Source: an uncultured Gammaproteobacteria bacterium (GTDB lineage: Bacteria > Patescibacteriota > Patescibacteriia > Patescibacteriales > WJLG01). Taken from it: a stretch of DNA of 62,642 nt. Within the stretch, counting starts at the first letter, position 1. Every line of letters begins with the position of its first letter. Location: contig CAZRQU010000004.1 in NCBI GenBank assembly GCA_964602485.1, positions 946 to 63,587 on the forward strand. The letters run 5' to 3'. Below are positions 1 through 62,642 of this stretch, piece after piece. The position numbers were made by a program, and so were the translations under genes. The notes beneath the pieces are model-generated. The model did not search any database and was not told the origin of the DNA. It worked only from the letters and a program-made list of their open reading frames with translations.

Positions 1-8
1 GGAGGGAT

Positions 9-662
9 ATGGTAAAAATATTAGATCTGCCCAAGCACGAGCGTCCACGTGAGAAGCTTGTAGAGTTGGGTGCAAGCAATTTAAAAGACAAAGAGCTCTT
101 GGCGATACTTTTAAGAACCGGGCACGAGAAGAAGAATGCCATAGAATTAGCTGATGAAGTGCTTAAAAAGCACGAAATGAGAAAGTTCTTGAGTTTCGGA
201 GTAGAAGATTTTTTGAAAGTAAAAGGCATAGATCAGGGCAAAGCCTGCACGCTGGTGGCCAGTTTTGAGTTGGTAAAAAGAGCTTTAGAAGTGGAAGACA
301 ATAATTTACCGGTAATAATGACCGCCCGCGATGCCGTGAACCATTTACAAGAACTTAGAACCGCCAAAAAAGAACATTTTGTTGCCCTGTACTTGAACGC
401 CAGAAACCAGCTCATCCATAAAGAAACAATATCAATAGGCACATTGAACGCCAGTTTGGTTCATCCAAGAGAAGTATTTAAACCAGCTATAGAGCACCTA
501 GCTGTAAGTATAATAGTGGCCCATAATCATCCGAGCGGGAACTTGGAGGCAAGTGAAGATGATAGGCAGATGACAGATAGGTTAAAAAAAGCAGGAGAGA
601 CTTTAGGAATAAATATTTTAGACTCTTTAATTATTAGTGAACAAGGATATAAGCTAATTTAG
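9..662 (+). CDS. radC: RadC-like JAB/MPN-domain protein (UPF0758)
   Basis: 217-aa ORF. N-terminal ERPREKL..ELLAILLRTG segment and C-terminal JAB signature VAHNHPSG, as in RadC/YicR proteins. Confidence 0.85.
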   Translation: MVKILDLPKHERPREKLVELGASNLKDKELLAILLRTGHEKKNAIELADEVLKKHEMRKFLSFGVEDFLKVKGIDQGKACTLVASFELVKRALEVEDNNLPVIMTARDAVNHLQELRTAKKEHFVALYLNARNQLIHKETISIGTLNASLVHPREVFKPAIEHLAVSIIVAHNHPSGNLEASEDDRQMTDRLKKAGETLGINILDSLIISEQGYKLI

Positions 663-967
663 CTTATTCTTGATTTTGTAAGTTTGTATAGATTGATGAG
701 CTCAAATGATACAAAACAGGGTAGTTTGTATAATTTAAGAAAAATAATGACAAGATGTTTCAGTTAAAAACTGCTTATTTTAAATAAAAAATAGAGTCTA
801 TGTTTTCAGTGTAAAGTAGACTTGACACTGAAGAATAAATTAGTATAAAATAAATATTGCTAAAATTAGTAAAAAAAGTATCTATACTTTTATCCCCAGC
901 TATTAGGGTTGACTTTTTATATAAATAGGTGTAGTATTGTTGGTAGATTAAATTTATCAGCAAGACA

Positions 968-1543
968 ATGATTAAACTCCTAAAAGAACTAGCAAGCATC
1001 ATCAGCGGTTTTTCTTTGAAGCTGGCTTCAGACGGAACCGACTCAAAAAATATTATAGTTCAGGCTAGAGATATATCCGGTAATTTATATATTGATAAAA
1101 ATACATGTAAAGTAACTAATTTGGATAAAATACCGGAGAGGGCCATTTTGGAAGAGAATGATGTTGTGATAGCGGAAAGAGGTACATTAAATGCCGGCGT
1201 GGTCGGTCAAGATTTAAAAGGGGCGATAGCCTCTTCTTCTGTATTTATAATCAGACCTAATAAAACAGGTGTAGACCCGGCGTATCTAGCTTCTTATTTC
1301 AACTCTCCTAAGGGTAGAAAATATTTATTGCGCTTAGCTGAAGGTTCTCTGATAAAAAATATTTCAAAAAAACAACTTAGTGAAATACCGATATATGTTC
1401 CGGATCTGGAAACTCAAAAAATAATAGTGGACATGAATACAAATAAACAGAGACAGCTGGAACTATTAGAAAGAAAGAAGCAATTAGTTGGTCAGGTAGT
1501 GGAAAGTGCCATTAAACAAATACTTGATAATAAAAATAATTAA
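968..1543 (+). CDS. hsdS: Type I restriction-modification specificity subunit, half-size (single TRD)
   Basis: 191-aa ORF directly 5' of hsdM. One target-recognition domain plus the conserved helical spacer (PDLETQKIIVDMNTNKQRQLELLERKKQL). About half the length of the canonical HsdS at 7258-8394. Confidence 0.7.
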   Translation: MIKLLKELASIISGFSLKLASDGTDSKNIIVQARDISGNLYIDKNTCKVTNLDKIPERAILEENDVVIAERGTLNAGVVGQDLKGAIASSSVFIIRPNKTGVDPAYLASYFNSPKGRKYLLRLAEGSLIKNISKKQLSEIPIYVPDLETQKIIVDMNTNKQRQLELLERKKQLVGQVVESAIKQILDNKNN

Positions 1544-1547
1544 ATAT

Positions 1548-3065
1548 ATGACCGATAAAAAAATAACTCAAGAAGACCTCAATAAAACCTTGTGGGCTGG
1601 AGCGGATTCCTCTAGGGGCACGGTGGAAGCAAGCACTTTCAAAAATTATGTGCTGGCCATGCTTTTCTATAAATATTTAAGTGATGTTTCGGACGCCAAA
1701 ATTGAGCAATACAAGAAAAGGTTTGGTGATGATAAAGAGAGAATAAAAGATAAAATGAAAATGGATCGCTTTTATATCCCGGAAGAAGCTTCATTCAATT
1801 CTCTTTATAACAAAATCAGTGAAGATAATATTGGTGAAATACTCAACACAGCTTTTCATAAAATAGAAGACAATAACAAAGAAAAGCTGGCAGGGGTGCT
1901 TACTCGCTGGGATTTTAATAGTGAACATATCCTTGGAAAGATGGAGCAGAGGAATAAGATGATCCGCAATCTTTTTCAAGATTTTCATAAAATCAATTTG
2001 GCTGAAGTGGATGATGATATTATCGGCAATTCTTACATGTATATGATTGAACGCTTCGGTTCTGCTGCCGGCAAGAAAGCCGGAGAGTTCTTCACGCCTC
2101 GCTATGTTTCCAGGCTACTGGCCAAATTGGCTCAACCAAAACCGGGCGATAGAATATGCGATCCGGCCTGCGGTTCTGGTGGTTTGCTCCTTTTGGAAGG
2201 TAAAGAAGTAGAGAATAAAGGTTCAGATGATTACGCGCTTTATGGCCAGGAATCGGTCGGTGATACTTATCAATTGGCCAGAATGAATATGTTTCTGCAT
2301 GGCAAGGATTCGGCGAGAATTGAATGGGGCGACACTTTAAATGATCCCTTACTTTTGGAAGATGACAAGTTGATGAAATTTGATTTGGTAATTGCTAATC
2401 CGCCCTTTTCACTTAAGAAATGGGGAGCGGAAAATGCGGAAAAAGATAAATACAATCGTTTTCACAGAGGCATACCGCCAAAAGACAAAGGTGACTTTGC
2501 CTTTGTTTCCCATATGGTGGAAACTGCCAAGCCGAAATCAGGCCGAGTGGCAGTTATAGTTCCCCATGGTGTTCTATTCCGCGGAGGCGTGGAAGGCAAG
2601 ATTCGTCAAGCAATGTTGGAGGAGAATATAATTGATGCGGTTATCGGTTTGCCGGCCGGGCTTTTTCAGACAACCGGCATACCGGTCGCTATTTTGATAA
2701 TAGATAGATCCAGAGAAAAAGGCGGTGCTAATGAGAATAAGAAAGATATTCTATTTATTGAGGCATCAAAAGAATTCGTGCCTGGCAAAGCACAGAATAG
2801 CCTAAGCGAGGAGAATATAGATAAAATCTATAATACTTATGCCAAGAGAAAAGAAGTAGATAAATTTTCTAGAAAAGTGTTACCTGATGAAATAAAAGAA
2901 AATGACTATAATTTAAATATCACTCGCTATGTAGATACTTTTGAGGAAGAGGAAGAGATAGATATTCAGGCTAATCTAAAAGAGCTGGAAAAGATAAATC
3001 CGGAGTTGGAAAAATTAGAAAAAGAAATGGATGGATATTTAAAAAAATTGGGAATAAAAAAGTAA
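1548..3065 (+). CDS. hsdM: Type I R-M N6-adenine DNA methyltransferase subunit M
   Basis: Motifs GEFFTPRYV, DPACGSGGLL (motif I) and VIANPPFSLKKW (NPPF, motif IV). Start placed at ATG 1548 (MTDKKITQEDLNKTLW) instead of track start 1506, which overlaps the upstream S gene. Confidence 0.9.
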   Translation: MTDKKITQEDLNKTLWAGADSSRGTVEASTFKNYVLAMLFYKYLSDVSDAKIEQYKKRFGDDKERIKDKMKMDRFYIPEEASFNSLYNKISEDNIGEILNTAFHKIEDNNKEKLAGVLTRWDFNSEHILGKMEQRNKMIRNLFQDFHKINLAEVDDDIIGNSYMYMIERFGSAAGKKAGEFFTPRYVSRLLAKLAQPKPGDRICDPACGSGGLLLLEGKEVENKGSDDYALYGQESVGDTYQLARMNMFLHGKDSARIEWGDTLNDPLLLEDDKLMKFDLVIANPPFSLKKWGAENAEKDKYNRFHRGIPPKDKGDFAFVSHMVETAKPKSGRVAVIVPHGVLFRGGVEGKIRQAMLEENIIDAVIGLPAGLFQTTGIPVAILIIDRSREKGGANENKKDILFIEASKEFVPGKAQNSLSEENIDKIYNTYAKRKEVDKFSRKVLPDEIKENDYNLNITRYVDTFEEEEEIDIQANLKELEKINPELEKLEKEMDGYLKKLGIKK

Positions 3066-3118
3066 GTTTTTACACATATCCACAGATGTTTCGGTGATAT
3101 CACCAACACATAAAATAT

Positions 3119-3808
3119 ATGCCATTTATATTTATTGATGAAAGTGGACAATTTGCTAAAAATAAAGACGGTGAATATTTCATAGCCGCTAGTTTTACTG
3201 TTGGTGATCCGAAGAGAACTAGAAAAGAATTATTGAAATGGCAAAGAAGTAAATTTCCTAAAAAAATGAGGCATCAGCCGGAAATTAAATTTTCTGATGT
3301 TAATATAGATTTAAAATTACGTTTAAAAACCTTGAAAAAGATTTCAGATTTAGATGTCAGGATTAATTATGTTTACCTGTTAAGAAGAAATATTCCAGGA
3401 GAGTATTGGAAGAACAAGAAATTAAAAAGCGGACACCTATATACCAACATAATTGGAGAAGTGCTAGAGCTGTATTATCCTATATCAAATAAAGAATTTA
3501 GAGTTTTTTGTGATGAAAGACATTTAAAAGGAATAAAAAGAAGTGAGTTTAAGGAAATTTTGAAATCAAGAATTGCTCCAGAAGTTTCTGGTGATACAGC
3601 TATTCAAATAGAGATGGTTGATTCTAAAAAAGATTACAATATACAGATAGCTGATTGGGTGGCGGGTGCTTTTTATGCTTATTATTCAGGGAAAAAAAAC
3701 GGTCAGGAGTATTTTGATATTTTGAAAGGAAATATTATAAACAGTAGAGAGCTTTTTAAAAATCATTGGGAGGATAAATTGGCAAACAAAAAATCCAATC
3801 AGAAATAG
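3119..3808 (+). CDS. DUF3800-family protein
   Basis: Starts MPFIFIDESGQF (DUF3800 D-E-S-G hallmark) and has the C-terminal IQIADWVAGAF motif. A hairpin overlaps its stop (atccaat..attggat, ~3793-3816). Confidence 0.7.
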   Translation: MPFIFIDESGQFAKNKDGEYFIAASFTVGDPKRTRKELLKWQRSKFPKKMRHQPEIKFSDVNIDLKLRLKTLKKISDLDVRINYVYLLRRNIPGEYWKNKKLKSGHLYTNIIGEVLELYYPISNKEFRVFCDERHLKGIKRSEFKEILKSRIAPEVSGDTAIQIEMVDSKKDYNIQIADWVAGAFYAYYSGKKNGQEYFDILKGNIINSRELFKNHWEDKLANKKSNQK

Positions 3809-3992
3809 ATTGGATGCTTTGTTAGAAGTAGCGTCTTATGAGATGGTTTATCCAAAGCTTAAGTCTCGGAAACTCCGAGGGAACACCTAGGCACCTCATA
3901 AACTATTATTGCATACTTCTATAATTAGTATACTGGAGTTATTATAGACTGTCAAGGTACTGACACAGAAGTAAAGGTAGTGATAAAATTAT

Positions 3993-4286
3993 ATGACTGA
4001 AGAAAAATATAAAAATTTTATAGATAGATTTTTAGAGCTTAAAGCAAAAACAGGTTTAGTTGCTAATAATATGCATAGAGGGAAAGAAATAAGACCAAAA
4101 TATATTTCATCTGAAGATATGGAAGAATGCAGGAAAACGGAGGAAGAATTGAAAAGTAGTTTTCAGGAGATGAGCTATGAGCAGTTAAAAAATCTTTTAG
4201 GTGAAAGAGAAATAAGTACTATGCCGGAGTTTGAAAAAGCTTTAGGAGAAAAAAGACAACGAAAAACATATGATGACAACAGATAA
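3993..4286 (+). CDS. Hypothetical small charged protein (97 aa)
   Basis: ORF with no recognised motif. Its 3' end overlaps the next ORF by 17 nt, so it is the first gene of a tightly coupled three-gene unit. Confidence 0.45.
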   Translation: MTEEKYKNFIDRFLELKAKTGLVANNMHRGKEIRPKYISSEDMEECRKTEEELKSSFQEMSYEQLKNLLGEREISTMPEFEKALGEKRQRKTYDDNR

Positions 4287-4743
4287 AATTTTGATCTGGC
4301 AAACAATTTTTACCGGATTAACATTTTTAGCTACCTTGTTGGTTGGTGTTTGGGCTTGGAGAATTGGTCGTAAACAGAATCAGGTTAGTGATTTTGTAGA
4401 AGTATTTGTGATGCCTCAAAGATTAAGCAAAAAAAACGAGGATGGAAAAGAAGAAGTAACTGGTTTTAATTTGTTAATAAAAAATGCTAGTTCCTATCCA
4501 GTGTATATAAATAAATATACCTTAAATGGTGTTAACCATTTAGTTGGCAGTAGTGTTGTCCCTAAAGATTCAAGTAATTGGTATTCTATTGGAGTCCCTA
4601 AAGATGTTCAAGACAAAGGTGAGTTATCGTTGGAGGTTGAGTTTGAGGATTATTTAGGTAAAAAATATACCTCTCAACAGTATGGAGAATTTAGAGGCCA
4701 TAATTGGAATATAAGAGGAGAAAAAAGAAAATTAATAAAATAG
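4270..4743 (+). CDS. Hypothetical single-pass membrane protein (157 aa)
   Basis: N-terminal hydrophobic helix ILIWQTIFTGLTFLATLLVGVWAW followed by a soluble domain. Overlaps the upstream ORF and ends 5 nt before the next. Confidence 0.5.
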   Translation: MMTTDKILIWQTIFTGLTFLATLLVGVWAWRIGRKQNQVSDFVEVFVMPQRLSKKNEDGKEEVTGFNLLIKNASSYPVYINKYTLNGVNHLVGSSVVPKDSSNWYSIGVPKDVQDKGELSLEVEFEDYLGKKYTSQQYGEFRGHNWNIRGEKRKLIK

Positions 4744-4747
4744 GATT

Positions 4748-6409
4748 ATGGTAAAATCTATTGAGGAGAAAAAACATGAATTTACAATTTTTTTATTAAA
4801 TAAGAAGTATAAAAAAATTTCAGATATAGCTGCTATTGTTCCGGTGGGGAGCGTTGATGATTATATTAATGAAGATCAAAAAGCCAAGGCTTATATTTAT
4901 AAAAGTTCTGGTAATGTGCCTGGGTGGATAAGCTCTTTTAAGTCTATATTTAATTTTAATGAAAAATTTTCAAATCTACTTTATGCTTTAATATCTTTTA
5001 TTGAGGTTGATAACAGGGTTTTTGTTTTTACTTCTAGTTTTGGTCATTCAAAGATTTCGAAAAAGTATGTAGTTAATGATTTTGGTCTAAAAGTTGTGTT
5101 AAATGAAATTGATAAAGACTCCTTGCGTTCAATTGATACTAGAAATTTAACTTTAGCCTCTCATCAAAAACGAGAGGTTTCTAGTTCTAATTCAAGTTTA
5201 AATGAATTTGATTTTGATGATGATGAAGATTTTTTAAAATCTATATCAGGAAAATTAAAAAATACAAAATATGCAGCTAAAATATCTGGTAGTGATTCTT
5301 TAAAGATGGTTAAAAGGTTTGACATAACTAATATAAAAGAATTATGTTCAGAGCTTTTAGAATCTTATAATAAATCATATTATATAGATAATGGATTTGG
5401 TTTTATAGATCATTTTAAAAAAGTTTATGACGAAGAAATTAAACAAGACTTTAATAATAAACTTCTAAATGCTATCAACAGTAGGCAAAAAAAACTTGTT
5501 TTAGCTTACCCAGAAATAGAGGAATATAGTTTTTCAAATTATAGAATATCATTTGGTAAGTTTGAGAAATTTTGTGATGACATAGACGCAACTATATTGT
5601 TTAGATTTTTAGATAAAAATAAATTAGAAAAACTTGAAATAGATGATTTGAATAAGATTAATATAGAATTGTTGGACGAGGATGGAAAAATTTTTTATAA
5701 AAAGGGGAACAATAACAAGAAATATAGCCTTTTAAATTATGTAGTGTTTGATTTTAAATATAAGAGTAAAAAATATATATATTTAAACAATCAAATATAT
5801 GAAATAGAAGATAATTATTATAAAAAATTAATTAAAGATTTAGAAGATGCTGAGGAAAGCATAAGTTACGAATTGCCACCAATTAAGCATTGTCGTAAAG
5901 AAGGGGAGAAGGGCTTTAGTTTAATTGTTGAGAATGAAGGATTATATAATAAGCGAGCGGAAAGTGAAAATATTAAGTGTTTAGATAAAAACTTTTTTAA
6001 AGAAAAATATACTGGTAAAGGAGGTAAAATTGAAATAGCTGATTTAGTAACCGATAAAAATGAATTTGTAGCCGTAAAAACATACAAGGGATCATCAACT
6101 TCAATTAGCCATCTTTGTATGCAATTAAACGCGTCAGCAGAATTGTGGGCTAAAAATGAAGATGCTTATAGTAAGGCAATTTATGAGGTTGTTGGAGGTG
6201 ATATGAATCTGGATATAGAGAATAGGAGTAAGGTTAATTTAGTTTTTGCTATAGCTCACAAGAAAAAAGGGAAATTATGTGACCTATTGCCAATTTTAAG
6301 TAAAATATCTTTGAGAAGGTCTATAAAAAATATAAAAAAATTAGGTTTTAATAATGTGTTTATTGTAAAAATAGATTTTGAAGATAGTGAAACAAAAAAC
6401 ATTGAATAA
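4748..6409 (+). CDS. TIGR04141/DUF6119-like sporadically distributed protein (putative PD-(D/E)xK-like C-terminus)
   Basis: 553 aa. N-terminus HEFTIFLLNKKY.., FGHSKI..DFGLKVVLNEIDKDSLRSIDTRN, and C-terminal KIEIADLVT..FVAVKTYKGSSTSISHLCMQLNASAELW. These match my memory of the TIGR04141 family pattern (E-x-x-D-L .. V-K .. S-H-L). Confidence 0.6.
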   Translation: MVKSIEEKKHEFTIFLLNKKYKKISDIAAIVPVGSVDDYINEDQKAKAYIYKSSGNVPGWISSFKSIFNFNEKFSNLLYALISFIEVDNRVFVFTSSFGHSKISKKYVVNDFGLKVVLNEIDKDSLRSIDTRNLTLASHQKREVSSSNSSLNEFDFDDDEDFLKSISGKLKNTKYAAKISGSDSLKMVKRFDITNIKELCSELLESYNKSYYIDNGFGFIDHFKKVYDEEIKQDFNNKLLNAINSRQKKLVLAYPEIEEYSFSNYRISFGKFEKFCDDIDATILFRFLDKNKLEKLEIDDLNKINIELLDEDGKIFYKKGNNNKKYSLLNYVVFDFKYKSKKYIYLNNQIYEIEDNYYKKLIKDLEDAEESISYELPPIKHCRKEGEKGFSLIVENEGLYNKRAESENIKCLDKNFFKEKYTGKGGKIEIADLVTDKNEFVAVKTYKGSSTSISHLCMQLNASAELWAKNEDAYSKAIYEVVGGDMNLDIENRSKVNLVFAIAHKKKGKLCDLLPILSKISLRRSIKNIKKLGFNNVFIVKIDFEDSETKNIE

Positions 6410-6486
6410 TTAATTATTAAAAAAATAATGAAAAATAATTGGAAATTTTTTAATTTAAGCAAGTGAATATTTAATATAATTTAACA

Positions 6487-7251
6487 ATGAATCAGTTTTT
6501 TTCTGAAAATTTAAATAATTTTATAACACCGGCAATATTTATTGCCCTGCTGGTATTTTTAGTTAGATTTTTTGGTAGAGCAGTATCTGATCAAAAACCT
6601 CTTGTTGATGACAGAAAATGGGAAGCAGATGTTCAAGGAGTATTTTTTATTGTTAATAAAATATTTATACCAGCTCTTGTAGTAATGATGTATGTTCAAA
6701 AGAAGGAATATTTTTGGCCATTAAATAACTTCTGGAATAATTTAATTAACTTCAATAATCCATTTGTTATCCAGGATCTTTATTTGTTTATATTCTTTGC
6801 AATTTATTTTATTATTTTTACAATTTTTTCTTTTAGACTATGGTCATTTGCTGAAATGAAGACAAAAAAGGACTCAAAAAAAATCTGGAAGGAAATAGAT
6901 TGGAAACAATTCTACAAAGAAGCTGCCATTAAATTTTTTATTAGACTGATACCAATTGCTATTATCGCTTTTTTGTATGTTGTTTATTTAACTAAAGATT
7001 GGATTTATTTTACTTATTCTCTGTTATTGGCGTTTGTTTCCTTTTTCGGCTTAGCTGCCGTGGAGTCTTTAACAAAAAAGAATATTGTTAAAGTAAATAT
7101 CTATTTTATTGATAAAAAGAATTCCCCAGTAAAAAGCTGTCGGGTTGTTCGGGAAAACAGTGATAATATTAGAATCCTTAAAAATAATAAGAGCTTGATT
7201 ATAAATAAATCTCAAATATTAAAGATTGAAAAGATTTTAGGTCGGAAATAA
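6487..7251 (+). CDS. Hypothetical multi-pass membrane protein (254 aa)
   Basis: At least 5 hydrophobic helices and a small C-terminal soluble tail. Ends 7 nt before the full-length hsdS. Confidence 0.5.
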   Translation: MNQFFSENLNNFITPAIFIALLVFLVRFFGRAVSDQKPLVDDRKWEADVQGVFFIVNKIFIPALVVMMYVQKKEYFWPLNNFWNNLINFNNPFVIQDLYLFIFFAIYFIIFTIFSFRLWSFAEMKTKKDSKKIWKEIDWKQFYKEAAIKFFIRLIPIAIIAFLYVVYLTKDWIYFTYSLLLAFVSFFGLAAVESLTKKNIVKVNIYFIDKKNSPVKSCRVVRENSDNIRILKNNKSLIINKSQILKIEKILGRK

Positions 7252-7257
7252 AATAAT

Positions 7258-8394
7258 ATGAAAAATAATTGGCAAGAAGTAAAAATTAAGGATGTGGCTG
7301 AAATTATTTCTGGTGGAACTCCCGATACTACTATTGATGAATTTTGGGGAGGTGATATCAATTGGATAACTCCAACCGAAATTACCAAAATAAAAGGGAA
7401 GTTTATTGTTGGTGATACGGGAAGAAAAATTACAGAGAAAGGCTTAAAAAATAGTTCAGCTACTTTGATTCCAAAAAATTCTTTAATTTTATGTTCGAGA
7501 GCTACCGTTGGTGATTGCGCTATTAATATTGGGCCAATCACCACTAATCAGGGGTTTAAAAACTTAATACCAAATGAAAAAATATTGATTCAGTTTTTGT
7601 ATTATAAAATTTTGTTAAGCAAAAATTATTTAAAAAGAATTAGTTCTGGAAGTACTTTTTTAGAATTTTCAAAAAAAGATATTGGAAAACTAAAAATAGA
7701 TCTTCCGCCGATTGAGGAGCAGGGGAGGATTGTGAGGGTTTTGGAATGTTGGGATGAATATCTGGAAAAGCTGGATAAGAAAATTGAGATCAAGAAAAAT
7801 ATTAAAAAAGGCTTAATGCAACAATTGCTTACAGGCAAAAAACGCTTGACTGGATTTAGTGGTGAATGGCAAAAATTAATGCTTGGAGAAGCTTGTAAAT
7901 TGTACCAACCAAAAACAATATCGTCTGATGAGATTACAAGAAGCGGAAAATATTTAGTCTTTGGAGCTAATGGTGTAATTGGATTTTATGATAAATATAA
8001 TCATGAAGAATCTGAAATATTGATAACTTGCAGAGGTGCTACATGTGGTAATATTAATTTTTCACAACCAAAAAGTTGGGTTACCGGAAATGCTATGGTT
8101 TGTAGACCGAGCGTTAATAATGATAAGTTTTTCTTTTTATATTTATTAAATTTTATAAATTTAAAAATTGTAATATCAGGGCTAGCACAACCACAAATAA
8201 CGAGAAAAGATTTATATCCGCTAAAAATTATTGTTCCTAAATTAAAAGAACAAAAAGTTATTGCTGAAATCCTTATGAAAGCTGATGAAGAAATTGAAGC
8301 CCTGGAAAAGAAGAAAGAAATTATAGAATCTCAAAAGAAATTTTTATTGAATAATTTAGTAACCGGAAAAATTTTAACACCCGAAAAAATGTAG
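7258..8394 (+). CDS. hsdS: Type I R-M specificity subunit (two TRDs)
   Basis: 378 aa. MKNNWQEVKIKDVAEIISGGTP..FWGGDINWITPTEI. Two TRDs separated by the conserved helices LPPIEEQGRIVRVLE.. and VPKLKEQKVIAEIL... Confidence 0.9.
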   Translation: MKNNWQEVKIKDVAEIISGGTPDTTIDEFWGGDINWITPTEITKIKGKFIVGDTGRKITEKGLKNSSATLIPKNSLILCSRATVGDCAINIGPITTNQGFKNLIPNEKILIQFLYYKILLSKNYLKRISSGSTFLEFSKKDIGKLKIDLPPIEEQGRIVRVLECWDEYLEKLDKKIEIKKNIKKGLMQQLLTGKKRLTGFSGEWQKLMLGEACKLYQPKTISSDEITRSGKYLVFGANGVIGFYDKYNHEESEILITCRGATCGNINFSQPKSWVTGNAMVCRPSVNNDKFFFLYLLNFINLKIVISGLAQPQITRKDLYPLKIIVPKLKEQKVIAEILMKADEEIEALEKKKEIIESQKKFLLNNLVTGKILTPEKM

Positions 8395-8474
8395 TAATTT
8401 TGGATTAAAGCGAGAGGTGTTAGAGTTTAAATAATATTATTGGACGTTAAGTTTGATAAGCGATAACACACCCC

Positions 8475-8502
8475 GGCCTTCGGCCACCCCTCTCAAGAGG
8501 GG
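8475..8502. repeat. Two adjacent short GC-rich hairpins (ggcc-ttc-ggcc; cccctc-tcaa-gagggg)
   Basis: GC-rich palindromes in otherwise AT-rich hsdS-hsdR spacer. They are what the track's N-terminal extension of hsdR translates (PRPSATPLKRG). Confidence 0.6.
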
Positions 8503-8554
8503 AATAAAATATAATTTGCAAATTGAAGTTTGCGAGTTTAAAAGATTGAATATT

Positions 8555-11500
8555 ATGTCAAATAACGAACAAATGATCAAGGCTGATTTTGATGAAGCTC
8601 GGGCATCGCAATTGCCTTTTGTTGAGCTTCTTCTTAATCTTGGCTATCAATATATCTCTGCCAAAGATGCTTTAACTGAAAGAGCCAGCAATTTAAGTAA
8701 GTTTGTTTTAAAGCAAACCGCTTTTGAGGTGCTGAAAAAATTAAACCCAGAAGTATCGGAAAAAAATATCTCTGATGCCATAGACGAGCTTGATAACATT
8801 CCCCTGGAAGGTTTGATAGATACTTCTAAGGAAGTTTATAATATCCTGATGCATAAGGGCGGTAAGACTGTAGTGGATATTGTGGATGGCAAAAAAGTAT
8901 CTAAGTCTTTGCAGTTTATTGATTTTGAAAACATTAATAATAATGTTTTCGAGGTAGCAGTGGAATATCCGGTAGAGGGCAGGGGCAATATTCGCCCGGA
9001 TATTGTTTTGTTTGTAAACGGCTTTCCTTTTGCTGTGGTAGAGAACAAGAAATCAAGCGTAAATATAAAAGAAGCGCTTAATCAGATGCAGAGAAATCAA
9101 GGAGTTGATTACGCCCCAAGATTTTTTGTCTATCCGCAATTATTGATCGCAGCTAATTGTGATAACTTCCTATACGGCAATACCGGCACGCCTTCTAAAT
9201 TCTATACTTCGTGGAAAGAAAAAGATGTTAAACAAGAACAAATAGATAATGAGATTTTAAAACATATAGCTAAACCGGTATCTGCGGAAGTGTATAATCA
9301 GTTGCTTTTGGATTTAAACGGTTCAACCTTTGGCCACAAACAGGTGTTAAACAGACAGGTAACCGAGCAAGACAGAGGCGTTTATAATATGCTTCGGCCG
9401 GACAGGATTTTGGATATTGCCAAGAACTTTATCCTTTATGATGCCGGCGACAAAAAATCAGCTAGATATCAGCAGTATTTTGCGATTGATAAAATATTAA
9501 AAAGAGTTTCAGAGTTCAAAGAAACAAGAACCGGCAGAAAGAGAAAAGGCGGTATTATCTGGCATACTCAAGGATCCGGAAAATCTTTGACAATGGTAAT
9601 GCTGGTTAAGGCTTTGATAGAGGAAGAAAGTATTATAAACCCGAGAATTATAGTGGTGACAGACAGGATTGATTTGGATAAACAGATTGCTACCACCTTT
9701 AAGAATTGCAACATTAAAAAAGATGTTATTACCGCGCGTACCGGAACGCATTTATTGGATTTGATAAAAGAAAAGAATCCAAATGTTATTACCACTCTGG
9801 TGTATAAATTTATTAAAGCCGGAAGTGATAAGAATAAAATTTCTGATACTGATGAAAACATTTTTGTATTGATAGATGAAGTTCATCGCACTCAAACAGG
9901 CGAAGCCAATTTTAGAATGAATATGGTTATTCCCAATGCCTGCTATATAGGATTTACCGGCACACCATTAATGACAAATGAAAAACATGTTTCTGTTTCC
10001 AAGTTTGGCGATTATATTGATAAATACACCATAGACGATGCTTTGGCTGACGGGGTTATATTGCCCTTGATATATGAGGGCAGGTTTATTGAGATGTATC
10101 AGAATGAAGCTCAAGTTGATGTGCATGTTGATAGAATTGATAGTGATATAGAAGAAGAAAAGAAAAAGGCGTATCAAAATAAAGTGTCCGAGGGGATTAT
10201 TAAAAACAATCCTAAAAGAATAGAGGAAATCGGCTATGATATTGGCAAACACTATGAAAAAGAATTTAAAGGAACAGGATTGAAGGGCCAAGTGGTGGCG
10301 CCCAGCAAGCATTCAGCTGTTTTATTTCAAAAGTATTTTGAGCAAAGCACAAAATTGAATACCGCTGTGATTATCTCCGACATCGGTGCCGGCGAAGACC
10401 CGGAAGATGACAAGAAAAAGGAAGTAGTGGATTTTTTGACTAATGTGAAGCATAAATACAGAGATTTGAAATCCTATGAAACAAATATTATAGAAAGTTT
10501 TAAAAAAGATCCTAACGGCGTTGAGCTTTTGATCGTGGTTGATAAACTTTTAACCGGTTTTGACGCGCCTAGAAATACCGTTCTTTATTTAGCTAAAGAT
10601 CTTAGGGATCATAACCTGCTGCAAGCCATTGCCAGAGTAAACAGGCTTTTTGACAATGAAGAAGACAAGTTACCTAAGACTGCTGGATATATTATAGACT
10701 ATTCGGAAAATGCCAAGAATTTAGATAGAGCGATGAAGCTGTTTGGCAATTATGATGAAGAAGATGTTCGCGGAACTTTGATTGACATAAAAGATAAAAT
10801 TTCTGATTTAGAGAAGTCTTATTCCGAGATTTCGGATTATTTTACAGCAATTAAAAATAAAGAAGATCAGGAAGAATATATAAAAAGGTTTGCTGAGGAA
10901 AAGGAAAGGAAAGACTTTTACGCCTCTGTAAATAATTTGTTGCGCAACTTGAATGAATGCATGACTTTGGAAGATTTTTCCAAAGAGTTTGATAAGCTGG
11001 ATACTTATCAGAAAGATATAAAAAAGATTTTAGAAATTCAAAAGAATGTCAGGGTGCGCTATACAGATGTGGATGATTATTCCGATTATAAGAAACAGCT
11101 GGTCAAGATACTTGATCGCTATGTGGATGCCAGGGAAGCGGAAGTTTTGACCATGCCAATTGACTTGAGCGATAAGGAATCTCTTAATAAAGTAGTTGAG
11201 GGCTTGGATTCAGATGCTTCTAAGGCTGAAGCTATCGCTGCTCAAACAGATAAAGTTATACATGATAATTGGAAAAGCGATCCGGAGTATTATGACAGGT
11301 TTTCCAAAAAGGTGGCGGATATTTTGGAAAAGATGAAGCTTAAAAAAATGGAGGATCTGGATGCCTTTAATCAGCTTAAGCTTTTGCGTGATGAAATGCT
11401 TGATAAAAAGGACGAGGAGTTGCCGAGTGGTATTGAGGTAAATTCCGGAAAAGATGTTTTTTATAGAAATTTACATGATAGTTTTAGGGGCATTGATGAG

Positions 11501-11728
11501 GCGGAGTATGTTGAAATTATAAATAGTATATTTGATATTCTAAAGAAAGAGGTAAAAGTAGACTGGCATAAGAATATGGAAGTTAAAAGGCAGATTATGA
11601 ATAAAGTTGATGACTACTTGTATGATGTTGTAAAAGCAGAAAAAGGGGTTGATTTAAGCAATGAAGATATGAAAAAGATTAATGAGAGGGTGATTGAATT
11701 GGCTGTTATGAATAATGAAATGTTTTAA
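8555..11728 (+). CDS. hsdR: Type I restriction endonuclease subunit R
   Basis: Nuclease motif RPDIVLFVNGFPFAVVENKK. SF2 motor motifs HTQGSGKSLTM (motif I) and LIDEVHRTQ (motif II). Start moved to ATG 8555 (MSNNEQMIKADFDEARASQLPFVELL), excluding the hairpin-derived extension. Confidence 0.9.
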   Translation: MSNNEQMIKADFDEARASQLPFVELLLNLGYQYISAKDALTERASNLSKFVLKQTAFEVLKKLNPEVSEKNISDAIDELDNIPLEGLIDTSKEVYNILMHKGGKTVVDIVDGKKVSKSLQFIDFENINNNVFEVAVEYPVEGRGNIRPDIVLFVNGFPFAVVENKKSSVNIKEALNQMQRNQGVDYAPRFFVYPQLLIAANCDNFLYGNTGTPSKFYTSWKEKDVKQEQIDNEILKHIAKPVSAEVYNQLLLDLNGSTFGHKQVLNRQVTEQDRGVYNMLRPDRILDIAKNFILYDAGDKKSARYQQYFAIDKILKRVSEFKETRTGRKRKGGIIWHTQGSGKSLTMVMLVKALIEEESIINPRIIVVTDRIDLDKQIATTFKNCNIKKDVITARTGTHLLDLIKEKNPNVITTLVYKFIKAGSDKNKISDTDENIFVLIDEVHRTQTGEANFRMNMVIPNACYIGFTGTPLMTNEKHVSVSKFGDYIDKYTIDDALADGVILPLIYEGRFIEMYQNEAQVDVHVDRIDSDIEEEKKKAYQNKVSEGIIKNNPKRIEEIGYDIGKHYEKEFKGTGLKGQVVAPSKHSAVLFQKYFEQSTKLNTAVIISDIGAGEDPEDDKKKEVVDFLTNVKHKYRDLKSYETNIIESFKKDPNGVELLIVVDKLLTGFDAPRNTVLYLAKDLRDHNLLQAIARVNRLFDNEEDKLPKTAGYIIDYSENAKNLDRAMKLFGNYDEEDVRGTLIDIKDKISDLEKSYSEISDYFTAIKNKEDQEEYIKRFAEEKERKDFYASVNNLLRNLNECMTLEDFSKEFDKLDTYQKDIKKILEIQKNVRVRYTDVDDYSDYKKQLVKILDRYVDAREAEVLTMPIDLSDKESLNKVVEGLDSDASKAEAIAAQTDKVIHDNWKSDPEYYDRFSKKVADILEKMKLKKMEDLDAFNQLKLLRDEMLDKKDEELPSGIEVNSGKDVFYRNLHDSFRGIDEAEYVEIINSIFDILKKEVKVDWHKNMEVKRQIMNKVDDYLYDVVKAEKGVDLSNEDMKKINERVIELAVMNNEMF

Positions 11729-11745
11729 ATTTTGTGTTTTGTGTC

Positions 11746-11806
11746 ATTCCCGCGAAGGCGGGAATCCAGAGTATTAAATAAAATAGATTCCCGCTTTTGC
11801 GGGAAT
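11746..11806. repeat. Pair of direct-repeated GC hairpins (attcccgc-gaag-gcgggaat and attcccgc-tttt-gcgggaat)
   Basis: Two near-identical 20-nt stem-loops 41 nt apart, immediately 3' of hsdR. Translated as SFPRRRES.. in the track's extension of the next ORF. REP-like palindromic element. Confidence 0.65.
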
Positions 11807-11815
11807 GACAAAAAA

Positions 11816-12517
11816 ATGGAAGAGAGATGTTTTGCCTGGGGCAAATATAATTTTCATTATCATATTTTTAAGGAGGATAGAAAAACTATCAGTCTTCGCG
11901 TAACTCCAAAGTTAAAAATTATTGTTAAATGTCCAAAAAAGATAAAAGAAAAAGACTTGAATGAATTTTTGAAAAGAAAATATAACTGGACCGCTAAACA
12001 GCTGGATTTTTTTAAGAAGTTTAAAAAAAAGAACGAGAAAGAGTATATTTCCGGGGAAGCGGTTTTGTATCTGGGCAGGCAATACAAGTTGGTAATTGAG
12101 AAGGGTGTGCCGGAGAGAGTTATTTTAAAGGGTGGCAATTTAAACATATTTGTTGAAGACGGCAAAGGAAGTCAGAGATATAATGAGACGATTTTGCGAG
12201 AATGGTATTACGGTAGAGCCCGGGAAATATTTGCAAAGAGATTTTTGGAAATGGCAAAAAAGTTTGATTTTAAATTTGAGCCGATCTTGGTAATAAGAAA
12301 AATGGAAAAGAAGTGGGGAAGTTTTACCGCCAAGAGGAAAATTATTCTGAACCCAAAGCTAATTGAAGCATCGCGCGAATGTATAGACTATGTAATTGTT
12401 CATGAGCTATGTCATTTTAAATATAGAGATCACAGCAATAAATTTTATAGATTGCTAGAATCTAAAATGCCTAATTGGGAAAAGGTAAAGGAGAAATTAG
12501 AAATGAGATTTTTATGA
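11816..12517 (+). CDS. YgjP/DUF45-type (M48-like) zinc metallohydrolase
   Basis: HExxH motif VIVHELCHFKYRDHS near the C-terminus of a ~230-aa protein. Common partner of type I hsdR. Start moved to ATG 11816 (MEERCFAWGKY). Confidence 0.8.
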   Translation: MEERCFAWGKYNFHYHIFKEDRKTISLRVTPKLKIIVKCPKKIKEKDLNEFLKRKYNWTAKQLDFFKKFKKKNEKEYISGEAVLYLGRQYKLVIEKGVPERVILKGGNLNIFVEDGKGSQRYNETILREWYYGRAREIFAKRFLEMAKKFDFKFEPILVIRKMEKKWGSFTAKRKIILNPKLIEASRECIDYVIVHELCHFKYRDHSNKFYRLLESKMPNWEKVKEKLEMRFL

Positions 12518-12732
12518 GCAGGAGAGGGAATAAACAAGATGAGGAATTTTTAGTAAAGATTATCGTGGTTGGAGTGGTGTTTATTATTGTCTTTGTAGCT
12601 GTTTTTGTAAATAGCTATGTCAGAAATTGTATCTGGGAATGGCCGATAAGATGGGATGTTAAAACGTGTTGGAATGAGCAAATTGAGCCATCAAAAGAAA
12701 AAGCAACCGAAGAAGCAGCAAAATTTTGGTAG
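12514..12732 (+). CDS. Hypothetical small membrane protein (72 aa)
   Basis: ATGA start/stop overlap with the upstream gene. One hydrophobic helix, IIVVGVVFIIVFVAVFV. Confidence 0.4.
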   Translation: MSRRGNKQDEEFLVKIIVVGVVFIIVFVAVFVNSYVRNCIWEWPIRWDVKTCWNEQIEPSKEKATEEAAKFW

Positions 12733-12792
12733 TTTAATTTTTAATTATTTTTTTGGGACTCGGAGTCAAATTTAAATAATACAAAAATAGTT

Positions 12793-14205
12793 ATGGAAAT
12801 ATTAATTTTATGTGTAGTTTGTTTTATCGTTGGCTTTGGTGTGGGGTCGAAAGAAAAAAAAGATAAATATCAAAATGTGGAATTTGATATTGAAGAAAAA
12901 AAAGAAAATTATGAAAGAAATATGTTTAAATTTTCAGACATGGAAGCCACATATGAAATTATTGAAGCGTTAAAAAAGATGGAAAACACTTATGATAGTG
13001 TTTATATTACTGGTAAGGCTGGTACAGGGAAATCAACTTTACTTAAACATTTTTGTAAAAACACTCAAAAAAATATAGTTGTTCTCGCCCCCACCGGTGT
13101 AGCAGCTTTAAATGTAGGGGGAGTTACATTAAATTCTTTTTTTCAATTTCCATTTGGCGTTATAGAGAAACAAGATGTTAAGTATCTGTATAATAAACGA
13201 GAAATTTTTAAAAAATTAGATGCTATTATTATAGATGAAGTTTCTATGGTTAGGGCGGACATGATGGATGCTATTGATTTTTCGCTTCGTATGAATACTG
13301 GGAAAAAAGACACTCCCTTTGGTGGAGTGCAGCTTATAATGTTCGGGGACCTATATCAACTTCCTCCTGTTGCTAAAGGTGAAGTTAAAAACTGTCTAGA
13401 TAATAGATATGGAGGAATTTATTTTTTTAACGGAATAAAAGACATAAAATTTGAAAAAATTTTTTTAACCAAGATATTTAGACAAGAAGGAGATGATGGC
13501 TTTAAAAATATATTAAATAAAATTAGAGAAAACGATATAGAAAGAGGTGATTTGGATGAAATTAATAAAAGAGTAGAGGAATATAGTGATGCTAATAATC
13601 CTGCCATAGTTCTTGCTACCACAAATAGTATTGCTGATAATATAAATTTAACAAAGTTGACAGAAATCGATTCCAAGGGTTTCTTTTACAGAGCCCACAT
13701 TCAGGGAGATTTTAAACCCAGTGAGTATCCAGCTGATGAAAAGTTGAAATTAAAGAAGGGTGCTCAAGTTATGTTTATAAAAAATGATATAGGTCAACCT
13801 AGAAGATGGGTTAATGGAACTTTGGGAGTGATTGAAAAATGTTCAGATGGTTATATAAAAGTTAAGGTAAAAGATAAAATATATAAAGTAGAAAGGTTTA
13901 AATGGGAAATTTTTGATTATAAATATGATCACAACAAAGATAAAATAGAAAAACATATTAAAGGTTCTTTTAGTCAATATCCATTAAAATTAGCATGGTC
14001 TTTTACTATTCACAAGAGCCAGGGAAAGACATATGAAAAAGTGGTAATTGATATGGGGGATGGAGCTTTTTCCCATGGGCAGGCATATGTGGCTTTTAGT
14101 CGTTGTGTTAGTCTAAATAATATTTTTTTAAAACAACCTTTGAAATTTTCAGATATTATTTTAGATAAAAATATAGAGAATTTTCACATAGCAACCAAGC
14201 CTTGA
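12793..14205 (+). CDS. Pif1/RecD-like SF1B DNA helicase with N-terminal membrane anchor
   Basis: Walker A GKAGTGKSTLL, Walker B IIIDEVSMV, LIMFGDLYQLPPV, and C-terminal WSFTIHKSQGKTYEKVVI. N-terminal hydrophobic segment MEILILCVVCFIVGFGVG. Confidence 0.8.
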   Translation: MEILILCVVCFIVGFGVGSKEKKDKYQNVEFDIEEKKENYERNMFKFSDMEATYEIIEALKKMENTYDSVYITGKAGTGKSTLLKHFCKNTQKNIVVLAPTGVAALNVGGVTLNSFFQFPFGVIEKQDVKYLYNKREIFKKLDAIIIDEVSMVRADMMDAIDFSLRMNTGKKDTPFGGVQLIMFGDLYQLPPVAKGEVKNCLDNRYGGIYFFNGIKDIKFEKIFLTKIFRQEGDDGFKNILNKIRENDIERGDLDEINKRVEEYSDANNPAIVLATTNSIADNINLTKLTEIDSKGFFYRAHIQGDFKPSEYPADEKLKLKKGAQVMFIKNDIGQPRRWVNGTLGVIEKCSDGYIKVKVKDKIYKVERFKWEIFDYKYDHNKDKIEKHIKGSFSQYPLKLAWSFTIHKSQGKTYEKVVIDMGDGAFSHGQAYVAFSRCVSLNNIFLKQPLKFSDIILDKNIENFHIATKP

Positions 14206-14260
14206 GTTATTAGTTTTTTATTGAGTTTTTTATGTTTTAGGTTTTATGGGTTTTATATTA

Positions 14261-14338
14261 GGGTCAGGTCTTGCTTTTTGACTTTTTAGATAAATAATAA
14301 ATCAGCCCGCAGTCCGCTTCGCGAGACTGCGGTTAAGC
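14261..14338 (+). repeat. REP-like element, copy A (gggtcaggtc .. cccgcagtccgcttcgcgagactgcggttaag)
   Basis: 5' box gggtcaggtct, an AT spacer, then an 8-bp-stem hairpin ccgcagtc/gactgcgg. Shared with copies at 15857, 17049 and (partially) 15641 and 18632. Confidence 0.7.
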
Positions 14339-14346
14339 AAAAAAAT

Positions 14347-15570
14347 ATGCAAAAAGAAGAAAAAAATTATATTGATTATCATTTGTTGGAGAATAATATA
14401 AATGAATATGTTAAATATTATTCTAAAAGAATACTTAAGGACTCAGATTTTTATAAAGAAGATGAGGCGTATAAATATAGAGCAGTAGCTACTTTTCAGA
14501 AAAAATTTGACCTCAACGCCTCAGATTTAAAGGAAATGATAGAAGAAGCTTTTGCAGATACAAAAAATTTAGTTCAGTCAGGAAATTATTTTCCAAAAGG
14601 GATGTTAATAAAATTTATTGCCATTGATCAAGAGTATGTACGTCAGGAATTAAAAAAATTAATTTATAATAAAGATTCGGTAATATATAGAATAGACAAT
14701 TTTCTTAAAAATATTAAGACAAAATTTCCTTTAAAAGATGAAAATTATTATATTGATGCTCGTTTTCTGAGTTTTATTTTAGCAGCTGTGGATCCATTTA
14801 ATTATTTTTATGTAAAAGTACGAGAATATAAAAAATTTGCAGAAATGGTCGGATATAACATATCAATAAAAGGTTCACAAGGAGAAAAATATCAATCAAT
14901 GAATAATTTAGCTGTTATTACAAAAAATATACTAGAAAAAAATTATTATTTTAGGGAAGTGCATAGTATGATAGTTGAGAATTTTGATTATAAAGACTCT
15001 TCATTTAATTGGGGGACTTTTGATTTTATTTTTGACGTTGCAAGGAGAGAAGGGGAGGAATTTAGATTTGTTCAAAATAAAGTAAAATTGAATAGAAAAA
15101 TTTCAGAAAATAATAAAGAAACACAAAAAGATTTTTTGGAAGAAATTTTTTATGAAGAAGATATAAATAAAGAAATTAAAGGCAAAACAAAAGAGCAACT
15201 TCTTTTAGAAGCAAAAAACTATCATCCCGCTAATGAAAATTATAAAAAGAAAAAGGGTGAACATAAAACTAGAATAGAAAACGTCAAACAGAAAAAGATT
15301 GTAAAGGAATTAGAAAATTATGTTTGCCAAGTATGTGGATTTCATTTTAGTTATAAAAATATAAAAGGAGAGATAAAAAAATATGCTGAGGTGGATCATA
15401 TTATTGATAAAAGCCTAGGTGGAACGGAGGAGTTAGAAAATTTATGGGTTTTATGCCCCAATTGTCATATGAAGAAAACATTAGGAGTTATAAAGATAGA
15501 TAAAATTAAAAAAATTGTTACTGAAAATAGAAAAATAATTAAAATAAGGGATAACCATTTAGGCTGGTGA
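14347..15570 (+). CDS. HNH endonuclease with large N-terminal non-catalytic domain
   Basis: C-terminal HNH: CQVCGFHF..EVDHIIDKSLGGTEELENLWVLCPNCHMKKT. The N-terminal EAYKYRAVATFQKKFDLNASDLKEMIEEAF..NLVQSGNYFP resembles the N-terminal region of some McrB-type restriction proteins (from memory). Confidence 0.8.
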   Translation: MQKEEKNYIDYHLLENNINEYVKYYSKRILKDSDFYKEDEAYKYRAVATFQKKFDLNASDLKEMIEEAFADTKNLVQSGNYFPKGMLIKFIAIDQEYVRQELKKLIYNKDSVIYRIDNFLKNIKTKFPLKDENYYIDARFLSFILAAVDPFNYFYVKVREYKKFAEMVGYNISIKGSQGEKYQSMNNLAVITKNILEKNYYFREVHSMIVENFDYKDSSFNWGTFDFIFDVARREGEEFRFVQNKVKLNRKISENNKETQKDFLEEIFYEEDINKEIKGKTKEQLLLEAKNYHPANENYKKKKGEHKTRIENVKQKKIVKELENYVCQVCGFHFSYKNIKGEIKKYAEVDHIIDKSLGGTEELENLWVLCPNCHMKKTLGVIKIDKIKKIVTENRKIIKIRDNHLGW

Positions 15571-15640
15571 AATGAATGTTAGCAAAAACAAACTACATAT
15601 TGGAAGCAGAGCTTGAATTGTAAATTTTATAAAACAGCTT

Positions 15641-15669
15641 GTAGTCCCGCAAAGCGGACTGTGGCTAGG
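15641..15669 (+). repeat. REP-like element, hairpin-only variant
   Basis: gtagtcccgcaaagcggactgtggctagg parallels cgcagtccgcttcgcgagactgcggttagg of the full copies. Confidence 0.5.
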
Positions 15670-15856
15670 AAAAAATTTGAAAAATAAACATATGAATAAA
15701 AAAGAAGAAAAAGAGAAAAATAAAAAACCACAGAAACCCAAGAATAAAAAAATACAGGATAAAACATCTGAAAAAGTAGGAAAGTCTTTTATAATTTCTG
15801 TGGATTAACATAGGAAGTCCGCTTAGTTATAAAAAATAGCTGGATAAGCTTTATTG

Positions 15857-15953
15857 GGGTCAGGTCTGCCTGCCTGCCGGTAGGCAGGGAATTAAGACTT
15901 TTTAAATATTATAAAATCATCCCGCAGCTCGCTTCGCGAGACTGCGGTTAGGT
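15857..15953 (+). repeat. REP-like element, copy B (with extra cctgcc-ggta-ggcagg hairpin)
   Basis: gggtcaggtctgcctgcctgccggtaggcaggg .. cccgcagctcgcttcgcgagactgcggttagg. It abuts the tnpA remnant. Confidence 0.7.
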
Positions 15954-15955
15954 AA

Positions 15956-16123
15956 AAATTTCCCAATGGAAGCTTTTGGTGTGATGGATATTTTGTTCCA
16001 ACTATCGGTCTTGATGAAGCAGCCGTGAGGAACTATGTAAAAAGTATCAGGTCAAAATGCCTAAACCTCCGCTTTGAAGCTATCGCCCGCGTAGCAGGTA
16101 TGATAAAAAACAGTCGCTTTTAG
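15956..16123 (+). pseudogene. IS200/IS605-type Y1 transposase (TnpA/RAYT-like) C-terminal remnant
   Basis: The open frame reads KFPNGSFWCDGYFVPTIGLDEAAVRNYVKSIRSK.., matching the conserved C-terminal ..FW..GYFv.TvG.deeav..Yi..Q of IS200-like TnpA. It has no start codon or N-terminal HUH/Tyr region and begins right after REP-like copy B. Confidence 0.55.
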
Positions 16124-16215
16124 CGGGCGGTAATTTATTTTATATTTTAAGTAAAGAAATTGATTTTTTGAGATATTGAGAGTAAAATAAAAGACTAATA
16201 ATTATATATAATAAT

Positions 16216-17043
16216 ATGAAGTACTCTAAATTATCTTTAATATTCGTTCTTTCTTTAAGTTTGCTTTTATCCGCTTGTTCTCAGGAAAAAAGCCCTGTTC
16301 AGGAAAAAGATAATATTCCAGGATCTGAGGCGTTAGACGAATTGATAGACATTAATAAAGATTACGAAAGTCTTAATCAAGAGATTAAAGAAAAATTGGT
16401 TTCTTTGGAAAATGGGTTAGACATTAAAGAAGGCAGAGATGCTCTTTGGTGGATAGATGGTGATGATAATAATATTTTGATCCAAGATCAAGAAAGTTTG
16501 GTCGTGGCCAAAAAAGAAAACAACTTTTCTGATGAGTTATATGTTATTGATAGAATTTTAAAAAATAACAATTATTCATTGAACAAAAGAAACAGTTCAC
16601 AGAGTTTGGATGATGATAGTTTTTATGACTATATCCAGGCCTATGAGGATGATAAGAATGTTTGCATTGCAAAAGCTAGTCCTGACTCCAGCTCGGTTTA
16701 TTGTGATTCAATGTGTTATGGTTTAACCTTTGTTTGTGCCAGTAAAGAAAAATTAGAAAAAAGTCGCCAAGAACAATTACCATTTATTAAATTTTTAGGT
16801 TTAGAAGATTCTGTTGGTACGGTAAAAGCTCAGGTCGGAGATTTCTACAACGTTAGTGTTAGCCATAGACGAACTGGTCATTACGCAGTATTGAAAAAGG
16901 AAAATAATTCTTTTAGAGAGCTATATAGAGGTCAAGATCTTTTACTTTGTAGTTTAATAGAAAAAGAAGGCATACCAGAAGAGGTGTCTGGTAAAAAATG
17001 CATCAACAATGATAACAGTATCAAAAACATAAGAGGAGAATAA
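16216..17043 (+). CDS. Hypothetical lipoprotein (275 aa)
   Basis: Signal peptide with lipobox LLLSAC at residues ~17-22. No recognised domain. Confidence 0.6.
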   Translation: MKYSKLSLIFVLSLSLLLSACSQEKSPVQEKDNIPGSEALDELIDINKDYESLNQEIKEKLVSLENGLDIKEGRDALWWIDGDDNNILIQDQESLVVAKKENNFSDELYVIDRILKNNNYSLNKRNSSQSLDDDSFYDYIQAYEDDKNVCIAKASPDSSSVYCDSMCYGLTFVCASKEKLEKSRQEQLPFIKFLGLEDSVGTVKAQVGDFYNVSVSHRRTGHYAVLKKENNSFRELYRGQDLLLCSLIEKEGIPEEVSGKKCINNDNSIKNIRGE

Positions 17044-17048
17044 ATATT

Positions 17049-17118
17049 GGGAGCAGGTCTTGTTTTCCAAAATTTTAAAAATCAGCCCGCAGTCCGCTTC
17101 GCGAGACTGTGTTTAAGT
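17049..17118 (+). repeat. REP-like element, copy C
   Basis: gggagcaggtcttgttttccaaaattttaaaaatcagcccgcagtccgcttcgcgagactgtgtttaag. Translated in the track's extension of the NERD ORF. Confidence 0.7.
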
Positions 17119-17121
17119 AAA

Positions 17122-17829
17122 ATGGCGATATTCATTAAACCAAAAGAATATAGGTTTTATTCTCAACAGAACTATCTTCATATTTCAGAGCTTATAAGTA
17201 GAATTGCTTACTACCTAATGTTTGTTGGTTTGTTATTGATCCCTATAATCGTTATAGCTGCGATAATGAAAGAGTTTAGCGAATATGGAGTAATAAGTTT
17301 TCTGTTTATTTTCATGTTCGCACCTGTTTATTTTATATATTATAAACTTGCAAAAAAGTTTAATAAAGAGCGAAAGTCTTATAACAAGGGAAGATGGGGG
17401 GAGAAATTTTTAAAAGGAAAACTAAGTGAGCTTTCAGATGATTTTTATGTAATACCTGGCCTTTTTATAAACAGAAAAAGAGCCAATATAGATTTTATAG
17501 TTATGGGCCCGACTGGTATATTTGCTATAGAAACAAAAGAATCTTACTGGCTTGAAAAGAATAAATTTAACAAAGCTAGGAACAGAATCGCTAGAGATGC
17601 AAGATTTTTAAGAGAAGATATATTGGAGCATTTGAAAAAAGATAATAACTTTTATGTTCGACCGGTTTTAGTTATAGCCGAAAGAAGGCCTGGTATTAGT
17701 ATGTATAATTGGACCGCTGTTATGAATAGGAATGAAGTGGTGGAATACGTTGAAAATTATAAAAATAAATTACCCGTAAAGTTTTTAGAAGAAGTAAAAA
17801 TAGAACTCGAGAATTTTTTGAATACATAA
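17122..17829 (+). CDS. NERD (nuclease-related domain) protein with two N-terminal TM helices
   Basis: KGRWGEKFLKGKLSEL..ANIDFIVMGPTGIFAIETKE fits the NERD pattern. Start moved to ATG 17122 (MAIFIKPKEY). Confidence 0.75.
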   Translation: MAIFIKPKEYRFYSQQNYLHISELISRIAYYLMFVGLLLIPIIVIAAIMKEFSEYGVISFLFIFMFAPVYFIYYKLAKKFNKERKSYNKGRWGEKFLKGKLSELSDDFYVIPGLFINRKRANIDFIVMGPTGIFAIETKESYWLEKNKFNKARNRIARDARFLREDILEHLKKDNNFYVRPVLVIAERRPGISMYNWTAVMNRNEVVEYVENYKNKLPVKFLEEVKIELENFLNT

Positions 17830-17839
17830 ATTTTGTATC

Positions 17840-18598
17840 ATGAAAAAAATAACCGCGCTAGTCGCAATAATTTTCATTATACTAATAGTAGTTTTTACTA
17901 CCAACTTTGAATATGGTAGTTCTTTGGCGAACTTTCAGGACGAGCTGTTTGAAAAATACAATTCTGGCGAGGAGATAACTGAACAAGAGGTTAAACGCCT
18001 GGAATCTAATCAGTGGGTCACTCTGTCTTACTTTTTAGCTCCGAGCAATTTGGTTGTTAGGCATTATGCTCTTGCTGACCTGGCACGAGGTGAGAAGAAG
18101 AACGAAGAGAAGATAAATAAACTGCTTGAGAAAATGGCTCCGGCCTCGGTTTGGCTGGAGGGCTATAGCTATTGGCTTTACGCCAAGCCTTTTTTACAAA
18201 AATACGCCGATCAATTTGAAGCACAAGATATTCAAGATCGTATTTGTGCCATGGATACTATTTTTACAAGAACCGCTTATTTGCGAGATGGTAAATTATA
18301 TCCGGCGCCTTTTGGTGATCTGCGTGATGTGCCCTTGGAAGAATCTTTGCAAACCGGCACGACAACATCTGAAGTAAGTACTTTAGTAATTACTAAAGAG
18401 AATGACACCTATTATATCAAACCGGCACCGTTAGGTTTTAATATGCATACGCCAGAAAAAGAAATGGAGATAAAAATAGTGGATGGGGTGCCGGAGAACT
18501 TTGAATTCTATGAAGGTTATGACAAGAAGTATAAGAATGCCTTTGAGGAATTTATTGATATGCTGGATACAAAAAGAATACTTTCTATTTTTAAATAA
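17840..18598 (+). CDS. Hypothetical membrane-anchored/secreted protein (252 aa)
   Basis: N-terminal hydrophobic helix. WLEGYSYWLYAKPF is faintly reminiscent of heparinase II/III-type proteins, which is too weak to call. Confidence 0.45.
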   Translation: MKKITALVAIIFIILIVVFTTNFEYGSSLANFQDELFEKYNSGEEITEQEVKRLESNQWVTLSYFLAPSNLVVRHYALADLARGEKKNEEKINKLLEKMAPASVWLEGYSYWLYAKPFLQKYADQFEAQDIQDRICAMDTIFTRTAYLRDGKLYPAPFGDLRDVPLEESLQTGTTTSEVSTLVITKENDTYYIKPAPLGFNMHTPEKEMEIKIVDGVPENFEFYEGYDKKYKNAFEEFIDMLDTKRILSIFK

Positions 18599-18631
18599 AA
18601 GAGTTAGATAACAAATAATATATTGGTAAGG

Positions 18632-18685
18632 GGGTCAGGTCTGCCTGCCTGCCGGAAGGGAATTGTGAATATTATAAAAAGCAGA
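18632..18685 (+). repeat. REP-like element, copy D (5' half only)
   Basis: gggtcaggtctgcctgcctgccggaagggaattgtgaatattataaaaagc aligns with the first half of copy B and lacks the ccgcagtc hairpin. Confidence 0.55.
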
Positions 18686-19018
18686 ATGAAAATAGATAAG
18701 TTTAATATAATATTACCAGTTTTGCTTTTTGTATTTTTGATAGTTAGCACTGTCTTTTTTTATCCAATATTTTTTGAGATATACATTTGCTTCTTTAAGG
18801 AAAGGATTACTTCAGATCATTGCGCTTATGCTTATTCAGATATCAAACTTGTAATATTCGACTATATTTTTTCAATAGCCTGGTTTTCATCTTTGGTTTA
18901 TTTGGTCCGATCTTTTTTTATTAGGTTCAAAAGAGATAAATTTATTTTATTGGGGGCGCTTGTTGGTGTTATAGCTTTTTTATTGTTATACTTTTTGATA
19001 ATGAACTATTATGGATAA
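18686..19018 (+). CDS. Hypothetical membrane protein (110 aa)
   Basis: Start moved to ATG 18686 (MKIDKFNIILPVLLF), excluding the repeat-derived extension. 3-4 hydrophobic helices. Confidence 0.45.
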   Translation: MKIDKFNIILPVLLFVFLIVSTVFFYPIFFEIYICFFKERITSDHCAYAYSDIKLVIFDYIFSIAWFSSLVYLVRSFFIRFKRDKFILLGALVGVIAFLLLYFLIMNYYG

Positions 19019-19598
19019 TATATATTTCGTAAATGAAAAAAATAATAAAGATAGCAAGATAAAAGATATATCTCTTGTTGGGTTGAATTTGGAAGATGTT
19101 TCTTTTGATGCTTGCAAGCTTGTTAACATAAGTGTTTTGGAATCAACTTTGGATGTTTTTGAGTTTTTGGATTCTCAGATGGAGCGATGTAATTTTTCCA
19201 ATTCTAAACTTGAAAAGTGTTATTTTAAAAAATGTTTAGTTTTATCAACCAAGGCCACCGGAGTAAATTTCTCCGAAGGGGAATTTAAAGATGTTGAATT
19301 TAAGAATTGCAAAATAGACTTAGCAGATCTTTATAAAGCAAAGATAAAAAATGTTCGCTTTAATAACTGTGTTCTTGATAATGCGAATTTTCAAGGAGCT
19401 AACTTGAATAATGTTTCTTTTATTAACTCAAGCCTTTTAAACCTTGATCTTTCTCAGGCAGAATTGAAAAATGTAGACCTTAGAGGCTCTAATATAAATG
19501 GCATTAGGATAGAGGTTAATAATTTTAAACATTTAACTATAGATTCTTCGCAAACCTTATATTTTGCCGCCCTGCTCGGCTTGAATGTAAAAGAATAA
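19011..19598 (+). CDS. Pentapeptide-repeat protein
   Basis: Long run of five-residue repeats (ANFQGANLNNVSFINSSLLNLDLSQAELKNVDLRGSNING). Confidence 0.8.
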   Translation: MDNIYFVNEKNNKDSKIKDISLVGLNLEDVSFDACKLVNISVLESTLDVFEFLDSQMERCNFSNSKLEKCYFKKCLVLSTKATGVNFSEGEFKDVEFKNCKIDLADLYKAKIKNVRFNNCVLDNANFQGANLNNVSFINSSLLNLDLSQAELKNVDLRGSNINGIRIEVNNFKHLTIDSSQTLYFAALLGLNVKE

Positions 19599-19617
19599 AA
19601 AATATTGAATAAAATTT

Positions 19618-20034
19618 ATGGGAATGAAAAAAGATATTATTAGACCATTAGCTTTGGCTGTTATTAGAAAAGGAAATAAAGTGTTGGTGTTTCCGGGCTA
19701 TGATCATGTTAAAGAGGAAAAATTCTATCGTTTGCTCGGAGGCGGGATCGATTTTGGAGAAACTTCTCTCAAGGCCGTGAAAAGAGAGATCAAGGAGGAG
19801 TTGGCAGCGGAATTGAAGGATATTCGCCTTGAAAAAGTAGTTGAGAATATATTTGAGTATAATGGGGACAAGGGACATGAGATATGTTTTGTTTATGAGG
19901 CGGAATTTGCTGATAGCTTTAATTATGACAAAGAAGAATTTGATATTTTGGATACCCCCGGCGAAGAAAAAGCAATTTGGCTTGATATCAATGAAGGACA
20001 AGCAAAAAGGATATATCCTGAGAATTGTTTATAA
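19618..20034 (+). CDS. NUDIX hydrolase
   Basis: Nudix box GGGIDFGETSLKAVKREIKEELAAE. Confidence 0.85.
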   Translation: MGMKKDIIRPLALAVIRKGNKVLVFPGYDHVKEEKFYRLLGGGIDFGETSLKAVKREIKEELAAELKDIRLEKVVENIFEYNGDKGHEICFVYEAEFADSFNYDKEEFDILDTPGEEKAIWLDINEGQAKRIYPENCL

Positions 20035-20041
20035 AAACATT

Positions 20042-20680
20042 ATGAAAGAAGACATTAGAGGTAAAATAAAAGATTACAAAGAATATTTTTATCAAGTATT
20101 CTCTTTACAGAAAGGCTTGCATTTATTCTTTCCGTTTTTTGGAATTATCTATTGGTTGATTTTGAATTTCTTGTATACCTTCTTTTTTGATATGCATTGC
20201 GGAAATTTTTTTTGTTATGAACTTTTTGTTATTTTGCCCTCTTTTTTTGCAAGCCTTTTGATGTTTCTTTTTTTATATCAAGCGGGAGAATTTTTTTATA
20301 ACAAAGTATTGGATGGTTTTTTTTCTAATTCGGTCGAGTTTCGTTTGGCTAACATTTATTATATTATCATTAGTCTTATTTCTTTTTGCATAATAGCTTA
20401 TATATTCGGCTTGCTTGTAGAAAAAGCTTTCAGTCGAAAATGGGCTCGATGGGTTTTGCTCAGCTTGTTTATCCTTCTTTTTTTGTTTTTATTATCAATA
20501 TCTAAAGAAACAGAAATATTTTTATTATTATCACCCTTTCCAATTTGGCCTCTTTTTATTGTTTTGCGATATTTTGTTAAAAAAGGTAAAATGATCAAAG
20601 CATCTTTTATTGTTAGTTCTTTACTCTTGTTTTTGATGATAGCGCTTTTTATTTTTTCACCAATAATTTTTTATAATTAG
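20042..20680 (+). CDS. Hypothetical multi-pass membrane protein (212 aa)
   Basis: Start placed at ATG 20042 (MKEDIRGKIKDYKEY). The track's 19841 start would overlap the NUDIX gene out of frame. Confidence 0.55.
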   Translation: MKEDIRGKIKDYKEYFYQVFSLQKGLHLFFPFFGIIYWLILNFLYTFFFDMHCGNFFCYELFVILPSFFASLLMFLFLYQAGEFFYNKVLDGFFSNSVEFRLANIYYIIISLISFCIIAYIFGLLVEKAFSRKWARWVLLSLFILLFLFLLSISKETEIFLLLSPFPIWPLFIVLRYFVKKGKMIKASFIVSSLLLFLMIALFIFSPIIFYN

Positions 20681-20706
20681 TATCGTAAACATTTTATTGT
20701 TACAGT

Positions 20707-21312
20707 ATGGCAAAAAAACAAATAATATTCATCCATGGTGGGATGACATTCAAGAACAAAAAGGAATATATCAATTATCTTAAAACAAGAGATATAAAAC
20801 TTCATAAATTCGAACGTTGGCATAGTGGATTCTTGGATAAGAAGCTGGGCAAGGAATTTGATATAATAAGACCGAGAATGCCCTTGGCTGACAATGCCAA
20901 ATACGAAGAATGGAAAATAAACTTCGAACGGTACATCCCCTTACTTAAGAGTGGCGTGATACTGATAGGTGAGTCTTTGGGGGCCACCTTTCTGGCTAAG
21001 TATCTTTCGGAAAACAGGTTTCCTAAAAAGATAAAAAAAGTTTTTTTAGTGGCCCCGCCATTTGATAATTCTTTGAAAGGAGAAGCTTTGGTCGGTGGGT
21101 TCAAGTTGAAGGGCGATCTGGCTTTGATAATAAAGAATTGCAAGGATGTTAATTTACTTTTTTCTACTACCGATGATTGCGTACCCCTGGAGCATGCCTA
21201 TAAATATAAACAGAAATTACCAGAAGCTAATTTTGAAATATATGACCATGTTCAGGGGCACTTCAAGGTTTCTGAGTTGCCAGAGATAGTGAAGATGATA
21301 AAAGAGGTCTAA
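20707..21312 (+). CDS. Alpha/beta-fold serine hydrolase (YdeN/RBBP9-like)
   Basis: IIFIHGG, nucleophile elbow GESLGA, then TTDDCVP (Asp) and VQGHF (His). About 200 aa, as in the small Ser_hydrolase family. Confidence 0.7.
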   Translation: MAKKQIIFIHGGMTFKNKKEYINYLKTRDIKLHKFERWHSGFLDKKLGKEFDIIRPRMPLADNAKYEEWKINFERYIPLLKSGVILIGESLGATFLAKYLSENRFPKKIKKVFLVAPPFDNSLKGEALVGGFKLKGDLALIIKNCKDVNLLFSTTDDCVPLEHAYKYKQKLPEANFEIYDHVQGHFKVSELPEIVKMIKEV

Positions 21313-21395
21313 AGAACGAGAAGGTAGGAAATAGATCAATAAGATTATCTAGATACAACCTGTGATAATGAGTTTTGTATAGCTTGTTTTTAGGA

Positions 21396-21626
21396 TTGTA
21401 TTTTTGAATATTTCTGGTATAATACATTTATATGATAATAAGCAATAGATCAAACCAGAATTTGATGAAGACCGTCAATACGGCCATTTTTGCTTATACT
21501 ACCACTACCAAGAAGAACAATACCAAGGATGATGATACGTCCGGGAGTGGTTTCATATGCAAAACATAGGAGATAGATCCAAATAGACATAAAAGAAACC
21601 GCTTCCAAAAAAGGAGGCGGTTTTTT
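21396..21626 (+). promoter_or_regulatory. Promoter + leaderless 45-aa leader ORF (21432-21569) + terminator/antiterminator: putative attenuator
   Basis: ttgtat-N16-TGgTATAAT (-10 at 21418-21423), with the ATG 8 nt later. Peptide: MIISNRSNQNLMKTVNTAIFAYTTTTKKNNTKDDDTSGSGFICKT. Segment 21544-21554 (ggagtggtttc, inside the ORF) can pair with 21595-21606. That region is also the left arm of the terminator aaccgcttcc/ggaggcggtt + T6 (21597-21626). Confidence 0.45.
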
Positions 21627-21680
21627 AAAAGATCGGAACTATAGTTAATGTACCTTTAAATATGAAAGGGAGGAAAGAAA

Positions 21681-23444
21681 ATGTCTTTCAACCAAGCTAA
21701 TTTCGTTGGCCGAAAATGTGTCATGAGAACGGGGAGCGGTATTTGCAGGACGCCTGACGACCTTTTGGAAAGCCCTTTGTTGGCCAAGGTCGTGGGTAAA
21801 TTCGTTCGGCATCTGCGTGAACGCGAGTCAAGGCTTTTGTCAGTTTTTGGCGCGGTGGGAGCGGATGGTGATGGGATCGGCAGGCTGATCAAGGTCTTTC
21901 AGGCCTTGGATCAGACGCCGATCGAAGAGGTCGTTTCCGAGCATCCGGAAATGAGAGAATTTTTGCAGGATCCGGAGCTACTCAATGATCTTGTGGAACA
22001 TCTTTATAACTACTGGCGCAGTTTTGAAAGATTTTTGGTCTGCGATTCGAAGGAGGGAGATCCCGGAAAGAGTCCTTATCGGATCTTTGCTGATACGGTT
22101 GAACAGCTTGACCACTTGGTGCGGGCTGTTTATCGGGATGTTCAAAGGAATATCATCGGCAGGGGTTGCAAGGTGTATCGCCAAGTTTGCGCCAGCGCTC
22201 AGGTGGGATTGATCGCTGAGCCAAAGGATTGGCCTTGTCCGGATGGCCCTTATGCGGTTCTTCGAGAGGTTCTGATGATCAGGCAGATACTTTTGAATCC
22301 GCCCTTGATCATTGATCCGTCAATGAACAAACGGACCGGGCAATTCACTCGAGTGAGCACCAATCCTTTGGAAGGTTTGAACATTGAAGAAGACAAATGG
22401 CTTTGCTATCCGGCCAAAGTCGGAGAGCTTTTGATCCATGTCTTTTTCAACCAGAGCGTCATTGACTTGGGTTGTTCTTTGGCCAATTTATTCGAACTGG
22501 CAGATGAAGAGGATCTTGCAAAAGCGCCGGATGCGGTTTACGTTTTCGGGGCTTCGGGAGATGATCTGGCCAGGTACGGTTCATTGCCAACGGTCTTTTT
22601 CGATGACGAGGAGAACGATCTATTGGTGGCAGCTGTGCCGGGCGATCCTCAATTCGGATACTTCGGGTATCTGAAGAAGATGATCCTTACTCTGCACAAT
22701 GTGGTTATGATGAAGCGCGGGCATATGCCTTATCACGGAGCAATGGTCAACATTACTCTAAAGAATGGAAGTTCGGCCACGGTTCTATTGATCGGCGATA
22801 CCGGTGCCGGCAAATCCGAGACCCTGGAAGCCTTTCGTGTTTTGAGTGAGGAACATATTCGGGATATGACTATCATTGCCGATGATATGGGATCGCTCAA
22901 AATAGATAAGGAAAGGGGCTTGCTTGGCTACGGCACGGAGATCGGAGCCTTTGCTCGCTTGGATGATCTGCCACGCTCTTTTGCTCTTGAGCAAATTGAT
23001 CGGGCGATCGTGATGAGTGCTCACAAGACGAATGCCAGAGTGGTATTGCCAGTGACGACATTGGCCAACATTCTCAAAGGTTGGAGGGTGGACTTCATCT
23101 TCTATGCTAATAATTACGAGGACATTGGCGATAGTCGCCCGATAATAGAGCGCTTTGATTCGGCCGAGACTGCCTTAAAGGTCTTTTCCGAAGGCAAGGT
23201 GATGGCCAAAGGGACTACGACCGACACTGGTGTTGTTAGTAAGTATTGGGCAAATATTTTCGGAGCGCCGCAATACCGAGAACTGCACGACGAGCTGGCT
23301 GAAAAGCATCTTGAAGCCGCTTTTCAAGAAGGTATCTTTATGGGTCAGATCAGAACCAGGCTGGGTCTTGCCGGCTGGGAAATGAAAGGGCCGGAAGAAA
23401 CAGCCAAGGCTATGTTAGACATTATTTCTAAACAAAAGGATTAG
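21681..23444 (+). CDS. Uncharacterised protein with C-terminal HPr-kinase/ATP-PEPCK-like P-loop domain (587 aa)
   Basis: GGGAGG RBS. P-loop LLIGDTGAGKSETLEAF followed by IIADDMGSL and GTEIGAFARL, in the order seen in HprK (GDSGxGKSE..ADD..EIRG) and ATP-PEPCK folds. The N-terminal ~350 aa have no motif I recognise. Confidence 0.55.
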   Translation: MSFNQANFVGRKCVMRTGSGICRTPDDLLESPLLAKVVGKFVRHLRERESRLLSVFGAVGADGDGIGRLIKVFQALDQTPIEEVVSEHPEMREFLQDPELLNDLVEHLYNYWRSFERFLVCDSKEGDPGKSPYRIFADTVEQLDHLVRAVYRDVQRNIIGRGCKVYRQVCASAQVGLIAEPKDWPCPDGPYAVLREVLMIRQILLNPPLIIDPSMNKRTGQFTRVSTNPLEGLNIEEDKWLCYPAKVGELLIHVFFNQSVIDLGCSLANLFELADEEDLAKAPDAVYVFGASGDDLARYGSLPTVFFDDEENDLLVAAVPGDPQFGYFGYLKKMILTLHNVVMMKRGHMPYHGAMVNITLKNGSSATVLLIGDTGAGKSETLEAFRVLSEEHIRDMTIIADDMGSLKIDKERGLLGYGTEIGAFARLDDLPRSFALEQIDRAIVMSAHKTNARVVLPVTTLANILKGWRVDFIFYANNYEDIGDSRPIIERFDSAETALKVFSEGKVMAKGTTTDTGVVSKYWANIFGAPQYRELHDELAEKHLEAAFQEGIFMGQIRTRLGLAGWEMKGPEETAKAMLDIISKQKD

Positions 23445-23466
23445 AAAGAACATCCTTTTGATGAAC

Positions 23467-23509
23467 AAAAGGCCTTTTCCCGGGAGACATCCTATGGAAA
23501 AGGCCTTTT
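23467..23509. terminator. Bidirectional intrinsic terminator
   Basis: Perfect 14-bp stem aaaaggccttttcc / ggaaaaggcctttt flanked by A/T runs, between convergent genes. Confidence 0.8.
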
Positions 23510-23531
23510 TATATTTTCGATATCCAGATAA

Positions 23532-24719
23532 TTATTCAAATAATTCAGCCTTGATGGCTATCAGTTTGTCATCTCCTTCGTTCAAGCTGCCGCGTCCGTC
23601 TTGATTGCTGGTGGTGATGTATATCCGGCCGTCCGGTCCTTGGCGAATAGCTCTTAAGCGTCCAAGATCCTGGCGGAAGTTCATTTTAAGTTCGGTTAAA
23701 CTTTCCTCTTCGATGTTAGCTTCGTAGATAGCTTCGCCCCGAAGTCCAGCGAAGAGCAGCTTATTACCTATGATTTCAGCTCCAGCCGGCGCCCAGGTGT
23801 CGTCCCGGCCTGATTGAATAACCGGTCCGGTCGTACCTTGAATTACTTTCTCGCCCCGACTTTCCGGCCAGCCGTAATTGGCGCCCGGTTTTATCAAGTT
23901 GATCTCATCTTGTCCGGAGTCGGTAACCGACGGCCCGTGTTCTGCAGACCAGAGACGACCTTGATCATCCCAGGCTAAACCTTGAGGGTTGCGGTGACCG
24001 TAGGAGTAAACAGCATTGCCAAAGGGATTATCGTTCGGTACTGAACCATCGTCATTAATTCTAAGTATCTTTCCGGCTAAAGAGTCTTTATTTTGCGCTA
24101 ATTGTTCATTGGTGGCGTCGCCGGTTGTAATGTAAAGATATCCATCGGGGCCAAATTCTATTCGTCCGCCATCATGGTATTTGGCACCCGGGATATTATC
24201 CAGTATGACCATTTTATCTTCAAGTTCGTTCTTTTCTTCATTGAAGCGGTATCTTTCTACTCTATTAATAAGACCATTCTCGATCTCGGCGGTTAGGTAA
24301 AGGTAGAGGTATCCATTTTTCGGATAATTGGGATGTAAAGCCATCCCCAGCAGTCCGCCTTCACCAATATGTTTAACCCCTTCTATCTTTATTTTTTTCT
24401 CGGCATCATCTTTGATGCGCAATAGGTCGCCAGACCTTTCCGTAACCAGTATGTCGCCTCCCGGCAAGAAAGCTATTTCCCAAGGAATGTTTAGATCTTG
24501 GGCGATCACTTCCATATTCGGTTCATCATTTGATGTTTCATCCTCCTTTTGTTTGTTTTCTCCTTTAGGTCTTTCTAGGTTTTTGAGTTGCAAACCGGAT
24601 CCTATTTCAGTTTTGGTGGGTGAGAAGAACAAAGAGTATAAGCGGTCTTTGAAGTAGTATCCACTAGCCACGAGGACAGCGATAACTACTATCGGTATTA
24701 GGATGTTTATTTTTTTCAT
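23532..24719 (-). CDS. PQQ-dependent soluble sugar (glucose/sorbosone) dehydrogenase, membrane-anchored
   Basis: PWEIAFLPGGDILVTERSG, GLLGMALHPNY, HDGGRIEFGPDGYLYITTGD, GHRNPQGLAWD, EHGP..DEIN. N-terminal hydrophobic anchor. Confidence 0.85.
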   Translation of the reverse strand: MKKINILIPIVVIAVLVASGYYFKDRLYSLFFSPTKTEIGSGLQLKNLERPKGENKQKEDETSNDEPNMEVIAQDLNIPWEIAFLPGGDILVTERSGDLLRIKDDAEKKIKIEGVKHIGEGGLLGMALHPNYPKNGYLYLYLTAEIENGLINRVERYRFNEEKNELEDKMVILDNIPGAKYHDGGRIEFGPDGYLYITTGDATNEQLAQNKDSLAGKILRINDDGSVPNDNPFGNAVYSYGHRNPQGLAWDDQGRLWSAEHGPSVTDSGQDEINLIKPGANYGWPESRGEKVIQGTTGPVIQSGRDDTWAPAGAEIIGNKLLFAGLRGEAIYEANIEEESLTELKMNFRQDLGRLRAIRQGPDGRIYITTSNQDGRGSLNEGDDKLIAIKAELFE

Positions 24720-24844
24720 ATTATATCTTTAATATTGATCATATATTTAGTTTAACATCATTTGACAATTATTTGTAATTATCGTAATATTTTTTTACTG
24801 TTTTTTGAAAGCTCATTTATATTTTATCGTTAAGGAGGCAAAGT

Positions 24845-27019
24845 TTGCCAAGAAAGAGAGCTATATATCCTTGTGAAGTCTTGAAGGAAAAGTTGTCACA
24901 GCTGGGAATATTCAGTCAAAAGGAGTATGAAAGATATCGGGATTCTTTAGCCAAGGAGGAAAGAGCTAATTGGCCCAGGGAGCCCAACAGGGCTTACGAA
25001 GAGCCGGTTTTCATCTATTCTAAGAAGTATTCAGCCAAGGAATTGCGGGTCAAATTGAAAAAACTCGGAATCTGGCGAATGAAGCAATATTTGGAATATC
25101 GTCGGAATTTGCCGGAAGACGAAAGATCCAGGTGCCCCGGAGATCCGAATCGGGTCTATGGAGAGCGTTTCTTCAAGCCCGTTAAGATCTATTCCTATGC
25201 CATCCTAAGAAGGAGAGTCAGGGAAGCTGGCATAAGGAGCTTTGAGAAGTATTGGTCTTACAGAGATTCTTTGCCGGATAAGGAAAAGGCCAGATGGCCA
25301 TGCGATCCGCACAGGACTTATGGAAGTCGATATGACTTTGAGGATCTTTTTGGGGTACCCAAACATGAGACCAAGAGGCTTGAACTTTGCGATCTTGAGG
25401 AATTATTAAAGGGCGTGAGGGAGCTTGGCATCGGATCGTATGAAGAGTACACCCGCAGTTTGGGTAGGCTTTCAGCGGTCTGCGGGAAGAAATTCCCTAA
25501 GAGTCCGAGACAAGCCTTTGGTGACCTTTATGATGCCGGCAAGGTTTTCATAAAAGGATCGCCTTATCACTCGTACGAGATGATCAAGCGGATAGTCAAG
25601 CGGGAGGACTTGAGAAGCCATGAGGAATATCAGGCTTATCGGTCCAGGTTGCCGGAGAAGAAAAAAAGCCGGTACCCTCATCGCCTCTCTTATTATCCTG
25701 AGTATTGTGCCAAGGCTTTGTTCAAAGTTCGAGTGTACAGCCAGATAGAGCTCAGGCAGTTGATCCGCGAAGCCGGCATCAGGGGCAAGGAGGCCTATCA
25801 CGCCCATCGGATGTCGCTTGCTTTGCGGGAGAGAAGGAGATGGCCGTCAAATCCGGAAAAGACCTATGGCATCGCTTATTCCCGAGCCTTCTACAACATA
25901 GAAGATTGGGAGGTCAACGGTTATCATCCTATACCAGTCCTTTCACGCAAGGCCAGAAAGCTGGGCGCCACCAGCATTAAGTCTTACAGGCGGATGAGAA
26001 GTGCTATCAAGGATGATCAAGAGCGGGCCAAATGGCCGATAGATCTGAAGAAGGCTTATCCTGACTTCAATTATTATGCTTTTTTCGGCAATCGTCCTCC
26101 TGAAGATCGTTTCTATCCTTACGAGACCATGAAGCGCAAGGTTCATAGTTTCCGGCTAAGGACCAGGGAGCAGTATCGGGAATGGAAGAAGAATATCAAG
26201 GATCCTTTTGAACGGAGGCGTTGGCCTTCGCAGCCGCGCGAGGTTTACGATCAATTCGATCCGGACGATTTCTTTTATCGGCCGCCGAAGGATAAGATGA
26301 GCTTTAAGGAGGCTCAAGAATATTTAGAGCAGAGAAAGGCGGTTTTCGTTTCTGATTATAAGCGGTTACGGAAAGTCGAGCCTCGTCTTCCTTGGGATCC
26401 GGCCGGGTTCTGGCGGAAGAACGGCAAGAATTCGGATCAGCTTTTTCTTTATCGGAGGTCTGGTCCGCTGATCAAGGCCGGAAACATCTATTATTATGAG
26501 TTGGCCGAATATCAACTTTTCTTACGGACGAACGCCATTCTTACTCGGGTGCAATATCTGAAGGCAAGAAGTCGTTTGCCGGACGAAGAAAGGAAGTTTT
26601 ATCCAACTCATCCGGATCAGATATATCCGAGGTTCTATGGAACAGATGACGGCATCTTTGAGAATACCGATTTCTTCAAGCTATGGGGAGAATTCTCTTC
26701 AGCGGCCGAGATGAGTCAGGCAGTAAGAGCCTTGGGTGTTCGTAGTCAAAAGGGATTCACCAAGATAGTCGAGGAAATACCAGCTTTTTCTGTTGATCCA
26801 ACAAGCTTCGGTGATTGGCCGGGCAAGCTTCTGGGGCATACGGAAAAGGAGGCTTGGGAGATATTCTTAGGTTTTTACGACCATAGCCTTAATTATCATC
26901 CAGAAGAGGAACGCGAGCCGAGGACTAGCGAGATGGAGCCGGACGCAGAGCCTACGGATGATGATATTGCCAAGATGCTGGCCGAGATGGGCGATCCGGT
27001 TGAAGCTTTTGATGATTGA
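24845..27019 (+). CDS. Tandem-repeat protein (about 11 repeats of 55-70 aa) with acidic tail
   Basis: TTG start 5 nt after AAGGAGG. Repeat core: L..LGI.S..EY..YR..LP..E...WP..P...Y (e.g. YLEYRRNLPEDERSRCPGDPNRVYG; YWSYRDSLPDKEKARWPCDPHRTYG; YREWKKNIKDPFERRRWPSQPREVYD). C-terminal DAEPTDDDIAKMLAEMGDPVEAFDD. Confidence 0.7.
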   Translation: MPRKRAIYPCEVLKEKLSQLGIFSQKEYERYRDSLAKEERANWPREPNRAYEEPVFIYSKKYSAKELRVKLKKLGIWRMKQYLEYRRNLPEDERSRCPGDPNRVYGERFFKPVKIYSYAILRRRVREAGIRSFEKYWSYRDSLPDKEKARWPCDPHRTYGSRYDFEDLFGVPKHETKRLELCDLEELLKGVRELGIGSYEEYTRSLGRLSAVCGKKFPKSPRQAFGDLYDAGKVFIKGSPYHSYEMIKRIVKREDLRSHEEYQAYRSRLPEKKKSRYPHRLSYYPEYCAKALFKVRVYSQIELRQLIREAGIRGKEAYHAHRMSLALRERRRWPSNPEKTYGIAYSRAFYNIEDWEVNGYHPIPVLSRKARKLGATSIKSYRRMRSAIKDDQERAKWPIDLKKAYPDFNYYAFFGNRPPEDRFYPYETMKRKVHSFRLRTREQYREWKKNIKDPFERRRWPSQPREVYDQFDPDDFFYRPPKDKMSFKEAQEYLEQRKAVFVSDYKRLRKVEPRLPWDPAGFWRKNGKNSDQLFLYRRSGPLIKAGNIYYYELAEYQLFLRTNAILTRVQYLKARSRLPDEERKFYPTHPDQIYPRFYGTDDGIFENTDFFKLWGEFSSAAEMSQAVRALGVRSQKGFTKIVEEIPAFSVDPTSFGDWPGKLLGHTEKEAWEIFLGFYDHSLNYHPEEEREPRTSEMEPDAEPTDDDIAKMLAEMGDPVEAFDD

Positions 27020-27028
27020 ACCAAGCGG

Positions 27029-27058
27029 GCGCGGAAAAATAATTTTCGCGCTTTTTTA
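27029..27058 (+). terminator. Intrinsic terminator
   Basis: gcgcggaaaa-ataa-ttttcgcgc followed by T6. Confidence 0.7.
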
Positions 27059-27172
27059 TTTTGGTCTATTTTTTTGTTTGCGAATTTTTCTCTTTGATTG
27101 TTTACAAATATTTAAAAAAGTGGTAGTCTATAGTGATATTTTGTTCTTTTCAACTAAACAAAGGAGGGTGCT

Positions 27173-28930
27173 ATGAGGCATGTATCATCCATTTTTTTCT
27201 TGGCGGTTATTATTTCATCTTTTTCCGCTACGGCCGGTTCCATTTCTGGTGTTGTCCTTGATTCGATAACCGGGAAGCCGGTTGTCGGGGCCAAGGTCAC
27301 TTTGTTTGATGTCGATCTTTACGATTCGACTTTCACTGATTCTTCCGGAGAGTTCAGTGTTGAAACCCCAACTCCGGTGATGACTCGTCCAAGAACCATT
27401 GTTCGTTCGGTGGCCAAAGATAAGCCCTCAAAGGTTTATGACCTTAGAGGACGTTTGGTCCATCGCCAGGATATGCGAGCGCCAATGTCGAGAGACTTGG
27501 CTTCTCAATTGTATATCAACAATGGACGCAAGATGCTTTCTCCTTTTAACAAAGGAAGAAGGTCTTATGAGAATAATGTCTCCTCTACTGGGGCGTTGGC
27601 CAAAGCCAGGGCTAGTAAATTCACTTTGGTCTTTGAAAAAAGGTCATATGTGAATGACACAGTTGGTTTGTCTAGCGAGGTTTCTGATCTTGAGGTTTTA
27701 ATGGATCTACCGCCCTATGTGGATTACCGTTCGGTCAAGATGAACTTTAGTCCTTATGTTAACGGGCAGAATCCGAACAGGGGAGTTTTTCTTCCCGAAG
27801 ATCAGATAGCCGAGCGTATGCGAATGGTGGTTCCATACACCAAGGTGATCAGGACATTTTCTACCACGCATGGGTTAGAGGTTTGTGGTAGAGTGGCTCA
27901 TGACTATGGCCTAACCACCTATATCGGAGCCTGGATAGGCAGGGATGACAGTGCCAATGCGGTTGAGGTCGACAGTTTGATAGCTATGTGCAGAAGAGGA
28001 GAGGTAGACACAGCCATTATTGGCAGTGAAGCGATGCTTAGGGGCGATGTTACGGAAGGGGAACTTATCAATATGATAGAGCGCTTCCGTGATTCAGTAC
28101 CTAATGTACCCGTTACCACTGCCGATGTTTATGGAGAGTTAGCTTCTCGTCCTGACCTCATAGCTGTTTGCGATTTCGTTTTTGGAAATTTTTATCCTTA
28201 TTGGGAAGGGGTGAAGATAGATTATGCGGTTGCAAACCTGCATTCATCTTATGAGAGCTTGCTTGAGCTCTATCCCGACAAGAAGATAATGATATCCGAA
28301 GCCGGTTGGCCGAGCGAAGGAGCTGTCTATGGGCAAGCCGAGCCATCCCTTGAGAATGCCAATTTTTATTTTCTCAATTTGATATCTTGGTCTAGGGCCG
28401 AGAGTGTGGATGTTTTCTATTTTGAGGCTTTTGACGAAGCCTGGAAGACAGGAGAAGGCACAGTTGGACCGCACTGGGGGATATTTGATACCGCCGGTGT
28501 TATGAAAGATGGGATGCAACCGGTTTTCGATGGCCAGACCATGGAAAACAACTGGGAATGCGACACCCTGCTTGATGGTCCCGGTGATCCGGAGATAGCT
28601 TTCACTTTTGTTCCGGAATATGGGACTCGCGATAATCTGGAGGGTAAGGTATCTCATGTGATACCAAAGGATCATGGAGTGGTGGTTTATATCAAAGTTG
28701 GCAGTCGTTGGTGGATAAAACCGACCTATGCTTCGCCGGTCACGCGCATAAATGTGGACGGCACCTGGATATGTGATGTCACTACCGGTGGTTATGATAC
28801 TCAGGCAACTGAATATCGGGCCATACTAACGGTTGCCGGGTATGATCCTCCTTCTCGAATGTCTTTGTTTTCCGAAGATAAAATAATCGCCGAGATCTCG
28901 GTGGTTCGTACCGTGCCTGAATCCGAGTAA
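27173..28930 (+). CDS. Secreted glycoside hydrolase family 17-like beta-1,3-glucanase with N-terminal CarboxypepD_reg-like domain
   Basis: Signal peptide. ISGVVLDSITGKPVVGAKVTLFD. GH17-type motifs MISEAGWPSEG and FYFEAFDEAWK. Confidence 0.75.
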   Translation: MRHVSSIFFLAVIISSFSATAGSISGVVLDSITGKPVVGAKVTLFDVDLYDSTFTDSSGEFSVETPTPVMTRPRTIVRSVAKDKPSKVYDLRGRLVHRQDMRAPMSRDLASQLYINNGRKMLSPFNKGRRSYENNVSSTGALAKARASKFTLVFEKRSYVNDTVGLSSEVSDLEVLMDLPPYVDYRSVKMNFSPYVNGQNPNRGVFLPEDQIAERMRMVVPYTKVIRTFSTTHGLEVCGRVAHDYGLTTYIGAWIGRDDSANAVEVDSLIAMCRRGEVDTAIIGSEAMLRGDVTEGELINMIERFRDSVPNVPVTTADVYGELASRPDLIAVCDFVFGNFYPYWEGVKIDYAVANLHSSYESLLELYPDKKIMISEAGWPSEGAVYGQAEPSLENANFYFLNLISWSRAESVDVFYFEAFDEAWKTGEGTVGPHWGIFDTAGVMKDGMQPVFDGQTMENNWECDTLLDGPGDPEIAFTFVPEYGTRDNLEGKVSHVIPKDHGVVVYIKVGSRWWIKPTYASPVTRINVDGTWICDVTTGGYDTQATEYRAILTVAGYDPPSRMSLFSEDKIIAEISVVRTVPESE

Positions 28931-28952
28931 TGATCCGAGGGAAGATGGCTCC

Positions 28953-28987
28953 AGAGTGTAGAAACTATGTTTCTGCACTCTTTTTTA
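28953..28987 (+). terminator. Intrinsic terminator
   Basis: agagtgtagaaac-tat-gtttctgcactct followed by T6. Confidence 0.7.
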
Positions 28988-29065
28988 TTATGTACAAAAT
29001 TATAATATTTGACATTTTTAAATAAAGAGATAAGATTAAAGAACAAGATAATTAAATTCGTTCTT

Positions 29066-29368
29066 ATGGAAGAAGATATAAAAATACTTTCCGAGGAAGA
29101 AATAGAAGAAGGGTTAAATGATCTTCCCGGTTGGGAGCGAGAAGGAAACAAGATAAAGAAGCAATTCGAATTTCCCTCTTTCCCCCTTGGATTGGAATTC
29201 ATAAACGGTTTAGCTCCTTTTTTCGAGGAGGTGGACCATCATCCGGATATTAGCATAGCCTACAAGAAGATAACCTTTGAATTGACCAGACACAGCGTAG
29301 GGGGGAAACTTACGAAAAAGGACCTCCAAGTGGCTAGTGAAATAGAAAAGGAGTTTTCTCAACAATAG
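29066..29368 (+). CDS. Pterin-4-alpha-carbinolamine dehydratase (PCD/DCoH)
   Basis: LPGWE.., EEVDHHPDISIAYKKITFELTRHS signature. Start moved to ATG 29066 (MEEDIKILSEEEI). Confidence 0.85.
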   Translation: MEEDIKILSEEEIEEGLNDLPGWEREGNKIKKQFEFPSFPLGLEFINGLAPFFEEVDHHPDISIAYKKITFELTRHSVGGKLTKKDLQVASEIEKEFSQQ

Positions 29369-29381
29369 TAGGACACATACT

Positions 29382-29410
29382 AAAAAAGCGCCATAAGGGG
29401 CGCTTTTTTT
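29382..29410. terminator. Bidirectional intrinsic terminator
   Basis: aaaaa-agcgcc-ataag-ggcgct-tttttt between convergent genes. Confidence 0.75.
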
Positions 29411-29419
29411 ATCGGTATA

Positions 29420-29581
29420 TTATTCCTCAAGAGGCTCTATCATGACCCATGGTTTGTTATGTTTGGTTATCAACAGGGCCTCGCGAGTATAATGCACTTG
29501 GTCTATGACCTCTTGGAAGTTTTGGCGAACATGGGTCGCCTTCTCTTCATTGACCTTTTTTGTGACCTTTTTACTCTTCAT
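29420..29581 (-). CDS. Phd/YefM-like antitoxin-type small protein (53 aa)
   Basis: Not in the ORF track (<60 aa). MKSKKVTKKVNEEKATHVRQNFQEVIDQVHYTREALLITKHNKPWVMIEPLEE. The ..R.NF.EVID.V....E.llIT.h.KP.vv.. pattern is typical of Phd/YefM N-terminal domains. No cognate toxin ORF is adjacent. Confidence 0.5.
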   Translation of the reverse strand: MKSKKVTKKVNEEKATHVRQNFQEVIDQVHYTREALLITKHNKPWVMIEPLEE

Positions 29582-29749
29582 GGTTTACTCGTAATTTTAT
29601 TTATCTTAATGACAGTATATCAAAATAATATAAATATGTAAATAGTATAAAAGTGTACAAAAATATAAAACTTGACATTTTTTTAAATAGAGTTACAATA
29701 AAGATGAAGCTGATAATTAAAAAATATATATGAAGGGAGGTAATATCAT

Positions 29750-30001
29750 ATGACAGGACTTAACGCAAAAGCTTTTGGATCAGCTTGCGGTGTATTATGG
29801 GGAATTGTATTTTCTGTAATGACCCTATTGGCGGCTACTACCGGATATGCTTTTGAAATGACCGGTTTGATCGGAAGTGTTTATCCGGCATTCAATATAT
29901 CAGTGGTTGCCGGAACATTGCTGGCTTTGGCGTATGGGTTTATAGACGCTTTTATAGGAGGATATTTGCTAGCTTGGTTTTATAACAAATTCAATAAATA
30001 A
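29750..30001 (+). CDS. Hypothetical small membrane protein (83 aa)
   Basis: GGGAGG RBS. Two to three hydrophobic helices. Confidence 0.55.
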   Translation: MTGLNAKAFGSACGVLWGIVFSVMTLLAATTGYAFEMTGLIGSVYPAFNISVVAGTLLALAYGFIDAFIGGYLLAWFYNKFNK

Positions 30002-30019
30002 TAATTAACGCCAAACCTT

Positions 30020-30343
30020 ATGGAAAATGTGAACACACAATTGGATAAAATGAAAACTATGCTGGATGATATGAAGGGATCATTGTCCAGAGAGAACGTT
30101 AAAGAAGACAGCCGTGACGGCAAGGTGGCCAAAGTGGCAGACAAAAGCAAAGAGGCCATAGATGAAATGGAGAAAAAGGTGGCCTTGCTAAGTGACAAGA
30201 TAAAAGAGATGAAAAAAAAGTATAACAACATGGATGACAAGAAGAAAAAAAGGCTATGGGCCGGGGTTGGGGCCTCTGTGGCCATGATAGCCGCCTTGGT
30301 TGGAGCTAAGAAAATTAAAGATAAGATAAATGAAGATAAATAG
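30020..30343 (+). CDS. Hypothetical coiled-coil protein with C-terminal TM helix (107 aa)
   Basis: Charged helical N-terminus, then WAGVGASVAMIAALVGA. Overlaps the next ORF by 14 nt. Confidence 0.5.
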   Translation: MENVNTQLDKMKTMLDDMKGSLSRENVKEDSRDGKVAKVADKSKEAIDEMEKKVALLSDKIKEMKKKYNNMDDKKKKRLWAGVGASVAMIAALVGAKKIKDKINEDK

Positions 30344-31460
30344 CGACAAAAAAATAAAATTGAGTATAATATTGGCCGCCGTCCTCTTGTTCGTCTCCGT
30401 TTTGTATCTAGGGTTCATAATAAATCGTAACGGTACAGGCGTTAGGGATGAACAAGAGGATGAGGTGGCGATAGAGAAGAGGTACGAGAATAAGCTGGTT
30501 TATACCACTGACGTGGAGAATGCAAATGAATATATCTATCGAGAAGACTGCGAGCAAAGAGGTGGAACTTTCAATGAGTGCGGAGATGTTTGTCCAAAGG
30601 ATGCTGATCTCTGCGCTCAAGTTTGCGCTTTCACTTGCTTGCTTGAAGGTGATGATGACCAGGAGCTGATATGGAAGAAATACACTGATCAGAAATTAGG
30701 ATTTTCCATCCCCTACATCAAAAGCATGGAAGTCGGAGCAGAAAGAAGGAATAGTATAGAGTTCATTTTTACCGGTCCTAAACAGAGTACTGGCACAGAG
30801 CTTTACGATGGTGTTCGAGTAGTTGTGTCTCGATTGAAATATCCTGAAAAACAGACCTTAAAGGAATTTAGTCAAGAATTATCCCAGCCGGCGCAAGGAA
30901 CCGGTGGAGAGGTGGTAAGGGAAGTTTCGCTAGAGACTGAATATGATCAGTTCACTTATTCTTTTAAGGTCAGCAGTTTAGGGGAGTATGAGCACAAGAT
31001 AGCCCTTGTGTATCCGGGCGAGGCTTTTGATGTCAGTTATTTTGTGTCCGAAGAGGATTATGACCATATAGCCAAAAGAATGGTGAAGGGCTTTAAGATA
31101 ACAGACGAACGCAAGCTTTCTTCTGAAAAAGATGGATTAGTTGAGATCCATTCCCCAAAAATAGGACAAAGCGTGTCATCTCCCTTAGTGGTAGAAGGAC
31201 AAGCTAAGAATGTTTGGTTCTTTGAAGCGAGCTTTCCGGTTGTTCTAACTGATTGGGATGGTCGGATAATGGCTCAGGCGCCGGCAACGACCAGTGAAGA
31301 TTGGATGAGTGAAGGAATGCATTCCTTTAGAGCTGAGCTGGATTTCGATCTTACAGATAACAACTTCATGCCTAGGGGGAATTTGATCCTAAGGAAGAGT
31401 AATCCTTCCGGACTACCAAAGAATGCAGATGGTCTGGAAATTCCCATATATTTCGAATAA
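30330..31460 (+). CDS. Membrane-anchored protein with Cys-rich segment and C-terminal Gmad2-like Ig domain
   Basis: N-terminal TM. CEQRGGTFNECGDVCPKDADLCAQVCAFTC. C-terminal VEIHSPKIGQSVSSPLVVEGQAKNVWFFEASFPVVLTDWDGRIMA resembles the Gmad2 immunoglobulin-like domain. Confidence 0.55.
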   Translation: MKINSDKKIKLSIILAAVLLFVSVLYLGFIINRNGTGVRDEQEDEVAIEKRYENKLVYTTDVENANEYIYREDCEQRGGTFNECGDVCPKDADLCAQVCAFTCLLEGDDDQELIWKKYTDQKLGFSIPYIKSMEVGAERRNSIEFIFTGPKQSTGTELYDGVRVVVSRLKYPEKQTLKEFSQELSQPAQGTGGEVVREVSLETEYDQFTYSFKVSSLGEYEHKIALVYPGEAFDVSYFVSEEDYDHIAKRMVKGFKITDERKLSSEKDGLVEIHSPKIGQSVSSPLVVEGQAKNVWFFEASFPVVLTDWDGRIMAQAPATTSEDWMSEGMHSFRAELDFDLTDNNFMPRGNLILRKSNPSGLPKNADGLEIPIYFE

Positions 31461-31488
31461 CTTCACAAGATAATTAAAAACCCCCTCT

Positions 31489-31719
31489 ATGCCATATAAT
31501 AAAGAGATAGATATCCCTTTGGATGTCAGGAAGAGATTATCTCCATCAGCACAGAGGCTATTTTTGGAAGTTTCGAGAAATGCTTGGAGAATTCATCAAA
31601 AGACAAAAGATGAAAGGATGAGCAGGGAGGAAGCGGCTACTAGAGCCGCCTGGACTGCGGTTAAGAACGATCATAGAAGGATAAAAGGAGGCTTATGGGT
31701 AAAAGAAAATAGTAGATAG
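31489..31719 (+). CDS. ChaB-family protein
   Basis: 76 aa. DIPLDVRKRLSPSAQRLFLEVSRNAW.. matches the ChaB domain pattern (lP..aq.if..afn.a). Confidence 0.65.
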   Translation: MPYNKEIDIPLDVRKRLSPSAQRLFLEVSRNAWRIHQKTKDERMSREEAATRAAWTAVKNDHRRIKGGLWVKENSR

Positions 31720-31728
31720 ATAATAAAA

Positions 31729-31765
31729 GACCCATCGCATTTCTAGGCGATGGGTTTTGTCTTTT
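31729..31765 (+). terminator. Intrinsic terminator
   Basis: gacccatcgc-atttctag-gcgatgggt followed by tttgtctttt. Confidence 0.7.
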
Positions 31766-31783
31766 AAAGATAGCCCGCTATGA

Positions 31784-31951
31784 TCAGTTGGCTGTGGCCA
31801 GTTCGCAGCTTCCGGGGTCAGCTCTGGTGTAGATCTCTTGTCGGGCCGTTTGACCCTTCTCTTGTTCTCGGAGACGATCTCCCCGAATAATACGCTGCGC
31901 CTGCGATGACTCTAGCATGGTCATTCTCTTTGGTCTGTCGTCAATGAACAT
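31784..31951 (-). CDS. Hypothetical small protein (55 aa)
   Basis: Not in the track. Strong RBS (aaaagggggaaatATG). MFIDDRPKRMTMLESSQAQRIIRGDRLREQEKGQTARQEIYTRADPGSCELATAN. No recognised family. Confidence 0.35.
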   Translation of the reverse strand: MFIDDRPKRMTMLESSQAQRIIRGDRLREQEKGQTARQEIYTRADPGSCELATAN

Positions 31952-32030
31952 ATTTCCCCCTTTTTTGATAGTGTAATTTTTATATAAGTTAATATTTTTT
32001 AGCAGTTATGTCAATATCTAAAGAATAAAA

Positions 32031-32055
32031 GAACCGTTTTTTGGAAAAACGGTTC
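32031..32055. terminator. Bidirectional terminator (perfect palindrome)
   Basis: gaaccgttttt-tgg-aaaaacggttc, overlapping the stop of the 32054-32263 gene. Confidence 0.7.
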
Positions 32056-32263
32056 AAATGATAATTATCAGCGCCATTGACCAACTTGCCAGAGAAAGAA
32101 AAAATGGTATTTTTAGATACCAGCAGGCAGTTGGCACCAGCTCGGAGTACCCCTTCATTTTTATGCAGACGAATATCAATCTGCTCGTACGGAAGAGTAG
32201 AAAAATGGTTGGGATAAGAGAAAGAACGAATATAAGGTGGTAGATCAAAAATAGAGTAAGCAT
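32054..32263 (-). CDS. Hypothetical small membrane protein (69 aa)
   Basis: Start placed at the ATG preceded by GAAAGGAGG (MLTLFLIYHLIFVLSLIPTIFLLF..). Two hydrophobic helices. Confidence 0.45.
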   Translation of the reverse strand: MLTLFLIYHLIFVLSLIPTIFLLFRTSRLIFVCIKMKGYSELVPTACWYLKIPFFLSLASWSMALIIII

Positions 32264-32455
32264 TTTAAACCTCCTTTCAAAGTATATTTCCATAATTAAA
32301 ATAATTTGTAAAGGGGGTGGATATTTTTGACACTTTTTGTTTTTAATGGTATATTACGGGTGTTCTAGTAAAGTAGATGCACTTTTATAATATAGAAGAT
32401 AGTATCTTTTCTGTCGTTTGAAAGCCTTTCAACCTAAACCAAAAGGAGTGTTGTT

Positions 32456-33331
32456 ATGAAAGGTAGCTTCCTTAAACTGTTTGTGGTCGCATCCATGGCC
32501 GCGCTGGTAGTCGGATGTTCTCAGAGTGACGGACCCATGTCCGTGGAGAACAGGTCAACGGGCGATGTCCCGGTGGTTGTTAACCTCGAAAAGGTTGGAT
32601 CCTTGGCCAAGGCAACAAAAACAGCTGCCATAAGCCTGGATTCGATCGTCTTTGATCTGACGGCCACTGGTGAAACCCCGGTCCACCACATGATACCGAT
32701 CTCCGGCAATTCGCAGCAGGTGGTGAACACCTCGCTTGAATTGGCTGCCGGTAAGAATTGGTCTATGACGGTTCGGACCTATGATGATGAGAGGCCAATG
32801 GATAATGTCCATTATGGCAGTACATCGTTCGATGTTGTTGAGGGGTCTAACCCACCAGTGACAATGTCGATAGACGCTCAGTATTCAATGTTGATGGTTC
32901 GGATAAATCCCGTTCCTGACAGTTCGACCTTTATGGCCTTGTATCAAGGCAATGATCCGTCGCAACTTTGGAGCCTGTGGGATGACACAACCTATTCCAA
33001 GGGAGAAAAGCCGGCCACTGATACGGTAAAATTGTATTACGACTGGCTCAACGTTGGGATGTCAACCAATATCCAGGTACTGATCCGCGGTGACTGGGAA
33101 GGCCAACCGAACACCGACCTTTATTGGGGAACTTTGAATATTCCCGATATCGTTGCCGGGCAGGACGCTGCCTACACTTTCACCCTTGGGTGGATCGGTC
33201 CGTCAGCTACCACCGGCACAGTTCCAATAGAAGTTACAGTTGGAAGCGTCGGTTTGATAACTGTTGATGGTGATATTTCCAGTGATCCACCGGTCATTCC
33301 CGACGATCCATCGCCAGATCCCAAACCCTAA
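32456..33331 (+). CDS. Hypothetical lipoprotein, paralogue 1 (291 aa)
   Basis: AAGGAG RBS. Lipobox LVVGCS. Shares VNLEKVGSLAKA, SGNSQQ, YSMLMVRINPVPDSS, IRGDW and GWIGP blocks with the next gene. Pro-rich tail. Confidence 0.65.
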   Translation: MKGSFLKLFVVASMAALVVGCSQSDGPMSVENRSTGDVPVVVNLEKVGSLAKATKTAAISLDSIVFDLTATGETPVHHMIPISGNSQQVVNTSLELAAGKNWSMTVRTYDDERPMDNVHYGSTSFDVVEGSNPPVTMSIDAQYSMLMVRINPVPDSSTFMALYQGNDPSQLWSLWDDTTYSKGEKPATDTVKLYYDWLNVGMSTNIQVLIRGDWEGQPNTDLYWGTLNIPDIVAGQDAAYTFTLGWIGPSATTGTVPIEVTVGSVGLITVDGDISSDPPVIPDDPSPDPKP

Positions 33332-33346
33332 ACAAGGAGATGAGAA

Positions 33347-34168
33347 ATGAGATCTTTTATTGCGTGCTCATTGATCGTCTCGTTCTTGGCTTTGCTGGCT
33401 GGTTGTTCCAAGAACAATCCTGTCTCAGAAGAGGCCACTTTGACCGGGTCTGTTAACGCAACGGTCTATTTGGAAAAGGTGGGTTCTCTTGGGAAAGCCA
33501 GAGCCCTGGGAAAAACATCAGCCATATCTTTGAGTAAGGGTTACTTACTGATCAGCGCTGATGGCGAGAACGATCTGCTTGATTCTATGGATCTTTCCGG
33601 GTCCTCTCAGCAGAATATGAACAAGATATTCTCTGATATAAAGGTCAAGCTCTGGAAGGCGGTTGCTTGGACTGTCGATCAGAATGATTCGATCATTCAT
33701 AAAGATTCGACAACTTTCACCATTGTTGAGAATGACACAGTTGATGTCAATCTCAACTTGAGCGCCAAGTACTCGATGTTCGAAGCAAGGATATTCCCAA
33801 TATCCGACAGCGCCAAAAACGCTGAGGTGTTGGTCAACGGAGAATTAGTTGTTGATTCGACCTTTGGGAAGAGTTCGTCACTCGACACGGTGAAAATGTT
33901 CTTTGATTATTTGCCGGCATCTCCAAGCCCGGGAACTTCGGTAACGATCAAAATGAATATCAGGGGTGATTGGATCGACGCCGATACATTACTTTGGACC
34001 GGCGAGAAGACATTTGATGTCATCTCGGGATCCGATCTGAACGAGACGATCGTTTTGAATTGGGTTGGTCCGGAGGTCGGTGGCGCTGACATCTCTGTTG
34101 TTATCGGAAAAGTAGGAACGGTCGTTGTTGACGGCGAGATCCAACCAAGGCCGAACAGCGGACCATGA
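33347..34168 (+). CDS. Hypothetical lipoprotein, paralogue 2 (273 aa)
   Basis: Lipobox LLAGCS. VYLEKVGSLGKA, SGSSQQ, YSMFEARIFPISDSA, IRGDW and NWVGPE blocks are collinear with paralogue 1. Confidence 0.65.
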   Translation: MRSFIACSLIVSFLALLAGCSKNNPVSEEATLTGSVNATVYLEKVGSLGKARALGKTSAISLSKGYLLISADGENDLLDSMDLSGSSQQNMNKIFSDIKVKLWKAVAWTVDQNDSIIHKDSTTFTIVENDTVDVNLNLSAKYSMFEARIFPISDSAKNAEVLVNGELVVDSTFGKSSSLDTVKMFFDYLPASPSPGTSVTIKMNIRGDWIDADTLLWTGEKTFDVISGSDLNETIVLNWVGPEVGGADISVVIGKVGTVVVDGEIQPRPNSGP

Positions 34169-34191
34169 TCTATCTTTAAAACCAGAAAACA

Positions 34192-34219
34192 AGGCTCGCT
34201 TAGCAGTGAGCCTTTTTTA
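34192..34219 (+). terminator. Intrinsic terminator
   Basis: aggctcgc-ttagca-gtgagcct followed by T6. Confidence 0.7.
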
Positions 34220-34314
34220 TTTATGAAATTTTTGACTTTTTTGGAATTTTATACTATGATTATCTGAACTGAACATTCTTATATAACGGTAATTTCAAAT
34301 CCAAGGAGGCAATC

Positions 34315-34956
34315 ATGAAAGACGAAGATCGTAAGTTTTTGCACGATCATTTTCAGACATCCGTAGAAAAGGTCATCGGAGGCAAACCGAAGTTGGCTGT
34401 TTTAGTGGACACGGAAGGGGCATTGGTGGAAGCTGTCAGCTCTATTGAAAGCTCCAATGCTGACGCGGTGGCCACCTCGATGAAAAAAGCCATCTTGTTG
34501 GCTCAGAGGGCGCTATGCTCGGGAAAAGAGATCTATTTGGAGAATGATCTGAATAAGCGACATGCTTGTTCCCAAGGGCGTTTGATAAAGCTGGGCGAAG
34601 AAGTGGTCGGTGCTTGGGCATTTCTTGTCTACGAAGAACCTTGTGAAGAGATCATCTTCCAGACCAAGTGCAGGGTAGCCAGTGAGAAAGGTTTGTGGGC
34701 CTATCCGCTCGCCGCTATTTGGAGCATAGCGCAAGAGTTCGGCGGATTGCATGATATATTCATTCGCCGGCTCAAAGATAATAGCATCAACTCCTTGGGG
34801 TCCATAGTGAGATTGATCTCAAAGAAGATCGGACACGAGGAAGAGCTGATCGTTTTTACCCATAGTTATAGTCTTCAGTCGGCTGTTTCCAAGATAGCCG
34901 ATCTTATAGAGGACCTTATAGAGGACCAGGAATTCGGGGATATAAAGATGATCTGA
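34315..34956 (+). CDS. Hypothetical protein (213 aa)
   Basis: AAGGAGG RBS. LAVLVDTEGALVEAV..AVATSMKKAILLAQRAL is weakly reminiscent of GlcG/HbpS-like folds, which is not enough to call. Confidence 0.5.
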   Translation: MKDEDRKFLHDHFQTSVEKVIGGKPKLAVLVDTEGALVEAVSSIESSNADAVATSMKKAILLAQRALCSGKEIYLENDLNKRHACSQGRLIKLGEEVVGAWAFLVYEEPCEEIIFQTKCRVASEKGLWAYPLAAIWSIAQEFGGLHDIFIRRLKDNSINSLGSIVRLISKKIGHEEELIVFTHSYSLQSAVSKIADLIEDLIEDQEFGDIKMI

Positions 34957-35345
34957 TTTCCCGATCCGTTTTCGCTTAGTCCTTTTAGGCATTGCTTAGA
35001 AGGACTTTCTTATTGGATAAAAAAACCCCGGCAATGGCTTTAAGGCTGTTGCCGGGGAGAATCAGTTCTTTTCATCTTGTTTGATCATTTTTATTTGTTT
35101 TGGTCAAGATTAAAAGGTTCCTACGATCGGAAATCGGATCTTTTGCTCACGGTCAAGATATTCTCGCGTGCTAAGAGTAAGAAAGATCGGTAAAAAATAG
35201 TACCTTTCATTGAAAGTTAATATTTGCTCAAACAAGCGGTCCGCAAGATGATCCGGTCCGTTTTGGGAGAGGTGTTTTAAAGCCCCTCTCTTTTTATTTG
35301 TATTATGTTACAATTTCCTTATAATTATAAGAAAGATGATCAATA

Positions 35346-35516
35346 ATGAAATCTATGGACAAATATAAATGCATTCCTTGCGGATATATCTATGATCCGC
35401 AAAATGGAGATGAAAAAGCGGGCGTTGCTCCCGGCACCGCTTTTGCCGATCTGCCTAAAGATTGGGTCTGTCCGGTTTGCGGAGCCGGCAAGGATCAATT
35501 CGAGAAAGTAAGTTAA
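35346..35516 (+). CDS. Rubredoxin
   Basis: Not in the track (56 aa). [56 protein letters not shown], with two CxxCG knuckles and the canonical spacing. Confidence 0.9.
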
Positions 35517-35521
35517 AGCCT

Positions 35522-36043
35522 ATGCAACCGATAGGGCCAATAATGATAGAGCACCGGTTAATAGAAAGGATAGTGCCGGTGCTTGAAAAAGAGATAAATA
35601 ATTTGGAAGCCGGCGGAGAACCTAACCGGGTCTTTTTGGCGCGAGTGCGGGACTTCTTCCATTATTATGCGGATATGGTTCATCATGGCAAAGAAGAGAA
35701 GATCCTTTTTGCCAGGATGAAGAAAAAGGAACTGAGACCGGAAGACGAACAGTTGATGGACGAGTTGATGAATGAGCACAAGCTGGCCCGGGAGACCGTA
35801 GGTCGGCTGGTAAAAGCCTCGGAAGCCGGTGACAAGGAAGAGGTGGTAAGCAAGCTAAAAGTGTTGGCAGAACTCTATCCGGCTCACATAGAAAAAGAAG
35901 ATAAGCGGATGTTCCCCGCCTCTATGGATTATTTTTCAGAAGCTGAGCAGGAACTGATGCTGAAAGAAGGCAAGGATCTTGATAAAGGGGTCGTGCACAA
36001 GGAATATGAAGAGGAGATGGCCGGCTGGGAAAAAAGAGCTTAG
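35522..36043 (+). CDS. Hemerythrin-like (HHE cation-binding) domain protein
   Basis: Start moved to ATG 35522, 3 nt after the rubredoxin stop. MIEHRLIERI, MVHHGKEEKILF, NEHKLARE and AHIEKEDKRMF His/Glu ligand pattern. Confidence 0.75.
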   Translation: MQPIGPIMIEHRLIERIVPVLEKEINNLEAGGEPNRVFLARVRDFFHYYADMVHHGKEEKILFARMKKKELRPEDEQLMDELMNEHKLARETVGRLVKASEAGDKEEVVSKLKVLAELYPAHIEKEDKRMFPASMDYFSEAEQELMLKEGKDLDKGVVHKEYEEEMAGWEKRA

Positions 36044-36113
36044 AATTTTGACAATAAAGGGCCGATGTATTAGATTGAGATGATATTGTTCTTTTTTAGA
36101 AAGGAGCCTTACT

Positions 36114-36809
36114 TTGAAAAAGGTTATTTTTTTGATGTTGCTGGCACTTGTGGGTTGTGCTTCCAGGAAATCCTTGACAATAAAAGCAGATATGGACATC
36201 AAGGAAGGCCATAAACTTTTAGCTCAAGGAGCGGCTGCTCATTGGAGGGGCCTTTACGGATGTAAGAAGCGGATAAAGTTGATACCTCTTGATACGGATT
36301 CTGCGCACGTGATAGAGGAGGCCGGACCGGGATGGATAGCCTATGGCGGTGGCTACGATATCAAGAGCGTGGTCCTTCATTCCATGACCCATGCCTGCAA
36401 GCCTGATAAGCCGACCTTGATCAAAAGAAGATTCTTACTCGGCCAAGATACAGTTGTTGGTTTTCATGGTTTGAATCTATTGATCAGGACCAAAGATGGA
36501 GAGGATACTTATTTTACCAAAATGGAAGAAGGCGTAGCTGAGCGGGCGGCGATATTTGCCGGCATGGGTTACACCTCATACAATTTCCATTATGTGAATT
36601 TGGCAACTATCACCAAAAATCGTTTTCCCAAAGACTATCAGCCGGACCCGGTGAAGTTCGTGAAGAATAACGATGTCTATGGTTTTGTGGCTGAATTTCT
36701 GAACAAGCCAAGAGCGGTGATCAGGCCTCGGGATGTAGTAGAGGTGGTCAATGTCTATCAGTGGGCCTGGAGCAAGACTCAGTTGATACCGGAAAGATAT
36801 CATTATTGA
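36114..36809 (+). CDS. Hypothetical lipoprotein (231 aa)
   Basis: TTG start after GAAAGGAG. Lipobox LALVGCAS. Confidence 0.55.
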   Translation: MKKVIFLMLLALVGCASRKSLTIKADMDIKEGHKLLAQGAAAHWRGLYGCKKRIKLIPLDTDSAHVIEEAGPGWIAYGGGYDIKSVVLHSMTHACKPDKPTLIKRRFLLGQDTVVGFHGLNLLIRTKDGEDTYFTKMEEGVAERAAIFAGMGYTSYNFHYVNLATITKNRFPKDYQPDPVKFVKNNDVYGFVAEFLNKPRAVIRPRDVVEVVNVYQWAWSKTQLIPERYHY

Positions 36810-36815
36810 TCGATG

Positions 36816-36846
36816 AGCGATGCTAGAAATGCATCGCTTTTTATTT
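36816..36846 (+). terminator. Intrinsic terminator
   Basis: agcgatgc-tagaaat-gcatcgct followed by a T-run. Confidence 0.7.
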
Positions 36847-36924
36847 TTACTTCGAAAGATGTTCTAAAGTTGAGTCCTTTTTTAAAGATCTTAACCTTGG
36901 AGCAGGTGACGACCTTTGAATATT

Positions 36925-36964
36925 AAAAAACCCGTTAGTTTTGCTGATCAGCAAAACTAACGGG
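36925..36964 (-). terminator. Intrinsic terminator (perfect 17-bp palindrome)
   Basis: cccgttagttttgctga/tcagcaaaactaacggg, with a T-run on the minus strand. Confidence 0.8.
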
Positions 36965-36971
36965 TGTGAGG

Positions 36972-37991
36972 CTAGACTGGCAGGCTTTCGATCATTTTTT
37001 TTAAGAAAGCGGAATCTTTTCCTTGGTTGAACTTTTGATCTATGGCCAGCGATTCTTGATAAAGCCTCTTGGCTTCTTGGTATTTACCCCGGACATGCAT
37101 TATCTCGCCTCGACGGAAGATAATTAAGCTTTTCAGATCCCAAACGTTTGCGTTTTTTGAATCTGATCCCAGGATCTCATCCGTGATCTTCTCGGCCTCA
37201 TCCAGAGCCTCAAGGGCGTGATCGAAACGGTTCATCATTCGCAGGAGCAGAGCCATTTCTTCATAGGCCGTGGCTACGTTCTTTTTGTTTCCGTCGGTTA
37301 TTTCCCGATGTTTGGCGAAGCAATTAAGATATAGCTTGCCATCCATTTTTTTGACAGTGGTCACAGTGTGGCATCTATTGCACATGGCTGTGCCTCCATC
37401 AAGCTTTTCTGCCGGAATGCCGAACGGTGCTCCGCAATTCAAGCAATTGGCCTTGATAGAGTTTCCATAACCGATCAGGTCAACTGTTGTTAGGTCTATG
37501 ACCTTGCGGATGGATGTCTTGGCAACTCCCTTTTTCTGCCCTTCTATCGATCTTTTGAAAAGATCGAGGGTTTTTTGTGCCATGTCGAATTCGCGCAGCT
37601 CCTTACCCCTTTCCTCAAACAGCTTGCCCGGATCATAATACGTCGTCATCCAATGTTTTATCCTGGATATTGCCCGGTTGTAATCTTTTATCCCCGGCGG
37701 AAGGAAAAACTTTCCTTTTAAGAATATCCAGGCAAAAGGAATTCCTATCAGGATCGCGATCGGTTCCCATCTCGGATCCTTGGCCAGATATACGAATTCG
37801 ATCCCGGAACGTTTTTGAGCTATGCCGGCAATGATCAGGGTTAATGCACCTGCCATCACGGCTTTCATTACCCGGGTGTTTGGCGGCCTTTGAAGGCCAA
37901 GCTCCAAAAGTCCGTATTTGGCCCATTCATTGGCTATGACCAAATTACAGATAAAAGCGACAGTTAAAAGGAATAATTCTCCAATGCTCAT
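36972..37991 (-). CDS. Membrane protein with cytoplasmic zinc ribbon and TPR repeats (339 aa)
   Basis: About 4 N-terminal TM helices. CLNCGAPFG..CNRCH zinc ribbon. C-terminal TPR-like helices (YEEMALLLRMMNRFDHALEALDEAEKI..; GKYQEAKRLYQESLAIDQ). Confidence 0.6.
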   Translation of the reverse strand: MSIGELFLLTVAFICNLVIANEWAKYGLLELGLQRPPNTRVMKAVMAGALTLIIAGIAQKRSGIEFVYLAKDPRWEPIAILIGIPFAWIFLKGKFFLPPGIKDYNRAISRIKHWMTTYYDPGKLFEERGKELREFDMAQKTLDLFKRSIEGQKKGVAKTSIRKVIDLTTVDLIGYGNSIKANCLNCGAPFGIPAEKLDGGTAMCNRCHTVTTVKKMDGKLYLNCFAKHREITDGNKKNVATAYEEMALLLRMMNRFDHALEALDEAEKITDEILGSDSKNANVWDLKSLIIFRRGEIMHVRGKYQEAKRLYQESLAIDQKFNQGKDSAFLKKMIESLPV

Positions 37992-38422
37992 ACCGGCCCT
38001 CCCGCTTCTCTGATCTTTTCCATGAACGATATACCTTGTCCGAGCATTAAGCTCATAAAGAAGAGAACGATGCTCAAAAGGATGGTCAACGCGATCCAGC
38101 CGAAAGATAACTCTTTGGCGGCTTGGAAATTATTTATCCAGCCGATGGGCGTGCAGACCAGAAAGCACATAGTGCTTATGGTTCTGGAAAAGAGCCCCCG
38201 GGGTATTTCGGCACTGGTGTTCAGTCCTCCCAAAAAGCCGACTATGGCTCCGGGAATAACGCCCCAACGCAAGGTTTTCACATAGAAGAAGGTCGGCGGA
38301 AAACCATCCATGGGAATTGTTTCCTTAAGCAGTATTCTGGCTACCCAGGCATAATAGATAATGCCCAAAAGTCCGCCGATCAGGACTCCTGTTAGAACGG
38401 ACAAAGACAATTTGTAACGCAT
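37988..38422 (-). CDS. Hypothetical 4-TM membrane protein (144 aa)
   Basis: ATGA overlap with the downstream gene. Hydrophobic throughout. Confidence 0.55.
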   Translation of the reverse strand: MRYKLSLSVLTGVLIGGLLGIIYYAWVARILLKETIPMDGFPPTFFYVKTLRWGVIPGAIVGFLGGLNTSAEIPRGLFSRTISTMCFLVCTPIGWINNFQAAKELSFGWIALTILLSIVLFFMSLMLGQGISFMEKIREAGGPV

Positions 38423-38579
38423 AAGCGCCTCCTTTTAAGAGTTTTTAAAGGTTCGATTTATTTTTTATTTATACTTTATATAGCGTTCTTTGTCAAATTA
38501 TTAGTTGACATATTTTAATTTTATTGGTATTTTATAGAACGCACTTTTAAAACAGGAATTTTCAGAAAAGGAGAATGTT

Positions 38580-39602
38580 TTGGAAAAATGGACGGAGTTA
38601 GTAGGGGAATTTTGTTCCCTGGTCGGCGATTACAGGCGAGAAGATGATATTACGGTCATCACACCCGGCCGAGTGAGTCGGTGGGTAAGGCAGTTCGAGC
38701 GTTACGGTTTTTCCCAGGATGGCATGAAAAGGATACTCAAATCCCTTTCAAGTGTTCTTAAACGCACTTATATCTCCAGGGAAAGGACGATAGATTTCCT
38801 TATCCGCTTGGTGAAGCGTGTAGAGAAGAGATCCGGAGTGGGAAAACATCATATCAATTTTCTCTCTTTACAGAAACAAGGGAAGAGCCAGTCCGATATG
38901 CTGGCTTTAACCGAGGAGTACGTATTGGGAAGGAGCATTGGGGATTGCGGAGGTTCCGACGTTTATCTTTATATGGATGATGTCGTTTATTCCGGCAATC
39001 GTTTTCGCTACGAATTGAGCGGTTGGATCAATGATCAAGCACCTAAAGGAGCCAGGATCTATTCCGGCCATATGGTAATGCACACTCAAGGCGCCCAATA
39101 CGCCATCGGTCAAATAAGAAAAGTGGCCGAGAGCAAGGAGGTGGCCTTTTTTTCGGCTAAACAAACTTCTTTTTCCAACAACAAGAAGTTTCGAACCTAT
39201 GAAGCCTTGTGGCCTCGGGCGATCAATGATCCGAAAGTACAGGAATATATCCGCAGGTCGCAAGCCAGGGCTTTGTCCAAATTCGGATTTGCCCCGATCA
39301 TAGCTCGCGATCATGCAGTTGAATGCGATCTTCTTTCCTCAGAGGAAAGAGTGTTTCTGGAAAATGCTTTCTTGGCTTGCGGTATCGAGTTGGTGAACGC
39401 CGCTGCCAGTCCAAGTCAGAATATGAGACCGATGGGATTTGAAGTTCTTGAAGGTTTCGGATTCGGGGCCCTAACGGTCACTTGGCGCAATATCGCCAAT
39501 AATTGTCCTTTGGCCCTTTGGTATGGCGATCCGGATAATTATCCGCAAGATCATCCTTTTGGTCAGTGGTTCCCTTTGTTTCCCAGAAAAGGAGGATATT
39601 AA
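38580..39602 (+). CDS. Phosphoribosyltransferase-like protein (tentative), 340 aa
   Basis: TTG start 6 nt after AAGGAG. SDVYLYMDDVVYSGNRF resembles the PRPP-binding loop (hydrophobic strand, D-D-x-x-x-S-G) of type I PRTases. The rest is unrecognised (C-terminal PMGFEVLEGFGFGALTVTWRNIANNCPLALWYGDP..WFPLFPRKG). Confidence 0.45.
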   Translation: MEKWTELVGEFCSLVGDYRREDDITVITPGRVSRWVRQFERYGFSQDGMKRILKSLSSVLKRTYISRERTIDFLIRLVKRVEKRSGVGKHHINFLSLQKQGKSQSDMLALTEEYVLGRSIGDCGGSDVYLYMDDVVYSGNRFRYELSGWINDQAPKGARIYSGHMVMHTQGAQYAIGQIRKVAESKEVAFFSAKQTSFSNNKKFRTYEALWPRAINDPKVQEYIRRSQARALSKFGFAPIIARDHAVECDLLSSEERVFLENAFLACGIELVNAAASPSQNMRPMGFEVLEGFGFGALTVTWRNIANNCPLALWYGDPDNYPQDHPFGQWFPLFPRKGGY

Positions 39603-40192
39603 TGAGTAGAGAAGATAATACCAGGACCTACAATAGGGAAGAGTCTGTTGTTTTTTTGAGGACCAAAGAGGTATTCGGCGGCCTGTCCAATATGGCAGCC
39701 GGATTTTCGTTAAAGGTCAATGGAGCTAGTATCAGGACAGCCGAGGCTTTGTATCAGGCCTGCCGTTTCCCCAGATACGCCATGGTCCAGCAGGAGATAA
39801 TCGATCAAGCATCGCCGATATCAGCCAAGATGAAGGCCAGGCGTCAGCAGACCAGATGGATGATCCGCAATGATTGGATGAACGTCCGCTTGAAGGTTAT
39901 GCGCTGGGTTCTTCGAGTGAAGCTGGCCCAGAACTTCGTTGATCTTGGCAGCCTTTTGGAGTCTACCGGCAATAAACCGATAGTGGAGGAATCTTCCAAG
40001 GGTGATGACTACTGGGGTACGATCGCGCAAAAAGACAATGAGAATATCTTGGTCGGCGTGAATGCCTTGGGTCGTTTGCTGATGGAATTGAGAGATGAAT
40101 ATCGCGAGAAAGGATCAAAAATGAAAGCGGTAGAACCTCCCAATATTCCAGACTTCCTTTTTATGGGAAAACCAATAGGAAGGATCCAATAA
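39602..40192 (+). CDS. NADAR (YbiA/DUF1768) family N-glycosidase
   Basis: Start ATG 39602 overlaps the upstream stop (TAATG). FGGLSNMAAGFSLKVNGASIRTAEALYQACRF, DDYWG and NALGRLLMELRDEY align motif-for-motif with E. coli YbiA (GDFSNFAAWPIKVDG..SEHYFQAQKF, DAYWG, NRLGYLLMELR). Confidence 0.85.
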   Translation: MSREDNTRTYNREESVVFLRTKEVFGGLSNMAAGFSLKVNGASIRTAEALYQACRFPRYAMVQQEIIDQASPISAKMKARRQQTRWMIRNDWMNVRLKVMRWVLRVKLAQNFVDLGSLLESTGNKPIVEESSKGDDYWGTIAQKDNENILVGVNALGRLLMELRDEYREKGSKMKAVEPPNIPDFLFMGKPIGRIQ

Positions 40193-40210
40193 TAGGATTC
40201 GTCTTGTTGG

Positions 40211-40238
40211 AACGGTGTTTTTTTAACACCGTTTTTTA
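40211..40238 (+). terminator. Intrinsic terminator
   Basis: aacggtgtt-ttttt-aacaccgtt followed by T6. Confidence 0.8.
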
Positions 40239-40350
40239 TTACAAGGATTGATAGTAGTTGACAAAGATGTTTTTTTTCAATATTATTATAGTCGCACGTG
40301 ATCAAATGATGTTCACGTTGTATTTCGAACCTTTATCAAAGGAGCGTTAA

Positions 40351-40554
40351 ATGGAAAACTTTGGACAGCAGGGACCGATCGAACAGGCGCCGATCGTCAA
40401 TCGTTTCGGCAGTGACGGAGCCACCTTCAAGGGCGCGGGTAATTCCCACATCACCCACGAGAACGGCCAGTTTCACGAAACCACCGAAATTCCCGGCATG
40501 CAGCAGGGCCAGAGGGTCAATATCAAGACCGATATTCCGCCCAACGGTTTCTAG
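40351..40554 (+). CDS. Hypothetical small Gly/Gln-rich protein (67 aa)
   Basis: Best supported of three overlapping ORFs: AAAGGAG RBS 7 nt upstream, TTGACA-N17-TATTAT promoter at 40258-40286, and its own terminator. No family recognised. Confidence 0.4.
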   Translation: MENFGQQGPIEQAPIVNRFGSDGATFKGAGNSHITHENGQFHETTEIPGMQQGQRVNIKTDIPPNGF

Positions 40555-40580
40555 AAAGCAAAGAGCCCATCGTTTCAAGG

Positions 40581-40610
40581 GGGGGTACCTGATCAGGTAT
40601 CCCTTTTTTA
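40581..40610 (+). terminator. Intrinsic terminator
   Basis: gggtacctga/tcaggtatccc hairpin followed by T6. Confidence 0.65.
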
Positions 40611-40707
40611 ATTGTCTGCAAGCAGCGAACCTATTTGCTTTTTTACCCTTTTTTGCTAAAATGCAATATTGCACTTTAAAAGAAACAAAGAACGAAAGGA
40701 GATAGAT

Positions 40708-42537
40708 ATGTGTGGTATTATCGGTTATATTGGTTCGCAGGGACAAGCGATCGAAAAAGTCTTGGCCGGCCTTAAGAATTTGGACCATCGCGGTTATGAT
40801 TCGGCCGGTTGTTGTTTTTTCTTCCCTAAGGGAGAGGCTAGTTCACACAAGATATCCAATCATGAAACCCCGCAATTCTCTATCAGGGATCTGGCTAACA
40901 AGTTGAATGGGGTGGATAAGGAGTGTCGTTTAGGGATCGGCCATACTCGGTGGGCGACCTACGGAGTGGTCAATGAGACCAATGCCCATCCTCATTGTGA
41001 TAAAAGCAAGAGGATATGGGTGGTTCATAACGGTAACGTCCTGAATTTTGATGAATTGAAGCAAGGGTTTGCCAAGGGTTGGTTCTATTCAGAAACGGAC
41101 ACGGAATTGATAGCCAACCTAATTTCGAGGTATATGGAAAAGGGAAGCTCTTTTTCTGAGGCGATCGAAAAGACAATGCTGGATATAGAGGGCGCCAACT
41201 CTATTCTGGTCGTTGACAAGAATGATCCGGAGAGGATGGCGGCTGCCAATCGAGGCGGAACTTTGATATATGCCAGAAGCCATGATGATGAGTTTTTGGT
41301 GGCTTCTGATCCGGAACCCTTAGAGAAGATGCTCAATCAGGACAAGTTTTCCTCTGTCGGGGACAATGAGATCCTAGTGATCACGGAAAAGAAGGAGGAG
41401 TCCTTCAAATTCTTTTCCGGAGCCAAACAGACCATTAGAGTAGTGGCAGAAAGGGAGTTCGATCACCTTATGGAAAAGGAGATCAGCGAGCAACCGGCGG
41501 CCTTTGAGCAAGCGGTAAAAGGCAGAATGGATATGGACAAGGGCACTACTCGCTTTGGGGGATTGGAGAGCCATATACGAGACTTGCGTTCAGCTGACCG
41601 TTTCCATTTTCTTGGTTGCGGAACGGCTCACAATGCTTGTCGCTATGCGGTCCTTCTTTTCAATCGTTTCGGTATCAAGGCTCAAGCTCATATTTCTTCC
41701 GAATTTTGCCATCAACATAACGGTTTCGAACATCCAGACAATTTTTTCATTATCAGTCAGTCAGGCGAAACTGCTGATTCCATAAAGGCTTTAGAGGAGA
41801 TAATGATAAAAGGTAATCCCGTATTCGGTATAATCAATCGAGAGGGGAGTCGGATCTGGCGAAAGACCGGCGCTGGCATCCATATTCGGGCCGGTAGTGA
41901 AAGGGCAGTGGCTTCGACCAAGGCCTTTACCTGTCAGTTGATGGCCATTTCCATGTTGGCCATTTATTTGGCTCGACAAAGGAAAATGACTGCTGATACG
42001 GCACAGAAGATAATGAAAGAATTGGAAAATTTGCCGGAAAAGGCCATGTCCATCCTTGATAGAAGCGATGAGATAAAGGCTTTGGCTAAGAAATACAGTT
42101 CTTATAGGAGTTTCTATTTTCTGGGTCGGTATTTCAATTCAGTGGTTGCGGCCGAAGGAGCGCTTAAGCTAAAAGAGGTCGCCTATGTCCATGCCGAGGA
42201 CTATCCTTTGGGAGAGATGAAGCATGGACCATTGGCCCTGGTGGATGAAGAGTTCATTTGTGTGGTAGTGGTTCCGCGTGATTCTACTTACAGTGAATCG
42301 ATCGGTAACATCCGTGAGATAAAGGCTAGAAAAGGCAAAGTTTTGGTGATCACTGATAACCCGAGTTTTGAACAAGGGTTAGCTGATGATATCATTCTAG
42401 TGCCATCAACCCTTGAATATCTTTCGCCTATCCTTTCGATAATCCCTTTGCAAGTGTTTGCTTACCATTTTGCTTTGTTCTTGGGGCTGGATCCGGACAA
42501 GCCACGGAATTTGGCCAAGACAGTAACAGTGGGCTGA
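40708..42537 (+). CDS. glmS: Glutamine--fructose-6-phosphate aminotransferase
   Basis: Start moved to MCGIIGYIGSQG (N-terminal nucleophile Cys), with GAAAGGAG RBS. 609 aa with two SIS domains and the C-terminal ..PRNLAKTVTVG. Confidence 0.95.
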   Translation: MCGIIGYIGSQGQAIEKVLAGLKNLDHRGYDSAGCCFFFPKGEASSHKISNHETPQFSIRDLANKLNGVDKECRLGIGHTRWATYGVVNETNAHPHCDKSKRIWVVHNGNVLNFDELKQGFAKGWFYSETDTELIANLISRYMEKGSSFSEAIEKTMLDIEGANSILVVDKNDPERMAAANRGGTLIYARSHDDEFLVASDPEPLEKMLNQDKFSSVGDNEILVITEKKEESFKFFSGAKQTIRVVAEREFDHLMEKEISEQPAAFEQAVKGRMDMDKGTTRFGGLESHIRDLRSADRFHFLGCGTAHNACRYAVLLFNRFGIKAQAHISSEFCHQHNGFEHPDNFFIISQSGETADSIKALEEIMIKGNPVFGIINREGSRIWRKTGAGIHIRAGSERAVASTKAFTCQLMAISMLAIYLARQRKMTADTAQKIMKELENLPEKAMSILDRSDEIKALAKKYSSYRSFYFLGRYFNSVVAAEGALKLKEVAYVHAEDYPLGEMKHGPLALVDEEFICVVVVPRDSTYSESIGNIREIKARKGKVLVITDNPSFEQGLADDIILVPSTLEYLSPILSIIPLQVFAYHFALFLGLDPDKPRNLAKTVTVG

Positions 42538-42549
42538 TCATTTGCTTCT

Positions 42550-42580
42550 AGCGCCTTTGAACGATCAAGGCGCTTTTTTA
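42550..42580 (+). terminator. Intrinsic terminator
   Basis: agcgcctt-gaacgatc-aaggcgct followed by T6. Confidence 0.8.
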
Positions 42581-42643
42581 TTTGTGATATGTTCTTGTAA
42601 GTCGTATAATGAAGATAGTGATATTATTAAACCATAAAATATT

Positions 42644-43120
42644 ATGAGATCAAAAGATCGGACAAAAGCTTTATTTTTTATCTTATTACCCTTAGCGGTC
42701 GGTTATTTAAGTTCTTTTTTATCTTTCAATTCGGCCGGACGAGTTTATGAAGTGCTTAAGCTCCCTTCTTTCTCTCCGCCTTCCTGGGTTTTTGCCCCGG
42801 TTTGGACCATTCTTTATATATTAATGGGCTTGGCCGCTTTTTTGATCTGGAAGAAAAGGGAAGAGAAGGAGGTTAATTTGGCTTTGGCTGTTTATTTTTC
42901 CCAACTTGTCCTTAATTTCTTCTGGAGCTTGTTCTATTTTGGACAGGGAGCTAGATTTTTAGCTTTTTTGGATATAATCCTGTTATTGTTGATGATAGCG
43001 TTTAATATTATTTTGTTCTCTCGAATACGCAAAATTTCCGCTTATCTATTAGTGCCTTATCTTCTTTGGGTCGCTTTTGCTTCTGTCTTGAACTATTCGA
43101 CTTGGATATTGAATAAGTAA
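42644..43120 (+). CDS. tspO: TspO/MBR tryptophan-rich sensory protein
   Basis: 158 aa, 5 TM. PSWVFAPVWTILYILMG and LVPYLLWVAFASVLN motifs. Confidence 0.85.
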   Translation: MRSKDRTKALFFILLPLAVGYLSSFLSFNSAGRVYEVLKLPSFSPPSWVFAPVWTILYILMGLAAFLIWKKREEKEVNLALAVYFSQLVLNFFWSLFYFGQGARFLAFLDIILLLLMIAFNIILFSRIRKISAYLLVPYLLWVAFASVLNYSTWILNK

Positions 43121-43153
43121 GAATTTTAAGATTTGAATTATAATATCGAAGTC

Positions 43154-43189
43154 AAAAAAACACCCCGCTGTAAAAGTAGGGTGTTTTTT
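43154..43189. terminator. Bidirectional intrinsic terminator
   Basis: aaaaacaccc-cgctgtaaaagta-gggtgttttt between convergent tspO and topA. Confidence 0.75.
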
Positions 43190-43191
43190 AT

Positions 43192-45444
43192 CTAATCTTT
43201 TTTATATCCGCATTCTTTGTTGGAGCATTTTATCTCTCCTTTGGTGTCTTCTATCAGGAGTGATGAGCAGTCCGGGCATTTTTCTCCGTTCGGCTTGCCC
43301 CAGAAGGCTGTTTTACATTCCGGATATTGATTGCAGGCGTAAAATATTCCTCGCCGGCTTTTTTTGGCGATTATGTCGCCTTTTTTACAAACCGGACATT
43401 TTACCCCGGTCGAACTATTGCTGTTTTCCGAAATGGATTTGATGTTTCGGCATTTGGGAAAGCCCGAGCAGGCTAGAAATGGTCCGTATTTACCATTTTT
43501 TATCACCATTGCCTCTCCGCACTTATCACATTTTTCGTTTTGGTATTTCTTTTTCAGTTTTTCCAGATTGTCGTCTTTTTCTTCTTCTTTGATATCTCCG
43601 TTCTTGTCCAAAGATTTTACGTTCTTACATTCAGGAAAGCCCGAACAGGCCAGGAATTGTCCGAAGCGGCCGGTTTTTATTACCATTGGTTTGCCGCATT
43701 TGTCGCAAACCTCTTCGGTCTCTTTGACCGGCATAACATCCTCTTTTTTTATTTCTTCTTGTTTTTTTTTCAGGTTCATATGGAAGGGTTTATAGAAATT
43801 TTTTATTATAGGTTGCCATTTTTTTTCTCCGTCGGAGATAAGGTCGAGATCGTTCTCCATTTCAGCTGTGAAGTCGTAATCCACTATGTCAGAGAAGTGC
43901 TTGGTCAATAGATCGTTGACCACCATGGCAATCTCGGTCGGCTGTAATTTTTTATTGTCGTCCCTTTCCACATAATGTCTGGCGATTATGGTAGCTATAG
44001 TCGGAGCGTATGTTGAAGGTCGGCCAATTCCGTGTTTCTCCAGTTCTTTGACCAGACTAGCATCTGAATATCTGGCTGGAGGTTTGGTGAAGTGTTGCTC
44101 TTTGTTGATCTTAAGCAGATCTATTTTTTCACCTTCGTTTACTTCCGGCAACTGGGTTTCAGTGCTTTTTTCCGGGTATATCTTCAGGTAACCTTTAAAA
44201 TCTATAGTTTGGCCGTTAGCTCGGAATTGATAATCAGTGCTTTGCGCCTTAACATCGATGATGGTGGCATTTATAACAGCTTCTGGCATCTGGCTGGCCA
44301 TTGCTCTTTGCCAAATGAGTTTATATAACTTGTATTGATTATTGTTCAAGGATGATCTGAGTGATTCGGGTGAACGCATGGCTTCAGTGGGGCGGATGGC
44401 CTCATGAGCTTCTTGAGCGCCCTTGCTTTTAGTTTTGAAATATCTTGGTTTTTCACGCAAATATTCCTTATCAAGGTTTTGCTTTATGTATTCACGAGCG
44501 TCTTCTAGGAATTTTTGTGAAAGGTTCAAGGAGTCGGTTCTCATATAGGTTATCAAACCAAGAGATCCCTCTCCCTTTATTTCGATACCTTCATAGAGTT
44601 GCTGGGCTATCATCATTGTTTGTTTGGCTGAGAAGCCGAGCCAGCGATTAGCTGTTTGTTGCAAGGTGGAAGTAGTGAAAGGCGCCGGAGGATTCTTTTT
44701 GTTCTTTTTCTTTTCTACCTTACTCACTTCGTAAGATGCTTTGTCCAGATCTTTTAATATATCTTCTGCTTGCTTTTTATCTTTTATATCCAGCTTGCCC
44801 AAAGTTTTATCCTTTATTTTGTTCAACTTGGCTTCGAATTCATTTTTTTTCTCTGGCTGGAAATTAGCGGTTATATCCCAATATTCATCCGGTTTGAATT
44901 TTTGTATTTCCCTTTCCTTTTCAACGATCATTTTAACTGCCACCGATTGCACCCTTCCGGCAGATAGGCCTCTGGCCACTTTTTTCCAAAGGAAAGGTGA
45001 GAGTTCATAGCCAACCAAGCGATCCAGTACTCGTCTAGCTTGCTGAGCGTCAACCATTTTTTTGTTTAGGTCGCGAGGATTTTTCAAAGCTTCGGAAACG
45101 GCATCTTTGGTTATTTCGTGAAAGACTATCCTTTTGGTCTTTTCTTCAGGTAGATCAAGAGCCTTTACCAAATGCCAAGCGATCGCCTCTCCCTCTCGAT
45201 CTTCATCAGTAGCCAGTATGACCTTTTCAGCTTTTTGGCTGAGTTTTTTCAGGTTGTTCACGTTCTTCCTACTTTTGGAAGGTATTATGTAGCGGGGAGA
45301 AAAATTATTTTCTATGTCTATACCCATTTCGCTTTTAGGAAGGTCGCGAATATGGCCGAAAGATGACTCTACTTGATAATCTTTGCCCAGGAATTTATTG
45401 ATAGTTTTCGCCTTGGTCGGCGACTCGACTATTATTAGATCCAT
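43192..45444 (-). CDS. topA: DNA topoisomerase I
   Basis: Toprim (IVESPTKAKTI, TDEDREGE). Catalytic Tyr region GLITYMRTDS. Several C-terminal C4 zinc ribbons (CDKCG..CSGFPECKN). Confidence 0.95.
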   Translation of the reverse strand: MDLIIVESPTKAKTINKFLGKDYQVESSFGHIRDLPKSEMGIDIENNFSPRYIIPSKSRKNVNNLKKLSQKAEKVILATDEDREGEAIAWHLVKALDLPEEKTKRIVFHEITKDAVSEALKNPRDLNKKMVDAQQARRVLDRLVGYELSPFLWKKVARGLSAGRVQSVAVKMIVEKEREIQKFKPDEYWDITANFQPEKKNEFEAKLNKIKDKTLGKLDIKDKKQAEDILKDLDKASYEVSKVEKKKNKKNPPAPFTTSTLQQTANRWLGFSAKQTMMIAQQLYEGIEIKGEGSLGLITYMRTDSLNLSQKFLEDAREYIKQNLDKEYLREKPRYFKTKSKGAQEAHEAIRPTEAMRSPESLRSSLNNNQYKLYKLIWQRAMASQMPEAVINATIIDVKAQSTDYQFRANGQTIDFKGYLKIYPEKSTETQLPEVNEGEKIDLLKINKEQHFTKPPARYSDASLVKELEKHGIGRPSTYAPTIATIIARHYVERDDNKKLQPTEIAMVVNDLLTKHFSDIVDYDFTAEMENDLDLISDGEKKWQPIIKNFYKPFHMNLKKKQEEIKKEDVMPVKETEEVCDKCGKPMVIKTGRFGQFLACSGFPECKNVKSLDKNGDIKEEEKDDNLEKLKKKYQNEKCDKCGEAMVIKNGKYGPFLACSGFPKCRNIKSISENSNSSTGVKCPVCKKGDIIAKKSRRGIFYACNQYPECKTAFWGKPNGEKCPDCSSLLIEDTKGEIKCSNKECGYKKD

Positions 45445-45445
45445 T

Positions 45446-46534
45446 TTAGGTGGTTATATAGCGATTATTACCTATATTCTTCGCTAATTTTTTTATTTCC
45501 AATATAATTAGTGTACTATTTATAACTTTCGTGTCAAGTTTTGTCAAATTGACCAGCTCTTCTATATGGAGGGGTTTTTCAGATAATGATCCCAAAACAG
45601 TTCTTTCATTTTCAGATATGTCGTCGGGAAGTTTGCATTCTTTTTTTGTTTTTTCCAAGTTTAAGCTTTGAAGAACATCGTCTGCTTCAAGCACTGCAAC
45701 TGCCCCTCTTTTTATCAGGCCATTACCCCCGGCAGCCATGGTTCGATCTATATCTCCGGGAACAGCGAATATCTCTCGATCTTGTTCAAGGGCCAGATAG
45801 GCGGTTATCAATGATCCGGAATTTTTCCTCCCCTCCACCATAAATGTTCCGCGGGACATTCCTGATATTATTCTATTCCTTTGCGGGAAGTTTTGCTTTA
45901 AAGGGGGAGTGTTCAAGGGGAATTCGGATATTATGCCTCCACCGGAATCAAGGATATCTTTTGCCAAGGAAAAATTTCTTTGCGGATATATTTTGTTTAT
46001 ACCAGAACCCAACACGGCAATGGTCTTTGTTTTGGATTCCAGAGCTTTTTTGTGAGCCAGGGAATCTATGCCTATGGCCAGGCCGCTGATGATGACCAAT
46101 CCATTGTCTGCCAGGTCAGATATTATAGTATTTATTATTTGTTGTCCGTATTTGGTGTATTTTCTGGCCCCGACCACAGCCAGTGAACGTTCTTTTTGGT
46201 AGTTTATATCGCCTTTGTAGTATATAAGAGGCGGTGGGTCGGCTATCTCTGACAAAAGATCGGGATAGTTCGGCTCGCCCAAAACAGCTATCTTTATGCC
46301 TTGCTCTTTCATATACTTGAGCAATTCTTCGCCGTTCAATTCCTTTTTAAAGGCAAGAAACCTTTCAATGGTCGGTTCTTCGATGCCGGCTTCTTTCATT
46401 TGGTTGAACCCGGCAAAGAAGGCATCTTGCCAGGAAGGGAAGTGTGTTTTTAGTTTGAGTAATCTTTTCGGCCCAAATCCGTAAAATTGGTTCAAATAGA
46501 GCAAATACTTATATTTTTGCAAATATTGGTCCAT
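45446..46534 (-). CDS. dprA: DNA-processing protein DprA (Smf)
   Basis: AVVGARKYTKYGQ and ISGLAIGIDSLAHKKAL Rossmann-like core, plus a C-terminal winged-helix-like tail. Its stop is 1 nt from the topA start. Confidence 0.9.
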   Translation of the reverse strand: MDQYLQKYKYLLYLNQFYGFGPKRLLKLKTHFPSWQDAFFAGFNQMKEAGIEEPTIERFLAFKKELNGEELLKYMKEQGIKIAVLGEPNYPDLLSEIADPPPLIYYKGDINYQKERSLAVVGARKYTKYGQQIINTIISDLADNGLVIISGLAIGIDSLAHKKALESKTKTIAVLGSGINKIYPQRNFSLAKDILDSGGGIISEFPLNTPPLKQNFPQRNRIISGMSRGTFMVEGRKNSGSLITAYLALEQDREIFAVPGDIDRTMAAGGNGLIKRGAVAVLEADDVLQSLNLEKTKKECKLPDDISENERTVLGSLSEKPLHIEELVNLTKLDTKVINSTLIILEIKKLAKNIGNNRYITT

Positions 46535-46589
46535 TTTAAAAGGTGTTGACTAGGGAAAAATATTATGATAAGGTGTCATATCATTCAAT

Positions 46590-46839
46590 AAAAGGAGATA
46601 GTGTCCGGTTTACTACTTGTTCTTTCTTTTCATAAATATATTCCTCCTTGTATATTTATAAGAGGAGAGCAGGTAGTAATTTGGACATTATCACCGGCTT
46701 GACCGGATGATAATATACAAAATCCTGCTCAAGCTGTATTGGCTTTCAAATCACCCTCCTGATTTGCGGCCAAAGGGATTTCCCTTAACTTCTTGAGCAG
46801 GATCTTGTAAAAGCAAACGCCCTTGGATGGGGCGTTTTT
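46590..46839. ncRNA. Candidate structured RNA in the pth-dprA spacer (strand and identity unresolved)
   Basis: About 250 nt non-coding. Perfect 12-bp helix 46722-46733/46792-46803 enclosing smaller hairpins. Further helices tccggtttactac/gtagtaatttgga and atcaccgg/ccggatgat. Ends in hairpin aacgccc/ggggcgtt + T5 (46815-46839). Confidence 0.3.
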
Positions 46840-47383
46840 ATGTTGGCAGATCCATATTTTTTATGGTCTTTTCCAATATATCTCTTTCTTCTTGGTTGAA
46901 CTTTTCCAATACGGCTTTGATGGTAGGCACATTGCCCCTTTCTTTATTGTATATGCCTATTCTTATCCTTTGGAAGTTTTTGGTCTTCAAATTTTGGATT
47001 ATCGATTCAACCCCTCTATGGCCGGCGCTTCTTGAGTTTTTGGATATTTTGTATTCTCCCAGAGGGATATCTATATCATCATGAATGATTGTTAAGGATT
47101 CGGAAAGATCGGCGTTCTTTTCTTTGATCATTCCCAATCTTTTAGGCATCAGTTTATAATATGAAAGTATAGCTGCCACTGATCGGCCGGAATCGTTCAT
47201 GAAGGTTTGCGGTTTGGCGTAGATCGTTCGTCCATCTTTGGCGATCTCGGCTTTTAATTTCTTGTTGTTCTCCCAGCGCAAACATTTTTCTTCTATAACC
47301 TTGTCCAAGAAGATGAATCCGGCATTGTGTTTGGTGTTTTTATATTTTTCCCCGGGGTTGCCCAGGCCGATCATTACTTTCAT
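46838..47383 (-). CDS. pth: Peptidyl-tRNA hydrolase
   Basis: MKVMIGLGNPGEKYKNTKHNAGF.., HDDIDIPLG. Confidence 0.9.
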   Translation of the reverse strand: MKVMIGLGNPGEKYKNTKHNAGFIFLDKVIEEKCLRWENNKKLKAEIAKDGRTIYAKPQTFMNDSGRSVAAILSYYKLMPKRLGMIKEKNADLSESLTIIHDDIDIPLGEYKISKNSRSAGHRGVESIIQNLKTKNFQRIRIGIYNKERGNVPTIKAVLEKFNQEERDILEKTIKNMDLPT

Positions 47384-47386
47384 ATA

Positions 47387-48811
47387 TTATCCTGCTCTAC
47401 CGTGGACCTTGCGGTTATTGGCCACGTTTATTTTTATTGGGGTACCTAAAAATCCGTATTTTTCTCTCAGCTGGTTCTTTATGAAGCGAGCATAAGAATT
47501 ATCAAGATTGTCTTTAGAACCTATTCTTACTTTGAATTTAGGCGGGTCTATGTCGGTTTGGATTATCTCATATATTCTCGGCCTTTTCGTGCCTCCGCCC
47601 TTGGCTGGTTTGTGTATCTTTACTATTCGGTTCAAGAATTTGTTCAATTGGGATGAACTTAGCTCTATCTTTCTTTGCTCTTCCATCATTTCCAAGAGTT
47701 TTAATATCTGCTCCACCTTTGATCCGGTCAAGGCCGAGGTGAATTGTATCGGCACCCAGGTGGCGAATGGAAGTTTGGCATATATGTATTCTTTGTATTT
47801 TTCTGTTTCCTTTTTCAGGACCTTGTCCCATTTATTGGCTACTATGACCAGACTTTTCCCTTCTTTGGTTATTTTTTCCACCAAACGAGCATCTTGATGA
47901 GTTATCGGTTGGCTGACATCTATCACCAAAAGAACTATATCCGATTTTTTCAATGACGAAAGCGATCTTTTGACCCCATATTTCTCCAACCCTTTGCCAA
48001 CAGTCGCTCGTCTGCTTATTCCGGCTGTGTCTATGAAGGTTAAGGTCTTGTCTTTATAGGTTATCTCCATATCATTCGGCTCTCTGGTGGTGTGGGGAAT
48101 GTCGCTGACTATAACCTTTTCACTCCCTAGAAGTTTGTTGAAAAGGGAGGACTTTCCTACATTTGGCTTTCCAAGAATGCAGACTGATATATTTTCTTTT
48201 TGAGCTTCTTTTTTCTTTTTGATCTTCACTTTCCTTTTCTTTAGGGTGCTTACTATTTCGTCCAACAGGTCGCCTGTCCCTTTGCCGGTGATCGCAGATA
48301 CCGTAGCCGGTTCCCCTAAGCCTAATTTGTTGAATTCAGCTGCTTCATAGGATATCTTTTGTCCATCGACTTTGTTGGCCACTAATATCACTTTGTTCAT
48401 TTCTTTTTTTGGGACCATTCTTTTCAAGAGTCCGGCCATTTCTTTATCTTGAGGCAGGAGGCCTGTTTTCCCGTCAACTAAAAACAAAACCACATCAGCT
48501 TTGGTTATATAAGCAAGAGCTTGTTTTTGCACTTTGAGGTTTATCGAACTCTCTTTGCTTTGCTCCCCTTTAAGTAGTTTGTTTATCTTTTTTCGGCTGG
48601 CATTTTGAACTTCGTCCATTATTCCGCCAGTGTCCACTATTTCGAATTTTTTTCTTCCCCATTCCACGGTACCTACATTGCTATCTCGAGTGGTTCCGGG
48701 GACCTTTGAGGTTAGAGCTTTCTTTTTTTCTGTTAAGGTGTTGAAAAGAGTGGATTTACCGACATTGGTCCTTCCGAACACCACGACTAGTGGCAGGTTT
48801 TTTTCTTGCAT
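47387..48811 (-). CDS. der: Ribosome-biogenesis GTPase Der (EngA)
   Basis: Two G domains (GRTNVGKSTLFN/DTGG; GKPNVGKSSLFN/DTAG/NKWD) and a KH-like C-terminus. Confidence 0.95.
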   Translation of the reverse strand: MQEKNLPLVVVFGRTNVGKSTLFNTLTEKKKALTSKVPGTTRDSNVGTVEWGRKKFEIVDTGGIMDEVQNASRKKINKLLKGEQSKESSINLKVQKQALAYITKADVVLFLVDGKTGLLPQDKEMAGLLKRMVPKKEMNKVILVANKVDGQKISYEAAEFNKLGLGEPATVSAITGKGTGDLLDEIVSTLKKRKVKIKKKKEAQKENISVCILGKPNVGKSSLFNKLLGSEKVIVSDIPHTTREPNDMEITYKDKTLTFIDTAGISRRATVGKGLEKYGVKRSLSSLKKSDIVLLVIDVSQPITHQDARLVEKITKEGKSLVIVANKWDKVLKKETEKYKEYIYAKLPFATWVPIQFTSALTGSKVEQILKLLEMMEEQRKIELSSSQLNKFLNRIVKIHKPAKGGGTKRPRIYEIIQTDIDPPKFKVRIGSKDNLDNSYARFIKNQLREKYGFLGTPIKINVANNRKVHGRAG

Positions 48812-48821
48812 ATTTTTATCT

Positions 48822-50312
48822 TTATTCTTCAGTATTCTCTATACCCGATCTGGTCGGGTCGGCGTCTCGGCCTATTATTAATATGAAATCCGGTATTTCC
48901 GGATCATTCTCCTGACTAACATCGCCTTCTATATCCTCTCTTAGCCATTGTGGCACTTCAAAAGAGACCGAAGCACCTGTTTTTTCTTTAAGTATCTTAA
49001 GGGATTTTATCTTTTCTCCAAAAGAGAGATCGTAGATCGTTGACTTTTTGAAGTTCTTACGGCTGGAATTGCCGATCCTTATGACATCGAATCCGTATTT
49101 TTCCAGATCGACCGCTTCGCGATTAGCCAGTCCGTTCACCCAAGTTCCATTGCGTATTTCCAGGGTGGCGTTCTCTACGGAAACATCGCTTTTCTTCTCC
49201 AACGGAGCCTCTTCGAATATGTTATGAACCAAGTATTTTATTTCTTCGAAATCCCCGTTTCTGGGAAGCAGGACATAGGCTCCCTGTTCATTAATGGTGT
49301 TGTACAAAAGTCCATTAGGGCTATTGTCTAAAACCTTGGTTTCTATATCAGCGGTTTTTACATCTTTAAAATCCTTATATATCTTTATCATTTCCCATAT
49401 TTTCAGGTTGGTACTGATATGTTCTTTTAACTCGCCGATGATCCCGGTTAGGACTTGCGGTTTGAGCAGATAGTTGGTGGTGAGAAGCTTGTCTTTGGCA
49501 GCGGCAATTATCTTTTGTTGTCTGGCCGCCCTGGCGAAATCAGAGCCTTCTCTGCCCAAGGCATGTCGGGAACGGGCGTATTTTAGAGCTAACTCTCCAT
49601 CCATTTCCCGCCAGCCTTCCTCTATGTGCAAGTGTTCGAAGCGGGATTCATAATCCTCGTTATCCTCTTGCCCCGGGACAGGGTAGCGATAATCATCAAG
49701 GGTGTTAGCGACCTCAACTTCCAATCCTCCAAGTTTGTCCACTATGTTAACGAATCCTTCGAAATCCACTCGGACATAATAGTCTATTGGGATATCTAAA
49801 ATGTCGGAAAGGGCTTGTGAAATGGCCACTCCGCCTGATCCTTTTTCCTTGAATTCAGCAAAAGCATTTATGTTGTTCACTTTTGTCCATTGTCCATCTT
49901 CCACCGGAATACTTAGGTCACGGGGAATAGAGAGAAGCGACACCTTTTTTTCGGAAACTTTCAAGCTAGCCAGCATTATAGTGTCGGTCAGGTAGCCGCC
50001 GGCATGCTGTCTTCCTCCCATTCCCAAAAGCAACATATTTATCCTGTCATCATCTTCGCCTTTCAGACTCTTGTCCGAACTTTCCACTAATTGCTTTATC
50101 TGTCCTATGAAAGGTATCTTGTAGAAGAAAGAATCAGCTTGATCCGAGGAAATGATCTTGTTTGAGAATAATACAAAGCCGACCATTGCAAATATGGCCA
50201 GATATGAAAAGAACCTCAAGAAAAGTTTCCGTTTTCCTCTTTTTTCCATTTTCTTTTCTTCAGGCTTTGTTTGTGATCCTTGTTTTTTTTCTTTTAGGTT
50301 TATGACTTCCAT
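48822..50312 (-). CDS. LytR-CpsA-Psr (LCP) family cell-envelope phosphotransferase with LytR_C domain
   Basis: N-terminal TM. INMLLLGMGGRQHAGGYLTDTIMLASL and IPRDL... C-terminal LytR_C-like region (LEIRNGTWVNGLA). Confidence 0.85.
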   Translation of the reverse strand: MEVINLKEKKQGSQTKPEEKKMEKRGKRKLFLRFFSYLAIFAMVGFVLFSNKIISSDQADSFFYKIPFIGQIKQLVESSDKSLKGEDDDRINMLLLGMGGRQHAGGYLTDTIMLASLKVSEKKVSLLSIPRDLSIPVEDGQWTKVNNINAFAEFKEKGSGGVAISQALSDILDIPIDYYVRVDFEGFVNIVDKLGGLEVEVANTLDDYRYPVPGQEDNEDYESRFEHLHIEEGWREMDGELALKYARSRHALGREGSDFARAARQQKIIAAAKDKLLTTNYLLKPQVLTGIIGELKEHISTNLKIWEMIKIYKDFKDVKTADIETKVLDNSPNGLLYNTINEQGAYVLLPRNGDFEEIKYLVHNIFEEAPLEKKSDVSVENATLEIRNGTWVNGLANREAVDLEKYGFDVIRIGNSSRKNFKKSTIYDLSFGEKIKSLKILKEKTGASVSFEVPQWLREDIEGDVSQENDPEIPDFILIIGRDADPTRSGIENTEE

Positions 50313-50477
50313 GAGCTAGACCTTTTGATACTTAAAAACCACGAAATACCCTGTTTTATATCGAAAGCCGTTCTAAAGCCGTGTCCTTTTTAGGGCGCGA
50401 ATGAAAGCAATTGATCGGATCCAGGGGGGAATTCGCTAGTGTTATATATATTTCCATTATATCCATAAAAGATGATT

Positions 50478-50506
50478 TTGGCAACCTGAGATATTTTTGC
50501 TATAAT
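50478..50506 (+). promoter_or_regulatory. Near-consensus sigma70-type promoter (TTGGCA-N17-TATAAT)
   Basis: ttggca 50478-50483, 17-nt spacer, tataat 50501-50506. No protein-coding ORF with an RBS follows within ~300 nt. Confidence 0.6.
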
Positions 50507-50512
50507 ACCCTT

Positions 50513-50745
50513 AGAGAAGCTCCTACAAGGGCTCTAAAGAGAGCCCGTATTGAACAAGTTTTTGCCTAATTTCACATGTTGGCCCCAAAATTTTTCCAGG
50601 CTGAGGCCCGGGAGTGAGGGACCTTAAGGGAAAATTCACATGAACGATCCTTTTCGGGATCTTCTCGGCAGGCACCGTTTGTGTGATCTCTATCACTGAT
50701 AGAGGACCTATTTCGGTTACCCGCAAAAATCTTGTTTATTAGAAG
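50513..50745 (+). ncRNA. Candidate ~230-nt non-coding RNA (identity unknown)
   Basis: Lies downstream of the consensus promoter and upstream of a second promoter (ttgaaa-N16-tataat, 50758-50785) that serves the next gene. Hairpins gggctct/agagccc (~50529-50546), gatcc/ggatc (~50645-50660) and the 17-nt palindrome at 50687-50705. I could not match SRP, 6S, RNase P, tmRNA or riboswitch signatures. Confidence 0.3.
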
Positions 50746-50812
50746 GGGCTTTTCATTTTGAAAAAAAACGAATTTGCGTTATAATAATGAATAAGGAATA
50801 TAGCTTCTTCAC

Positions 50813-52387
50813 ATGAAAAAAACAAAAATAAAATCGATCAAAGGATTCCGGTTTTCTCTCTTAGCTTTATTAATTGGCTTTGTTTTTATTTTGCCTAATT
50901 CGGTCTTGGCGGCCGATCTTTTTATAGATCCAGATGATAAGGATAGAGAACCGGGAGACATTTTCCCGGTCACTTTAATGATAGAGTCTTCCGACCAAGC
51001 CGTTAATTCCATATCAGCTACTTTTGATTTTCCTTCCAATTTGATGGAAGTGGTCTCCGTTTCCAAAAAAGGTTCCATAATAGATCTTTGGACCACCGGT
51101 CCCAGCTTTTCCAATCGTTATGGCACGGTGGATTTCGAGGGCGTGGTTTTGGATCCGGGATTCAAAGGAGTAGCCGGCGAGATATTGACCGTTAATTTCA
51201 AGGCCAACAAGGAAGGTAAAGCTATCTTGCAATATTTTTATCCTAAGGTGTTGATAAACGACGGCCAGGATGAGAATGTTTTAAAAGATGCTCACAAAGC
51301 AGAGTTTTTTATAAAGGTGGAAGAGGAAGAAGGGCCGATCGGGGGTGATCCGGAAGCCGAGGCAATAGCTTCTACGACCGAGAAGGAAGAGAGTGAGAAC
51401 GAAGAAGAAAAAATTGAAGAAGAGGTGCTAGGAGAGGTTCCGGGAGCGGTTGCCATCAGATCATCCAGCCATCCGGACCCGGAAAAATGGTACAGTAATA
51501 ATACGGTTGAATTGTTTTGGGATATGCCGGATAAGGCCAAGGAGGTCAAGGTTTTGGCCAATATGTTCTCTACCAGTTCGCCTAAGGTGCACTATGATTA
51601 CCGTTTGGCCTCCAAAACACTGGAGGAAGTGGCAGATGGCAAGTGGTATTTTCATATACAATTGAAGAATGATGCCGGTTGGGGAGATATTGTCCATTTC
51701 CCTTTCAAGATAGATACCATTTCTCCGGCCGACCTTGAAGTGGAAACAGCTAGCGGGAGTGGAGAATTGATGATAAGCGCTCAGGACGGATTATCAGGCA
51801 TTGATAGATATGAGATAAATACTGACAATTCGACATCCACCTTTGTTTGGCGAAGCAGCGGGGAAGATATTTTAAAACTTTACGACCTTAAGGCCGGTGA
51901 ACATACTCTTTATATTACCGCCTATGATAAGGCCGGGAATCAGGCCAGCACTTCTTTTGAAATGTTTTTAGAAAATGATCTGCCCGCTCTGCCGGAAGGA
52001 GGCGAGGATTCCGGCACGGTTAAGGCCGGAGAAGATGAAGTAGAGAAAAAAAGAGCGGTAGTGGTCAATAATTTCAAGGGACTTGAATTCAAACGTTTTG
52101 ATCTCGGACTTTGGCAGATAGTTTCCATAGTATTGGCCGCTTTGGCTATTATCTTCTATATAAAGATATTGATACTCAAGAGAAAGCTTGATGGTTGCCG
52201 AAAAACAGCCTTCAAAAAGATGAGAACGGCTGAGAAGGTTTTGAACAGTGTTTATTCCATAATCTTCGATCAAGTGGGATATTTGGAAAGAGCTAAAAAA
52301 AGAAAAAAGAAACTGACCACTCAAGAGACCAAGGTTTTGAAAGAAATGAAAGACGCCTTGGAAGAAGTGGAATCAGAATATAAATAG
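50813..52387 (+). CDS. Secreted, C-terminally membrane-anchored protein with N-terminal cohesin-like domain
   Basis: Signal peptide. DIFPVTLMIESSDQAVNSISATFDFPSNLMEVVSVSKKGSIIDLW..GTVDFEGVV..ILTVNFKANKEG is the type of cohesin-like module seen in surface proteins of uncultivated lineages. Acidic linker. C-terminal TM IVSIVLAALAIIFYIKILIL. Confidence 0.55.
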   Translation: MKKTKIKSIKGFRFSLLALLIGFVFILPNSVLAADLFIDPDDKDREPGDIFPVTLMIESSDQAVNSISATFDFPSNLMEVVSVSKKGSIIDLWTTGPSFSNRYGTVDFEGVVLDPGFKGVAGEILTVNFKANKEGKAILQYFYPKVLINDGQDENVLKDAHKAEFFIKVEEEEGPIGGDPEAEAIASTTEKEESENEEEKIEEEVLGEVPGAVAIRSSSHPDPEKWYSNNTVELFWDMPDKAKEVKVLANMFSTSSPKVHYDYRLASKTLEEVADGKWYFHIQLKNDAGWGDIVHFPFKIDTISPADLEVETASGSGELMISAQDGLSGIDRYEINTDNSTSTFVWRSSGEDILKLYDLKAGEHTLYITAYDKAGNQASTSFEMFLENDLPALPEGGEDSGTVKAGEDEVEKKRAVVVNNFKGLEFKRFDLGLWQIVSIVLAALAIIFYIKILILKRKLDGCRKTAFKKMRTAEKVLNSVYSIIFDQVGYLERAKKRKKKLTTQETKVLKEMKDALEEVESEYK

Positions 52388-52439
52388 AACAATAAAAGCC
52401 GGTCTCGAGGAGGGCCGGTTTTTTTGTTATACTATTTAT

Positions 52440-53309
52440 ATGAGAGAAAGAATAAGTCTAACAAGGAGCAAAGACCATTATCAAGGAAGCTTGACCGCTT
52501 TGGAGATGATAGAGGACGAATTGGCACCCAAGATAAAGAAGGCCAAACGTCCGGTCATCAAGATAAACTTTGTTTCTATAAAAGATGAATTGGCGACTAC
52601 GCCGGCAAGGTCGGTAAGGGCGATAGTGGAGTTTATTAGGAAATATAATAGCGAGAGGATATTGATAGTCGAAGAAGCGGTGGTTGGCGGATCTACTTTT
52701 GAAGGCTGGGAAAGATTTGGTTATTCGGACCTGGTTCGTGATCATTTTGGAGTGGAGCTTTTTGATCTCAAAAATGATGATAGAGGTTCGGTTGAGATAT
52801 ATGACCGGGAAATGAAAAGTTTTTCCGTGCCTTTTTCCAAGACCATGCTTGATTCGGATCTTTTAGTATCGGCTACCAGGCCCAAGACCCATGATACGGT
52901 GGTAGCGACCCTGTCCGGCAAGAATGTGGCAGTTGGCGGGATCATCGATCCGGACAATAAAGTAAGGATACATAAAGGCAAGGCTATTCATAGGAGTTTA
53001 GTTTCCATTTTGGATAATTGTCCGCCTCACCTGTGTCTATTGGACGGTACCGTCGGTATGGAAGGACAGGGGCCGGGAGATGGAGAGCCTATATATTCCG
53101 GCTGGACGGCGGCCGGAGTTAATTGGCTGGCTATCGATACTTTAGGTGCTTGTCTGATGGGTTTTAATATAGATGATATAGGTTATCTGTCTTTGGCCGA
53201 AGGCGTTAAATATCCTAGCGAGGTAGAGGTAGTAGGTGAAGATCCAAAAAATTTAATAAAAAAATTCAAACCGCATAGCGGTTTTAAGAAACAAATAAAA
53301 TGGAAATGA
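52440..53309 (+). CDS. DUF362 domain protein
   Basis: PVIKINFVS.., TRPKTHDTVVATLSGKNV, LLDGTVGMEGQGP as in DUF362. Confidence 0.75.
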   Translation: MRERISLTRSKDHYQGSLTALEMIEDELAPKIKKAKRPVIKINFVSIKDELATTPARSVRAIVEFIRKYNSERILIVEEAVVGGSTFEGWERFGYSDLVRDHFGVELFDLKNDDRGSVEIYDREMKSFSVPFSKTMLDSDLLVSATRPKTHDTVVATLSGKNVAVGGIIDPDNKVRIHKGKAIHRSLVSILDNCPPHLCLLDGTVGMEGQGPGDGEPIYSGWTAAGVNWLAIDTLGACLMGFNIDDIGYLSLAEGVKYPSEVEVVGEDPKNLIKKFKPHSGFKKQIKWK

Positions 53310-53593
53310 TCTTTGATACGAACACATTGATATTGGCTTCGGTCTATTTGGTTATGAATATGGCCGCTTTCATTTATATGGGTTTGGACAAGGCTCAGGC
53401 CATAAATAAAGGCAGGCGGATCCCAGAAGCCCAATTGCTTTTCCTTTCCATTTGTTTTTGCGCCTTGGGTGTTTGGCTGGGCATGAGCTTTTTTAGGCAC
53501 AAGACCAGGAAGATATATTTTTCCTTAGGAGCGCCCTTGGCGCTGGCCGAGAACCTTAGTTTGATATATTTGATATACATTTTTATCGTTTAA
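53300..53593 (+). CDS. DUF1294 membrane protein
   Basis: AAFIYMGLDKAQAINKGRRIPEAQLLFLSICFCALGVWLGMSFFRHKTRK matches DUF1294. A hairpin terminator follows (aaactgcc/ggcagttt, ~53634-53665). Confidence 0.75.
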   Translation: MEMIFDTNTLILASVYLVMNMAAFIYMGLDKAQAINKGRRIPEAQLLFLSICFCALGVWLGMSFFRHKTRKIYFSLGAPLALAENLSLIYLIYIFIV

Positions 53594-53668
53594 GTTTTTC
53601 AAGGTTTTCATCCACCATCCGTTTACGCAAAACAAAACTGCCCCATTGAGAGGCAGTTTGTTTTACGT

Positions 53669-53689
53669 GAGCAGGTAGGGGGAATCGAA
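53669..53689 (-). repeat. Duplicated 3' fragment of tRNA-Gly (att-like)
   Basis: gagcaggtagggggaatcgaa matches 20 of 21 nt of the 3' end of the tRNA gene (53851-53871). The complementary T-stem strand is absent, so it is not a functional tRNA. Confidence 0.6.
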
Positions 53690-53851
53690 GGGGCGGGAGC
53701 CCCACGACAAGTCGATTAACGTTAGTTTTTTATATATGATAATTGCTTTCAAGCAACCTTTTGTTTTAAATTATAGTTCTACCACCTCGGGTTCGATCAA
53801 TCCATTACCACTCCAAAAAGAAAACACCCCTTATCGGGGCGTTTCTTTTTG

Positions 53852-53923
53852 AGCGGGTAGGGGGAATCGAACCCCCATGTTCAGCTTGGAAGGCTGACGT
53901 AATAGCCATTATACCATACCCGC
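53852..53923 (-). tRNA. tRNA-Gly (anticodon UCC)
   Basis: GCGGGTA TG GTAT AATGGCT ATTAC G TCAGC CTTCCAA GCTGA ACAT GGGGG TTCGATT CCCCC TACCCGC T. Cloverleaf with anticodon TCC and no encoded CCA. Coordinates are anchored to the overlapping track ORF frame. Confidence 0.9.
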
Positions 53924-54027
53924 AAAATGAATTTTTAATTTTAAATAACTTTGATAAAAAATAAAATCGCTTCAAATAAGCAATCTTAAGAATAAATATA
54001 GCAATTATTTTTATAAAAATCAAGTTT

Positions 54028-54894
54028 TTAACTTTCTTTTATTTCTTTTACTCCTGCCTCTTTTTCTAAGGCGGTATCGGTTTCTGGTTCAACCCCTTTT
54101 TTCTTCCCTTTCCAAAAGATATAAATGATACAAGCGATCACTATGATGATACTGGCTATCTGCGGCCAACGCAAGCCTAACATTTGAGGAGTCCTGTCTA
54201 TCCTTATGAATTCCATTGAGAATCTTAGGATGGAATACATCATCAAGTAGGCAACCATTATGATATCGTAGTCCTTTCGGCTTTTTTTGAAGAAGTGCAG
54301 GAGCAAGAAAAGCAATACAGCGAATATTGCCAGATTACCCAATGATTCATAAAGGAATGTAGGGTGGAAGTATTCACTGCTGATATAGCGGTGGGGCCGT
54401 TTAAGTATGTCTATCGGTATGCCCCAGGGTAAATTAGTTGGATATCCGAAAAGTTCTTGATTGAAGTAGTTGCCCCAACGGCCAATGGCTTGCCCTAGAG
54501 CTAGTCCAGGAGCGATAATGGCCGCAGTGAGCCAAAAATTCATTTTTTGTTTTTTGCAGAAGATGAACACCGTGATCAGTCCGGCGATCATTGCGCCATG
54601 AATAGCCAGGCCACCTTCCCATATCTTTATGATGTCCAACGGGTGTTTAAGATAATAACCCGTCTCTAAGAATACATGATAAGCCCTAGCGCCGACAATG
54701 CCGAATATTATTAGCCAAAAGGCCAGATCAAATATATCATTTTGAGATATATTAACTTTTTTTGCTAATTTTAAGGCAATACTTAAAGCGGATAGAATGC
54801 CGGCCACGATAAATAATCCATACCAATATATATGGACCGGGCCCAAGGATATTACGGTGGTGGATGGTTGATAATTGTGAAGAAAATCTATCAT
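54028..54894 (-). CDS. lgt: Prolipoprotein diacylglyceryl transferase
   Basis: IYWYGLFIVAGI, GARAYHV, GGLAIHGA, GRWGNYFNQELFG. Confidence 0.9.
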   Translation of the reverse strand: MIDFLHNYQPSTTVISLGPVHIYWYGLFIVAGILSALSIALKLAKKVNISQNDIFDLAFWLIIFGIVGARAYHVFLETGYYLKHPLDIIKIWEGGLAIHGAMIAGLITVFIFCKKQKMNFWLTAAIIAPGLALGQAIGRWGNYFNQELFGYPTNLPWGIPIDILKRPHRYISSEYFHPTFLYESLGNLAIFAVLLFLLLHFFKKSRKDYDIIMVAYLMMYSILRFSMEFIRIDRTPQMLGLRWPQIASIIIVIACIIYIFWKGKKKGVEPETDTALEKEAGVKEIKES

Positions 54895-55010
54895 ATCTTT
54901 TTTGTGTATATAATTATAGGGCTATTTTGCTTTTTTTGCAAATCTTAGATGTTAATAAGGCCTTTTTTGTGTTATAATTCTATTAAGGATATAAAAATAA
55001 AAAAAGATAT

Positions 55011-56090
55011 ATGGTAAATTTGAATGATATAAATGTCTATAAGAAGTTCGACCAGAGTCAAGTGGCTGAGTCTATCTGTCTTTTGGCCGATCAAATAGAA
55101 CAGACTTGGGTGGATTCCAAGGTCATTTCATTGCCCGCTTCTTATAAAAAGGACATCAACAAAGTGGTTGTGAACGGAATGGGCGGTTCCAATCTTAGTT
55201 TCCGCATCATCCAATCGGTCTTTAAGGAAGAATTGAAGGTGCCGGTGATCATTGATCCCGGTTATGAGGTTCCTGGTTTCGTGGACAAGAACACTTTGTA
55301 TATAATATCTTCTTATTCAGGCAATACAGAAGAACCATTAAGTGTTTACGAGCAAGCTAAGAAGAAGAAAGCCAAAATAATGGCCATAACCGCCAAGGGA
55401 ATAAATAATCAATTGGAAGACCTGATGGAAAAAGATAAGATACCCGGGTTTGTCTTCGAACCGGAGAACAATCCTTCAAGACAGCCTAGGATGGGCTTGG
55501 GTTATGCTATTTTTGGAGCTATCAGATTTCTTTCCAAGGCCGGTTTACTAAAGATGACCAGCCAGACCGCCAGAGAAGTAGTGGCCGGTATCAAGGGAAG
55601 AAATCCTTTTTGGAACGTCAATGTTAAAACTCGACGGAATCTTCCTAAAAAAATGGCTTATAGGTTCCACGGCAAGAGTATAGTTCTGGTTGGCAGTGAA
55701 TTTTTGGAAGGCAATATACATACTTTAAGGAATCAAATAAATGAAAGCGGTAAGAATATGTCCCTTTATTTGATATCACCGGACATGAACCATTATGCTC
55801 TTGAAGGAATGGAAAATCCAAAAGGCCTTAAGGATGATCTTATGTTCTTGTTCTTCGATTCCGAACTTTATCATGAGCGTACGCAAAAGAGGAATGCTTT
55901 GGTAAAGCAACTTTTGAAACAGAAAGGTATTCCTTATCAAAATATAAAATTATCCTCTCGTATAAGATCGGCTCAATCTTTGGAGGTTTTACAATTCGGA
56001 AGCTGGTTCAGTTTCTATTTGGGGCTTTTGAACGGTGTTGACCCGGCACAGATACCTTGGGTTGATTGGTTCAAGAGAAGACTGGGCTGA
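55011..56090 (+). CDS. Bifunctional phosphoglucose/phosphomannose isomerase (SIS domain)
   Basis: VVNGMGGSNLS, IISSYSGNTEE and the C-terminal PGI/PMI-type domain. About 360 aa. Confidence 0.8.
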   Translation: MVNLNDINVYKKFDQSQVAESICLLADQIEQTWVDSKVISLPASYKKDINKVVVNGMGGSNLSFRIIQSVFKEELKVPVIIDPGYEVPGFVDKNTLYIISSYSGNTEEPLSVYEQAKKKKAKIMAITAKGINNQLEDLMEKDKIPGFVFEPENNPSRQPRMGLGYAIFGAIRFLSKAGLLKMTSQTAREVVAGIKGRNPFWNVNVKTRRNLPKKMAYRFHGKSIVLVGSEFLEGNIHTLRNQINESGKNMSLYLISPDMNHYALEGMENPKGLKDDLMFLFFDSELYHERTQKRNALVKQLLKQKGIPYQNIKLSSRIRSAQSLEVLQFGSWFSFYLGLLNGVDPAQIPWVDWFKRRLG

Positions 56091-56096
56091 ATTGGT

Positions 56097-56286
56097 TTGA
56101 CAATCACTGATATTTTGCTATATAATCATAACATATGAATTTTTCTCAAAGCGCCAACATTATAGACATTATTAGCATTATTGACATTAATGCTATTTCG
56201 TTTTGCGCTTTGAAGAAGATTTGATAGAAAAAAGAAAGTTCATATAAATAAGATCGTCTTCAAAGCAGGGAGGCGATCTTTTATTT
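56097..56286 (+). promoter_or_regulatory. Promoter + leaderless Ile-rich leader ORF (56135-56224) + attenuator
   Basis: TTGACA (56097-56102), N18, TATAAT (56121-56126), with the ATG 8 nt later. Peptide MNFSQSANIIDIISIIDINAISFCALKKI (9 Ile of 29). Segment 56207-56220 (last codons) pairs 13/14 with 56253-56266. That region overlaps the terminator stem 56250-56259/56271-56280 + T-run. Confidence 0.7.
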
Positions 56287-56377
56287 ATATCAAAAGCTCC
56301 GACCTTCGGAGCAATTAACAAGCCCTTTTGAAAATCGATCTTTTCATAAACCCAATCAAAAAGACAAGGAGATCTTT

Positions 56378-58024
56378 ATGCCAAGGTTGTTCAAAGATGT
56401 GACCATTCTTGATACGACTTTCAGAGATGGAACCCAAGGGTTTGCTGAGTCTACCAATCTCGAAGCCGCCATTAAGGCCGTAGGGATGATAGATCGCCTC
56501 GCTTTTCCGGAGATGTTCTTGGAGACAGGCTTTGCTAACAGCACCAGAGGGTTTGACCTGAAGCGGATCAAGCGGTCCATAGAGGTGTGCAGATATTCAC
56601 AAGTGGCGGCCTTTTGCCGTTCGAACAAGGATGATATCGCGCAAGTGATGGAGCTCTGTCCTCCGGCGGTCACTTTAGTTGGAAAATCGCGTCCTCAGGA
56701 TGCGGCCAAGCTCAAAGATTGTTTAGAGCCAAATGACCAGCTTTCCATTATCAAGAAGAATGTTTCCCGCTTGGGCAACATCGTCTTCAATAAGGAGAGC
56801 GGGGACAGGTCCACGGTGATCTTTGATGCCGAGCATTTCTTCACTGCTTATCTGGGCGGTTCAAAAAGCAGGAAATATGCCCAGGAGGTTCTTCGCGCCG
56901 CTTTGGCAGGTGGAGCCAGGTGGGTGGTGCTTTGCGACACTACCGGGGAAGTTGATCCTGTTGATGTCAAAGAGACTATCGAGGATCTTATTCGGTGTGG
57001 ATTCGAAGCCGGTAAGTTGGGAGTCCATTTCCATAATTGTCGAGGATATGCCTTGGCCAACACGGAGATGGCGTTCTCTCTGGGGGTGAGGCACATCCAA
57101 GGTGTTTTTGGTGAGAAGATAGGTGACAATGGAGGCAATCTAAATCTGATCACCTTCATTCTCAATCTTTATTACCAGAACAGAAAGAAAAAGCAGATAC
57201 TCAGAAAGAGCGCCATGAGAACCTTAACTCCTCTTTACCATTCGGTTTGCGCTGCCTTAGGCATGGATCCGGACCCCGGAGCTCCTTATGTGGGACTAAT
57301 GATAGTGAGGGCTGGCATGCATGCTTCCGGGATACGTAAATCAGGAATAAGGAATTATCTGCATTTCGATCCACAAGACGTGGGCAATGAGCTGGTGACC
57401 GGCTTAGACGACATTGGCGGCGGATCTAACATAGAGAAGTGGGCCAATAATCTGGGAGTTGACATACCAAAAGACCAGAAACAGTCGGTTATCGGCCATT
57501 TCCGAAGAGAGATAGAAAGAGGTAAGGCTTATCGAACCCACGCTGTTGATGCCAGCGCCGGATTCCATGCCGAGCTTTTACAAAGCCTCGGTTGGATAAA
57601 GTGTCCGTTCGAAGTGACCTTCTTTCGGACGATGACCGAAATGAAAGCCAACTATGAGCCTTTGAGCGAAGCTCATTTGAGCACTACTCCCGGTTCTGAA
57701 GAAAAGACTTTCCGCCAAGTGGGGAAAGGAGAGGTCAACGCTTCGGAGAATATCCTGCGCGAGGCCTGGTATCGCTACTGCAAAAAGAATTCCAAAAGGA
57801 GGCAGAAACTTAAAAGTATCAAGTTCTTGAATTATGATCATCGGGTATTGGTCTCTTCTGAAGGATCTGGAGCTTCCGTGCGTGTATTCTGTACGTTTAC
57901 CGACGGTCGGCGCGTTTGGACGAGTGTGGGGGTTCACAAAGCCCAAATAATGGCTAGTTGGGAAGCTCTTTATTACGGCTATCTCTATGGCATGCTGGTC
58001 AATGGTCGCTGCAGAAGGAGTTAG
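56378..58024 (+). CDS. cimA: Citramalate synthase-like (LeuA/CimA family, TIGR00977-type) enzyme, divergent
   Basis: AAGGAG RBS. ILDTTFRDGTQG, FDAEHFFTAY, VLCDTTGE, LGVHFHNC, PYVG..AGMHASGI. The C-terminal regulatory domain (GKGEVNASENILREAW..ASVRVFCTF..WTSVGVHKAQIMASWEAL) is collinear with Geobacter-type CimA as I remember it. The Ile-rich leader supports an isoleucine-pathway role. Confidence 0.65.
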   Translation: MPRLFKDVTILDTTFRDGTQGFAESTNLEAAIKAVGMIDRLAFPEMFLETGFANSTRGFDLKRIKRSIEVCRYSQVAAFCRSNKDDIAQVMELCPPAVTLVGKSRPQDAAKLKDCLEPNDQLSIIKKNVSRLGNIVFNKESGDRSTVIFDAEHFFTAYLGGSKSRKYAQEVLRAALAGGARWVVLCDTTGEVDPVDVKETIEDLIRCGFEAGKLGVHFHNCRGYALANTEMAFSLGVRHIQGVFGEKIGDNGGNLNLITFILNLYYQNRKKKQILRKSAMRTLTPLYHSVCAALGMDPDPGAPYVGLMIVRAGMHASGIRKSGIRNYLHFDPQDVGNELVTGLDDIGGGSNIEKWANNLGVDIPKDQKQSVIGHFRREIERGKAYRTHAVDASAGFHAELLQSLGWIKCPFEVTFFRTMTEMKANYEPLSEAHLSTTPGSEEKTFRQVGKGEVNASENILREAWYRYCKKNSKRRQKLKSIKFLNYDHRVLVSSEGSGASVRVFCTFTDGRRVWTSVGVHKAQIMASWEALYYGYLYGMLVNGRCRRS

Positions 58025-58038
58025 TTCTACAAAAGAAT

Positions 58039-58081
58039 ACCGGAGGTCATCGTTTGAATAAACGAGACTTCCGGTTTTTTA
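58039..58081 (+). terminator. Intrinsic terminator
   Basis: accggaggtc..gacttccggt followed by T6. A second long hairpin (aaagcccgaaggaaag/ctttccttcgggcttt) lies at ~58256-58305. Confidence 0.75.
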
Positions 58082-58310
58082 TTTTCATCATTTATGCGGG
58101 CTTTAAAAGTTTGGATATTTATCCTCTTTACAAAAATTATCATATGGTTTAAGATAGATATCAATCCTGCAAGAGAACATTTTATTCTGTACATTGAAGA
58201 AAAGAAAGAGCCGATAAGCAATTAGCAATGTCGTGCCTTAAATACTAACCCCGTGAAAGCCCGAAGGAAAGGTTACCATCAAGGAGAATCTTTCCTTCGG
58301 GCTTTATTTA

Positions 58311-58485
58311 TTGACAACCATTTGTTTAAGGTTTAATATATATTCATATGATACAAATCGCCAAAAAAGAATTATTGTTGAGCTTGTTGTTGGACCTGCC
58401 TAGTCCCGGTGGTTTGTTTATTGATACCTAAAAGATCTTATATAGAGAAAGAACCGCCTGGGATATATCAGGCGGTTCTTTTTTT
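58311..58485 (+). promoter_or_regulatory. Promoter + leaderless Leu-rich leader ORF (58348-58431) + attenuator
   Basis: TTGACA (58311-58316), N17, TAATAT (58334-58339), with the ATG 8 nt later. Peptide MIQIAKKELLLSLLLDLPSPGGLFIDT (8 Leu of 27). ccggtggtt (58406-58414) can pair with aaccgcctgg (58452-58461), the left arm of the terminator gaaccgcctg/caggcggttc + T7 (58451-58485). Confidence 0.7.
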
Positions 58486-58534
58486 GTGTGAAATATGTTC
58501 TTTGTCAATATTAAAACCAAAAAAGGAGGCTGTT

Positions 58535-60214
58535 TTGCATTACTGTTACCCAAACCCAGGGCCAATACCTGACTTTAAAAGACAATGGCCTGATGAAAAG
58601 ATCGTTTCTTGTCCTGCTCTGTGTTCGGTCGATCTGCGCGATGGCAACCAGGCTTTACCCAAGCCGATGACCGTAGAAGAAAAGTTGGAGTATTTCCAAA
58701 TATTGGTCGCTTTGGGCTTCAAGGAGATAGAGGTTGGTTTTCCTTCCGCCAGTCAGGAGGATTATGAGCTGGTTCGACTCTTGATAGAAGGAAGTCATAT
58801 TCCTGACGATGTAAGGATCGGGGTGTTGACCCAGTGTCGAGAGAAATTGATCAAGCGCACTTTCAATTCCCTTAAGGGGGTAAAAAAGGCGACGGTCCAT
58901 GCTTATATCGCTTCATCTGATCTGCATATCGAGAAAGTTTTTTTCTCGTGCCGGGATAAGGTGATCGATAAAGCAGTATTCTATACCGACTTGATCAGTT
59001 CATTGGTTCAGAAGCAAAAAGGATCTGATATCCACTATCAATTCTCTCCTGAAGAGTTCTCTGATTCGGATGTGGATTTTGTTATTCGCCTTTGCTCTAA
59101 GGTTTTTGAAGCTTGGGGTAGGTCGACTTCTGACGAGCCGATGATCATCAATCTTCCGGCTACTGTCGAGAGGGTGATGCCTAATCAGTTCGCTGATATG
59201 GTGGAATATTTCTGCCGTAATTTTCCAGCCAGGGAAAAAGTTGTGGTTTCGGTACATTGTCACAATGATCAGGGGATGGCTGAGGCAGCCACTGAACTGG
59301 CCTTGCTGGCCGGAGCTGATCGGGTAGAAGGCGACCTGTTGGGCAACGGTGAACGTCCGGGCAATGTTTCTTTGATCACTTTGGCCGGTAATCTCCATTC
59401 TCGAGGTATTGATACCGGGTTGAAGGTAGGCTCCTTTTCAGAAGTAGCTAAAAGAGCTTCCAAGCTAATCGGAATTCCTATTCCGGAAAGAGCGCCTTAT
59501 GTGGGAGAATTGGTCTATTCTTCTTTTTCCGGATCGCATCAAGACGCTATCAGGAAGGGATTGAAAGAGCTTGGAAAAGAAAAGGACGGAGTTGTCCTTT
59601 GGAAGGCTCCTTATCTTTTCGGGCGTCCGGAAGATTTTGGCCGCGGCCACAAGAATTTGATCCGGATAAATTCCCAGTCCGGGAAAGGAGGAGTTCGATA
59701 TGTACTGGAGGCAGACCATGGAATAGAGTTGCCGGACGAGATCGCTGAAGAGATGAGGGATGCAATTCAGCTTAATGCCGACTCCAAGAAGGCTGAAATA
59801 AGCAGTCGTGAAGTTTTTGAGGTTTTTGAAAAGGTGTACCTTGACCCAGAAGGACCTTTCAAACTTGAGCGTTATTGGCCTCATCCGGACGAAGAGGACC
59901 CTGATAATATCACTCGCGGAAAAGCGATCATTTCTATGGATGGTCAAAAAAAGATCCTTTACGGAAGAGGCAATGGCCCGATAGATGCTTTTGTGCAAGC
60001 CATATCGGGCGAGGTTGATCTTTCTTTCGAAGTGTCCGGCCTCAAGGAGTATTCCACTTCCAAAGGCAAGGATGCCTCGGCCATTGCTTATGTTCAGGTA
60101 AAGGTTAATGGCAATGGTTTGTTTTGGGGAGCTGGTCTGGGCACCAGTATAGACCAGGCAGCCACACATGCCACTATGGCAGCCATCAACAGGGCTTGCC
60201 GGGCGTATTCTTAA
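58535..60214 (+). CDS. leuA: 2-isopropylmalate synthase (long, actinobacterial-type LeuA)
   Basis: TTG start 5 nt after AAGGAGG (the track ORF begins upstream, inside the attenuator). SVDLRDGNQAL, EIEVGFPSASQ, HCHNDQGMA, GERPGN, plus the C-terminal LeuA dimer/regulatory domain. Confidence 0.9.
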   Translation: MHYCYPNPGPIPDFKRQWPDEKIVSCPALCSVDLRDGNQALPKPMTVEEKLEYFQILVALGFKEIEVGFPSASQEDYELVRLLIEGSHIPDDVRIGVLTQCREKLIKRTFNSLKGVKKATVHAYIASSDLHIEKVFFSCRDKVIDKAVFYTDLISSLVQKQKGSDIHYQFSPEEFSDSDVDFVIRLCSKVFEAWGRSTSDEPMIINLPATVERVMPNQFADMVEYFCRNFPAREKVVVSVHCHNDQGMAEAATELALLAGADRVEGDLLGNGERPGNVSLITLAGNLHSRGIDTGLKVGSFSEVAKRASKLIGIPIPERAPYVGELVYSSFSGSHQDAIRKGLKELGKEKDGVVLWKAPYLFGRPEDFGRGHKNLIRINSQSGKGGVRYVLEADHGIELPDEIAEEMRDAIQLNADSKKAEISSREVFEVFEKVYLDPEGPFKLERYWPHPDEEDPDNITRGKAIISMDGQKKILYGRGNGPIDAFVQAISGEVDLSFEVSGLKEYSTSKGKDASAIAYVQVKVNGNGLFWGAGLGTSIDQAATHATMAAINRACRAYS

Positions 60215-60305
60215 AAATACGCGTTGGGGGGTGATTCGAACACATCATCCCCCTTTTTATTTTATGTTAAAAGTTTCTCCTTTTGAGCATTTGATGCTTT
60301 TGTCC

Positions 60306-60341
60306 AAAAAAAACCGCCTCGAAAATTCGAGGCGGTTTTTG
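60306..60341. terminator. Bidirectional intrinsic terminator
   Basis: aaaccgcctcgaa-aa-ttcgaggcggttt flanked by A and T runs, between convergent genes. Confidence 0.8.
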
Positions 60342-60396
60342 TATTTAGATACATATCCAAATTGCATCTCATTTTTCTCCGCTGGAGAAAAGAAGC

Positions 60397-61428
60397 TTAG
60401 TAGGTTGGAGTACAAACATACGTAAGAGTATTAGTGTACTCACCTGCTTCTTGCAACGCGCTGATCTCAATGGTATAAGCCACGGTAGAAGAACCGACAC
60501 CAGCGGTTGAACCGTCGGCTGGACCATTGTTGTACATGACCTCTAGCGGATCTGTTCCGTAGAGGCCTTTGTAATTTCCTGCTCCAAAGGCAGCTCCAGA
60601 AAGGGTTGAATCTTCAGCAGTAACACCAAAATGTCCATAGGTGTCCGGATCACTCAATGATCCAGAAGGACTATCCCATGCCTGGGCGGTGGTAGAGGCC
60701 GCTTCACCATCAACAAAAGAATTGATAGTAGCACCGGCATCTGAAGTTAGATCCTGATCCTGGAATACGGTTACGGAATATCCGTAAGCCGCGTTAGTTG
60801 ATACTTCTAACCGTTGGCCTAAAGTACTGGAAGAATTCACAGACAAAGTGCCAAAAGCCAAAGTATCGTAAGTTGAACTACCTGTGGTGGTTACACTGTT
60901 GATGACCGTTGAGGTAGCTAGGCCGTCAACATCGAATATCAAGGTTGGGTCAACTGAAGCGGTGACAACGACATGATCTATTATTGCCACAGCAAAGGAA
61001 CCTTTTTCGATCTCGGTTCCGTTCTGCTGCCTAGTGTAAGCATCTATCACATAGCTTCCTCCGGAAGACGGGTTAGTGGTGGTTCCGACAGTGAATGTGT
61101 GAGAGCCGGCGGTCAATCCGCCTGCATAGTGACATTCGATCGTGTTGCCGGTACCGCTAGCCGTTCCTGCTGAAGGACAACCTACATTGCTGGTGGCTAT
61201 ATTCGTGAAATCAGCCGGAAAGACGACTTGAAAATAGCCATTGTTCGGTATGTCCTGAGTAGTTGAAGCTATAATGGTGTGAGTTACATTAGTGGCGCTA
61301 ACGTCAGAGTCGCTGAGCGTATCTTCTACGCTTTGGAAATAATCAGCGCGAGCAGCGAAAGGAGAAACGAGAGCAAAACATACGGCGAGGATCAACCCCA
61401 CCACAGAGTATCTTTTCAATAGATTCAT
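60397..61428 (-). CDS. Secreted Thr/Ser/Gly-rich surface protein (343 aa)
   Basis: Signal peptide ..VSPFAARA. Low-complexity beta-rich sequence (SDSDVSATNVTHTIIASTTQDIPNNGYFQVVFPADF..). No catalytic motif. Confidence 0.55.
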   Translation of the reverse strand: MNLLKRYSVVGLILAVCFALVSPFAARADYFQSVEDTLSDSDVSATNVTHTIIASTTQDIPNNGYFQVVFPADFTNIATSNVGCPSAGTASGTGNTIECHYAGGLTAGSHTFTVGTTTNPSSGGSYVIDAYTRQQNGTEIEKGSFAVAIIDHVVVTASVDPTLIFDVDGLATSTVINSVTTTGSSTYDTLAFGTLSVNSSSTLGQRLEVSTNAAYGYSVTVFQDQDLTSDAGATINSFVDGEAASTTAQAWDSPSGSLSDPDTYGHFGVTAEDSTLSGAAFGAGNYKGLYGTDPLEVMYNNGPADGSTAGVGSSTVAYTIEISALQEAGEYTNTLTYVCTPTY

Positions 61429-61894
61429 AGGGTTTTGTTTCTGTTTTATGCTTTACTCCCTCTCCCCATAAATACACAAGGGGGTGTGCATCTATAGGAT
61501 AAGGGTAAAATTGTGTGTGCTTCGCTAATATATATGAAATATATATATTCTAACAATTCAACACTGCTCGAATTCGGTTGTAAAAAGAACAAATATTCCC
61601 CGTTCATTAGAAAAGGGAAGAACTTGCCTGTTCTAGCTTATCCACGCATTATCCACTACTTTAATATTATAGCAGTTTTAAGGGGGGTTGAACATATAGT
61701 GCTGTTTTTTTCAAGTTCATATCAATATATTGAACTAATTTTAGTAAAATATATAACTTAAATATCAGTTTATCACTTATTTTATTAAGCAGCTGATCAG
61801 GTTTTTTTAAGAGTAATCCACAAGGGAGTTAAAGAAAGGAATTTGTGCTATAATTCAACTTAAGAAGACGATTAAATCATAACCATTATTTTTT

Positions 61895-62506
61895 ATGTCA
61901 AAGATAAAAAAAATAACTGACTTCATTTATGAGATCGGACAGCTTAAGTACATACCTCATGCCGGTATTTACAGGACCGGGGTCAAATATCCTGATACGG
62001 TCGGGCAACATGTGGCCCGCGCTTGTCAGATAGGTTATATTTTGGCGGTAATGGAAGAAGTGGATCCGGAAAGGGTTACCACTATGCTGGCTGTTCATGA
62101 TAATGCCGAGGCTAGGATAATGGACCAGGACAAGGTTGGCTCCAGATATATAAATAAAAAGAAGGGAGAGAAAGAAGCAATAAAGGAGCAAACCGAAGGT
62201 TTGGATAAGACGGTTAGGGATAATTTCAGGAAATATTTTGAGGAGACGGAAGAAGGAACGACCAAAGAAGGGGTAGTAGCCAAAGATGCTGATTGGCTAG
62301 AGTTGGCTTTCGCTGCCAGAGAGTTGATCGAGATAGGTTATAAAGAGGCCAAGGTCTGGGTGGAGAATGTAGAGAAATCTCTAAAGACAAAGTCGGCTAA
62401 AAAGATATTAACTGAAGCGAAGAAGACAAGTTTTACTGATTGGTGGAAAGAGTATAATGTTTATGAACCTAATGAAGGAAAGAATAAGAAAAAGAAGAGA
62501 AAATAA
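61895..62506 (+). CDS. HD-domain phosphohydrolase (YfbR-like)
   Basis: DTVGQHVARACQIGYILA .. LAVHDNAEARIMD .. KDADWLE (H..HD..D pattern). Lys-rich tail. Confidence 0.8.
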   Translation: MSKIKKITDFIYEIGQLKYIPHAGIYRTGVKYPDTVGQHVARACQIGYILAVMEEVDPERVTTMLAVHDNAEARIMDQDKVGSRYINKKKGEKEAIKEQTEGLDKTVRDNFRKYFEETEEGTTKEGVVAKDADWLELAFAARELIEIGYKEAKVWVENVEKSLKTKSAKKILTEAKKTSFTDWWKEYNVYEPNEGKNKKKKRK

Positions 62507-62521
62507 GAAGAGGAAGGTTCG

Positions 62522-62589
62522 ATCCCCCTAGGACATAAAATAAAAAAGCTGACATTCGTTAGCTTTTTTATTTTATGTCCTAGGGGGAT
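62522..62589. repeat. Perfect 29-bp inverted repeat with 10-nt loop
   Basis: atccccctaggacataaaataaaaaagct - gacattcgtt - agcttttttattttatgtcctagggggat, 16 nt after the HD gene stop. Confidence 0.8.
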
Positions 62590-62642
62590 TCCGCCTCGTT
62601 CTCGCTTCCGCTCGAACTTCGTTGTCCTGTGCAGAGCCAAGC

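Follow-up and report, generated by a model that had tools for sequence, protein, structure and literature searches.

A putative leaderless transcription attenuator precedes a divergent PEPCK-like gene

Introduction

In the window analyzed here (the whole stretch of DNA, 62,642 nt), a gene for a 587-amino acid (aa) protein is preceded by a promoter, a 45-codon open reading frame (ORF), and a hairpin. This arrangement raises the question of whether a leader peptide governs the gene, and if so, which enzyme would be placed under the control of which amino acids. An earlier note, made from the letters alone, had proposed transcription attenuation by a leader rich in Thr, Lys, Asn, and Asp codons and had guessed that the regulated protein might be a phosphoenolpyruvate carboxykinase (PEPCK)–like enzyme. 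We analyzed the anatomy and predicted folding of the leader, its occurrence at other loci, and the fold, catalytic residues, and family of the 587-aa protein.

Results

A short ORF with an unusual codon run starts close to a promoter

Upstream of the 587-aa gene, we found a promoter with a weak -35 box and an extended -10 box, and verified that the ATG at 21432 follows the -10 hexamer after exactly 8 nt (ACATTTAT), as claimed earlier. The ORF starting there encodes the peptide MIISNRSNQNLMKTVNTAIFAYTTTTKKNNTKDDDTSGSGFICKT and ends with the stop codon at 21567-69. A generic promoter scan of the window did not call this promoter because its -35 box matches the consensus at only three of six positions. 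The elements of the locus, in positions of the window, are the following.

21396 to 21423, + strand: promoter with weak -35 box TTGTAT (21396-21401), 16-nt spacer, and extended -10 box TGgTATAAT (21415-21423), read from the sequence
21432 to 21569, + strand: leader ORF of 45 codons, starting 8 nt after the -10 hexamer, with no Shine-Dalgarno sequence and a predicted 5' UTR of 0 to 2 nt (leaderless)
21492 to 21509, + strand: segment 1, which holds four Thr codons and is the predicted partner of segment 2 (RNAfold; likewise predicted, as MFE and as centroid structure, when the full leader is folded)
21498 to 21539, + strand: putative regulatory codon run, codons 23-36, TTTTKKNNTKDDDT (ACT ACC ACT ACC AAG AAG AAC AAT ACC AAG GAT GAT GAT ACG), from a six-frame scan
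21543 to 21554, + strand: segment 2, GGGAGUGGUUUC, leader codons 38-41, predicted partner of either segment 1 or segment 3 (RNAfold, shuffles)
21595 to 21606, + strand: segment 3, GAAACCGCUUCC, shared by the terminator (as its left arm) and the antiterminator (as its right arm) (RNAfold, shuffles)
21613 to 21626, + strand: segment 4 and U tract, GGAGGCGG UUUUUU, right arm of the predicted intrinsic terminator (RNAfold hairpin, then U6)
21668 to 21673, + strand: Shine-Dalgarno sequence GGGAGG of the 587-aa gene, 7 nt before its ATG, read from the sequence
21681 to 23444, + strand: gene for the 587-aa PEPCK-superfamily protein (AF2 model, Foldseek, homologues)
23467 to 23517, no strand assigned: hairpin AAAAGGCCUUUUCC / GGAAAAGGCCUUUU flanked by T/A runs, putative terminator common to the 587-aa gene and the convergent GSDH gene, read from the sequence

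The centre of the ORF is rich in Thr, Lys, Asn, and Asp, as the earlier note had remarked, and TTTTKKNNTKDDDT is the only run of at least 10 such residues in the six-frame translation of the whole 62.6-kb window. The combined frequency of the four amino acids in core genes is 0.225. Ile codons lie outside the signal of this leader, which we call the pck-like leader. A composite scan for a -10 box followed after 6 to 9 nt by an ATG, a short ORF, and a terminator returned two sites, the pck-like leader and an Ile leader, as compared to 0.13 expected in shuffles.

The leader is predicted to form three mutually exclusive helices

Folding with RNAfold predicted three helices that exclude one another. 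Helix 1:2 pairs the Thr codons at 21501-09 with 21543-51 (-14.9 kcal/mol, RNAfold of 21490-21560), while helix 2:3 joins 21543-54 to 21595-606 in 12 bp (-22.1 kcal/mol), and helix 3:4, the terminator, joins 21593-606 to 21613-26 and is followed by the U run (-20.9 kcal/mol). The folding of the whole leader gave a z of -5.4 against dinucleotide shuffles. The antiterminator duplex scored -20.7 as compared to -8.1 ± 1.9 in shuffles, and none of 2000 shuffles reached its value. Pairing of the end of the ORF (21544-21554) with the left arm of the terminator, which had been proposed before, was recovered in this duplex.

A generic scanner did not call the leader terminator because its stem runs into the T tract, and the promoter scan called no + strand promoter between the terminator and the 587-aa gene. 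Rfam searches of the window at the gathering threshold, and of 21250-21750 with permissive settings, returned only sub-threshold chance matches; the Thr_leader model (RF00506) scored the pck-like leader at 15.8 bits, below its cutoff of 55.

Two analogous leaders in the same window precede expected genes

An Ile leader at 56.1 kb precedes a CimA-like gene, and a Leu leader at 58.3 kb precedes leuA. Both show the same 8-nt spacing from the -10 box to the ATG and the same helix logic as the pck-like leader, in agreement with the equal geometry pointed out in the earlier note. The choice between helices 2:3 and 3:4 that it had read into the locus is thereby backed by two in-genome analogues before expected genes, in addition to the folding statistics. 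The Leu leader fell outside the criteria of the composite scan since its -10 box (TAATAT) matches at only four of six positions. The gene after the Ile leader had citramalate synthase as its best NCBIfam match, over the full length and below the cutoff (219.5 versus 450 bits), and the presence of a separate Ile-rich leader before a citramalate-synthase-like gene points to synthesis of Ile from pyruvate in this organism. Both leaders are conserved in the syntenic relative L092, which indicates that the lineage uses such attenuators. An origin of the pck-like leader by duplication was also considered; alignment of the three leaders revealed similar terminator stems in the pck-like and Leu leaders (AACCGC...GCGGTT) and no convincing homology, and we make no such claim.

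The pck-like leader is known from one genome among the loci examined

The earlier note had held that a lack of the small ORF and terminator at homologous loci would speak against its reading, and we found neither at any other orthologue locus that we examined. Among the closest orthologues, we read six loci by eye (60 to 71% identity; L002, L004, L005, L088, L089, and L091), and none carried such a leader upstream of the gene. A scripted scan found a Thr/Lys/Asn/Asp-rich small ORF with a terminator upstream in none of 79 loci from GTDB reference genomes, in which the median upstream gap is 108 nt. Rfam detected no element upstream of the gene at 15 orthologue loci with long upstream gaps. A metagenome-wide search with back-translated TTTTKKNNTK gave five matches, all of them low-complexity stretches in unrelated ORFs, and comparison of contigs from three DNA runs with the region yielded only short fragments of distant homologues. 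A search of RNA-seq runs for the sequence found it in none. Since conservation of the Ile and Leu leaders extends over a comparable divergence, the absence of the pck-like leader elsewhere appears to be real rather than a sampling effect.

The 587-aa protein is modeled with a PEPCK fold and retains PEPCK catalytic residues

The AF2 model of the 587-aa protein had a pLDDT of 84.9 and a pTM of 0.86. Its best Foldseek matches (E 4e-15 to 1e-12) were ATP-PEPCK (E 4e-15, 360-440 columns) and GTP-PEPCK (up to 506 columns), with TM-scores against PEPCK structures of 0.39-0.46. The top matches listed were PEPCKs only, with no HprK structure among them, and PPi-dependent PEPCK was not in the best 50 fold matches. 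The model thus suggests that the protein has the whole two-domain PEPCK fold. Structure prediction had been named as a check in the earlier note, and the predicted model matched ATP- and GTP-PEPCK structures over their whole length.

To relate this fold to catalysis, we used hhalign with E. coli PckA and A1, a 35-sequence, multi-phylum alignment of the family. PckA residues Y207, K212, K213, H232, K254, D268, D269, and R333, together with the lid, aligned with residues invariant in A1; in terms of motifs, YxGxxKK, the His, the P-loop, DD, NxR, and the lid are invariant across the family. The main sites are the following.

22659 to 22679, + strand: Y327-F-G-Y-L-K332-K333, equivalent to E. coli PckA Y207..K212-K213 (hhalign, phmmer versus 1j3b; Y327, G329, K332, and K333 invariant)
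22734 to 22736, + strand: H352, equivalent to the PckA Mn-ligand H232 (hhalign; invariant in A1)
22794 to 22817, + strand: P-loop G372-D-T-G-A-G-K378-S379, equivalent to PckA G248..K254-T255 (hhalign; K378 and S379 invariant)
22881 to 22886, + strand: D401-D402 (kinase-2 motif), equivalent to PckA D268-D269 (hhalign; invariant in A1)
23031 to 23039, + strand: N451-A-R453, equivalent to PckA N331-T-R333, the Arg binding oxaloacetate/PEP (hhalign; R453 invariant)

The hhalign probability between the 587-aa protein and E. coli PckA was 17%. For the N-terminal domains it was 2.8%, and the counterpart of PckA R65 was not placed, with R164/R167 or R218 as candidates. The protein scored below the cutoffs of PEPCK_ATP PF01293 (15.7 versus 26.5 bits), NCBIfam NF006821 (21.9 versus 369), and Hpr_kinase_C (15.8 versus 33.3 bits), and the Pfam and NCBIfam scans gave no match to a GTP-PEPCK model. 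An HPr-kinase-like protein sharing the P-loop only was ruled out by the two-domain PEPCK fold and the catalytic residues. The motifs GDTGAGKSE, ADD, and EIGAFAR are present as noted before; the view that the P-loop module is the sole recognizable part did not hold, as the PEPCK match covers the whole protein. The guess of a PEPCK-like enzyme is thus on firmer ground than could be seen from the letters. Judging from the model and the conserved residues, the protein would interconvert PEP, CO2, and a nucleoside diphosphate with oxaloacetate and a nucleoside triphosphate. In the source organism, we would expect the reaction to run toward oxaloacetate, from which Asp, Asn, Thr, and Lys are made.

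The protein belongs to a large family found in bacteria and archaea

The family comprises more than 6,700 clusters at 90% identity (homologue count above 6,770). It is found in Planctomycetota, Omnitrophota, Bacteroidales, Spirochaetota, Chloroflexota, Atribacterota, and Bacillota as well as in DPANN and Bathyarchaeota archaea, with about 50% identity across these groups. The occurrence in DPANN archaea fits poorly with a role specific to amino acid supply. Pfam and NCBIfam hold no model for the family, the 587-aa protein being under every threshold, and sequence searches found no solved structure. NCBI names many members "phosphoenolpyruvate carboxykinase." A literature search on family members and on the accession numbers of named members found no characterization, and an Atribacterota paper made no mention of the enzyme. 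A bridge to canonical PEPCK through divergent members was tried and rejected: of ten such members at 24-35% identity, none reached the Pfam PEPCK threshold.

Neighbor clustering of 79 loci revealed no conserved operon, with no gene family present in more than six loci. The recurrent neighbors were MpsC, AroA, and AroC. In Phycisphaerae, the family gene lies between aroA, whose product uses PEP, and aroC, and an MpsC-family gene precedes it in six loci that span several phyla. These neighbors hint at a connection with PEP or CO2 but are not decisive.

Discussion

The promoter, ORF, codon run, helices, and protein motifs of the earlier note were all found where it had placed them. As for its interpretation, the attenuator logic and the likeness to PEPCK held up, whereas the leader was not conserved at the other orthologue loci examined. 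With confidence about evenly balanced, we read the locus as a lineage-specific, leaderless, ribosome-mediated transcription attenuator before a divergent PEPCK-like gene, which would tie probable oxaloacetate formation to the supply of aspartate-family amino acids. The data hint that the regulated enzyme makes oxaloacetate, from which the amino acids of the leader codons derive.

The switch could operate as follows. Transcription would start at the AUG of the 45-codon ORF or 2 nt before it, so that the leader would be translated without a Shine-Dalgarno sequence. When charged tRNA-Thr is scarce, the ribosome would stall on codons 23-32; scarcity of tRNA-Lys or tRNA-Asn would probably cause the same stall, and scarcity of tRNA-Asp possibly. 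These codons sit in or just after segment 1, and a stall there would break helix 1:2. The freed segment 2 would pair with segment 3 to form the antiterminator, and RNA polymerase would read through into the 587-aa gene. With well-charged tRNAs, the ribosome would reach the stop codon and thereby occlude segment 2 in its 3' half; the terminator would then form from segments 3 and 4, and the transcript would end near 21626. If the leader were not translated at all, helices 1:2 and 3:4 would form, and termination would be expected as well.

Given how common Lys and Asn are in this AT-rich genome, the sole certain members of the proposed switch are the four Thr codons within segment 1. We consider it unlikely that the attenuator senses threonine only, with the Lys, Asn, and Asp codons as incidental A-rich filler between segments 1 and 2 and the aspartate-family link over-read. 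Such a sensor would agree with helix 1:2, which includes only the four consecutive Thr codons, with the share of Thr in the leader (9 of 45 residues, as compared to 4.4% in core genes, while Lys stands at 8% genome-wide), and with the Asp codons 33-35, which lie so near segment 2 that a ribosome stalled on them would mask it. However, no second run like this one, with 14 codons for Thr, Lys, Asn, and Asp only, occurs in any of the six frames of the window, 21 kb of which has ~30% GC, and a ribosome stalled on codons 27-32 (KKNNTK) would, given their position, still leave segment 2 free. It is quite improbable, in our view, that promoter, ORF, and terminator make up an independent small gene (a small RNA or a small protein), or that the hairpin is the terminator of the upstream hydrolase gene (20707-21312), with the 587-aa gene transcribed from its own promoter. 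A TATAGT hexamer at 21641-46 is a possible -10 box, and the leader is absent from all orthologue loci examined; moreover, with no terminator visible from 21312 to the leader, transcripts from upstream may end at the hairpin too. Yet no + strand promoter passed the scan between terminator and gene, the antiterminator pairing is far beyond chance, the geometry matches that of two leaders of the same genome before cognate biosynthetic genes, and a plain terminator needs no complementary copy of its own 3' arm in an upstream ORF. The same statistics make it very improbable indeed that an A-rich spurious ORF merely happens to lie beside an ordinary terminator, as a single genome and an AT-rich region might lead one to suspect: fold z, composite scan, codon run, and antiterminator duplex are all far outside the shuffle distributions, and two analogous elements in the same window are both conserved in L092.

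The activity of the protein allows for a further reading, in which an enzyme with the PEPCK fold transfers phosphoryl groups to a different carboxylic or enol substrate, or from a different donor, and the regulation serves a different step of aspartate-family or central metabolism. This reading, which we regard as somewhat unlikely, draws on the marginal PEPCK similarity in Pfam (15.7 bits) and hhalign (17%), on the low TM-scores, on an N-terminal domain with ~100 additional residues and many Arg residues that are invariant and specific to the family (R113, R117, R148, R152, R167, and R218), and on a P-loop with GKSE, as in HPr kinase, rather than GKTT. Against it stand the C-terminal catalytic residues of PckA, of which all those tested, the Mn ligands and the Arg of NxR among them, are matched by an invariant residue, and the uniformly PEPCK top Foldseek matches listed.

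A PEPCK-like gene under ribosome-mediated attenuation would resemble the systems of E. coli trpL, thrL (RF00506), leuL, ilvL, hisL, and pheL in its short ORF, its run of regulating codons, its exclusive helices 1:2, 2:3, and 3:4, its intrinsic terminator just before the structural gene, and a stop codon sited so that the terminating ribosome masks segment 2. It differs from these classical attenuators in that the ORF is leaderless, the codons are those for Thr, Lys, Asn, and Asp and not Thr and Ile, and control would fall on a PEP/oxaloacetate-node enzyme and not on a pathway-specific operon. To our knowledge, leader-peptide attenuation has not been described for any ppc or pck gene, and a literature search found no case. 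Leader peptides translated from a 5'-terminal AUG reportedly control amino acid genes in Deinococcus deserti, Corynebacterium diphtheriae, and Corynebacterium glutamicum (ilvBNC). The pck-like leader is likewise leaderless, but it precedes another gene and belongs to a different, poorly sampled lineage than these Actinobacteria and Deinococcus cases; the nearest named relatives are Patescibacteria for GlmS (~43% identical) and PVC bacteria for LeuA (53%). Most mRNAs of Deinococcus deserti are described as starting exactly at or very near the start codon (PMC4007540). The terms "leaderless," "leader peptide," and "attenuation" occur in this paper and in those on Corynebacterium diphtheriae (PMC5784534) and Corynebacterium glutamicum (PMC11857589).

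With ATP-PEPCK (PckA, PF01293) and GTP-PEPCK (PF00821), the 587-aa protein shares the predicted two-domain fold, YxGxxKK, the Mn-ligand His, the P-loop, DD, NxR, and a flexible, Thr-rich lid. It differs in scoring below both models, in a longer, largely helical N-terminal extension (residues 25-160), and in its GKSE P-loop, and its family is tighter across bacterial phyla and archaea than the classical PEPCKs. HprK/P (PF07475), of the same "PEP carboxykinase-like" superfamily, also has a GxxGxGKSE P-loop followed by ADD; however, it measures ~310 aa, has an unrelated N-terminal domain, and lacks YxGxxKK, the His, and NxR, whereas the N-terminal domain of the 587-aa protein is of the PEPCK type. 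PPi-dependent PEPCK (Entamoeba/Propionibacterium type, ~1,150 aa) uses PPi and is a divergent class of the superfamily that was long missed by standard models. It is twice the size of the 587-aa protein, which in contrast keeps the canonical nucleotide P-loop.

The attenuation mechanism itself is textbook; its target here, which belongs to the PEP/oxaloacetate node, is new, as is the signal, a mixture of Thr, Lys, Asn, and Asp codons. If our reading is true, leader-peptide attenuation would act on a central-carbon node and not on a pathway operon, and the cell would set its anaplerotic carbon flow according to how well the tRNAs for all amino acids derived from oxaloacetate are charged. DPANN archaea have little amino acid biosynthesis, and the presence of the family in them implies that its general role is probably PEP/oxaloacetate interconversion and not aspartate-family supply specifically. 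We put forward more tentatively, and with some doubt, that the 587-aa protein represents a fourth, unrecognized class of PEP carboxykinase. Many anaerobic bacterial phyla and some archaea would depend mainly on this class to convert PEP to oxaloacetate, in an anaplerotic or fermentative role; the locus would then offer the first physiological clue to its direction, with expression induced by shortage of Thr, Lys, Asn, or Asp. The regulatory clue, together with cultured hosts (Atrimonas thermophila and Thermatribacter velox), makes the annotation "phosphoenolpyruvate carboxykinase" directly testable, and the answer would bear on how the metabolism of many uncultured anaerobes is reconstructed.

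A candidate attenuator precedes the PEPCK-like gene

The gene encoding the 587-aa protein is preceded by a 45-codon ORF and a terminator hairpin, here called the pck-like leader (21432-21626). The earlier note had claimed an extended -10 box with this ORF starting 8 nt further on, and reading of the sequence found both in place.

Elements of the pck-like leader and its gene
21396-401: weak -35 TTGTAT, with a 16-nt spacer behind it
21415-423: extended -10 TGgTATAAT
21432 (ATG) to 21569 (end): leader ORF of 45 codons, its ATG eight nt past the -10; codons 23-36 read TTTTKKNNTKDDDT
21593-606 with 21613-626: terminator hairpin of 14 bp, with a U tract behind it
21668-673: Shine-Dalgarno GGGAGG of the 587-codon gene
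21681-23444: 587-codon gene

The leader ORF carries no Shine-Dalgarno sequence, and given the usual -10-to-start spacing, the mRNA is predicted to begin at AUG 21432 or 2 nt before it. A generic scanner called neither the promoter, whose -35 matches only 3 of 6 positions, nor the terminator, whose stem extends into the T run; despite this silence, the promoter is plain in the sequence and the terminator both in the sequence and by RNAfold.

We found three mutually exclusive helices among four segments of the leader RNA by RNAfold. The Thr codons at 21501-09 pair with 21543-51 (helix 1:2, -14.9 kcal/mol); GGGAGUGGUUUC (21543-54) pairs with GAAACCGCUUCC (21595-606) over 12 bp to form the antiterminator (helix 2:3, -22.1 kcal/mol); and the terminator forms helix 3:4 (-20.9 kcal/mol). 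Pairing of the last ORF codons with the left arm of the terminator, as proposed earlier, was thereby recovered. Removal of the terminator 3' arm turned the minimum-energy structure into the antiterminator.

Ordinary A-rich low complexity, as an explanation of the leader, was rejected because of folding, duplex, and composition statistics. Relative to dinucleotide shuffles, folding of the full-length leader scores z = -5.4, and the ORF region can pair with segment 3 at up to -20.7 kcal/mol, a value attained by none of 2000 shuffles (-8.1 +/- 1.9). In a six-frame translation of the whole window, the very AT-rich island included, the Thr/Lys/Asn/Asp run is the sole stretch of at least 10 such residues, and one TTTT run occurs besides that of the leader. 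Last, a search for the combined pattern of a -10 box, 6-9 nt, an ATG, an ORF of 12-70 codons, and a terminator returned two sites, the pck-like leader and the Ile leader, versus 0.13 expected.

Ile and Leu leaders in the same window

Two similar elements lie further along the window.

56135-56224 (element 56097-56290): Ile leader, preceding a citramalate-synthase-like gene
58348-58431 (element 58311-58490): Leu leader, preceding leuA

The Ile leader consists of TTGACA-N18-TATAAT, 8 nt, ATG, then MNFSQSANIIDIISIIDINAISFCALKKI and a terminator; the best NCBIfam match of the gene behind it is citramalate synthase TIGR00977, over the full length and under the cutoff. The Leu leader reads TTGACA-N17-TAATAT, 8 nt, ATG, then MIQIAKKELLLSLLLDLPSPGGLFIDT, with an antiterminator and a terminator ahead of LeuA. 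The geometry shared with the pck-like leader, asserted in the earlier note, holds: all three elements have the same 8-nt distance from -10 to ATG, ending in AT-ATG.

A syntenic contig of a relative (L092, 2208-2400 and 4287-4462), whose LeuA is 68% identical to that of the window, retains the Ile and Leu leaders together with their peptide runs and terminators. At the sequence level, this conservation argues that the lineage does use leaderless leader-peptide attenuators and that these persist at such divergence. The pck-like and Leu terminators have a common core, AACCGC…GGCGGTT (21595-21626 and 58451-58485), and their segments 2 are alike (CCGGGAGTGGTTTC and CCCGGTGGTTTG); the overall alignment of the two leaders is too weak to separate common origin from convergence. 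A conserved non-coding element (window ~58150-58310, L092 ~4150-4285) separates the cimA-like stop from the Leu-leader promoter; it reads …cattgaagaaaagaaagagccgat…gtcgtgcct…gaaagcccgaagga…ccttcgggctttatt and ends in a hairpin and T run. It had no Rfam match at the gathering threshold and might represent a small RNA or a structured 3' UTR.

Distribution of the pck-like leader

Conservation of the leader ORF and terminator at homologous loci, which the earlier note had named as a check, was not observed. The module is absent upstream of the closest orthologues (60-71% identity; L002/L003, L004, L005, L088, L089, and L091), which have only a plain promoter and Shine-Dalgarno sequence. Among 79 loci from GTDB species representatives (median upstream gap 108 nt), none had a Thr/Lys/Asn/Asp-rich small ORF with a terminator upstream of the gene. 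An Rfam search of 15 orthologue loci with long upstream gaps found nothing upstream of the gene, the leader belongs to no Rfam leader family, and a metagenome scan with the back-translated peptide core gave unrelated low-complexity matches only. A search of RNA-seq runs found none that contains the sequence. So far one genome only is known to carry the pck-like leader, which is the weak point of the attenuator case.

Because the identity of the L002 orthologue (71%) resembles that of the nearest relatives of the window by GlmS (72%) and LeuA (68%), L002 and L092 may both belong to one sister lineage. If so, the pck-like leader would have been gained in the lineage of the window or lost in its sister, with the Ile and Leu leaders kept.

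The 587-aa protein represents a PEPCK-like class

Profile matches of the protein were far under the cutoffs (PEPCK_ATP, E 0.006; Hpr_kinase_C, E 0.01; NCBIfam PRK09344, E 5.8e-5), and no sequence relative was found in the PDB, profile search included. AlphaFold2, given an alignment of 35 sequences, produced a confident model (pLDDT 84.9, pTM 0.86). Foldseek against the PDB matched it to ATP-PEPCKs (E 4e-15, 360-440 aligned columns) and GTP-PEPCKs (up to 506 columns), with no non-PEPCK protein among the top matches listed.

Using hhalign, residues 267-585 were aligned with 148-465 of Escherichia coli ATP-PEPCK (PckA; numbering checked).

Y327: PckA Y207
K332/K333: PckA K212/K213
H352: PckA H232
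G372..K378-S379: PckA G248..K254-T255
D401-D402: PckA D268-D269
N451-A-R453: PckA N331-T-R333
KGTTT, low-pLDDT loop 510-515: PckA mobile lid GITEPTPT

All of these are invariant in a multi-phylum alignment of the family. The N-terminal domain is ~100 residues longer than that of PckA and contains family-specific invariant arginines; the alignment did not place an equivalent of PckA R65. By modeled fold and active site, the protein almost certainly belongs to the PEPCK superfamily, yet by family tests it falls outside ATP-PEPCK, GTP-PEPCK, and HprK/P alike. An uncharacterised PEPCK-like class is the most fitting description, and genuine PEP/oxaloacetate carboxykinase activity seems somewhat more probable than its absence.

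Homologues form >6,770 clusters at 90% identity; nearly all are 580-600 aa and 50-71% identical over their full length. As judged from sequence clustering, the family is unusually tight because only 546 representatives match at 50%. None of the homologues has a precomputed Pfam domain, and many carry the NCBI name 'phosphoenolpyruvate carboxykinase'. Hosts include Planctomycetota, Omnitrophota, Bacteroidales, Spirochaetota, Chloroflexota, Actinomycetota, Thermodesulfobacteriota, Bacillota, and Atribacterota (among them the cultured Atrimonas thermophila and Thermatribacter velox), together with Woesearchaeota, Nanoarchaeota, and Bathyarchaeota MAGs. A literature search, accession numbers of named members included, found no characterised member.

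No conserved neighborhood of the gene was found. Two associations recur (loci L019, L029, and L031 of Phycisphaerae, with L069 and L072). In several Planctomycetota, the gene lies between those for EPSP synthase and chorismate synthase, in Phycisphaerae in the order aroA-X-aroC, with gaps of 13-83 nt. At six loci spread over different phyla, it is directly preceded on the same strand by a small gene of the MpsC/DUF2294 family.

Genomic surroundings

The intergenic region 21313-21680 sits on a compositional boundary, with a 21-kb accessory or defence island (1-21312, GC ~30%) to its left and GC of 40-49% to its right. The island encodes RadC, a type I restriction-modification (R-M) system, DUF6119, a PIF1-like helicase, an HNH endonuclease, and pentapeptide-repeat, NUDIX, and serine hydrolase proteins.

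1506-3065: HsdM, type I R-M
3119-3808: DUF3800
3824-3920, minus strand: DUF3800-V RNA (77.9 bits), beside the DUF3800 gene
7258-8394: HsdS, type I R-M
8453-11728: HsdR, type I R-M

Two genes downstream of the PEPCK-like gene, a 724-aa protein (24845-27019) with no match in Pfam or NCBIfam contains, by eye, ~12 tandem repeats of a ~45-residue motif (…Y..YR..LP..E+..WP..P...Y…). The core part of the window encodes a PRTase-CE domain protein (38580-39602, E 1.7e-33), of a family connected with defence systems.

Proposed mechanism

We propose that the leaderless ORF drives a classical three-state attenuator, sharing its mechanism with trp/thr/leu-type attenuators. A ribosome with its A site at codons 23 to ~32 (Thr x4, Lys, Lys, Asn, Asn, Thr, Lys) would stall over segment 1 with its footprint ending upstream of 21543, so that segment 2 could base-pair with segment 3 and polymerase could read through. 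At the stop codon (21567-69), it would mask the 3' half of segment 2 and the 3:4 terminator would form; without a ribosome, helices 1:2 and 3:4 would lead to termination. Asp codons 33-35 would be a marginal case, since stalling at them would place the ribosome partly over segment 2. We infer the steps from stalling onward, as well as what the enzyme catalyses and in which direction.

The four encoded amino acids (Thr, Lys, Asn, and Asp) derive from oxaloacetate via aspartate, and a PEPCK-type enzyme working from PEP to oxaloacetate would be a logical target. In contrast to E. coli thrL, which includes Ile, Ile here has a separate leader on the citramalate-synthase-like gene, which fits Ile being made from pyruvate in this organism.

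Leader peptides of the leaderless type have been reported for Deinococcus and Actinobacteria (PMC4007540, PMC5784534); what is new is the target of the attenuator and its codon mix. The pck-like leader is probably a functional attenuator, and the prospects of the whole account, attenuator plus PEPCK-like oxaloacetate-forming target, are evenly balanced. The attenuator would give a regulatory clue, likewise new, to a very large, uncharacterised enzyme family.
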